Shown here: in pieces, positions 1 to 31,695 of the stretch
Position numbering within the stretch: position 1 is the stretch's first letter
Layout of the letters: the number at the start of each line of letters is the position of its first letter
Source: Planctomycetota bacterium
Lineage (GTDB): Bacteria; Planctomycetota; Phycisphaerae; Phycisphaerales; SM1A02
Direction of reading: 5' to 3'
Assembly: GCA_027295365.1 (NCBI GenBank)
Contig: JAPULD010000432.1
Span: 1-31,695, forward strand
DNA length: 31,695 nucleotides
Notes under the pieces: generated by a model
What the model was told of the DNA's origin: nothing
What the model saw: only the letters and a program-made list of their open reading frames with translations
Databases searched by the model: none
Translations under genes and position numbers: made by a program

Positions 1-1
1 G

Positions 2-604
2 TTCCATGATCGCATCACCATTCCATATTCGCTCATCGGGATCCTTGGTGTAGTACAACGCATGCACCTTGCTCATGATGAAGGAACTGTCGCGATTCTG
101 GCCAAACCGAAAATGCCACACGCACCAGTTGACCATGAACAGCCCCCGACGCTTCAGGTGCATCACCACTTCCGCGGCGGTGTCGTCAGGGATGTTCACC
201 CACAAGCTGCCGGTGGGCGAAAGGGCCTCGATGCACCCATCCAGCCAGTCGAAGGTGAAACGTTCGAACTCAGCTCGGGGCATGCCATCGCGCCACTCGT
301 CGTAGGGGACATCCCAGTTAAAGGGGGGGTCGGCAAAGATGAGATCGACATGTCCCTTCTCGGGGAATTGGGCCAGCACATCACGGCAATCGCCCACGTA
401 CAGACGCGTATCAGGATCTTTCGAGCTGAACGCAGGCTTCAACGATTTCTTGATGACGGGTGTATGCGATTCAATGGCGTCGCCCACAAGGGTGATCTCA
501 TCGCCCTTCATGGCGAGACCCGCCTGGCGCTGGATCGCCGTGGCCCCCCTGGGCATTGCGTACCCCCCGGGGCGGTCGAATTCGGTGTTCTTGTGTTCGG
601 CCAT
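2..604 (-). CDS. Site-specific DNA methyltransferase, N4C/N6A beta class (N6_N4_Mtase); 3' end truncated by window edge
   Basis: Manual minus-strand translation from ATG 604: MAEHKNTEFDRPGG...RLYVGDCRDVLAQFPEKGHVDLIFADPPFNWDVPYDEW...FDWLDGCIEALSPTGSLWVNI...NWCVWHFRFG...SKVHALYYTK. Catalytic motif IV DPPF near the N-terminus; GGAG 7 nt upstream. Not in the ORF track because no stop lies in the window. Confidence 0.93.
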   Translation of the reverse strand, partial: MAEHKNTEFDRPGGYAMPRGATAIQRQAGLAMKGDEITLVGDAIESHTPVIKKSLKPAFSSKDPDTRLYVGDCRDVLAQFPEKGHVDLIFADPPFNWDVPYDEWRDGMPRAEFERFTFDWLDGCIEALSPTGSLWVNIPDDTAAEVVMHLKRRGLFMVNWCVWHFRFGQNRDSSFIMSKVHALYYTKDPDERIWNGDAIME

Positions 605-749
605 GGTTTAACTCCACATAGATTTCGCCATGACTATGACTAGCGCACTAGAAAAGCGCAAGCTTAAATGGATTGCGCGCAGGATGCGCACAAGTATCGC
701 ACTCCAATAGGCAGGTGTGTGCGGAGCAAGCAATGATGATAAATTCGTC

Positions 750-971
750 CTACCGTTCTTTCCGTACCAATTTGCTTGCTTTCCGTTGACTTGCCAAAGC
801 CCGCCAGACGTCATGCCTGGTCATCGTCAACCCCGTTCGCGCGACAAACTCCGTGTACAACGACTCAAATTCATTCGTGTATGGGAGATCATCTACAGTT
901 CGTTTCGTTCTTTTGTAAAGATCAATTAACACATCTTTCTGCTCTTTTGTTAATCGGATTTTCTTAGCCAT
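750..971 (-). CDS. Small basic, predicted all-helical hypothetical protein (73 aa), possibly DNA-binding
   Basis: ORF with AAGGAG 9 nt upstream, 19 nt downstream of the fic stop; Lys/Arg-rich ends, amphipathic helical pattern, core DDLPYTNEFESLY. Confidence 0.7.
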   Translation of the reverse strand: MAKKIRLTKEQKDVLIDLYKRTKRTVDDLPYTNEFESLYTEFVARTGLTMTRHDVWRALASQRKASKLVRKER

Positions 972-990
972 TGCGACTTGCTCCTTCGTG

Positions 991-2151
991 TCAGGAGATC
1001 ATTCGAGAGCTTATCGCTTTGATGATCTCTTTGGCAACGTACACACGGTTTCTCTCCTGCCCAGTCACCTCCTGCAATACGCTGGCTTCAACGAGACGGT
1101 TGATAGCGCGTTGGGCTGTTGTACTTGTGACTTCCAAGAGCTTTGCCGTTTCGCTCACCGTCAAAGCAGGCGTGGCGAACAACAGTTCGACCAGTGGGAT
1201 TGTGGTCGTCGCGCGATCGCCCGCGAATTGAATGCGATAGCGAGTTTGAAGGTCAATCAGCTTTTGTGCACGAATTGCGCCATCCTGAGCTGCTTCGGTC
1301 GCGGCACGCAGAAAATACAAGATCCACTCCCGCCAACGACTCTCATTGCTCACCGAGAGAAGATGCGCGTAGTACTCGTCTCGCCGCTTTTCTAAAGCAT
1401 CGCTGATATACAGCAGTGGCTCAGGAAGAATTTTATCCATGCAAAGACTTAGCACAATGAGTAACCGACCAATACGACCGTTGCCATCCTCGAACGGATG
1501 AATTGCCTCGAACTGATAGTGGACCAACGCAAGACGTACTAAAGGCGGCAACTCGCTTGGCGCATTAAGATATTCCTCAAGTCGATCAATCGTCTCATTT
1601 AATTCCGCAGGAGGTGGTGGAATATATGTGGCGTCTTCGATTGCGCAGTCGCGAGGACCTATCCAATTCTGAATCCTACGAAACTGTCCTCGTCGGCGTT
1701 CCTGCCCTCGCACCCGTTCCATCAATATCTCATGCAACTCGCGCATCAACCGACCACTGAGTGGCAATGTCGTACTGCGTTCGAGGCCGAAATCAAGCGC
1801 TCGAACGTAATTGTGCACTTCTCGTACATCCGAAAACGGCGATTCCATTGCTTGCGATGCTTCAAATAGATACAGATCATCAACCGATGCTTGAGTGCCT
1901 TCAATTCGACTCGACTGCACCGCCTCCCTTCGTTTGAAAGGCGCAACCAGCAAATGAGGATTTGGAAGCATGAGTCCGATGCTACTTAGGCGACCAATCG
2001 CTCTGTCGGACGCTGACACCATTGATACCATCTCGCTGTCCCACTCAACGACTGGTGGAAGTGGATTCGGTATGAATGCACGGCAAGATCCTGAGCCAGC
2101 TCCAGCACGCACAAATCGTCCGTTTGGTGAGGATTGACTTGTTGATCCCAT
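991..2151 (-). CDS. Fic family protein (class II: N-terminal Fic_N/inhibitory helix, C-terminal winged HTH)
   Basis: Canonical HPFEDGNGRIGR motif; (S/T)xxxEG inhibitory motif SSRIEGT upstream; C-terminal TVSETAKLLEVTSTTAQRAINRL. Start moved to ATG 2151 because the longer N-terminus runs through an AT-rich promoter-like region. Confidence 0.93.
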   Translation of the reverse strand: MGSTSQSSPNGRFVRAGAGSGSCRAFIPNPLPPVVEWDSEMVSMVSASDRAIGRLSSIGLMLPNPHLLVAPFKRREAVQSSRIEGTQASVDDLYLFEASQAMESPFSDVREVHNYVRALDFGLERSTTLPLSGRLMRELHEILMERVRGQERRRGQFRRIQNWIGPRDCAIEDATYIPPPPAELNETIDRLEEYLNAPSELPPLVRLALVHYQFEAIHPFEDGNGRIGRLLIVLSLCMDKILPEPLLYISDALEKRRDEYYAHLLSVSNESRWREWILYFLRAATEAAQDGAIRAQKLIDLQTRYRIQFAGDRATTTIPLVELLFATPALTVSETAKLLEVTSTTAQRAINRLVEASVLQEVTGQERNRVYVAKEIIKAISSRMIS

Positions 2152-2159
2152 GAGCGTCT

Positions 2160-2225
2160 CGTTATTCCACTTTGTGGTGCTTACTGGTTTTCTAATTCTA
2201 CTTATAGCTAAAAATTGGAATAACG
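2160..2225. repeat. 13/14-bp inverted repeat upstream of fic
   Basis: CGTTATTCCA-c-TTT (2160-2173) and AAA-t-TGGAATAACG (2212-2225), 38-nt spacer. Confidence 0.75.
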
Positions 2226-2228
2226 CAA
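2201..2228 (-). promoter_or_regulatory. Putative sigma70-type promoter for fic
   Basis: Minus strand TTGCGT-16 nt-TATAAG in an AT-rich stretch about 50 nt upstream of ATG 2151. Confidence 0.35.
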
Positions 2229-2333
2229 GCAAAACCCAAACAAATCCCTACATTTTTTGTACTAATACATTGTGGGCACACCGGAAGGACCCATAATCGA
2301 TCTTTCAATTCTTCAACGACAACCCATTTCGAC

Positions 2334-5126
2334 CTAAAAATCACCCGTCGGATTGAAGACGATTCTGGTCTGCTCCGCGTCGAACCCATGCTCATCAAAC
2401 AGCAGAAGTTCATTGGGTGAACCGTGCTTCAGCCATGACTCGGGCAGGTAGAGCATCGTCTGGGGGCCAACCGCCTTGCCTTGACCACATGCCGTGAAAT
2501 ATCGGCCCAGGTTGTGGCCATTGACATAGGCCTGACCCTTGCTCAGCCCGATCGTGTCCAGCCAGACCGGCATCGACCCGTCGTGACTCTTGGGCAGATC
2601 GAAACGCGTCTTCCACCAGCACGGCGCGCCCTTCAACTTCTTCACGTCAGCCTTCTCAAGCGCTTCGTAGGACGTCGGCATGGGCGGCTCCCACTTGGCG
2701 AACGACCACGTGGCCCCATCGGACAGCCCCTCGACGCATTCATAGATCGTCGTATGGTCCTTGATGTCCTTGAGCGGATTCTCCTGACCATGATCGGGTG
2801 CGAAGCGCAGGACGTTCTTGCCTCGCTTGAAGGCTTCGGTCATCTCCTGGCTCACCACGATCCGGGCAAAGGTCGCCCCGGTCGCCCCGGCGTAATACGC
2901 GATGGGAATATCGTTGAGCACGAACGAGCCGCTGCACAACGCGCCGTTGACGTCGATGAGGATGGACGTCTTTTTCAGATGGGTGAACGACCATTCCGCC
3001 TGCTGCATATCGCTGATGATGCCTTGGGCCGATCCCGAGATGAAGCCACGCAAGACAAACGGATCGACGGGCGAAGCTTCGACGGTTTTGGGTTTCGCTC
3101 CACTGATCGCCTTGACCTCATAGAGATGCCCGAACAGGCCCTTGGATCGACCAATGTCATTGCCATCGGCGAAGCGTCCCAGATTGTCGGCCAGGATCAC
3201 CAACGTATTCTCGCCCTTGGCAAGTTTGAGCTCGAACGGATCATTGCAAGCGCCGGGCCCGACGCCAAACACATGATCCAATGCACCATCGTTGAAGAGG
3301 TGCAGCCGATCGCCAGACTGGGGCAGATGGCACAGACGCTTCCGCGAGGAGTCGGATTTCAATGTGATGCGATACCAGCCATAGCCGGTCGATGCTCCAC
3401 ATTCCGAAAGCGTTTCAGGGCCGCTGAGCGAGGCAAATCGGGGGGATTGTCCCGAGTATTGCAACTGGGTTGAGGAAGCGGTCCAATCCGAGAGCTTGAT
3501 GGCTCTTGATTTGACGGCCCCCGACGACTTTCCCTTCGTATCGCTCTTGATGGAATCGACCTTTGCCTCAGAGGCGATCCGCCAGGCCTTGGTTGCGCCT
3601 TCGGGAAGAATCGGCTCGCCATCCGTGTCGAAGCCCTCGATGCCAACGTAGACATGCTCATCGTCGTGATACGTCTGGTCGATCTGATCCTGGTTCAGGA
3701 TGACCAGGGTGATTCCCTTGTGATCGATGACCAGCGGCTTGCTGCCACTGGGAACCGTCGCCTCGATCGGGCTTTCGTTGATGGAAAGCAAGGCGGGAGT
3801 TTTTTCGGGCCCGAACAACACGAGGATCGATCGATACACGATCGCCCAAGGGCAAAGATTGACGTAATCCAGCTTGGCCATGCCTCGCAAATCAACGTCG
3901 AAGACGAACCACGCCACGGGTTGATTGCCCAGATACACCTTCAACTTCAGGCCATTGTCGAGCAGCAGGGTGGTGTTCTTGACCTTGCCTCCGCCGAACA
4001 CGAAGACGGCTCGACCGTTCGAGCCCCGTTGCGGAACGATGGCGACGTTCGATGAACTCGCACGGTTCGTGGAGGAATCGTCGCTTTCGATCAATCCCGG
4101 GTCGAGCACGATCGGGTGGAAGTCGGGATTCAATTCCGAGAAGACGTGGCTGAAGTGATTGGCGAAGGTCACTAATCGCTTGGCCACGAGATATTTTTCG
4201 CTACGACCACCCGCCTCGGTCAACGGTGCGCCGTTGGCCGCGCTTGTGGTGACGAAGCCATCTGGCCTCCCCGACATGCGCCCTCCCAGGAAATCGAAAT
4301 TCGTCCCGGCGTGGAAGGGGGAAACGATGAACTGCGCCCCGGCCGCAAGAACCTCGCAAAGCCTTTCCAGGAAACGCCCCGGCGTCTTCTCGTCTTTTCC
4401 CGAATCACCCCAGGCGATCTCATGACCCACCGCCAAAGTGCTGACCAGTCGCGGCGCCTCGGGCTGAATTGCCCTCAGCTGCCTCAGATTAACCAGCAGA
4501 TCGTCCCACCCTCGCCAAGTTTCGATGGATCCGGCCGGCTCAGGCCATAGGTCGTTGGCGGTCAGAATGGGAATATTGAAACCACTCTCACGGATATACC
4601 GCCCCAGTTCCCGGTGGTACTTGTCCAGTTGGTCGGGATTCGAACAGCTCCAGCCATGTTCGGCCTGGACGAGGATTATCGGACCACCATCGGGGGCGGC
4701 CATGCCCTCCAACTCACCGACCAGTTTGCGCGTGTATCGACTGAATTGACCCAGGAAGTCAGGATCGGCTTCGCGAAGTTTCACTTCGGGTTGCACCATC
4801 AGCCAGCCCGGAATGCCAGAGCCGTCAAAACCAGCACCCACCGCTGGCCCCATTCTCAGGATGACTTTCATGTCCGCCTCGGCACAAAGCTCGACGAATC
4901 GTCGAATTTCAGCGCGACCCGTAAATTCAAAACGCCCTCGGCGTGGCTCATGGATCATCCAGGGACATGCGGTTTCGATGGTATTGAACCCGGCCTGCTT
5001 CGCCGCGGCGATATGATTGGCCCAGACTGATGGATCCATGCGGCAATACTGCATGGAGGCCCCAAGGACCCAGAAAGGTCGACCATCGAGAAGAAAACAC
5101 TGTTCGTTGTAGCTTACGGTTGGCAT
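2334..5126 (-). CDS. GH35 beta-galactosidase-like protein with degenerate active site (probable pseudoenzyme), ~930 aa, no signal peptide
   Basis: GH35 scaffold motifs AGFNTIET..W..HEP, GGPIILVQ, FHAGTNF and C-terminal KGQAYVNGHNLGRY..GPQ..LYLP..WL; but ENEY->EHGW, CAEW->GAGF, nucleophile EF->TL, TSYDYDAP->TSAANGAP. Confidence 0.88.
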   Translation of the reverse strand: MPTVSYNEQCFLLDGRPFWVLGASMQYCRMDPSVWANHIAAAKQAGFNTIETACPWMIHEPRRGRFEFTGRAEIRRFVELCAEADMKVILRMGPAVGAGFDGSGIPGWLMVQPEVKLREADPDFLGQFSRYTRKLVGELEGMAAPDGGPIILVQAEHGWSCSNPDQLDKYHRELGRYIRESGFNIPILTANDLWPEPAGSIETWRGWDDLLVNLRQLRAIQPEAPRLVSTLAVGHEIAWGDSGKDEKTPGRFLERLCEVLAAGAQFIVSPFHAGTNFDFLGGRMSGRPDGFVTTSAANGAPLTEAGGRSEKYLVAKRLVTFANHFSHVFSELNPDFHPIVLDPGLIESDDSSTNRASSSNVAIVPQRGSNGRAVFVFGGGKVKNTTLLLDNGLKLKVYLGNQPVAWFVFDVDLRGMAKLDYVNLCPWAIVYRSILVLFGPEKTPALLSINESPIEATVPSGSKPLVIDHKGITLVILNQDQIDQTYHDDEHVYVGIEGFDTDGEPILPEGATKAWRIASEAKVDSIKSDTKGKSSGAVKSRAIKLSDWTASSTQLQYSGQSPRFASLSGPETLSECGASTGYGWYRITLKSDSSRKRLCHLPQSGDRLHLFNDGALDHVFGVGPGACNDPFELKLAKGENTLVILADNLGRFADGNDIGRSKGLFGHLYEVKAISGAKPKTVEASPVDPFVLRGFISGSAQGIISDMQQAEWSFTHLKKTSILIDVNGALCSGSFVLNDIPIAYYAGATGATFARIVVSQEMTEAFKRGKNVLRFAPDHGQENPLKDIKDHTTIYECVEGLSDGATWSFAKWEPPMPTSYEALEKADVKKLKGAPCWWKTRFDLPKSHDGSMPVWLDTIGLSKGQAYVNGHNLGRYFTACGQGKAVGPQTMLYLPESWLKHGSPNELLLFDEHGFDAEQTRIVFNPTGDF

Positions 5127-5282
5127 ATACTGGAATCCTGACCCCAGAAGATTGAGCACTTGGTCACATTTCTACGATTAATCGCCCTCCAGTTCCATGG
5201 TTGGGCAACCTGGATGGGCGGACATCATACCAGCCTGTGCGATTCAAATCCGGGATATCTCCACCTCATCGAGGTCATCATC

Positions 5283-7103
5283 ATGCGAACCGAATTTCCG
5301 TCGATTGATCCATGTCCCGGCAAACTCGTCGTAGTAGGCCTTCTTTTGCTGATTCAGACCGGCTGCTCTTCGAGCTTCGAGGAAATCGACCAGCATGTCG
5401 TCGCGATGATGAAGGAGACCAACAACGATATCGGGGGTGATCTCTTCACCCCGATCATGACGGACTGGGATCTCGACGAGGCCGAACGGGCCACCATTCT
5501 GGAATACGATCCCAATGCCGAATTCATCCCCACGGTGAATCCCGACGCGGTGGCGTTGAAATTCGTGCCCTCCCCCGAGGAGGATGCCGAGAACGTCATC
5601 GCCAGACTGGAGCGGTACAACAATATCTCCGAGGATGCACATCACCTGGACCTGATTGAGAGCCTTGCCTATTCGATCAAGCACAGCCGGGAGTATCGTT
5701 TCGCGGAGGAGGAATTCGTCCTCGCCAGCCTGCGATTGCTGATCGAACAACATCGCTGGGGACCTCGATTCTTCGATGAGGTTTCCGCCACCATCGATGG
5801 CAATGGCAATGACGGGTTTTACGACACCTCGTTCCAACTGGTCAACGAGTTTCGCGTCACCCAGCGACTGCCCTATGGGGGCACCGTCAGCGCTCGGGCC
5901 TTGTCCCGGGCCACGGAAGAACTCCATGGCATGGTCTTCGATGGGGACACCAACAGCACCGACATCATTCTCTCCGCCGACATCCCGCTCCTCAGGGGGG
6001 CCGGCAACGTCGCGCGCGAAGATCTGATCCAGAATGAACGGAACATGATTTACGCGGCACGCAGCTTTGAGAATTTTCGCCGCGAATTCCTGGTCGATAT
6101 CTCCCGGGACTTCCTGAACCTGGTCTTCCAGAATCGCAGCATCAACAACAGCCAACGCCGGGTTGAGAGCAGTGAAAGAGTCGAAAACCGGCAACGTGCC
6201 TTGTATGAATCAGGTCGAATTGACCGCTTTGACGCCTCGCTGGCGGAAAACAACACCGTCAACGCACGCGACAGCCTGAACCGCAGCCAGGAAAGCTACC
6301 GATTGTCTGTTGACCAGTTCAAGGTCCGGATCGGCATGCCCATTGATCAGGATGTGATCATCGATGAATCGAATCTGGGATTGCAAGCCCCACTCGTTTC
6401 GATCAACGACGCCGTCCGGATCGCCATGGCCCTTCGATTGGATTTGCAGAATCAAAGAGATCAGCTTGGCGACGCAAAAAGGCAGGTTGACAATGCCCGC
6501 AACGACTTGCTGCCTGACCTTGATTTTGATGCCTCGGTCACCTTTCCGACCGACCCGGATCGGGACAATGGAGACTTTGATTTCTCACCTGATGACATGG
6601 ACTTTCGGACGGGGATTACGTTTGGCCTGCCTCTCGATCGGGAGATCGAGAGGATCAACGTTCGGCAAGCCCAGATCAACTTGGAGCGATCCCGTCGCCG
6701 ATATGAGCAATTCCGAGATGGTGTGGCGACGGAAGTCAGGGCCGCGGTACGAAGCATTGATGCTGCTCTTTTCAGTCTGGATATCCAGGAACGTGGCGTC
6801 GAAATCGCCAATCAGGGCATCGCGAGTATTCTGGCCGCCCCGGATCGGGCAGATGCCCGAGCGATGGTGGATGCGATCGATGATCAGATCGAGGCCAAGG
6901 ATGGTCGCGATCGAGCGAAACGCGACCTCGAAATCGCCATTCTTTTCTACTTACGTGATTCGGGACAGCTTCGTGTAGACGACAATGGGACGATTCTGCC
7001 TCTCCAGGGCATGGTGATCACTCCGAAAGATCCCACCGAGGGTGACGATGAGGCTGATAACCCCATTCTGGACCTGGCTCCACTCGATGAAAGCGGTTCT
7101 TGA
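5283..7103 (+). CDS. TolC-family outer membrane efflux protein (lipoprotein)
   Basis: Signal-like LVVVGLLLLIQTG-C lipobox; two OEP-type repeats (..ADIPLLRGAG.., ARNDLLPDLDFDASV..GLPLDREIER); start set at ATG 5283. Confidence 0.88.
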   Translation: MRTEFPSIDPCPGKLVVVGLLLLIQTGCSSSFEEIDQHVVAMMKETNNDIGGDLFTPIMTDWDLDEAERATILEYDPNAEFIPTVNPDAVALKFVPSPEEDAENVIARLERYNNISEDAHHLDLIESLAYSIKHSREYRFAEEEFVLASLRLLIEQHRWGPRFFDEVSATIDGNGNDGFYDTSFQLVNEFRVTQRLPYGGTVSARALSRATEELHGMVFDGDTNSTDIILSADIPLLRGAGNVAREDLIQNERNMIYAARSFENFRREFLVDISRDFLNLVFQNRSINNSQRRVESSERVENRQRALYESGRIDRFDASLAENNTVNARDSLNRSQESYRLSVDQFKVRIGMPIDQDVIIDESNLGLQAPLVSINDAVRIAMALRLDLQNQRDQLGDAKRQVDNARNDLLPDLDFDASVTFPTDPDRDNGDFDFSPDDMDFRTGITFGLPLDREIERINVRQAQINLERSRRRYEQFRDGVATEVRAAVRSIDAALFSLDIQERGVEIANQGIASILAAPDRADARAMVDAIDDQIEAKDGRDRAKRDLEIAILFYLRDSGQLRVDDNGTILPLQGMVITPKDPTEGDDEADNPILDLAPLDESGS

Positions 7104-7257
7104 CCGGATGTCGCCTATTATTCCGGACGATCTTGGAGATTCAGGTCATCCCGGAACAAGGATTCTGGTTCAATAAACAATGGCGAAGACTTGGCCAGAG
7201 CTCAAATGCAGATAGAGGACGTCGGACGGACTCATTAATAAGCAGACCCAGAGAGGC

Positions 7258-9024
7258 ATGGCGACCAGTGCCATGCTCATTGTCATCGTGCTGATCGGGC
7301 TCGCCGCCAGCAGCCTGTGGTTCTTCAAGCGCGGTGCCGCCATCGACTCTTCGATCATGGCGATGGATACCTTCACCGTTCAAAAGGGAAGTTTTGACGT
7401 CATCATCCCGACCACAGGTGAACTGGCCGCGATCCGCCAGATCGAGATCCGCAACGAGATGGAGCAAAGGGCCACGATCACGTATGTCGTCGATGAAGGG
7501 ATTCGAATCAAGGCGGGCGAGGTGCTTCTGAAATTCAACGACGAGACCATCCTCAACAACATCAAGGACGCCGAGGATTCGCTGGACAGCGCGATCAATC
7601 GACTCGAAAACACCAAGGCCACGCTGGAGATTCGCAAGAAGACCCGCGAGTCGGAACTGGCCAAGGCTGACCTGGAAATCACCCTGACCGGTCTGGCCCT
7701 GCAATCCTGGAAGGAAGGCGAGGTCGTCGAGACGCGACAGGACCTGGCGCTGGAGTTGAAGACCGCCCAGATGGAATTCGATCGACTTCAGGATCGGTTC
7801 GTCGCGTCGGAGCGACTCTACATTCAGGAATTCATCAGCCTCGACGAGTACAAGCAGGATGAAATCTCGTTGGTCCGCGCCGAGACGAGACTCAAGCAGG
7901 CGAACCTCGACATCGAGATCTACGAGAAGTACGAATACAAACAACAATTCGAGAAGAACAAGTCTGATCGTGTTCAGGCCGTCGAAGAACGTGATCGGAC
8001 GCAGCAACGCCAAGACGCTGAAGTGCGAAGCGTCGAGAGCGATGTGAAGGGCGCCGAGCGACAAGTCCAAAGCCGCCGGGAAAGACTGGACAAGTGGACG
8101 CATCAGCTCGGATTGTGCGAAATCATCGCGCCGTCGGATGGCTTGGTCGTCTACGCCTCAAGTCTCTCGACCGGGGGGATGGGCCGGCGCGACGAAGATC
8201 CACCCATGATCGGCACCGAAGTGCAATCCATGCGGACCATCATGATTCTGCCCGATACAAGTCAGATGATTGCCGAGGTCAAAGTCAACGAAGCCCTCAG
8301 CGGCATGATCAAGCGAGGTCAGCTCACGACCATCGTGACCGACGCCTTCCCCGACACCGTCTTTGCCGGTGAGATCTACAGCGTGGGGGTGCTGGCCGAA
8401 AGTGGCGGCTGGCGAGATCCGACCCGACGCGATTACACCATCAAGATTGCGATCGACCCAAGCGAGTTGGCCTCCCGACTCAAGCCCTCCATGCGCTGCC
8501 GGGCCGACATCAACGTCGGGAACGTCCGGGACGCCATGTACGTCCCGATTCAGGCGATCCATCGGCAAGGTCCGGTCGCTTATGTCTGGGTTCCCGATGG
8601 ACGAGGCTATTCACAACGTCAAGTCAAGACGGGTCGAGCCTCGGAATTGTACGTCGAGCTTCTGGAAGGGGTGGAGCTGGGCGATCACGTGCTCCTGCGT
8701 TCCCCCGAGCCAAAGGAAATCGAAGCGATGCTGGACATTCCGGCGGCAGGATCCATCGCGAGTCTGGAGCTTTCCTCGGAACAGACCACGGAACATTCGG
8801 CTGGTCACTCCAATCAAGACCAGACCAATCAACCCCAACCTTCCCGGCGAGGTCAATCGGGACGCGGACGTCCGTCCGCCGAACAGATTGAGAAGATGAT
8901 GGAAAACATGACCCCCGAGCAGAAAAAGGCCATGGAGGACCGCATCAAGAAGCGGCAAAACGGGGCGGGTGGTCATTCTGAAGGCGAATCCCATCAACAA
9001 CCCGAAGGCGATGGGACTCAATAA
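7258..9024 (+). CDS. Efflux periplasmic adaptor subunit (HlyD/MacA-like), paralogue 1
   Basis: N-terminal TM; lipoyl halves VVDEGIRIKAGEVL / IIAPSDGLVV flanking a long coiled coil; beta-barrel VKVNEA; MP domain VPIQAI; low-complexity tail. Confidence 0.92.
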   Translation: MATSAMLIVIVLIGLAASSLWFFKRGAAIDSSIMAMDTFTVQKGSFDVIIPTTGELAAIRQIEIRNEMEQRATITYVVDEGIRIKAGEVLLKFNDETILNNIKDAEDSLDSAINRLENTKATLEIRKKTRESELAKADLEITLTGLALQSWKEGEVVETRQDLALELKTAQMEFDRLQDRFVASERLYIQEFISLDEYKQDEISLVRAETRLKQANLDIEIYEKYEYKQQFEKNKSDRVQAVEERDRTQQRQDAEVRSVESDVKGAERQVQSRRERLDKWTHQLGLCEIIAPSDGLVVYASSLSTGGMGRRDEDPPMIGTEVQSMRTIMILPDTSQMIAEVKVNEALSGMIKRGQLTTIVTDAFPDTVFAGEIYSVGVLAESGGWRDPTRRDYTIKIAIDPSELASRLKPSMRCRADINVGNVRDAMYVPIQAIHRQGPVAYVWVPDGRGYSQRQVKTGRASELYVELLEGVELGDHVLLRSPEPKEIEAMLDIPAAGSIASLELSSEQTTEHSAGHSNQDQTNQPQPSRRGQSGRGRPSAEQIEKMMENMTPEQKKAMEDRIKKRQNGAGGHSEGESHQQPEGDGTQ

Positions 9025-9059
9025 ATGGATTCAATCGGCTCCAATTCAAGTAGGTTTGC

Positions 9060-9095
9060 CGAGCGTCTCCATCCAGGGTGACGCTCGTTCTTTTT
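9060..9095 (+). terminator. Putative intrinsic terminator between adaptor 1 and adaptor 2
   Basis: CGAGCGTC (9060-9067) / GACGCTCG (9080-9087) stem followed by TTCTTTTT, 35 nt after the stop. Confidence 0.6.
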
Positions 9096-9237
9096 GGCTT
9101 CGGTCAGAAACATGGTGTAAACTTTTGGGTTCTTGAGACATGTTTTTCTGAGGATCGGTTTTTCAGACATCAGGACAGACCGAGACCCTCCCCACGTTTT
9201 CTGCGATAGATGATTGCCCGAACTTTCAGGTGAAACA

Positions 9238-10953
9238 ATGACACGACGAAGCAGTTCACGACGCGGCCTGTCCATGATGAGCGTTGCTCTCTTTGTGCTC
9301 TTCCTGGCCACCATCGCCATGGGGGGTTGGTGGATGACTCGACAAGCGAATATTGCCGACAGCGTAGACTCGATCGACCTGTTCGAGACTCGCCAAGGTG
9401 GATTCGACATCATCATTCCCGCGTCGGGCGAGCTCGCTGCGATCAGTGAAACTGAAATTCGAAACGAGATGGAGCAAAGGGCGACGATCATCCAGATCGT
9501 CGACGAAGGCGTCGAGGTCAAGCAAGGTGATTTGCTCATCCAGTTCAACGACGAAGGCGTGCGCACGAAAATCGACGATGCCGAGGATGCGCGGGACAAC
9601 GCGATCAACCAACTCGAAAATGCGAAGGCCAGCCTGGAGATCCGGAAGAAGACCCGCGAGTCGGACTTGGCGAAAGCCGATCTTGACATCACGTTGACCG
9701 AGCTGGCTTTGCTATCGTGGGAGGAAGGCCAAGTCGTCGAGATGCGACAGAATCTTGATCTCGAGCAAAAGACGACCCTTATGGAATACGATCGTTTGAA
9801 GGACCGCTTCAAGGCCTCGAAGCGTCTGTACGAGCAGGAGTTCATCAGCCTCGACGAGTTCAAGCAGGATGAAATTGCCCTCGTGAGGGCCGAGACACGG
9901 CTCAAGCAGGCCCAGCTCGACATCGAAATCTACGAGAAATACGAGTACAAGCAGCAGCGTGAGCAGAAGGAATCGGATCGACAACAGGCCATTGACGAGC
10001 GGGATCGCATCCAGCAACGCAACGATGCCAATGTCAGCAGCGCCGAGAGCGATGTCCGCAGCGCCGATCGGCTTCTCAACAGTCGCAAAGAACGACTCCA
10101 GAAGTGGCAGAACCAACTCAAGCTCTGCACCATCATCGCGCCCACATCGGGTCTGGTCATCTACACCTCAAGCCTCAACACCGGAGGTCATGGCCGGAGC
10201 AATGATGCCCCCCCCATGGTGGGCACCGATGTCTCATCCAAGAAAACCATCATGATCCTCCCCGATACGTCGGAGATGATTGCCGAGGTGAAGGTGAACG
10301 AAGCCCTCAGTGGTCAGATCATGAATGGCCAGATGGCCACCATCGTCTCCGATGCCAAGCCCGATCTCATGCTGAGAGGCAGGGTCTTCAGCGTTGGCGT
10401 GCTGGCGGAAACGGGAGGCTGGCGCGATCCCCACCGACGCGATTACACCGTAAAGATCCTGATCGAGAACTACGATCGCAGCCAGGGCCTCAAGCCCTCC
10501 ATGCGATGCCGGGCCGACATCAATGTCGGTCGAGTGGATGATGCCACGTACGTGCCGATTCAGGCGGTGCATCGCCAGGGGCCGGCCGCGTTCGTCTGGA
10601 TTCCCGATGGCCGAGGCTATTCCCAGAACAAGATAGACATTGGTCAGGCTTCAGAACTCTATGTCGAAGTGCTGAATGGCCTGGACGCCGGCCAAATTGT
10701 CCTGATGAGGGAGCCAAACCCCAAGGATATCGTGGCGATGCTGGACATTCCCGCGGGTCCCGTGAACCCATTGGCTCCGCCTTCCACATTCGGTCCTGAT
10801 GAAAACCGAGGCGATGCATCGCGTGGTGGTACTGATGCTTCATCTGCCCAACCGCCAGCCCATCAAGGCAGGGGCTCGAATGGTGGCCACGATCGCTCCG
10901 GTGACAAAAATCGACGCTCAGGGAATGATTCAAGCACTGAATCGGGCCAGTAA
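9238..10953 (+). CDS. Efflux periplasmic adaptor subunit, paralogue 2
   Basis: Same architecture; aligns without gaps to paralogue 1 at an offset of 2010 nt through the hairpin tip; start set at ATG 9238 (AGGTG upstream). Confidence 0.92.
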   Translation: MTRRSSSRRGLSMMSVALFVLFLATIAMGGWWMTRQANIADSVDSIDLFETRQGGFDIIIPASGELAAISETEIRNEMEQRATIIQIVDEGVEVKQGDLLIQFNDEGVRTKIDDAEDARDNAINQLENAKASLEIRKKTRESDLAKADLDITLTELALLSWEEGQVVEMRQNLDLEQKTTLMEYDRLKDRFKASKRLYEQEFISLDEFKQDEIALVRAETRLKQAQLDIEIYEKYEYKQQREQKESDRQQAIDERDRIQQRNDANVSSAESDVRSADRLLNSRKERLQKWQNQLKLCTIIAPTSGLVIYTSSLNTGGHGRSNDAPPMVGTDVSSKKTIMILPDTSEMIAEVKVNEALSGQIMNGQMATIVSDAKPDLMLRGRVFSVGVLAETGGWRDPHRRDYTVKILIENYDRSQGLKPSMRCRADINVGRVDDATYVPIQAVHRQGPAAFVWIPDGRGYSQNKIDIGQASELYVEVLNGLDAGQIVLMREPNPKDIVAMLDIPAGPVNPLAPPSTFGPDENRGDASRGGTDASSAQPPAHQGRGSNGGHDRSGDKNRRSGNDSSTESGQ

Positions 10954-11137
10954 GTACTTACCGATACAGCTTCGAGGAACCAGCGACTTTTTCAATTCAC
11001 CAAATCTTCGACGAAGTCCTTCTTTTTGCCGAGATAAAATGGCGGTTAATGCGTTAATACCAAATACAAGAGGTTGAACGTCCAACTTCGTCATATCCGA
11101 GGGGTACAAAGGAGAGACCCTCATTGAGGACAGCGCC

Positions 11138-12871
11138 ATGCAGGGATCACACTCGCCAAAGCATCACAAGTTTCGAACGATTCACCCTCGGCGCGGAATC
11201 TCCTCCCTGAGCGTAGTCGTGGCGATCCTGATGTTGGGGGCAATCGCCATCGGGGCGCGGTACTTGCCGAGTTCTTCAAATCAAACACCCGACCAAGGCG
11301 ATATGGATCTCTTCGAGGTCGTCCGGGGCAATTTTGAAATCATCATTCCCACCACGGGTGAATTGGTCGCCAAGAACCAGACTGAGATCAAGAATCAACT
11401 CGAATCAAGAGCCGTCATCACCGAGATCGTCGAGGAGGGAACGATTGTCAGCAAGGGCGACATCCTGATTCGATTCAACGATGAAGAGATTCAAAACCGA
11501 CTCGACGATGCCGAGGAATCCGTGAACAGCTCCAGAAATGATTTGGAGAATGTCCAGGCGGAACTGGAAATTCGCAAGAAGACCCGGGATTCGGAAAACG
11601 AGAAAGCCAAACTGAAGATTGAATTGGCGGAATTGGATCTCAAGGGTTGGGAGAAGGGGGAGGTGGTCACCCGCCGTCAGGATCTTGCTCTCGCGATGGA
11701 AACCGCGGAACTGAATTACAACCGTCTTCAGGAACGCTTTGAAGCTTCCCAAAGGTTATACGAGCAGGAATTCATAAGCCTTGATGAATTCAAGCAGGAC
11801 CAGATTTCATTGGTTGAAGCGAAGGCCCGACATAAACAAGCCAAGCTCGACATTGAAGTCTACGAGAAGTACGAATTCCAGAAGCAGCAGAAGCAGAAGG
11901 TCTCCAATCTCGAACAGTCCAAGAAGGAATACGAACGCGTCAAGGCCAGACAGGATGCGCAAGTCCGTCAATCCGAAAGTGACGTCGTCTCCCGCCAGCG
12001 CCGACTCGACAGCAAATTGGATCGCTTGGAACGGCACAAGAAACAACTCATCGCCTGCTCCATCGAGGCCCCCCAGGATGGGCTTGTCGTCTACGCGTCA
12101 AGCCTTGAAGGATTCAGGTGGATGCGGGACCGGGGTATGAACATCCAGGTCGGGACCGAGATGTGGCACAACCAGCTCATCATGATCCTGCCCGACACGT
12201 CGCAGATGATCGCCGAGGTCAAGATCAACGAGGCGCTGAGCGGTCAGATTCAGCCGGGGCAGACCGCGACCATCACGTGCGATGCGTCCCCCGACGATGT
12301 GCTCACTGGGGTCGTCGAAAGCATCGGCGTCTTGGCCGAGAATGGCGGCTGGCGCGATCCCAATCGTCGCGATTACACCGTTCGGATCAGGCTAGATGGC
12401 GACAACACCCTCGATTTGAAACCATCCATGCGTTGTCAGGCCGACATCATGATCGACCGGATCGATCAGGCCTTGCACATCCCCCTTCAGGCGGTGCATC
12501 GCCAGGGAGCCGCGACCTTCGTGTATGTCCCGGATGGTTCGGGTTTCTCGCAACGCAAGGTCGCATTCAACCGGGCTTCGGAACTCTACATCGAGATCAG
12601 CGAGGGCCTCGACGCGGGCGATCGCGTCCTACTCCGCGAGCCTACCCCTGAGGAGATCGTCGCGAAGATCGATCCCGCGAAATGCAAACCGGTGGAAACC
12701 AACGCCCCAGACGATCGCCTGGCCAAGGGTCCCCAGCAAGGCAGCCCCGAATCGAACGCGCTGATTCAACAACAGCAGCCCGAGTCGAACCTGATCACGA
12801 GCGACGATTCCGATTCCGAATCTGAGGGCGATGAGGATGAAGGGGACATCACGGGTCCGACGACCGAGTGA
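11138..12871 (+). CDS. Efflux periplasmic adaptor subunit, paralogue 3
   Basis: Same architecture; offset 1930 nt from paralogue 2; GAGGA 6 nt upstream; acidic tail. Confidence 0.92.
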   Translation: MQGSHSPKHHKFRTIHPRRGISSLSVVVAILMLGAIAIGARYLPSSSNQTPDQGDMDLFEVVRGNFEIIIPTTGELVAKNQTEIKNQLESRAVITEIVEEGTIVSKGDILIRFNDEEIQNRLDDAEESVNSSRNDLENVQAELEIRKKTRDSENEKAKLKIELAELDLKGWEKGEVVTRRQDLALAMETAELNYNRLQERFEASQRLYEQEFISLDEFKQDQISLVEAKARHKQAKLDIEVYEKYEFQKQQKQKVSNLEQSKKEYERVKARQDAQVRQSESDVVSRQRRLDSKLDRLERHKKQLIACSIEAPQDGLVVYASSLEGFRWMRDRGMNIQVGTEMWHNQLIMILPDTSQMIAEVKINEALSGQIQPGQTATITCDASPDDVLTGVVESIGVLAENGGWRDPNRRDYTVRIRLDGDNTLDLKPSMRCQADIMIDRIDQALHIPLQAVHRQGAATFVYVPDGSGFSQRKVAFNRASELYIEISEGLDAGDRVLLREPTPEEIVAKIDPAKCKPVETNAPDDRLAKGPQQGSPESNALIQQQQPESNLITSDDSDSESEGDEDEGDITGPTTE

Positions 12872-14270
12872 CGATCTCTTCGGGGAGCGATTTCAATTCA
12901 GTGGTCGTGATCGGGCGAATATCGATCTCGACCGGGACGGGTGGATCAATCTCCAGCTCCGTGGTCGCGTTCAATTCCTTGAGACGGCGGGTGCTGGTGA
13001 GCAGATTGCGTTCCAGCGAACCCACGGCGGCGTTGTAGGACTTGTTGGCCTTGCCCAGACTGTCGCCCACCTTCTCGAAGTGAGTCACGAACACCCGCAG
13101 GCGACTGTACAGTTCCTTGCCGACTTCGGTGATCTGTTTCGCGTTCGCCGCCGCCGCGTCCTGATGCCATCCATACGCAATGGTTTTCAGAAGCGCCACC
13201 AGGATCGTCGGGGACGTGACGATCACGTGATCCTGCATGGCCTTCGACTGCAAGTCAGGCGCCACTTGCATGGCGGCATACAATCCCGCCTCCAGGGGCA
13301 TGAACATGACGACGAAGTCGGGTGTGTGTTCGAACTGACTCCAATACTTCTTGCTCGCTAGTCTGGTGACGTGGTCCTGGACCTGCTTCGCGTGTGCCTT
13401 TAATCGTTCCGCATGGTCAGACTCTGGTTCCAAGGCATCAAGATACGCATCCATCGCAACCTTCGAATCGACAACGATGACGCCACCCCCCGGCACCCTG
13501 ACCACTAAATCGGGGCGATCTCGCGTCGTGGGATCGTCGGTCTGTGGCTGTTCCTCGAAATCGCAATGCTCCGTCATCCCCGCCATCTCGACGACGTTCC
13601 GCAACTGCATCTCGCCCCAACGGCCTCGCTGTTCGGGACGACGCAGTGCGCTGACGAGCTTGCCGGTCTGGGTGTCGAGTTTCTCATGGGAGGCCGCGAT
13701 CATCTTGATCTGCTCTTCGAGGCCCTTGTAGGCCACATCGCGTTTCTTCTCGATTTCCGTCACCGCAAGGTTCTGCTTCTCCAGCAATTCCTTGATGGGC
13801 TTGACGAGATTGTCGATCGCCAGCTGACGCTTCTCGACATCCCCTTTGGCCGAGGTCATCTGCGTCTCAAGCACCTTCTTGGCCAGCTCGATGAACTGCT
13901 CGTTGTTCGCGGCCAGGGCCTTGGCCCCCAACGCGGTGAACGTGTCGGCCAGTTCCTTCTTGGCATCACCCAGGAGCTGCCTTTGCTCCTCGAATTGCTT
14001 TTCCTTCACCACCAGCCGCTCGGTCAGCGTCGCCAGTTCCCGCTGGGCCACTTCGCGTCGCTCGTTGGCCTCCAGGGTCTGTTGCCGCCCCTCGCGCAAG
14101 GCTTCGTCGTCGTCCCGCGCCTGTTGCTCAAGCAGTTCCGCCCTGGCCTTGAGGTTTGCCATGTCCCCCTGAGCCTCTCCTCGACGGCTCATCATCCATA
14201 AAGTGGCCACCGCACCCCCCAGCCCGGCGCCGATCCCCAACCCGATCAATGCATCAATCCAATCGATCAT
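12849..14270 (-). CDS. rmuC: DNA recombination protein RmuC
   Basis: N-terminal TM, long coiled coil, RGRWGEMQL and nuclease-like RPDLVV..IVVDSK, FVVMFMP; 23-bp convergent overlap with adaptor 3. Confidence 0.95.
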   Translation of the reverse strand: MIDWIDALIGLGIGAGLGGAVATLWMMSRRGEAQGDMANLKARAELLEQQARDDDEALREGRQQTLEANERREVAQRELATLTERLVVKEKQFEEQRQLLGDAKKELADTFTALGAKALAANNEQFIELAKKVLETQMTSAKGDVEKRQLAIDNLVKPIKELLEKQNLAVTEIEKKRDVAYKGLEEQIKMIAASHEKLDTQTGKLVSALRRPEQRGRWGEMQLRNVVEMAGMTEHCDFEEQPQTDDPTTRDRPDLVVRVPGGGVIVVDSKVAMDAYLDALEPESDHAERLKAHAKQVQDHVTRLASKKYWSQFEHTPDFVVMFMPLEAGLYAAMQVAPDLQSKAMQDHVIVTSPTILVALLKTIAYGWHQDAAAANAKQITEVGKELYSRLRVFVTHFEKVGDSLGKANKSYNAAVGSLERNLLTSTRRLKELNATTELEIDPPVPVEIDIRPITTTELKSLPEEIVTRSSDP

Positions 14271-14325
14271 GACTTGCCATCATACTCGTTGCCCGAGCCG
14301 CGTCTCCAACAGTCTTCGCGTTCTT

Positions 14326-14946
14326 TCAGGTCGTCCCGGCCTGTTTATCAGAAACGTGCTCGTCCCACCTCGTCTCCAGGTTGTGTTCGACGCCCACTAG
14401 GTCCAGCAGCTTGCCCGCCATGAAATCGACCAGGTCCTCGACCGTCCGGGGCTGCAGATAGAACCCGGGCGACAAGGGGGCGAAGATTGCGCCCGCTTCG
14501 CTGAGCTTGCCCAGATTCAGAATATCGATGTGGCTCAGGGGCGTCTCGCGATGCGCAAGAATCAGCCTGCGCCTTTCCTTGAGCGTCACCGCCGCGGCTC
14601 GCTGCACCAACGTGTTCGTGATCCCCGAGGCGATAGCACCCACGGTGTTGCCCGAGCATGGCACGATGATCATGCCCTGATGCAAGAAACTTCCCGAGGC
14701 GATGGTCGCCCCCAGATCGCTATCGTTGTGCAGGACCACCCGATCGCCATGACCCGCCGTCAACGCATCGAGATCAAGTGTCTTAAGGCCCAATTCGTCG
14801 GCCAGCAATCGCCGCCCCAGTTTCGTCACCGTCAGATGAATCTCCACCCCCGCCTCCGCCAGCAACTCCATCGTTCGCATCGCATACGGCGCACCGCTGG
14901 CCCCGGTGATGCCAATGACAATGCGGCGGGGTGTTTCTCGATCCAT
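14326..14946 (-). CDS. ubiX: Flavin prenyltransferase UbiX
   Basis: IVIGITGASGAPYA, ASGSF, VPCS, RAAAVTLKERRRLIL..RETPLS, PGFY; start set at ATG 14946 with AGGA upstream. Confidence 0.95.
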   Translation of the reverse strand: MDRETPRRIVIGITGASGAPYAMRTMELLAEAGVEIHLTVTKLGRRLLADELGLKTLDLDALTAGHGDRVVLHNDSDLGATIASGSFLHQGMIIVPCSGNTVGAIASGITNTLVQRAAAVTLKERRRLILAHRETPLSHIDILNLGKLSEAGAIFAPLSPGFYLQPRTVEDLVDFMAGKLLDLVGVEHNLETRWDEHVSDKQAGTT

Positions 14947-15002
14947 TTCTAATCCTTCTCGAAGAGCGTTTGAGTAACCAGTGTGTTGATCTTCCGGAGG
15001 GT

Positions 15003-15064
15003 GGGGCAATCCGGGGCCGTGATTCCGGAGCCGGGGGTTCCGGGGGCCGGGGATTCCGGGGGGG
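15003..15064 (+). repeat. G-rich degenerate tandem repeat (WTTCCGGGGG / CCGGGG units) with canonical G-quadruplex motif
   Basis: Six G-tracts of 4-7 nt; GGGGG-TTCC-GGGGG-CC-GGGG-ATTCC-GGGGGGG at 15033-15064; lies between divergent ubiX and lipoprotein genes. Confidence 0.8.
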
Positions 15065-15143
15065 TAACTCGTTATTAAGCGTAGACCACTCAACTGCCTC
15101 GGGGGCAGGTGATACACTGACTTGTCGCTCAAGGAGAATACAG

Positions 15144-15776
15144 ATGGTTCGATCGCTTCGAAAACCGGGTTCCTCACGCCTCATGCCAGCCCTGGCGTTG
15201 TCCATGCTGGTGGGTGTGCTGTTTGGCCTGACCAGTTGCAACACATTCTCCACCTACCCCCCGGTTGAAATCACCGGCAACATGACAAATCCCGGCTACG
15301 AGCCCTATCCAACGCTGATGCTCGAATCCATCCGTTTCGCCCACGATCATTATGGAAGTGGTCTCAAGGATTTCGCCATCAACCTCCCCCCGGGCGTCCC
15401 GGCCGAGATCTACGACCGGATCATCCGCAAGCTGGGAGCGGGCCATCCCCAAATCGACCCGAGCGAGAAGGCGTATCACATCCTCGAACTTCGGGTCAGG
15501 GGGGGCGAGGCCGAGGTCGATCTGGTCTACCCGAGACCCAGCCGCATCTACGAGATGGTGACCATCAAGTTCCGCAGGAAACTGGTGGAAGGCTGGACGG
15601 TGCTGAGTTCGAGGCTGTGGCGGATCAAGGTGGACATTCCCCCGCCCAACTATGTTCCCCCCAAGCAGGTGGAACTTCCCGCCGCCGCGCCTGAAGCAGA
15701 ACCAACCCCGGCCACTCTCCCCGTGATCGATGAGGATGCCGCCTCGCGGTTGGATGAGCAAGAGGGCGATCGCTGA
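15144..15776 (+). CDS. Hypothetical lipoprotein (210 aa) with Pro/Ala/Glu-rich tail
   Basis: AAGGAG 7 nt before ATG 15144; basic N-terminus, hydrophobic core and LTS-C lipobox. Confidence 0.8.
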   Translation: MVRSLRKPGSSRLMPALALSMLVGVLFGLTSCNTFSTYPPVEITGNMTNPGYEPYPTLMLESIRFAHDHYGSGLKDFAINLPPGVPAEIYDRIIRKLGAGHPQIDPSEKAYHILELRVRGGEAEVDLVYPRPSRIYEMVTIKFRRKLVEGWTVLSSRLWRIKVDIPPPNYVPPKQVELPAAAPEAEPTPATLPVIDEDAASRLDEQEGDR

Positions 15777-15903
15777 ACTCAGACCTTCGTGAACCTTGAA
15801 GTGATGGCGAGAGTATCGAATGATCGCGTCATCTCACCTTCAACCAATAAATCCCCCATCTTGATATTGCGAGTCGCAAGCTCACGGCCCATGATGATCT
15901 TCC

Positions 15904-16884
15904 ATGCCGCTCACCCCTGATCAGTTCGAAACGCACGCCGACTATCGCGAGATGAAAGTCTGCGTGACTGGGGGCGCAGGTTTCATCGGCTCCACGCTCA
16001 CCCATGCCTTGGCCGATCTCGGGGCCAAGGTCCGCGTGATCGACGATCTCTCCCAGGGACTCGAATCAAACCTCGATGGCCTGGGCGACAACGTGAAATT
16101 GATCAAGGGTTCGATCCTCGATCCCGCCGCGCTGCAGCAGGCCCTCGATGGCGTGCAGGTCGTCTTCCATCAAGCCGCGCTGACTTCCGTGCCCAGGAGC
16201 GTGGCTGAGCCTGCCCTGTATCACGAAGTCAATACGACCGGCACGTTTCGCCTGCTCGAGGCAGCCCGAAAGCATGGGGTGCGAAGAATCGTCGCCGCGT
16301 CATCCAGCAGCGTTTATGGCGAACAGGCCCAGTCGCCCAAGGTCGAGACCATGCGTCCCGACCCCAAGTCCCCCTATGCGGTTTCCAAGATAACCGGCGA
16401 GCACCTGCTCAGCGCGTGGGCGAACTGCTACGACCTCTCCACCATCGCCCTGCGCTACTTCAACATCTTCGGCCCCCATCAGCGTCCCGATTCCCCATAC
16501 GCGGCCGTCATCCCAAAATTCGCCATCGCCATGCTGCAAGGCAAACCCATGACGATCTATGGCGACGGTTCGCAAACGAGGGACTTCACACACGTCAGCA
16601 ACGCGGTGCACGCGAACCTGCTGGCGGGTCTGTGCGACAAACCCCTCAAGGGCGAAGCGATCAACGTCGCGACGGGGGCCACGCGAACCTTGTCAAGTGT
16701 CGTCGAGGCGATGAGCGAGAAGCTGGGGGTGAAACCAAAGCTCGAGTACGCTCCCCCAAGGCCAGGCGAAGTTCTGCACAGCCACGCGAGCATTAAACTT
16801 GCAAATGAATTGCTGGGGTACGAACCCATCGTGAGTTATGAGCAAGGGTTGGAAGACGCGCTGAGGTATTACAAGGGGGAGTGA
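15904..16884 (+). CDS. NAD-dependent NDP-sugar epimerase/dehydratase (extended SDR)
   Basis: TGGAGFIGS, HQAA, ASSSSVYG, catalytic YAVSK, LRYFNIFGP, GDGSQTRDF. Confidence 0.93.
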   Translation: MPLTPDQFETHADYREMKVCVTGGAGFIGSTLTHALADLGAKVRVIDDLSQGLESNLDGLGDNVKLIKGSILDPAALQQALDGVQVVFHQAALTSVPRSVAEPALYHEVNTTGTFRLLEAARKHGVRRIVAASSSSVYGEQAQSPKVETMRPDPKSPYAVSKITGEHLLSAWANCYDLSTIALRYFNIFGPHQRPDSPYAAVIPKFAIAMLQGKPMTIYGDGSQTRDFTHVSNAVHANLLAGLCDKPLKGEAINVATGATRTLSSVVEAMSEKLGVKPKLEYAPPRPGEVLHSHASIKLANELLGYEPIVSYEQGLEDALRYYKGE

Positions 16885-16967
16885 ATAGGTTGCCGACCGC
16901 GGGTTCCGCTGTATGGACCAGTAAGCACGTGAAACAAGCCTCTCAGCCCTGATCTCTCTATATTTCC

Positions 16968-17007
16968 CCACCTACCACCCGTCACCTGTAACCCGCCACC
17001 TCCTCCC
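16968..17007 (+). repeat. Degenerate heptamer tandem repeat (consensus YCACCYG) x5
   Basis: CCACCTA CCACCCG TCACCTG TAACCCG CCACCTC CTCCC. Confidence 0.6.
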
Positions 17008-17169
17008 TTTTCTGCTACAATTTCAACCTGAAGGCACCTTCCTTTCGAGGCAAGGCCGGGGCCTTCTGGCGGATTATGACAATTATAGTGTCTGTTCGAT
17101 GCACACTTTGCATTGAATAGCCGTCAAAACCCCAAGCAACACTGGCTTACACACATGCAAGAAAATGAT

Positions 17170-18789
17170 ATGAATGTGACATCAGACACATTAAAAGAAT
17201 TCATCTGTAAAGACATTTATAAGTCTGCAATTTTCAAAGGCCAATGGGGAATTGGTAAAACATTTTACTGGCACAAATTCGTTAGGGATAATATGGATGT
17301 ATTAAAAGATAGCTTTCAAGCCTATTCATATGTTTCCGTTTTTGGTGCTTCTACTATTTCAGATATCAAAACTAGTATTTTCAATAACTATAAACCCACT
17401 GATAACAAATCTCGATATCGCCATATCGATAAGCTAAAACCACACATTAAAATTCTAAAATCTTTAAATTTGCCTTACTTAGATTCTACAGACTTTATAT
17501 CTGACTACCTTGAAAACAATTTGTTTAAAAATATGTTGATATGTTTTGATGACCTAGAAAGAAAAGAAGAGGATATTTCCATGTCTTCATTACTGGGATT
17601 AATAACACACCTCAAAGAGGAAAAAGGTTGTAAAATCATACTCATACATAATGATGAAGGATTAGATGAAATTAATCTAAATAAATTCAATGAGTATCGA
17701 GACAAGGTTTTTGATCTCGAACTTTCGTATATGCCTTCAATTGATTCAAATCTGTCAATCATCTGGCCAAAAGGGATTGACCATAGTACTCGTGAAGTTT
17801 TTCAATTACTTAATTTGAATAACATCCGAATCATGCAACGCGTAAAGTGGGCCCAAGAATACTTTTATGAATTCATCAGTAATAATTACACCCACCTCAA
17901 TAATGCTTTTATGCTAAAATGCACTAAGATGGCAATAATTTACCATGCTTATGGAAAGAAATACAAACTAGCAGAATTAACAAAAGAAAATACACTAGCT
18001 CGACTGCTCTCTACCTATAAAAATGGCCCCACCGATGAGAACGAAGATGGATCACTTGATATCCTGAAAATCTTAGAATATAGGGCAGAAGACCAAGATA
18101 TCATCATTGCAAACTATCTAACCAATGGATACGTCAATTTTCTCGATTACAAAGAGCTGCTAGACGCAGCAGAAACTGCATATCAAAAAGGTAACGTTGA
18201 GGGGAAATATTGGGATACATGGAAAAAATATAGTGACAATTTCGCCATAAAGCAGGATGAATTTATTTCACAACTTCAAGAATTCATAAAGACACATGCT
18301 AAAGACCTATCACTCTATCATGTTTCTGAATCAATTAAATTTCTTTCTGATATGTCACCAGAGATTGACTTAGATAAATTACTTGATGATTCAATTGAAA
18401 AATATGTGTCTGAAAATGAAGAGATCCGTGAACGAGATCTCACGCATCCAAATATGCCTAGAGAATTGATCGATCGTATTTTGGAGAAGGCTGGTGCCAA
18501 GGGAAAAAAATACACGCTTTTAGAAATTTTCAAATCCCTTGCTGGCAGCAATAGTTGGACCCCAGAAGAAGTAAATCGCCTAGGCCATTTTGAAGCTAGT
18601 GATTTTGTTAACTGGCTGACAAATGAAAACGATGGCCAAGTAATCCAATTAGTTAGAAATTTCAAGAATCGATTTCATGGCGACAATGAAATTGAAATAT
18701 CAGTCCTTGAAAAACTAAACCACGCTCTTGAAATAATGAAAAATAGAAGTGCCTTAGACAAAGACAGAGTTGAAAAACTAATTAATTAA
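17170..18789 (+). CDS. KAP-family P-loop NTPase, AT-rich, solo gene
   Basis: Walker A GQWGIGKT, Walker B LICFDDLER, KAP-like NKFNEYRDKVFD and NIRIMQR; GC about one third versus ~60% in flanks; start uncertain (17113/17155/17170). Confidence 0.85.
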   Translation: MNVTSDTLKEFICKDIYKSAIFKGQWGIGKTFYWHKFVRDNMDVLKDSFQAYSYVSVFGASTISDIKTSIFNNYKPTDNKSRYRHIDKLKPHIKILKSLNLPYLDSTDFISDYLENNLFKNMLICFDDLERKEEDISMSSLLGLITHLKEEKGCKIILIHNDEGLDEINLNKFNEYRDKVFDLELSYMPSIDSNLSIIWPKGIDHSTREVFQLLNLNNIRIMQRVKWAQEYFYEFISNNYTHLNNAFMLKCTKMAIIYHAYGKKYKLAELTKENTLARLLSTYKNGPTDENEDGSLDILKILEYRAEDQDIIIANYLTNGYVNFLDYKELLDAAETAYQKGNVEGKYWDTWKKYSDNFAIKQDEFISQLQEFIKTHAKDLSLYHVSESIKFLSDMSPEIDLDKLLDDSIEKYVSENEEIRERDLTHPNMPRELIDRILEKAGAKGKKYTLLEIFKSLAGSNSWTPEEVNRLGHFEASDFVNWLTNENDGQVIQLVRNFKNRFHGDNEIEISVLEKLNHALEIMKNRSALDKDRVEKLIN

Positions 18790-18934
18790 CCCACTCGAAA
18801 TTCAAGATCTATTACTATTTATCTCAAGCCTTTCTAGATTAGACAATTGGAAATATTTGCATTCAATAATGTAAATGGCGAGGCGATGCACCCTAGAGCT
18901 TTTTCCATGCTCTTGAGTGATCGTCCCCTCCCCC

Positions 18935-19279
18935 TTAGCGCCCGGCTCGGTATTGGTCCAGCTTCGACACCGCTTCCGTCTCCCCCTTCTCCGTCAGCGC
19001 GGCGGTCAGCTTGAAATACATCGTCGTCCGGTAGCCTTCCCAATCGAATCCCTTGCGGCTGCGCTTCAGCGTGCGCTCGAAGATCGCCTCGTGCTCACGT
19101 TCGATCGTCTCCATCAGCAGTTCGCGATGGTCCTGAAACACTTGGGAGCCTTCCAACTCGTTGAGGAGTTTGATCCTCGTCTCCTCGCTGTCGGCAATGC
19201 CATACGCCAAGGTGTTCAGGAAAATGCCCAGGCCTATAAAAGCCATCACAACAATAAACAGAATGATCGCGCGTCTCAT
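18935..19279 (-). CDS. Small hypothetical protein with N-terminal TM/signal and helical soluble domain (114 aa)
   Basis: AAGGAG 6 nt upstream of ATG 19279; MRRAIILFIVVMAFIGLGIFL; host-like codon usage. Confidence 0.75.
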   Translation of the reverse strand: MRRAIILFIVVMAFIGLGIFLNTLAYGIADSEETRIKLLNELEGSQVFQDHRELLMETIEREHEAIFERTLKRSRKGFDWEGYRTTMYFKLTAALTEKGETEAVSKLDQYRAGR

Positions 19280-19324
19280 GAGGTGCTCCTTATCATGGTT
19301 CCCCACGCCTTGAAAGCTCCAGAG

Positions 19325-19370
19325 AATCCGGGGGTTCCCGGAGTTCCGGGGGTGGATTCCGGGGGCGGGG
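19325..19370 (+). repeat. Second G-rich WTTCCGGGGG repeat cluster, G-quadruplex-like
   Basis: AATCCGGGGG TTCCCGGAG TTCCGGGGG TGGATTCCGGGGG CGGGG; four tracts of at least 4 G. Confidence 0.75.
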
Positions 19371-19447
19371 AGAAAGCTTGTTTCCCGCGGCAGAAATGTG
19401 TTCGCCTATGCGACTGATTCAAATTTAAGGTATGCCGACAAAGTTGT

Positions 19448-19477
19448 CATGTCGGAAATCGATCGCCATCCGACATG
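19448..19477. terminator. Perfect 9-bp hairpin downstream of the M36 gene (possible terminator)
   Basis: CATGTCGGA-12 nt-TCCGACATG; U-tract weak. Confidence 0.4.
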
Positions 19478-19593
19478 CAGAGTTTGTTGGGAATTCACCC
19501 AAGAGGATCACTCAACGGACCCGAAGAGGTCACTCTTGATCGGTTAGACCCGGCGAGTTTGACTGCTTGTCTCGATGGGTTGGATCCATCAAC

Positions 19594-22476
19594 TCATCCC
19601 CAATTCGCCAGCAGTGTCAGCAGGTCGTTGACATCGACGACCCCGTTGCCGTCGATGTCGGCGGGGCAGGGGGCCGGGCAGGGTCCCCAGTCGGCCAACA
19701 GCGTGAGGAGATCCGGCACGTTCACGACTCCGTCGTCATCCACGTCGCCGGGGATTGAATCGTACAACGCGATCGCAGTGTGGGTTTGCGTCATGGTCAC
19801 GTTCAGTGCGACCTGTCCAATCGGTTGCAGCGATCCGTTGAGTTTCCATCGCTTGAATGCAATAGATTTGTGCGTGACCGGGGCGGTAAGCGTGACGACT
19901 TCGTTGTATTTGTAGATCCGGGTGAAAGTCGCGGTGCCGTCCCCGTCGAGGAGTTGATCCGAGATCCCGACGGTGATGGCGGCTCCGGGCGCGAGGGACT
20001 TGACGTTCAATCGCTGGAAGATGCCCCGATCGGCGAACACACCCGCAATGGTGGCGGCGTTGACCCCGCCGGTGACGAGATACTCGCTGAACATCATCGC
20101 CTCGGCGTTGTCGGCGAAGGTCGGATTGTTGGGGACCAGAAAATGGCTGTCGAGCACGCGGGTGTCGGTGATGGTCTTGCCCAGGGTCTGGAAGAGTTGC
20201 CACAGCGCACCGGACCAGATCTCACCGTCCGTATGGATCTGGTTGACCATCGCGGCGGGATAGATCTTGTTCTTGTTGATTTGGCGCAGTCCCATGGGGG
20301 GGGCATCCCATTCCGCGAAGAAGGCGGGATTGAAGCCGCTGGACAGGTTCTGGGCGTTGAAGTTGCTGCAGGCCCAGTAGTCGCCAAAGCCCTCGCCGAT
20401 GGCGCCGGTCTCGTCACCGAAGCCGAAGCCGCCGGCTCCGCTGAATGCCCCGACGTTCTGATTGTCCTGCATGGAGTGGCCGTACTCGTGCAGGATGACG
20501 TCCGCGTCCTCGCCGTCGTCCACGCCACCGTCGCCGAAGAACAGCGAACCGGTTCCGGAGCCGTCGGGGCAGTAGAAGGAGTTGTCCTCGGAGATGGCGT
20601 GCGGATCGACCTGGATGGACCGGTTGTTGATGTTGGCGAATCCCAGCGACTGGATGTAGATCTGGTTCTGGGTGATGTGGTGGTAGCACATGACGCCCTC
20701 GAACGCGTCGCAGTCGCGGAGGTAGGGGAAGATCGACGTCCGTGAAGTGGGCGGGGTGAAGGCGATGGGTGTGTCGCCGGTGCAGTTGGGGGGAATGGCC
20801 AGGGAGGCGATCGAAACGTAATCTCCGACCAGCACCCAGGGCTGCCCCGCCGCGGGCGTGTTCAGCCTCTGAAGCGTGACGTTCGTGTACCCCCCGCACG
20901 GTGTAGCGCTGTTCGCGTCGTTGTTGTCGGCGAGCGTGCCGTCGTTCAGCGTGGTGACCGGATTGGGGTCGAAGAGTTTGGTGGTGTCGGCTTCGATAAG
21001 TACGTTGAACGTGCCCCAGGAGGGATAGAGCCCGTCCACGTCCCCCGTGATGAGCGTGTCCAGGCCCACGGACAGGTACACGACCTTGTTCGTGTCCGGC
21101 TCGGTGTACGTGAAACCGAAGATGCCACTGTTGGAACACAGCACGGAGTCGTCCCAATCGTTGCCGCCGAACGACCAGAGAGGCCCCGGCAGGTCGACGA
21201 GCCCGACGGGATTGTAGATCGTGTCGCACGCGTGCTCGGCGATCCCCTGGGGGAAGACGATGTTCCACCAGAACTCAACGGAGTTGACGTGGACGAAGAA
21301 CACATCCCAATAGCCCGTACCCCCTGGACCCTTGACTGGAAAGTTGTACGAGTCCCAGGTGAAGAGATCCCAGTCGTAGGTGATCGTGTACTGGTAACAG
21401 GGCAGCAACTGGATCCCCGCCCCGTAGATGTCCTCCAGTTGAAAGCCGAATTCGTCGGAGCCGAAACTGCTCACCCCCATGTCGATGATGACGTCGTATT
21501 GATCGTCTGGTGAACCGGCTTCAGTCACGATGGTTTCACCGACCAGCCCGACGATTTCCCACTGTCGATCACACGGCCCGAGGACACCGGCCGGGATCAG
21601 GGTCGGGGCCCGACGCTCGCTCGGGGCGGTGCCGAGCCGGATCATCCTCGGGGGAGTCTTTTTCGTCGCGCGGGCGACCGATCGCCTGGTGGGCGGATCC
21701 ATCTTGATCGGATCTTCATTCTTGACGCGCCGGCGCACTTCGAGCAGTTCACCATTCTCGGCATCCACGGCGTATTCCCAGGGGAGGACGGTCTCGCCCC
21801 ATTGATACGAGAGCAGATACACCAATCGACCCGCGCTCTTCGGATAAATCGCCAATGAAGGCGTCGCCCAGACCACGTCACCCAAAGGGGGATCTTCATC
21901 CATCGCGATTCCGATGGCTTTCATCGGCGTGATCTTCGGGGTCAGGCTCACGTCCTGCACCGGCCAGACCGTGGCGGAACTGTGGATGATCCTCCCTTCG
22001 GCATCGACGAGAACCTGGATCTTCCCATCGACGACTTGAAGGTTTCGATATCGCTGGATGAACGTGACACGCACGCCCTGTTTCAGGGTCTTCGACTCGA
22101 CATGATGAATCGTGCTGTGCTTGCGCTGCAGCCCGAAGAGCACCTTGTGTTCCTCAAGAAAGGCTTTCGCCGCCCCCTTGGAATCGCCGGGATAGACCTT
22201 CGACTTGCCGCCAAAGATCGTGCGTGGCAGCAACGTCTTCTCATCCCGGGTGATCTTCCAATTCCCCTCACCAGCGGCGCGAAACTTCTGCTCGGCAACG
22301 CGCATGTCTTTCTGATCCGGTTTCGGGATCGGCGTTTCGTTCGGTGGATCCGGAACAGTTGGGCGAGTCTGTGCCTGGCCCGTTCCGACGAGCAGTCCAA
22401 GGGACATGAATGAGGTGACCACAATGACTCCAGTCAAACGCTGAAGTCGTGCACGATTGGAATCAGATCTCTTCAT
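19594..22476 (-). CDS. Secreted M36 (fungalysin-like) metallopeptidase: FTP + PepSY propeptide, inserted beta-domain, catalytic domain, small beta domain, dockerin-like C-terminus
   Basis: Signal peptide; VTFIQRYRNLQVVDG (FTP); WEYAVDAENGELL (PepSY); FDPNPV; HEYGH with downstream GEGFGD; HTDGEIWSGALW; paired GDVDDDGVVNVPDL / ADIDGNGVVDVNDLLTLLANWG. Confidence 0.9.
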   Translation of the reverse strand: MKRSDSNRARLQRLTGVIVVTSFMSLGLLVGTGQAQTRPTVPDPPNETPIPKPDQKDMRVAEQKFRAAGEGNWKITRDEKTLLPRTIFGGKSKVYPGDSKGAAKAFLEEHKVLFGLQRKHSTIHHVESKTLKQGVRVTFIQRYRNLQVVDGKIQVLVDAEGRIIHSSATVWPVQDVSLTPKITPMKAIGIAMDEDPPLGDVVWATPSLAIYPKSAGRLVYLLSYQWGETVLPWEYAVDAENGELLEVRRRVKNEDPIKMDPPTRRSVARATKKTPPRMIRLGTAPSERRAPTLIPAGVLGPCDRQWEIVGLVGETIVTEAGSPDDQYDVIIDMGVSSFGSDEFGFQLEDIYGAGIQLLPCYQYTITYDWDLFTWDSYNFPVKGPGGTGYWDVFFVHVNSVEFWWNIVFPQGIAEHACDTIYNPVGLVDLPGPLWSFGGNDWDDSVLCSNSGIFGFTYTEPDTNKVVYLSVGLDTLITGDVDGLYPSWGTFNVLIEADTTKLFDPNPVTTLNDGTLADNNDANSATPCGGYTNVTLQRLNTPAAGQPWVLVGDYVSIASLAIPPNCTGDTPIAFTPPTSRTSIFPYLRDCDAFEGVMCYHHITQNQIYIQSLGFANINNRSIQVDPHAISEDNSFYCPDGSGTGSLFFGDGGVDDGEDADVILHEYGHSMQDNQNVGAFSGAGGFGFGDETGAIGEGFGDYWACSNFNAQNLSSGFNPAFFAEWDAPPMGLRQINKNKIYPAAMVNQIHTDGEIWSGALWQLFQTLGKTITDTRVLDSHFLVPNNPTFADNAEAMMFSEYLVTGGVNAATIAGVFADRGIFQRLNVKSLAPGAAITVGISDQLLDGDGTATFTRIYKYNEVVTLTAPVTHKSIAFKRWKLNGSLQPIGQVALNVTMTQTHTAIALYDSIPGDVDDDGVVNVPDLLTLLADWGPCPAPCPADIDGNGVVDVNDLLTLLANWG

Positions 22477-22814
22477 AGGCCCACCCCTTTCTTTCGGATG
22501 CTTCTCTGAACCGGAGAGGCACACTGACTGAGGAACACCCGGAACGATGCTTTAAACATACACACAACCGGGTCGAGAAATAGAAGTAATTGACTTTTTT
22601 TGCCGGGAGAAGTGGGTGTTCACCACACTGAGCAATGGGTTGATCGACCTTTTTCCGAACCGGGCTGACCCGATGGCCTCAGACTGCCCATCGCTCCAAT
22701 TAGTCGGCAAGGTCAGCAGATAATAACGTTGACGACGCAAAGCAAAGAACGCGGAGGCGATGGATCAGCGCATCGACCGGAAGACCTCCACGAACCATAT
22801 GTCATTCGTACTTC

Positions 22815-22845
22815 ATTCCCAATCCCTATCCCCTTACAATTCCCC
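22815..22845 (-). repeat. (WWTCCC)n hexamer run forming a minus-strand G-quadruplex motif across the phosphatase stop codon
   Basis: Minus strand GGGG-AATTGTAA-GGGG-ATA-GGG-ATT-GGG-AAT. Confidence 0.55.
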
Positions 22846-24282
22846 GATCTTCATCACCACGATCGTCTGGTCGTCGCTGGGGCGGACGCCCGCTTCGTGC
22901 TCCTTCAGCGAGTTGGTAATGTGGCTGATCACGCAGTCGGGTTCACCGGTGCATTCGGTCAGTGATTGTTCGATGCCCTTGACATCGAACATCTTTCCCT
23001 GGGGGGACAACGCCTCGGTGATCCCATCGGTATAGAACACGACGCTGTCGCCCGGTTTCAGTTGCACCGTCGCATCTTCGTAGATGACATCGCGTAACAC
23101 ACCCAGGGGAACGCCCCCCACCTCTTCCAGCCTCGTCAGGATGGGAGGTTCGCCATTGCCTTGAGGGGCAGGGGTCATGTGAACAAGGGGCGGATGACCC
23201 GCCCTGGCATAGACGAGTTTCCGGGTGCCGGGGCAGTAGTGGGTGAGGATCGCTGTGACGAAGGTGCCGTCGAATCCCTTGTCCACGAGGTGCCGGTTGG
23301 CGAAGGCAAGCACCTCGCCCGGCCCCTCCAGATCATCGGGCGCGGCATAGAGAATCGCGTTGAGCATCGCCACCACCGTCGCGGCGGCCGGTCCATGACC
23401 CGCGGCATCCGCCACCAAAAGAGCCCAGGGGCCATCGGCGTCGAACGTCGTGCGATCGTCGGAGCGAATCCGCGGCACGAGGTCATACATGTCGCCCCCC
23501 GCGGTGTCGAAGGTTTCATAGTGCGCGCCGAGCCTGACGCCCGGAATGTCGGGCAGCTCGCGAGGCAGCAGCGCCTTCTGGATCCTCGCGATCTGGTTCA
23601 TCTCGTGGCGAATCACCGCGTTGGCCTCGCGAAGCTGCTTGAGGGCCATCTTGTTGCGCACCGTGGTGCCCACGAGGTTGGAACGCAGGATCGAATCCTC
23701 AAGATCTTTTTCGGTGTAGCCCTTCGCCTCTTCGCGGAGCATGATCGCCCAGTTGATGGGTTCGCCCTGCTCGAAGAGCGGGACCGCGATCAATGACCCA
23801 TACTTTGAAATCGCATTGCCCAGGACCGGGTCGTTCTTGAGGTAGACATGATGCACGATCTCGGGATACGCCTGGCGGATCAGCTCGCCGATGAAACCGC
23901 CTTCGTGGGTCGGCAGCTGGTCCCATGTCGCCCAGGGATCGGCATCGGCCATATGTTCCACCTCATCATCGACCAGCAGACGCGTGATCTTGTATTGCCC
24001 CGGCTGCAGGCCTCGCGTGGAGATCGAGATGAACCCACGTGGTCCTTCCAGTTTCCTTAAACCCTCGGAGAAGTCGCGCAGCACTTCGGAAGGCTCTTCG
24101 GCGCGACTGATTGCACCGACCATCTCCATCAGGATGGGAATGTTGGGATTGTTCGATGTGTTGACGCAGGACATACCCTGGAAGACTTCATCACGATGCG
24201 AGCCGCTCTTCGCCGCACTCGTAACCGGAGCCTGAACGTTTCCTTGCCCTTCGTGAACCGTCATGCCCTCATCATAGCCCAA
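22834..24282 (-). CDS. GAF + SpoIIE/PP2C (RsbU-like) protein phosphatase
   Basis: AGGDMYD, LVADAAGHG, YARAGHPP, FYTDGITEA, DDQTIV; GAF-like SLIAVPL; true start may be 24174 or 24129. Confidence 0.92.
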   Translation of the reverse strand: MGYDEGMTVHEGQGNVQAPVTSAAKSGSHRDEVFQGMSCVNTSNNPNIPILMEMVGAISRAEEPSEVLRDFSEGLRKLEGPRGFISISTRGLQPGQYKITRLLVDDEVEHMADADPWATWDQLPTHEGGFIGELIRQAYPEIVHHVYLKNDPVLGNAISKYGSLIAVPLFEQGEPINWAIMLREEAKGYTEKDLEDSILRSNLVGTTVRNKMALKQLREANAVIRHEMNQIARIQKALLPRELPDIPGVRLGAHYETFDTAGGDMYDLVPRIRSDDRTTFDADGPWALLVADAAGHGPAAATVVAMLNAILYAAPDDLEGPGEVLAFANRHLVDKGFDGTFVTAILTHYCPGTRKLVYARAGHPPLVHMTPAPQGNGEPPILTRLEEVGGVPLGVLRDVIYEDATVQLKPGDSVVFYTDGITEALSPQGKMFDVKGIEQSLTECTGEPDCVISHITNSLKEHEAGVRPSDDQTIVVMKIGEL

Positions 24283-24321
24283 AGGTAGAGCAGAACTGCA
24301 CTCGAAATACCCCCGGATACA

Positions 24322-25593
24322 TCAAATCATCCCCCGCAACTTCCGATAGCCCGCCCAGGCGAAGAAACCGAGGATCAGCAGGAAAACGAATGTGGTTGAC
24401 AAGCGATTCCGATGCTTCACGCCTATCCAGGAGGTCTTGGAATTCATGATGAGCAACCCCAGGGCAAGCAGGGGGATGAAGAAGGCTCCCGTCACGACAT
24501 AGTTGCGCTGCACCTGCTCGAAGGAATAGCGAACCTGTATGAGCGGCACGATCGCCATCACGATCAGAAACCCGCGGTAGGACCAGCCGCGCGTATCGAC
24601 GGGATTGTCGGATCGCTTCGCGTCCTCTGAAACAGACACCTCTTTCGGCGTGCGCACCGACAAACGCCAGAGATCCGCGAACAGGTAGGGCACCGCCTGC
24701 CAGACACCCAGCAGACTGCTGAAGACCGCGGCCCAGGCCCCGATGAGAAACACCCAGCGTCCCGCGGGTCCGATCGCGGTTTCAAGTTGATTGGCCAGGG
24801 CGATGATGAAGCCCACGCCCTTGCCACTTGCGTCGGTGCCCGAGGCGATGATGACCATGGCCAGGCCAAACAACGCGGTCATGATGTACCCCAAAGCGAG
24901 ATCAAGGCGGCAGAGTTTTAGCGATTGGGTTGAGGTGCGGCCTTCCTCGCGGATCCAGTAGCCATAGCAAAGGATGGTGACGGTTCCCCCGATTCCGCCC
25001 AGCAGCCCGATCGTCCAGGTGAGTCCTTCGCCCTGCAGGTCGGGGATGGTGGGGGTGAAGAGCCCTTTGAGCACGCCGGTCACATCTGGTTTGAGCAGGA
25101 CCGCCGTGATGATGACAGTGATGAACATGATGAAGATGCAGACGCTCATGCATCGCTGGAAGACCTTGAAGCCGCCCCACCAGGCGATGGCGACGCCGAT
25201 CAGGCTTTGGGCGAGTGCGTAGACGAGTTTGCCATTGGCATCGTCGAAGATCGGCGCAATGGCCTGCATGGTCACGCCGCACGCACTCATGATGGCCGCG
25301 GCGGTGACGTAGCTCCAGAACAGGAAATACGCGCCGAAGATGATGCGGAAGGGCCAGCCGAAGTGTTCAACCGCGCCTTCCAGCAGCGTGCTCCCCGTGG
25401 CAAGTTGCCAGCGGGTCAGACCCTCGGTGAGAACGAACTTGAAGAACGCCCCGACGAACACCACCCAGAGGATCGCCAGCCCCAGCTTGCTTCCCGCCAG
25501 GCCTGCCCCGGCCAGATCGCCCGCCCCGACCCCGGTCGCGGCGATGAGCAACCCGGGACCGATGAGCGTAAAGATGGAAAAACGTGATTTCAT
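24322..25593 (-). CDS. Nramp-superfamily (YcsG/MntH-related) divalent cation transporter
   Basis: GPGLLIAATGVGAGDL..AG...G..ILW, EG..RWQLATG; about 11 hydrophobic segments; lacks the canonical DPGN motif. Confidence 0.85.
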   Translation of the reverse strand: MKSRFSIFTLIGPGLLIAATGVGAGDLAGAGLAGSKLGLAILWVVFVGAFFKFVLTEGLTRWQLATGSTLLEGAVEHFGWPFRIIFGAYFLFWSYVTAAAIMSACGVTMQAIAPIFDDANGKLVYALAQSLIGVAIAWWGGFKVFQRCMSVCIFIMFITVIITAVLLKPDVTGVLKGLFTPTIPDLQGEGLTWTIGLLGGIGGTVTILCYGYWIREEGRTSTQSLKLCRLDLALGYIMTALFGLAMVIIASGTDASGKGVGFIIALANQLETAIGPAGRWVFLIGAWAAVFSSLLGVWQAVPYLFADLWRLSVRTPKEVSVSEDAKRSDNPVDTRGWSYRGFLIVMAIVPLIQVRYSFEQVQRNYVVTGAFFIPLLALGLLIMNSKTSWIGVKHRNRLSTTFVFLLILGFFAWAGYRKLRGMI

Positions 25594-25702
25594 ATCTCGG
25601 GAGGGTAGCACACTGCTCTCAAGGGTGGCCGTGGTACGTGCTGCACTTCCCACTGGCTTGTGAGTTTACTTCTGCTTGACGTCGTAACGAGCCGCGACTT
25701 TG

Positions 25703-25784
25703 AGGGTGCGATTCATCTCAGCACGCGTGTTGCACGTCAAACGCAACATGACGGGGCAACAAGGAATGTTGCCTCGCCCACCCT
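25703..25784 (-). promoter_or_regulatory. Candidate structured leader RNA upstream of the Nramp-like gene
   Basis: Closing helix AGGGTG/CACCCT enclosing a 9-bp hairpin (25753-25775) and an 8-bp hairpin (25726-25750). Confidence 0.4.
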
Positions 25785-26008
25785 TGGGTACAGTGCCATT
25801 GGATCGGTAAAATCCAGGCCACTCGAATCGGAAGAAGATCGTACGGTGTGGTTAATCAATAAAATGATACGAATTTGCATGAAGAGCCAAGGTCTGCGTC
25901 TCACGTTTCATCTCGAAATGATTCGCGAGATCGAAGCTCTTCTCGAACCCACCCCATCCTCGACCGAGGATGGCTCGAACCCCTGAATCGCTTTTTCCAG
26001 GAGCACTC

Positions 26009-28402
26009 ATGTCAACATCACGTATCCTGCTCTCCCTAGCCGCTTGCCTGACGCTGACCACGATTGTTTCCGCGGGCGATGAACCGACGCTTGAGCAGCG
26101 CCTCGAGAAGCTTGAAGTAGCCCTTGAGGCCGCACGCAAAGACGCAAACATCCCCGGCATGTCGATTGCCATCGTCAAGGACGATGAAATCATCTGGACA
26201 CGCGGCTTCGGCCTCGCTGACGTCGCCACCCAGAGGCGAGCCGACGAGAACACGATCTATGGAGTCGGCTCCACGACGAAGGCCTTCACCGCCACGCTTC
26301 TCGGAATGCTGGTCGACGAAGGCAAGGCGAGCTGGGACGATCCGGTGACCAAGTACCTGCCTTACTTCGACTTGCAGATTCGCAGCGACGACGAGAGCGC
26401 CGAGTGTACGCTACGCGATCTGCTCAGCCATCGCCATGGTTTCGCGCGTATGGGAACCCTGTGGTTCGGCGGCAAAGTCGCGCGCGACGAAGTGCTGCGC
26501 ACCGCCACTGGCGCGGAGCCCTGGGATGACTTCCGCGCAGGCTTTCACTACTGCAACGTGACGTACCTCGCCGCGGGCAAGGCAGCGGGTATCGCCGCCG
26601 GCAGCTCATGGGACGAGATGATGGTCGAGCGCATCTTCGAGCCGCTCAAGATGCGTTCGAGCACAATCGACCTGTCCAAGGCTCAGAAGGATGCACGCCT
26701 GGCCCTCGGGTACCGATGGGACGAGTTCGATGAGCAGTTCGAACACGTGACGATGTTCGACTTGAACAGCATCGCTCCGGCCGGAGCGGTGAACTCCAAC
26801 GTCCTCGACATGGCGCAGTGGATGCGATTTCAACTCGGCCAGGGCGAGATCGACGCCAAACGACTGATCTCGACCGAGAGTCTCCTCGAAACCTGGGCAC
26901 CCCAGATCGCGATGGGCAACGGTGCGTCCTACGGCCTCGGGTGGATGCTTCGGGAGCACCACGGTCGCAAGGTCGTCGAACATGGCGGCAACACTGCCGG
27001 CTTCAGCGCGCAGGTGAGCCTCATGCCCGAGGAGAACCTGGGCTACGTGCTCTTGATGAACGTCGGCGCCTCACCCTTTCGGGAGGCCTCGCTCGAACTC
27101 GTCTTCGACGCCTTGCTCGACGAATGGCCTCAAGAGAGCGTCGTGACCGAAGCCGAGGAGGTCGACTTCGAGGATTACCTCGGTACCTACATCGCCAACT
27201 TCGCGAAGTTCCGTGACACGGAGTTCGAGATCCTGATCAACGACGAACATCTGGCGCTCGACGTCCCCAACCAACGGACGTTCGACCTCAAGCGACCCGA
27301 CATAATTGGCAAGTGGATCTCCACCCTGACGGATAGGGTCGCCGTGTCCTTCCAGCGCGACCGTCAGGGCGCGGTCATCGGCCTGACCATGCACACGAAC
27401 GGCTTCAATTTCGAGGTCCCGCGCCAGGGGCTCGAAATCGAACCCGAGGTTCCGCCCCTGGAACTCGAGAAGTACGTGGGCACTTATGTTCGCGCCCAAG
27501 GAGGCAAGCGGGTCAAGCTCTCGATCGTGCAGGGTCGCCTCACCATGGAGGACAAGGGAAACCGGTTGGCGTTCCACACGCCCGACGCCGAGGGTCACGC
27601 CCCTCTGCGCGCCCGCGCGGACCAGGGCGCGACCTTCAAGACGGACGCCGAAGGGATGGCCGAATCCTGCAATTTCCATGGCGGTGACGGAGACAGGCTC
27701 TTCACGCGGCTGGTTGACTCGCTCGATACCGAACTCCCGACCCTTGACGAGGTGCTCGCCCTGCGCAAGACCGACGCGCGAACCGCCGCCATGAAAGCGA
27801 GCCGCGGCACCAAGGTCAGTGGCGAGATCTGGGTCGCCCAGGCCGGTCTTCGCGGCACGCTGACGATCTACGCCCAGGGCAATGACCGCTTCGCCCACCA
27901 CCTGGATTTCGGCAAGTTCGGTCGCATCGACCTGGTGGCCAAGGGCAATGAAGCGTGGCGCTACAACTCGTTGCGCGGCTTCAACGTGATGAAGGGCGAC
28001 GAGCTGGCCCAGGCCATCCTCGGTCATCCCGACGCGGTCGAGGGTGATTGGAACGACTATTTCGACTCCGTCGAGGTCGTCGCCAGCGACACTTTGAACG
28101 ACCGCCCGGTCCATGTCGTCCGCCTCAAGAAGGGCGACCTGCCGAGCCGCACATACAGAATCGACGCCGAACTGGGCGATGTGCTGCGTATGAATCAGAT
28201 CGTGATCGAAGGCTCGCTTCGCACCTCCATCACGACGACCTATTACGACTTCGAGGAACGTGACGGGATTCGCAGCCCCATGCGCATCGAGATCGAGATC
28301 CCCGGGTCGGGGAAGATGATCCTGACCATTGACGAGGTCGAGTCGGGTCTCGAACTTGGCGACGATGTGTTCACGCTCGAGGATCCGGACACGAAGGACT
28401 AG
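26009..28402 (+). CDS. Secreted serine hydrolase (beta-lactamase/PBP-like) with C-terminal beta domains and LolA-like domain
   Basis: AGGAG upstream of ATG 26009; signal peptide; SxxK GSTTK, YCN, EHGG; ~330-aa C-terminal extension beyond the usual DUF3471-type domain. Confidence 0.88.
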   Translation: MSTSRILLSLAACLTLTTIVSAGDEPTLEQRLEKLEVALEAARKDANIPGMSIAIVKDDEIIWTRGFGLADVATQRRADENTIYGVGSTTKAFTATLLGMLVDEGKASWDDPVTKYLPYFDLQIRSDDESAECTLRDLLSHRHGFARMGTLWFGGKVARDEVLRTATGAEPWDDFRAGFHYCNVTYLAAGKAAGIAAGSSWDEMMVERIFEPLKMRSSTIDLSKAQKDARLALGYRWDEFDEQFEHVTMFDLNSIAPAGAVNSNVLDMAQWMRFQLGQGEIDAKRLISTESLLETWAPQIAMGNGASYGLGWMLREHHGRKVVEHGGNTAGFSAQVSLMPEENLGYVLLMNVGASPFREASLELVFDALLDEWPQESVVTEAEEVDFEDYLGTYIANFAKFRDTEFEILINDEHLALDVPNQRTFDLKRPDIIGKWISTLTDRVAVSFQRDRQGAVIGLTMHTNGFNFEVPRQGLEIEPEVPPLELEKYVGTYVRAQGGKRVKLSIVQGRLTMEDKGNRLAFHTPDAEGHAPLRARADQGATFKTDAEGMAESCNFHGGDGDRLFTRLVDSLDTELPTLDEVLALRKTDARTAAMKASRGTKVSGEIWVAQAGLRGTLTIYAQGNDRFAHHLDFGKFGRIDLVAKGNEAWRYNSLRGFNVMKGDELAQAILGHPDAVEGDWNDYFDSVEVVASDTLNDRPVHVVRLKKGDLPSRTYRIDAELGDVLRMNQIVIEGSLRTSITTTYYDFEERDGIRSPMRIEIEIPGSGKMILTIDEVESGLELGDDVFTLEDPDTKD

Positions 28403-28569
28403 CCCCCCTGGCCCCCATGGCGGCAATCAACAGGCCCGGCCCTTGGAGGCGAAGATGGAGAATCGCGACTTCAAGGCCGGGAGCGTAGCGTATTGGCCAG
28501 TACAATTCAGAGTTGCATCCTCAAGAGAAGAGGATGTCTCTTGAAAACCAGATACGGGAAGGGATCGAA

Positions 28570-29979
28570 ATGATGAGCCTTGGATTGCGTCGTACTCACC
28601 TGATCGTCGTGGGCGGACTCCTGCTGGTCATGAGCCATGTTTCGGCGCAAGTCGCCTCTCCCGAGCAGACCGAGACATTGGCGAAAATCAACGCCTTGAT
28701 CGAGCAGGCCCTGAGCGAAACCGGGGCGGTCGGGTATTCCGTCGCGGTGGCCCTCGATGACGGCACGATCTTCGCCAAGGGGTATGGGCTGGCCGAGGTA
28801 GAGCACCAGGTCGAGGCCGACGCCGAGACGACCTTTCGCATCGGGTCGGTGACCAAGCAATTCACAGCCGCGGCGGTCATGAAGCTCATAGAAGATGGAA
28901 AGCTCGCGCTCGATGACGAACTGAGCGAGTTCTTTCCCGATTTTCCCACCCAGGACCACGTGGTCACGATCGAGCATCTGCTCACCCACACTTCGGGCAT
29001 CAAGAGCTACACGGGGGTGCCGAAATTCTGGGAAGAGGGTTCAACCCGAGAGTTGAGCGTTCAGCAGTTGCTGGATTACGTGGACGTGGTGCCCTTGGAA
29101 TTCACGCCGGGCGAGAAATTCGCCTACAACAACAGCGCGTATTACATATTGGGGGCGATCATCGAACAGGCCTCGGGCGTTCCCTATTGCCAGTACTTGC
29201 AGGATGAGTTCTTCACGCCCTTGAGCTTGGAGCGCACAATGTGCGATTCCAACGCCAAGATCATCTCGAATCGCGCCCAAGGGTATCGGATGGATGGGGG
29301 CACGCTCGTCAACGACCAACTCATCGGCATGGACAACCCGGGGGCCGCGGGCATGCTGCTGGGCACCGCCCGGGACCTGGTGTTGTGGAACATGGCGCTC
29401 ATGAAGGGGATGGTCGTGAGCCTCGAGTCGTTGGAGAAGATGTGCACGCCCTACACGCTCAACGATGGTGAGGAGACGGGGTATGGATATGGTTTGGGCA
29501 TCGGCGAGTTCGAGGGCCATCGTCGCATCAGCCACAATGGAGGCATCCATGGCTTCAATTCCACGCTGGCGTACTACCCCGATGATGATCTGTATATTGC
29601 CGTGATCTCCAACGGTGCAGCCTCGGCCGGCAAGCTTGGCACGCAGATCGCCCGTGAAGTTCTGGGGATCCCGTTGGAGGTTGCAAGCAAGTCGCTGAGT
29701 GAGGAAGAGATCGCCAGTTTCGTAGGGGTGTATCACATCGAGCAGATGGACGTTGACATCAAGATCTATCTTGAGGATGACGCGCTGTACCTGAAGCCTG
29801 AGAGGGAAGGCCAGGACGCCTTGAAGCTGCTCTACCAGGGCGAAGGTGAATTTCGGGCTGAACCCGATCCCGAGATCCGCATCGTCTTCGACATTTCCAA
29901 CGGCGATGGCCCCGCCCCGGCGTTCATTCTGCACCAGGGCGGACAGCAGATCTGGGCGACACGGAAAGATGAAGACTAG
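28570..29979 (+). CDS. Secreted serine hydrolase (beta-lactamase family) with C-terminal DUF3471-like domain
   Basis: SxxK GSVTK, LLTHTSGI, YNN, SHNGGIHGF; signal peptide from ATG 28570 (start could be 28534). Confidence 0.9.
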   Translation: MMSLGLRRTHLIVVGGLLLVMSHVSAQVASPEQTETLAKINALIEQALSETGAVGYSVAVALDDGTIFAKGYGLAEVEHQVEADAETTFRIGSVTKQFTAAAVMKLIEDGKLALDDELSEFFPDFPTQDHVVTIEHLLTHTSGIKSYTGVPKFWEEGSTRELSVQQLLDYVDVVPLEFTPGEKFAYNNSAYYILGAIIEQASGVPYCQYLQDEFFTPLSLERTMCDSNAKIISNRAQGYRMDGGTLVNDQLIGMDNPGAAGMLLGTARDLVLWNMALMKGMVVSLESLEKMCTPYTLNDGEETGYGYGLGIGEFEGHRRISHNGGIHGFNSTLAYYPDDDLYIAVISNGAASAGKLGTQIAREVLGIPLEVASKSLSEEEIASFVGVYHIEQMDVDIKIYLEDDALYLKPEREGQDALKLLYQGEGEFRAEPDPEIRIVFDISNGDGPAPAFILHQGGQQIWATRKDED

Positions 29980-30003
29980 TCACATTCATGGATTAGGCGC
30001 TAT

Positions 30004-30714
30004 TCACTCCCCTGGATTCAAGCGATACGAATTTAGCCTACGTTTCGTAACGTCGGCCAATTCAGCCGCTGATACAAATTTGCAATACTTTGAAGCTTCG
30101 ACGGACGTCACTTCAATTGGATTGATCGAATCTGTTTCAGGAGTCAACATAAAACGCAATTCTTTTTGATACGCGTATTTCGTATCCTTTATCAGAGCCG
30201 GAGGCACATCAGTATCTTGTGAGTAGTGGATTACTCGGTCGGCATACTGGCAGTGACCAAAATACACGTTATTGAGATCCAACGGTGACACATTGTGGAT
30301 AGCTTGGGCCAATACGTTGATGAATTCTATCGGACGCAATATCTTCAATACACAATTGTATTCGGGACTGAGCCTGTCCATTATCTCTAAATCAAGCTCA
30401 CATGATCCGCAAAATAGAAACATATCCTGACTATATATTTTCTTGCTGAACTGGCAGTTCACCATTGAGCTGCCTCGACCTGTCAACTTTACAAATGATT
30501 TAGTGAATTCCGGAATTGATTCTGGTCTATCAGCGTACATGTCATCGTCTGAATATATGGTCTTGGTCCCTTCGCCAGAATCTCCAATATCATCTCCATA
30601 ATTTTCTTTCCTTCTAAAATCGCCTAGTGTTCCTATGAGAAAACGACCGGCACGAAGTTGACGTGCATATCGACGTTCCATGTATTTATAAAACACCGGT
30701 AGCGATTTATTCAT
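30004..30714 (-). CDS. AT-rich hypothetical protein with ADP-ribosyltransferase-like motif order (DUF2971-like)
   Basis: FYKY near N-terminus, FLFCGS centrally, KDTKYAYQKELRF near C-terminus; GC about 40%. Confidence 0.7.
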   Translation of the reverse strand: MNKSLPVFYKYMERRYARQLRAGRFLIGTLGDFRRKENYGDDIGDSGEGTKTIYSDDDMYADRPESIPEFTKSFVKLTGRGSSMVNCQFSKKIYSQDMFLFCGSCELDLEIMDRLSPEYNCVLKILRPIEFINVLAQAIHNVSPLDLNNVYFGHCQYADRVIHYSQDTDVPPALIKDTKYAYQKELRFMLTPETDSINPIEVTSVEASKYCKFVSAAELADVTKRRLNSYRLNPGE

Positions 30715-30769
30715 AATGTCATTTTACTCATCATTTGATGGTCCGTCGATCCGCCTCATGACTAGATGC

Positions 30770-30800
30770 GTGCCACAAGCATTGTGGCTCGACGTGGCAC
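30770..30800. terminator. Hairpin between dinB and the AT-rich gene (two alternative stems)
   Basis: GCCACAA-GCA-TTGTGGC (30772-30788) or GTGCCAC/GTGGCAC (30770-30776 / 30794-30800); no clear U-tract. Confidence 0.3.
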
Positions 30801-30820
30801 CTGACAAGACCTTTTAAAAA

Positions 30821-31288
30821 TCAAATCTGATCCCATCCCCACAATGAGTACACCGCATCCTTGTCGAGCGTTTCGCCGCTCACTTTGAGCGTCAACAAAA
30901 TGCGGCCCCGGTGATGGCTTTCGTGGGAGACGAAATACGCCAGCGTGGTGAACAGCCCTCGCCTGAAACCTCGACGCTTTGGCTTGCCTTCACACAGATC
31001 CACCAGATACGTCTGCATGGCTTTGTCCGAGGCGATGAACGCCTTGCGAATCTGCGCCCTCGTGGGTGTGTCCTTGGCAGTGTATTTCACCAAGCCCTTG
31101 CCGAGATCCGGCGCTCGCTTTTCCAATTGCCATACACGGTTGGTGTGCATGTGGGCCAGTTCGCCAAGTACGCCCCGGCCACCCCGCTTCGACAACGTGC
31201 AGTTCAATCCCTCATCGCTGATGTTGTCGATCAGCTTCAGATTCATGCGGCAGTTCGCCCCCCAAGCCTCGATCATTTCCTCGATCAC
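30821..31288 (-). CDS. DinB/YfiT-family protein
   Basis: LAHMHTNR and SHESHHRGRI metal-binding His pattern, 155 aa, GTG start with AAAGGG upstream. Confidence 0.88.
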   Translation of the reverse strand: MIEEMIEAWGANCRMNLKLIDNISDEGLNCTLSKRGGRGVLGELAHMHTNRVWQLEKRAPDLGKGLVKYTAKDTPTRAQIRKAFIASDKAMQTYLVDLCEGKPKRRGFRRGLFTTLAYFVSHESHHRGRILLTLKVSGETLDKDAVYSLWGWDQI

Positions 31289-31507
31289 GTGATGCCCTTT
31301 CGGTTGGCCATCATTCTAAGGGCGATCGATGCGTAAGGCCCGAAACACTGACGGATCAATCGATCACGATATGTGAGAAGCTGGGCCTCGCTTCGATTGG
31401 CCGGGATGAAAATTATCTCCTTCTTCGTAACGCGATCCGCACGCAATCATCCAAGGCTTGTGCGTATGAGAATCTTCTATCGAAATGTACGTCGAAAGGC
31501 TTGATCC

Positions 31508-31695
31508 TTGATCACCACCCCATCATCAACGTCAGCGGGCTCGGAAACGTCCGCGAACCGATTCTTCAACCCCGAGGGCCGATTCGTCGGCCAGAACATC
31601 CTGATCACGGGTGGGTCGGGCGGCATCGGCAAGGCCACGGCCCAACGTATCGCGGCCGAAGGGGGGCGGGTCCTGGTGACGGGGACCAACGCCTC
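31508..31695 (+). CDS. Classical SDR oxidoreductase, N-terminal fragment (runs off window)
   Basis: Manual translation from TTG 31508 (AAAGG 8 nt upstream): ..GRFVGQNILITGGSGGIGKATAQRIAAEGGRVLVTGTNA; not in the ORF track. Confidence 0.88.
   Translation, partial: MITTPSSTSAGSETSANRFFNPEGRFVGQNILITGGSGGIGKATAQRIAAEGGRVLVTGTNA

Follow-up and report, generated by a model that had tools for sequence, protein, structure and literature searches.

The window, that is, the whole stretch of 31,695 nucleotides of Planctomycetota DNA that was analyzed, carries on its reverse strand a gene (2334..5126) for a protein of glycoside hydrolase family 35 (GH35) whose catalytic residues have been replaced. It is probably a real, maintained pseudoenzyme with a non-enzymatic role, publicly annotated as a beta-galactosidase. 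The reading that we regard as probable is that of a cytoplasmic, five-domain GH35 protein in which catalysis was lost repeatedly, without gene duplication, and whose scaffold is kept for a non-catalytic job. The new elements are the order-wide single-copy orthology of the gene, the repeated and independent loss of its active site, the drift of the pocket under purifying selection, and the gain of constraint in domain 4.

Fold and domain architecture

The reading frame is uninterrupted from 2334 to 5159 on the reverse strand. The coding sequence starts with the ATG at 5126, in a register common to 112 of 120 relatives, and yields 930 residues, followed by a stop codon at 2334-2336; an identical database protein (P0002) exists. 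No signal peptide was found in the window protein, nor any transmembrane segment (best 19-residue Kyte-Doolittle mean of 1.36).

In a Pfam profile search, residues 22-331 of the 941-aa frame matched Glyco_hydro_35 (PF01301; 2.4e-53), with 182 bits for a cut-off of 27, over profile positions 2-317 of 319. The AlphaFold model (pLDDT 92.2, pTM 0.92) was used for a structure search, in which the best PDB matches were all GH35 proteins, the top one being an archaeal enzyme (8qqh, TM 0.76), with fungal GH35 enzymes (4iug, 3og2, 1tg7) at a TM of about 0.67-0.69.

As in the solved enzymes, a (beta/alpha)8 barrel is followed by beta-sandwich domains. All of these features lie on the reverse strand. The TIM barrel, placed by the PF01301 match and the secondary structure of the model, comprises residues 1-340 (4107..5126). 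It is followed by a linker and beta-sandwich domain 2 (residues 341-535; 3522..4106), with the clade-specific conserved positions D412, D420, Y421, and H469, then by domain 3 (residues 536-700; 3027..3521), delimited from the model and a weak BetaGal_ABD_1 match. Domain 4 (residues 701-800; 2727..3026) precedes the C-terminal jelly-roll domain 5 (residues 801-930; 2337..2726), which matches BetaGal_gal-bd (PF21467; 2e-18). An earlier note on this DNA had rightly described an intact frame of about 930 residues without a signal peptide, but its 'extra beta-sandwich insertions' are normal large-GH35 architecture: the whole model superposes on five- or six-domain GH35 enzymes, and the canonical orthologs of the order are equally long.

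The large GH35 enzymes, from Desulfurococcus amylolyticus (8qqh) and from fungi, likewise combine a TIM barrel with four beta-sandwich domains, and they share with the window protein the HEP motif, the first Glu of ENEY, GYGWYR, and the C-terminal jelly roll. Nevertheless, identity over the structural alignment is only 13-16%, and the window protein lacks the acid/base and nucleophile glutamates, as well as every Tyr, Asn, and Glu of the -1 subsite. In addition, fungal GH35 enzymes are secreted, whereas the window protein is predicted to be cytoplasmic.

Active-site residues

An active retaining beta-galactosidase of this family has its acid/base Glu behind an Asn where strand 4 ends (ENEY), its nucleophile Glu where strand 7 ends (SEF/TELW), and a galactose-binding Tyr/Asn/Glu/Tyr set in the -1 subsite; none of these was found in the window protein. 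The motifs were placed with phmmer, which aligned the protein residue by residue with solved GH35 enzymes (7kdv, 6eon, 3d3a), and by alignment to canonical orthologs; pocket geometry was judged from these alignments alone. On the reverse strand, QAEHGW (4650..4667) replaces QVENEY, so that the Asn has become His157 and the acid/base Glu has become Gly158, while STLAVGH (4422..4442) replaces NSEFYTGW/TELWPGW, with Thr230 at the nucleophile position. The sugar-binding residues have also disappeared: the Tyr and Asn of YVPWN in ACPWM (4956..4970; Ala53, Met57), the Glu of YICAEW in AVGAGF (4827..4844; Gly99), and the Tyr of TSYDYDAP in TSAANGAP (4224..4247; Ala296/Asn298). Small or hydrophobic residues now occupy these sugar-binding positions. 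The alignments thereby confirm the replacement of the GH35 active-site residues reported in the earlier note, which had also located the acid/base motif exactly. Judged by its sequence, the window protein is no longer able to function as a retaining beta-galactosidase; it is clearly homologous to an enzyme family and has lost the essential catalytic residues.

The same loss is seen in its relatives. Among 83 of them, the acid/base column contains A58/G11/S5/N4/D2/R2/E1 (a Glu in only one protein), and the nucleophile column A35/E17/T8/Q5/S4. The entropy of the pocket columns averages 2.40 bits in the degenerate clade, to which the window protein belongs, versus 0.14 in the canonical orthologs, a set that was defined by seven pocket positions, at which zero entropy is partly there by construction; eight pocket positions outside this definition are still 93-100% conserved in the canonical orthologs. 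For the rest of the barrel, the values are 1.27 and 1.10, respectively. Of 80 highly conserved barrel positions in the degenerate clade, 60 are common to the canonical orthologs, and no new acid/His set was found among the other 20.

The protein could still be an enzyme, with a remodelled and enlarged pocket that uses other residues, for example, Glu156-His157, for a different chemistry or substrate. Glu156 and His157 adjoin the old acid/base position, the former being invariant and the latter 90% conserved in the clade, and the pocket aromatics have given way to Ala, Gly, Ser, or Pro, and the Asn to His. Constraint is highest in the TIM barrel (dN/dS 0.095), and solved GH35-fold proteins with other activities exist, namely a beta-1,2-glucosyltransferase (7vkw) and exo-glucosaminidases. 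In families f100 and f3, both catalytic positions are often still E/D, and His replaces Asn. Nevertheless, because Glu156 is equally invariant in the canonical enzymes, it is best regarded as inherited scaffold. The remaining pocket columns vary strongly, which fits poorly with a conserved substrate site, and the barrel has gained no conserved acidic or nucleophilic residue, the nucleophile column itself varying between A, E, T, Q, and S. A surviving activity of this kind is, on balance, improbable. Since carboxylates are often present at both catalytic sites of the f100 and f3 relatives, a change of specificity, rather than loss of activity, may have been the first step in the ancestor of the clade.

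Orthologs, repeated loss and selection

The gene occurs as one copy per genome in 90 of the 121 genomes sampled from the order (marine Phycisphaerales, going by the names in public records), and the gene tree agrees with the genome families. The window gene is the ortholog of this order-wide single-copy gene, and not a stray or duplicated paralog. The canonical residues are kept in parts of two families. The canonical orthologs (for example, P0122 of genome G117, and L066-L068, L070, and L071 of family f2) have the same length, five domains, and a single copy per genome, with about 35-41% identity to the window protein, an identical N-terminal register, and no signal peptide. Unlike the window protein, they retain the full YNYENEEWYY active-site signature, and one of them sits among GH29/GH28/GH78 genes. 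At least five lineages lost the active site independently: five events were counted in 71 genome loci, and about 10 further scattered loss lineages were found among database proteins.

After these losses, the protein has stayed whole. Intact frames of 850-997 aa were found in 120 relatives, and in more than 100 intact ORFs the length is constant over a range of about 47-74% identity. The comparison of dN/dS across orthologs, proposed as a check at the outset, indicated purifying selection, with values well below 1: 0.185 overall for a pair in the window's clade, with the barrel as its lowest domain and 0.127 in domain 4, and 0.09-0.26 within one genus, at an unsaturated dS of 0.2-0.65.

A functionless, slowly decaying relic that happens to be still uninterrupted might also account for a gene that has been deleted or has strongly diverged in several lineages of f1, the window's own family. 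Ten f1 genomes without a clear match were examined; in six, no remnant was present beside the neighboring TolC-like outer-membrane efflux gene (OEP), and in the other four, very diverged or shortened copies were found. Some lineages of this family can dispense with the gene. Two orthologs (G309 and G316) are reported to contain a single internal stop each, and, in part of f1, degenerate orthologs diverge faster than the OEP (about 30% versus 42% identity). Nevertheless, the low dN/dS at unsaturated dS, the many intact frames of constant length, and the constraint gained in some regions argue against decay, which is very unlikely.

The gain of constraint is clearest in domain 4, where 21% of the columns are at least 90% conserved in the degenerate clade, versus 4% in the canonical orthologs, in which this domain is much less constrained. 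New invariant positions of the degenerate clade are R62, R133, R563, R768, R774, D412, D778, H716, and W838. Clade-specific conservation also extends to E796 and E813. Within domain 4, the segment FKRGKNVLRFAPD (2793..2831, reverse strand) contains the clade-specific invariant R768 and R774, together with the inserted D778. A bulk charge shift was considered as the cause of the gained arginines and set aside, the change in median pI (7.35 versus 6.63) not being striking. The protein had been called 'maintained, repurposed': its maintenance is borne out by dN/dS and by the intact relatives, while repurposing is suggested, not proven, by the Arg/Asp/His and domain-4 constraint read from the alignments.

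The divergent operon and the role of the scaffold

A 156-bp intergenic region (5127..5282), with presumed divergent promoters, separates the gene from a head-to-head neighbor on the forward strand (5283..7103), which encodes the OEP, a TolC-like outer-membrane efflux lipoprotein (PF02321, 1e-24; N-terminal lipobox). This arrangement is repeated in about 50 related loci. On the same strand follow three tandem genes for HlyD/MacA-like membrane-anchored adaptors, recognized by Pfam (7258..12871; individually 7258-9024, 9214-10953, and 11138-12871), whose N-termini have short cytoplasmic tails. The head-to-head OEP, the arrangement of most families, is found in families f1, f3, and f101, and also beside five canonical f2 orthologs.

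The GH35-like protein might be a cargo or a physical partner of this conduit, exported without a signal peptide in a type I manner or serving as a pump subunit. Although protein identity is no more than 30-50%, the adjacency has persisted in f1, f3, f101, and part of f2, with variable flanks otherwise, and the protein indeed has no signal peptide. Nevertheless, the two genes are also found apart: family f4 has the GH35-like gene in 16 of 19 genomes and an OEP ortholog in none of the 19, both genes are present but unlinked in 11 of 11 f100 genomes, and in 10 f1 genomes the OEP is retained but no clear GH35-like gene is present. A co-loss test across the 121 genomes found their presence and absence to be independent, which rules out obligate coupling. 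As type I cargo, the protein also fails on its features: no C-terminal secretion-signal region or RTX repeat (GGxGxD) was found in it, it contains about 12 Cys, and its tail past the last domain (about 19 residues) equals that of unlinked canonical orthologs, without a C-terminal extension. The adaptors carry only about 4-30 cytoplasmic residues ahead of the anchor, and an ABC gene was sought at the locus but not found. Such export or partnership is highly improbable.

Conserved divergent gene pairs often consist of a regulator and its target, and the protein might thus be a cytoplasmic sensor or regulator of the efflux operon, with the old glycosidase body as a ligand- or partner-binding module. 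The conserved divergent layout with its short shared region would fit, and the new arginines and constrained domain 4 could form a binding surface. Nevertheless, the Pfam search finds no DNA-binding or signalling domain, and no conserved operator was seen by eye in the shared intergenic region beyond one genus. The independence of the two genes likewise counts against it, as do the canonical enzymes that occupy the same position beside the OEP. This role appears quite unlikely. The idea that OEP adjacency tracks the dead state was rejected on the 71-locus sample, in which five canonical orthologs adjoin the OEP and the degenerate copies of f4 and f100 do not. Because either gene can be present alone, the head-to-head arrangement represents old synteny, possibly with co-regulation, rather than an obligate or physical partnership.

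For the maintained pseudoenzyme, the course can be summarized as follows. The catalytic glutamates and -1 subsite residues were lost, leaving positions that now drift, while the protein stayed whole under purifying selection that is strongest in the dead TIM barrel. New conserved Arg, Asp, His, and Trp positions have arisen in beta-sandwich domains 2 and 4. Retained selection and gained constraint suggest that the scaffold holds a non-catalytic job, which, since there was no duplication, the ancestral protein probably performed alongside catalysis. This putative job, now preserved by selection, would most likely be binding or scaffolding through the beta-sandwich domains and the barrel surface. 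The ancestral synteny with the TolC-like/adaptor operon may impose co-expression through the 156-bp region. A broader proposal, which we consider rather unlikely, is that a second, non-catalytic function, such as sensing or regulating the divergent operon or scaffolding a cytoplasmic complex, has from the beginning belonged to the large cytoplasmic Phycisphaerales GH35. If true, it would explain why a single-copy gene sheds its active site repeatedly and is yet kept, and would provide a bacterial moonlighting glycosidase at every stage of becoming a pseudoenzyme.

The usual explanation of a pseudoenzyme is that a gene was duplicated and one copy then lost catalysis. Pseudoenzymes derived from glycosidases include the GH18 chitinase-like lectins, the GH13-like transporter subunits 4F2hc/rBAT, and Klotho. 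In leaf beetles, GH28 pseudoenzymes keep a glycoside-hydrolase fold under selection after the loss of catalytic residues (PMC6549527). All of these resemble the window protein in that the fold is selected after catalytic loss, and they are presumed or shown to act by binding. They arose, however, by duplication beside active paralogs in eukaryotes, whereas the present case is a bacterial single-copy ortholog with repeated loss and no duplication. A literature search for GH35 pseudoenzymes, inactive GH35 proteins, or Phycisphaerales with GH35 returned no example.

In the present case, at least five losses of the active site have occurred within one bacterial order in a single-copy ortholog that is conserved nonetheless. 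The gene offers a natural series, from canonical enzymes to altered pockets with carboxylates, then to fully dead, fast-diverging, and finally deleted genes, which can be used to explore the functions of a glycosidase scaffold other than hydrolysis. As had been predicted, public records name relatives of the window protein beta-galactosidase. Well over 100 database clusters are very probably no beta-galactosidases, although they are so named wherever the public record is specific, and this misnaming inflates the predicted carbohydrate-degrading capacity of marine Planctomycetota genomes.

The GH35 fold and its replaced active site

The GH35-like gene lies in an uninterrupted ORF (2334-5159, reverse strand), whose conserved ATG at 5126 gives 930 residues, identical to those of the database protein P0002. 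Pfam detects Glyco_hydro_35 at residues 22-331 of the 941-aa frame (2.4e-53, profile covered almost end to end), as well as a GH35 jelly-roll domain at the C-terminus. The AlphaFold model (pLDDT 92.2, pTM 0.92) superposes as a whole on five- or six-domain GH35 enzymes, the TM scores being 0.76 against 8qqh from Desulfurococcus and about 0.67-0.69 against enzymes from fungi; the beta-sandwiches are thus not the extra insertions described in the earlier note. The absence of a signal peptide, also claimed there, was borne out, and no hydrophobic segment or RTX repeat was found either. The protein is presumably cytoplasmic.

Replacements were checked residue by residue in alignments to solved GH35 enzymes and to canonical orthologs (those keeping the full active-site signature), and each one listed in the earlier note was confirmed. 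QVENEY has become QAEHGW (4650-4667, reverse strand), with Asn changed to His and the acid/base Glu to Gly, while SEFYTGW has become STLAVGH (4422-4442, reverse strand), with the nucleophile Glu changed to Thr. The alignments also give ACPWM for YVPWN, AVGAGF for YICAEW, and TSAANGAP for TSYDYDAP. Judged at this level, the protein is a GH35 by sequence and fold, yet would fail each test of an active GH35 enzyme, and is probably devoid of activity.

At least 120 full-length relatives (47-74% identity) were retrieved in a protein search. Where a public name is available, the source is a Planctomycetota or Phycisphaerales MAG, and the label is mostly 'beta-galactosidase', a probable misannotation anticipated earlier. 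Among 83 aligned relatives, the acid/base column holds Ala, Gly, or Ser in 74 and Glu in one, the nucleophile column Ala in 35, Glu in 17, and Thr in eight, and the Asn column His in 74; no variation occurs at scaffold residues. No further GH35 gene was found in the window's genome (3.84 Mb, 80% complete).

Repeated loss and shifted constraint among orthologs

The long GH35-like gene occurs in 90 of the 121 genomes scanned in the order, nearly always as a single copy. For 71 fetched genome loci, a tree was built and ten canonical active-site positions were read. The gene tree matches the genome families, and the genes are therefore orthologs. The full canonical signature (YNYENEEWYY) is kept in parts of families f4 and f2. 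Degenerate signatures, with active-site residues replaced, characterize all sampled genomes of f1 (the window's family), f3, f100, and f101, as well as a nested f4 subclade and three separate f2 lineages. If the ten canonical residues were never regained, the active site was lost independently at least five times; a 253-protein database tree adds about ten degenerate lineages, scattered within a mostly canonical clade. Across the loci, degeneration comes in grades. In f100 and part of f3, Glu or Asp is kept at both catalytic positions and the sugar-binding residues are lost; in f1, the nucleophile is replaced (Thr, Ala, Ser, Ile, Val, or Leu), and the acid/base is usually gone as well. One fully canonical ortholog, P0122, sits amid GH29 alpha-fucosidase, GH28, and GH78 rhamnosidase genes (locus L025, 11197-18718), neighbours that hint at an ancestral enzyme engaged in degrading complex glycans of algal or pectic origin.

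A dead enzyme could be a relic without function. The maintenance proposed in the earlier note was upheld by signs of purifying selection: dN/dS is 0.09-0.26 (at dS 0.2-0.65) in one genus with degenerate copies, and 0.185 for a 92% identical pair of the window's clade (0.095 in the dead TIM barrel, 0.127 in domain 4).

Constraint was compared between 120 degenerate-clade and 91 canonical proteins. Mean entropy over 15 pocket columns is 2.40 bits in the former versus 0.14 bits in the latter, a set defined by seven of these columns, the eight unused ones being still 93-100% conserved within it. Outside the pocket, barrel entropy is 1.27 versus 1.10 bits, and 60 of the 80 highly conserved barrel positions of the degenerate clade are common to canonical orthologs. 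A remodelled enzyme working through Glu156/His157 is a rival reading, against which no new acid/His constellation was found among the other 20 positions. Domain 4 (residues 701-800) is under tighter constraint, with 21% of columns at least 90% conserved, versus 4% in canonical proteins. Newly near-invariant polar residues of the degenerate clade are R62, R133, and R218 on the barrel, and D412, D420, H469, R563, H716, R768, R774, the inserted D778, E796, E813, and W838 in domains 2-5. The pocket has thus been freed from constraint, while the fold is still held and new constraint has arisen on some surfaces.

The head-to-head efflux genes and other neighbours

Head-to-head with the GH35-like gene, across a shared 156-bp intergenic region, lies a TolC-like lipoprotein gene (OEP, 5283-7103), with three adaptor genes in tandem behind it. 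Two rival readings concern this arrangement: the protein could be a cargo or partner of the TolC-like/adaptor conduit, or a regulator of the divergent operon. The arrangement recurs in all 8 metagenomic loci examined from the window's clade, where L003 and L004 encode one and the same protein but are counted separately. In the genome loci retrieved with sufficient upstream sequence, it is found in 15/16 of f1, 26/27 of f3, 1/1 of f101, and 6/16 of f2, in none of the 14 f4 loci (canonical or degenerate alike), and in none of the four informative f100 loci. As a mark of the dead state, this adjacency was rejected: the same neighbour is present beside five f2 orthologs whose active site is fully canonical, and f4 and f100 copies, degenerate ones included, are without it.

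The two genes are present or absent independently of one another. OEP orthologs were found in 89 of the 121 genomes, which belong to the other five families, and in none of the 19 sampled f4 genomes, the GH35-like gene being present in 16 of these. Both genes occur, unlinked, in 11/11 f100 genomes, and ten f1 genomes keep OEP with no clear GH35-like match. Beside OEP, six of these ten carry unrelated genes and four carry intact but very diverged or shortened copies (876, 920, 858, and 766 aa; about 23-35% identity) at L090 2266-4896, L094 1973-4735, L098 2009-4585, and L097 1935-4235. The adjacency therefore reflects an old synteny, perhaps coupled with co-expression of the GH35-like gene and the efflux operon, and does not count as evidence for a conduit cargo or subunit. 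These distributions disfavour the cargo or partner reading, as do the short cytoplasmic parts of the adaptors (about 4-30 residues each), whose N-termini look like plain membrane anchors, and the C-terminus of the protein, which reaches no further than in unlinked orthologs.

Upstream of the GH35-like start in L018, L020, L021, and L022, a block GGCTGGCCATTCGCG ... GTCTAATATC ... GGTTCA, kept within one genus and not seen in intergenic regions of other genera, is a candidate promoter or operator. An RmuC gene near the cluster (window 12849-14270, reverse strand; L002 13333-14721; L003 4399-5823) may belong to the same old syntenic block; L002 and L003 come from genomes that are complete or nearly so, and their GH35-like copies share only about 50% identity with that of the window. 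Directly downstream on the same strand, a Fic/DOC protein gene (991-2232, reverse strand; Fic_N, Fic, HTH) is not kept in related loci. At 17001-19000, GC falls sharply (0.34-0.39 versus about 0.55-0.63 elsewhere), and Pfam gave no match (E<=0.001) for a 558-aa ORF therein (17113-18789); this stretch is therefore probably acquired DNA. A milder dip (0.446) lies near the window end (30001-31000).

A probable pseudoenzyme without duplication

The best explanation is that the window protein is orthologous to a five-domain, cytoplasmic GH35 and has itself become catalytically dead, its scaffold being kept by purifying selection for a second, non-catalytic role. Single copy and repeated losses suggest that this role already existed beside catalysis in the ancestor, and the constraint newly gained on beta-sandwich surfaces points to binding or scaffolding.

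Glycosidase-derived pseudoenzymes as such are already well known, GH18 lectins, 4F2hc, and Klotho among them. The GH28 family of beetles provides others (PMC6549527). In the searched literature, neither a GH35 pseudoenzyme nor this gene was found to be described. Whereas the beetle GH28 proteins, GH18 lectins, 4F2hc, and Klotho originated by duplication, the most interesting aspect of the Phycisphaerales GH35 is recurrent active-site loss without it.

Follow-up and report, generated by a model that had tools for sequence, protein, structure and literature searches.

The window analysed here is a stretch of 31,695 nucleotides from contig JAPULD010000432.1, part of the MAG of a marine Phycisphaerales bacterium. 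Positions 5283-12871 hold one TolC-like lipoprotein channel gene and three full-length paralogous adaptor genes (A1, A2 and A3), all intact and all on one strand (Table 1). A convergent ORF at 12849-14270, overlapping the A3 gene by 23 bases, was identified as RmuC by profile search (308.9 bits). Profile searches of the window ORFs of at least 150 aa found no ABC, RND or MFS efflux gene. The original prediction, which described a tolC gene, three full-length adaptors and a convergent rmuC with no ABC, RND or MFS gene in the cluster, is thus confirmed in its description of the locus.

Table 1. Features of the channel and adaptor locus, with positions in the window.
Feature	Position	Strand	Evidence
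TolC-like outer-membrane factor, probably a lipoprotein	5283..7103	+	OEP profile, predicted lipobox, AlphaFold2 model
Adaptor A1 (alpha1 paralog), 588 aa, MacA-like, membrane-anchored	7258..9024	+	HlyD/RND_mfp/MacA profiles, tree
Adaptor A2 (alpha2 paralog), 579 aa	9214..10953	+	HlyD/RND_mfp/MacA profiles, tree
Adaptor A3 (beta paralog), 577 aa	11138..12871	+	AlphaFold2 model, profile and fold matches, tree
A1 hairpin-tip motif, residues 176-203	7783..7866	+	Pattern location; 10/10 family-conserved tip positions intact
A2 hairpin-tip motif, residues 194-221	9793..9876	+	Pattern location; 10/10 family-conserved tip positions intact
A3 hairpin-tip motif, residues 196-223	11723..11806	+	Pattern location, model, family alignment

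The spacers between the four genes are 155-190 bases long, unlike the linked operons of relatives (see below), where the genes overlap, so independent expression is possible. A promoter and terminator scan of positions 4900-13100 returned one promoter-like site where 3.4 would be expected, and all terminator-like sites were on the opposite strand. Rfam gave no match in positions 4800-13200, and no conserved element common to the three spacers was found. The sequencing runs that contain parts of the locus are all DNA metagenomes, with no RNA runs among them.

The channel matches the Pfam OEP model in two stretches, at 87.9 bits (cut-off 22). Its reading frame also permits a TTG start at 5160; from the start at 5283, the protein begins with a lipoprotein-like signal in which a lipobox-like ...IQTGC follows a hydrophobic stretch. 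The AlphaFold2 model of the channel (pLDDT 84) has the canonical outer-membrane factor (OMF) pattern of strands and helices, with two repeats and long helices of 64-65 residues (246-309 and 454-518). Sequence searches against solved structures gave weak but specific OMF matches, and the scores for TIGR01844 and TIGR01845 are far under the cut-off. The channel is thus a divergent member of the OMF (TolC/OprM) family. A single-copy ortholog is found in 35 of the 41 genomes of the order (E≤1e-25), in addition to five weakly similar operon channels. The multi-adaptor lineages showed no consistent clade-specific changes at either of the two channel tips.

The three adaptors match HlyD/RND_mfp/MacA models in profile searches, although only A3 passes Pfam cut-offs (HlyD_D23, 36 vs 30 bits; HlyD_3, 35.9 vs 22.2 bits). 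All three score 87-94 bits with TIGR01730, for which the cut-off is 94.9; there are also weak matches to TIGR01843 and a weak match to TIGR02971. A1 and A2 are 60% identical to each other, and A3 is 47% identical to A1 and ~52% to A2. In the AlphaFold2 model of A3 (pLDDT 83), a TM helix (residues 23-42) precedes a 190-residue hairpin (116-305) made of helices 116-209 and 215-305, after which come lipoyl, beta-barrel and membrane-proximal domains, completing the four-domain adaptor build plus anchor. A fold search with this model returned 77 adaptor matches in the PDB at E≤0.001, EmrA among them, and the best match of A3 in both profile search and Foldseek is MacA in MacAB-TolC. The adaptors are therefore MacA-like in build, each predicted to combine an anchoring helix with the full set of four adaptor domains, among them a long hairpin. 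The hairpin keeps its 190 residues with zero insertions or deletions throughout the order, and from ~92 residues per helix its span is estimated at roughly 135-140 Å. The best conserved parts of the adaptors are the transporter-contacting membrane-proximal and barrel domains.

Docking of MacA-type adaptors to the channel has been attributed to the tip motif RxxxLxxxxxxS (PMC3391258). The nearly identical tip strings quoted for A1-A3 in the original prediction were correct and are located at the modelled hairpin tip, with spacing that agrees with this motif. As had also been stated, L and S are kept and the R slot is Ala; in A3 these are L207, S214 and position 203, respectively. The RLS motif is therefore present in part and not in full. 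Across 135 family members, Leu and Ser are invariant, and the Arg slot holds E, A or D, never R, in 135/135. Where tip residues are identical between A1 and A3 or between A2 and A3, the same codon is used at a frequency of 0.41-0.48, equal to background. Gene conversion at the tip is thus ruled out, and the tip appears to have been kept by selection.

An inner-membrane partner was sought elsewhere in the genome, as the original prediction had proposed. In five deep-branching relatives (G027, G037, G028, G033 and G038), the channel and a single adaptor are encoded in an operon in which an ABC ATPase and a MacB-type permease come immediately after the adaptor, and the adaptors of these linked operons have the identical 190-residue hairpin and tip pattern. 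The operon permease has a single reciprocal-best ortholog in the present genome (G000), at positions 1617-2945 of contig C393. Searches with the operon permease yield one strong match per family genome (~270 bits, vs ~168 for the next class), and the reverse search from the C393 permease recovers the operon permease in G037, G027 and G028. A tblastn search of the whole genome with the permease returned just two loci, C393 and C305, the latter being the canonical MacAB copy. The C393 protein matches PF12704 (119.9 bits) and classifies as MacB-type; among NCBIfam models it scores 139.5 bits with MacB vs 44.3 with lolCE, both under the equivalog cut-offs. The ATPase partner is probably encoded at C317:1010-1726, the product of which has the operon ATPase as best match in 5/5 linked genomes, albeit with thin margins (239-250 vs 210-233 bits). 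Gene linkage in relatives and orthology thus suggest that the adaptors most likely work with a MacB-type ABC transporter, with the C393 permease as candidate partner. A complex prediction for this permease with A3 residues 20-515 scored 0.00, which counts neither for nor against the pairing. The claim that there is no inner-membrane pump consequently holds for the locus but not for the organism.

The distribution of the three components is consistent with this partnership. The adaptor is present in 39/41 genomes and the permease in 40/41, channel, adaptor and permease co-occur in 39/41, and G013 (96% complete) is without all three alike. The permease is single-copy in the multi-adaptor genomes G000, G001, G042 and G043, and G041 has a fragment only; as the present MAG is 80% complete in 553 contigs, a second copy of the permease or ATPase could be unassembled.

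One, two, three or four adaptor copies per locus are found across Phycisphaerales. In the adaptor tree, the alpha and beta clades are each monophyletic (support 100/99) and are joined as one clade in the best tree (75/94). A metagenome locus with four adaptors has its first copy grouped with A1 (93/89 and 99/95) and its second with A2 (95/94 and 97/87). The adaptors follow one another in the same order in G001, in L054 and at the four-adaptor locus L049. The tree thus indicates that the duplications are old, alpha/beta first and alpha1/alpha2 later, and common to other lineages with two or four adaptors. Only one adaptor is encoded at the locus of P0025, a basal lineage of the alpha clade, which implies either that loss of beta is possible or that its placement in the tree is wrong. 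None of the present copies contains stops or frameshifts, and A1, A2 and A3 keep 104, 105 and 107 of the 114 family-conserved sites (91-94%), including 10/10 at each tip. All copies appear, from their sequences, to be held under purifying selection, while the channel and the permease remain single-copy. The original prediction had named as its refutation orthologous loci with the ABC genes and one adaptor, the triplet being a strain-specific duplication with drifting copies. The first half of this is seen in the distant operons; the triplet, however, is not confined to one strain, and its copies are not drifting. Charge complementarity between alpha and beta was considered and dropped, as the group-specific charged sites (186/193/195 vs 249/252) lie at different hairpin heights.

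Our preferred reading, to which we give a probability of roughly two in three, is that the locus encodes the channel and three paralogous adaptors of a tripartite ABC exporter of the MacAB-TolC type, conserved in Phycisphaerales and with its inner-membrane part unlinked, the adaptor copies having arisen by stepwise duplication and all being under purifying selection. An ancestral channel-adaptor-ATPase-permease operon would have been broken up in this family and would survive in the deep-branching relatives. Stepwise duplication of the adaptor gene would have produced alpha and beta, and then alpha1 and alpha2 from alpha. Each adaptor would be anchored in the inner membrane by one helix and reach the channel through the fixed hairpin, docking there by a family-specific tip that retains the L and S of the RLS motif in the absence of the R. 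Like other MacB pumps, the exporter would capture its substrate in the periplasm or in the outer leaflet of the inner membrane.

As the adaptor copies are old and conserved with intact tips, and the permease is single-copy, the three adaptors most likely share one pump and one channel. The chance that they form a mixed ring on this shared pump is put a little short of even, and a set of homo-hexamers, one for each adaptor, is a less likely alternative that we consider rather doubtful. The original prediction had left a hetero-oligomeric adaptor tunnel beside a cassette serving several transporters, and of these two the hetero-oligomeric ring is now favoured. There is one channel and one permease, but two to four adaptors have been retained with identical hairpin length and intact tip. 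A stricter and more tentative form of the mixed ring would be obligate, built on one MacB dimer and joined to one channel trimer, with alpha/beta pairs in two-adaptor genomes and three kinds of subunit here. Three kinds of subunit could occupy three non-equivalent positions of a six-fold ring around the two-fold MacB dimer. Published arguments for a trimer of adaptor dimers draw on two-adaptor pumps (TriABC) and on fused adaptor dimers (PMC4446572, PMC8277102).

The cassette, in which each paralog would couple the one channel to a different transporter elsewhere (the ancestral MacB-type permease, ADOP permeases or other adaptor-less MacB-like permeases), is improbable. Many MacB-family permeases of the genome do lack an adjacent adaptor (on C208, C368 and C167, and in the ADOP arrays), but such permeases other than ADOPs are also present in single-adaptor genomes (e.g. 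G019 and G007), and every other adaptor-dependent pump of the genome is encoded next to an adaptor of its own, in three cases along with an OMF gene. The N-terminal and TM regions of the adaptors, near the transporter, differ between copies as would suit separate partners; however, this part is variable in all groups and not group-conserved. Among the 41 genomes, ADOP permeases (TIGR03434, over the curated cut-off) are confined to the two with several adaptors, G000 and G001, yet G001 has only two adaptors, and in G041-G043, three further genomes with two adaptors, no ADOP gene was found at E≤1e-50. ADOP expansion was accordingly dropped as the cause of the extra adaptors. With the permease ortholog also unduplicated, the proposal that one TolC serves several distant transporters is unsupported; a single adaptor copy may be used by another MacB-type permease of this genome. 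Far less probable is a conduit independent of any pump, the channel and adaptors acting as a passive duct from periplasm to outside or as an envelope tether. This would fit the ~79 Phycisphaerales loci in which the channel-adaptor pair stands alone amid housekeeping genes, as well as the ruler-like fixed length of the hairpin. It is difficult to reconcile with the four-gene operons, with the loss of the permease along with channel and adaptor in G013, the one genome of 41 in which its single-copy ortholog is missing, and with the strongest conservation being in the domains that contact the transporter.

The remaining two explanations are both very improbable. Recent redundant duplication, with some copies silent or decaying, would account for the tandem arrangement and for A1 having lost the short cytoplasmic N-tail that A2 and A3 possess, but not for copies that are just 47-60% identical, that each have an ortholog at the same position in other lineages and that retain intact frames and most family-conserved sites. 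A Type I secretion-like system would have HlyD-type adaptors exporting a cytoplasmic protein, for example the product of a neighbouring GH35 gene. The long hairpin and TM anchor are HlyD-like, as are the weak TIGR01843 matches, and a GH35 gene predicted to lack a signal peptide lies divergent beside the channel in 29 loci; neither the marine clade nor the operon-linked loci have this gene, however. Neither of the features that define HlyD here, absence of a membrane-proximal domain and an ABC_membrane-type partner, was found: the A3 model contains this domain and is closest to MacA, the linked operons carry a MacB-type permease and not an ABC_membrane exporter, and the ABC_membrane genes of the genome are few and unlinked. 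The secondary-SecA/T1SS module of PVC bacteria (PMC4452313) was also considered and rejected, as no SecA-like gene is present here.

A dispersed MacAB-TolC-type exporter, as preferred here, would be a variant of a known efflux pump and not a pump-less system. For annotation, this means that a seemingly pump-less efflux locus can be one part of a dispersed pump, the partner in this case being traceable only through distant orthologous operons. With adaptor number going from one through two and three to four while the rest of the machine stays single-copy, Phycisphaerales would form a natural series in which hetero-oligomeric rings in ABC-type pumps and the handling of the 6:3:2 symmetry mismatch could both be tested. 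If the mixed ring were indeed obligate, a hetero-oligomeric adaptor ring would be known for the first time from an ABC-type tripartite pump, and nature would have supplied an example of a symmetric ring splitting into specialised subunits. The invariant 190-residue hairpin gives a handle on the width of the Planctomycetota periplasm. As the host organisms are uncultured, the immediate impact is moderate.

Compared with MacAB-TolC of E. coli, the adaptors share the TM anchor, the hairpin, lipoyl, beta-barrel and membrane-proximal domains and the L and S of the tip, and the partner in relatives is likewise an ABC ATPase with a MacB_PCD/FtsX permease. However, ATPase and permease are separate proteins here, the genes are at three loci with the adaptor in three copies, and the RLS Arg is never present. 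The helices of the 190-residue hairpin are also ~35 residues longer each than those of MacA, as MacA tip residue 135 aligns to residue 250 of the query in the profile alignment. TriABC-OpmH of Pseudomonas aeruginosa has more than one tandem adaptor gene for one pump and is a precedent for a ring of unlike adaptors (PMC8277102, PMC4446572). There, two adaptors share an operon with TriC, an RND transporter, whereas the transporter of the present system would be ABC/MacB-type and unlinked, with 2-4 adaptors. The DevBCA paralogs of Anabaena, which work with HgdD, are ABC exporters of the MacB-like kind; their adaptors are DevB-type, and their TolC-like channel is encoded away from the pump genes (PMC8277102). 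A weak TIGR02971 match is also seen here. In Anabaena, each adaptor travels with ABC genes of its own, which leaves the channel as the orphan, whereas here the channel travels with the adaptors, the ABC genes are orphans and only the adaptor has multiplied. HlyD and EmrA share with A1-A3 a very long helical domain preceded by an N-terminal TM anchor, but their partners are MFS or T1SS ABC transporters. HlyD is not known to have a membrane-proximal domain. EmrA is also without one (PMC4446572), unlike the A3 model.

A TolC-like outer-membrane factor (OMF) gene and three adaptor genes (A1-A3), all on one strand, fill positions 5160/5283-12871 of the window, and a convergent RmuC gene lies 3' of A3, overlapping it by 23 bases. 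The adaptors are full-length paralogs (pairwise identity 47-60%), and no efflux transporter gene is found among the window's other ORFs of at least 150 aa. Thus, the original prediction of a tolC-like gene, three full-length adaptors and a convergent rmuC, with no efflux pump gene in the cluster, is borne out by ORFs and profile matches.

Features of the window, with strand and main evidence
Feature	Position	Strand	Evidence
Fic-domain protein	991-2232	-	PADLOC SoFic (378 bits), Pfam Fic_N + Fic
GH35-like protein, 941 aa	2334-5159	-	
TolC-like outer-membrane factor	5160/5283-7103	+	Pfam OEP, model
Adaptor A1	7258-9024	+	HlyD/RND_mfp/MacA model matches
Adaptor A2	9214-10953	+	HlyD/RND_mfp/MacA model matches
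Adaptor A3	11138-12871	+	HlyD/RND_mfp/MacA model matches
Low-GC island	17001-19417		GC 0.34-0.39 vs ~0.58
M36-like peptidase	19594-22524		

By sequence, the channel is a divergent OMF member. It matches Pfam OEP at 87.9 bits in two stretches, and translation from the Met at 5283 gives a lipoprotein-like N-terminal signal. Its AlphaFold2 model (pLDDT 84) shows ordinary OMF repeats whose helices span 64-65 residues, so the channel is predicted not to be elongated. It is single-copy in G000, the window's genome. The congener G001 has a second, partial match at a contig end (C78:2-1012, 58% identity), which may represent another copy of the channel gene or reflect mixed strains in this MAG.

The adaptors score near or under the curated cut-offs of the HlyD, RND_mfp and MacA models. 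The AlphaFold2 model of A3 (pLDDT 83) shows a TM helix (23-42) and a hairpin made of just two helices (116-209 and 215-305), together with lipoyl, beta-barrel and membrane-proximal domains; the C-tail is disordered. MacA is its top profile match among solved structures (E 5.6e-22), and the top fold matches are MacA chains within MacAB-TolC assemblies. HlyD is not known to have a membrane-proximal domain. EmrA-type adaptors are without one (PMC4446572). As TM anchor and membrane-proximal domain are both present in the model, an ABC-coupled MacA-type fits better than an EmrA-type. Across nine orthologs, drawn from four families of the order and with as little as 26% identity, the hairpin is exactly 190 residues without indels (relatives' adaptors L131, L026, L130, L132, L025 and L021, plus those of the window). 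This constancy, with channel helices of ordinary length, is consistent with a periplasm-spanning molecular ruler of fixed size. The channel-docking tip motif described for adaptors is RxxxLxxxxxxS (PMC3391258). L207 and S214 (A3 numbering) have this spacing and do not vary among 135 sequences, and the Arg position is taken by E, A or D, never R. The earlier remark that the tips keep L and S and lack R is correct, and describes a trait of the whole adaptor family beyond the triplet. The A1 frame is open from 7216, and the first ATG, GTG or TTG in 7216-7260 is at 7258; an in-frame 'QRG' upstream of this start aligns with the 'RRG' before the TM helix of A2 and A3, so either the short tail on the cytoplasmic side has been lost from A1, or its translation begins at an unusual codon.

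The predicted absence of an inner-membrane pump holds at the locus and fails for the genome, where a MacB-type permease ortholog is found on contig C393. In the five relatives that diverge most (G027 and G037; G028, G033 and G038), genes for an ABC ATPase and for a permease with MacB_PCD and FtsX domains come immediately after the orthologous channel-adaptor pair; in the G037 and G027 operons, where ORF ends were called, consecutive genes overlap or are only a few bases apart. With the operon permease as query, each of five genomes of the window's family (G000, G001, G003, G007, G019) yields one strong match, at ~270 bits compared with ~168 bits for the canonical MacAB copy. The G000 match, of 442 aa (C393:1617-2945), is an orphan MacB/ABC permease of the kind that had been proposed as a check. 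In the reverse search, the operon permease is its only match at E<=1e-10 in G037, G027 and G028. NCBIfam scores for it favour MacB (139.5 bits) over LolC/E (44.3 bits). No further copy was found by tblastn of the G000 genome, a MAG (3.84 Mb, 553 contigs, 80% complete) that includes the window as contig C371. Homolog names assign this MAG to Phycisphaerales (Planctomycetota) and to marine samples.

The permease is single-copy in 40/41 genomes and lies ~413 kb from the adaptor in the closed genome G019. Its neighbours on C393 are a histidine kinase gene and a glycosyltransferase-like gene, with no ATPase gene next to it; the best candidate ATPase is C317:1010-1726, whose top match is the operon ATPase in all five linked genomes, by small margins. 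The adaptor is present in 39 of the 41 genomes, and the channel ortholog is absent from the same two genomes that are without it. The linked operons, the single unlinked permease ortholog and this phyletic pattern together suggest that an ancestral four-gene MacAB-TolC-type operon was broken up in the window's family. The missing pump would then be a matter of gene layout and not of the machine, explained by an unlinked MacB-type partner. Orthologs of channel, adaptor and MacB-type permease were all not found in G013 (96% complete), suggesting loss of the whole pump.

The channel-adaptor pair is a conserved unit in 79 further Phycisphaerales loci (channel called beside the adaptor in 56), and no pump gene was seen adjoining it in any of them. 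The pair sits among housekeeping genes: GH35, UPRTase, DNA methylase, aldehyde dehydrogenases, RmuC, a flavoprotein and an ECF sigma factor. The GH35-like gene is divergent beside the channel gene in the window and in 29 of the ~79 related loci, and absent from the marine clade and the operon-linked relatives. Its product has no N-terminal signal peptide; a cytoplasmic cargo such as this protein is unlikely if the partner is MacB-type. Counting of adaptors at orthologous loci gives one copy in each carrier among the 41 genomes, except G000 (three) and G001 (two). Two-adaptor loci are also found in three other MAGs (L053, L054, L055), four adaptors lie between channel and RmuC on one metagenome contig found in three samples, and another metagenome contig probably carries three.

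Adaptor trees were built under a site-heterogeneous model from 23-row and 51-row alignments. The alpha group (A1, A2 and their relatives) and the beta group (A3 and its relatives) are each monophyletic (100/99), and form one clade in the best tree (95/92 with 23 rows, 75/94 with 51 rows). A1 groups with the first and A2 with the second adaptor of the four-adaptor locus, so the split between them appears older than the separation of the two lineages; the four-adaptor locus has an additional beta duplication. P0025, a locus with a single adaptor, takes the basal position in the alpha clade, which would mean either that this locus has lost beta or that faster change has put beta in the wrong place in the tree. 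Alpha precedes beta along the DNA at every multi-adaptor locus. Of the 114 positions at which single-copy orthologs are >=93% conserved, each window copy retains 104-107, among them all ten at the tip. Tip codon identity between copies is no different from background, which argues for selection on the protein over gene conversion there. An alternative had been that orthologous loci carry ABC genes with one adaptor, the triplet being a strain-specific duplication with silent or drifting copies. Relatives' loci do carry ABC genes with one adaptor, but trees, gene order, conserved sites and tip codons argue that the copies are neither recent nor decaying.

Two roles for several adaptors had been envisaged, a hetero-oligomeric tunnel and a cassette of paralogs serving several distant transporters. 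An expansion of the duplicated permease family ADOP (TIGR03434) in the window's genus looked like a lead for the cassette. At least 13 of these genes (~800 aa) are found in G000, in tandem arrays (C241, C422, C375, C466, C90, C186, C493), and at least 10 in G001; none passes the cut-off in the order's 39 other genomes, so the expansion appears genus-specific, and no ATPase or adaptor is seen adjoining them on these short G000 contigs. However, the expansion is absent from three other two-adaptor genomes, and the other adaptor-dependent pumps of G000 each have their own adjacent adaptor, both RND (C9, C266, C324, C346, C520, C46) and ABC-type (C305, C455, C148). An OMF gene also adjoins the pumps on C9, C266 and C305, and C299 and C407 carry additional OMF genes. 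The cassette thus gains no support.

The tunnel survives. Sharing of a single pump and a single channel by the three adaptors is consistent with their equal hairpin length, intact tips and tandem same-strand genes, and with single-copy partners. The permease occurs once in each of the multi-adaptor genomes G000, G001, G042 and G043, and only a fragment is found in G041. The positions that distinguish alpha from beta are concentrated in the hairpin stalk (162-195, 249-252); the lipoyl and barrel domains hold a few and the tip has none, and the N-terminal/TM region varies within every adaptor group. Paralogs of a homo-oligomer made together in one membrane would be expected to co-assemble unless prevented, and mixing in one ring would on this ground be favoured over alternative rings. 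Known two-adaptor pumps and fused adaptor dimers (PMC8277102, PMC4446572) also argue for a mixed ring.

MacAB-TolC is the closest system in mechanism, from which this one differs in hairpin length, in its split ATPase and permease, in a tip motif without the Arg and in the dispersal of its genes over three loci. TriABC has a similarly multiplied adaptor, but its transporter is RND and linked. No tripartite pump of the ABC type is known to have three or four adaptor paralogs, and none was found in a non-exhaustive literature search. With E. coli tolC and Anabaena HgdD the channel is the orphan and each adaptor accompanies its pump (PMC8277102), the reverse of the arrangement here.

Elsewhere in the window, the low-GC island encodes a KAP-family P-loop NTPase of 558 aa that matches PDC-S49, a PADLOC candidate defence family, at 85 bits. 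This island and the M36-like peptidase are an insertion relative to the syntenic G001 locus.
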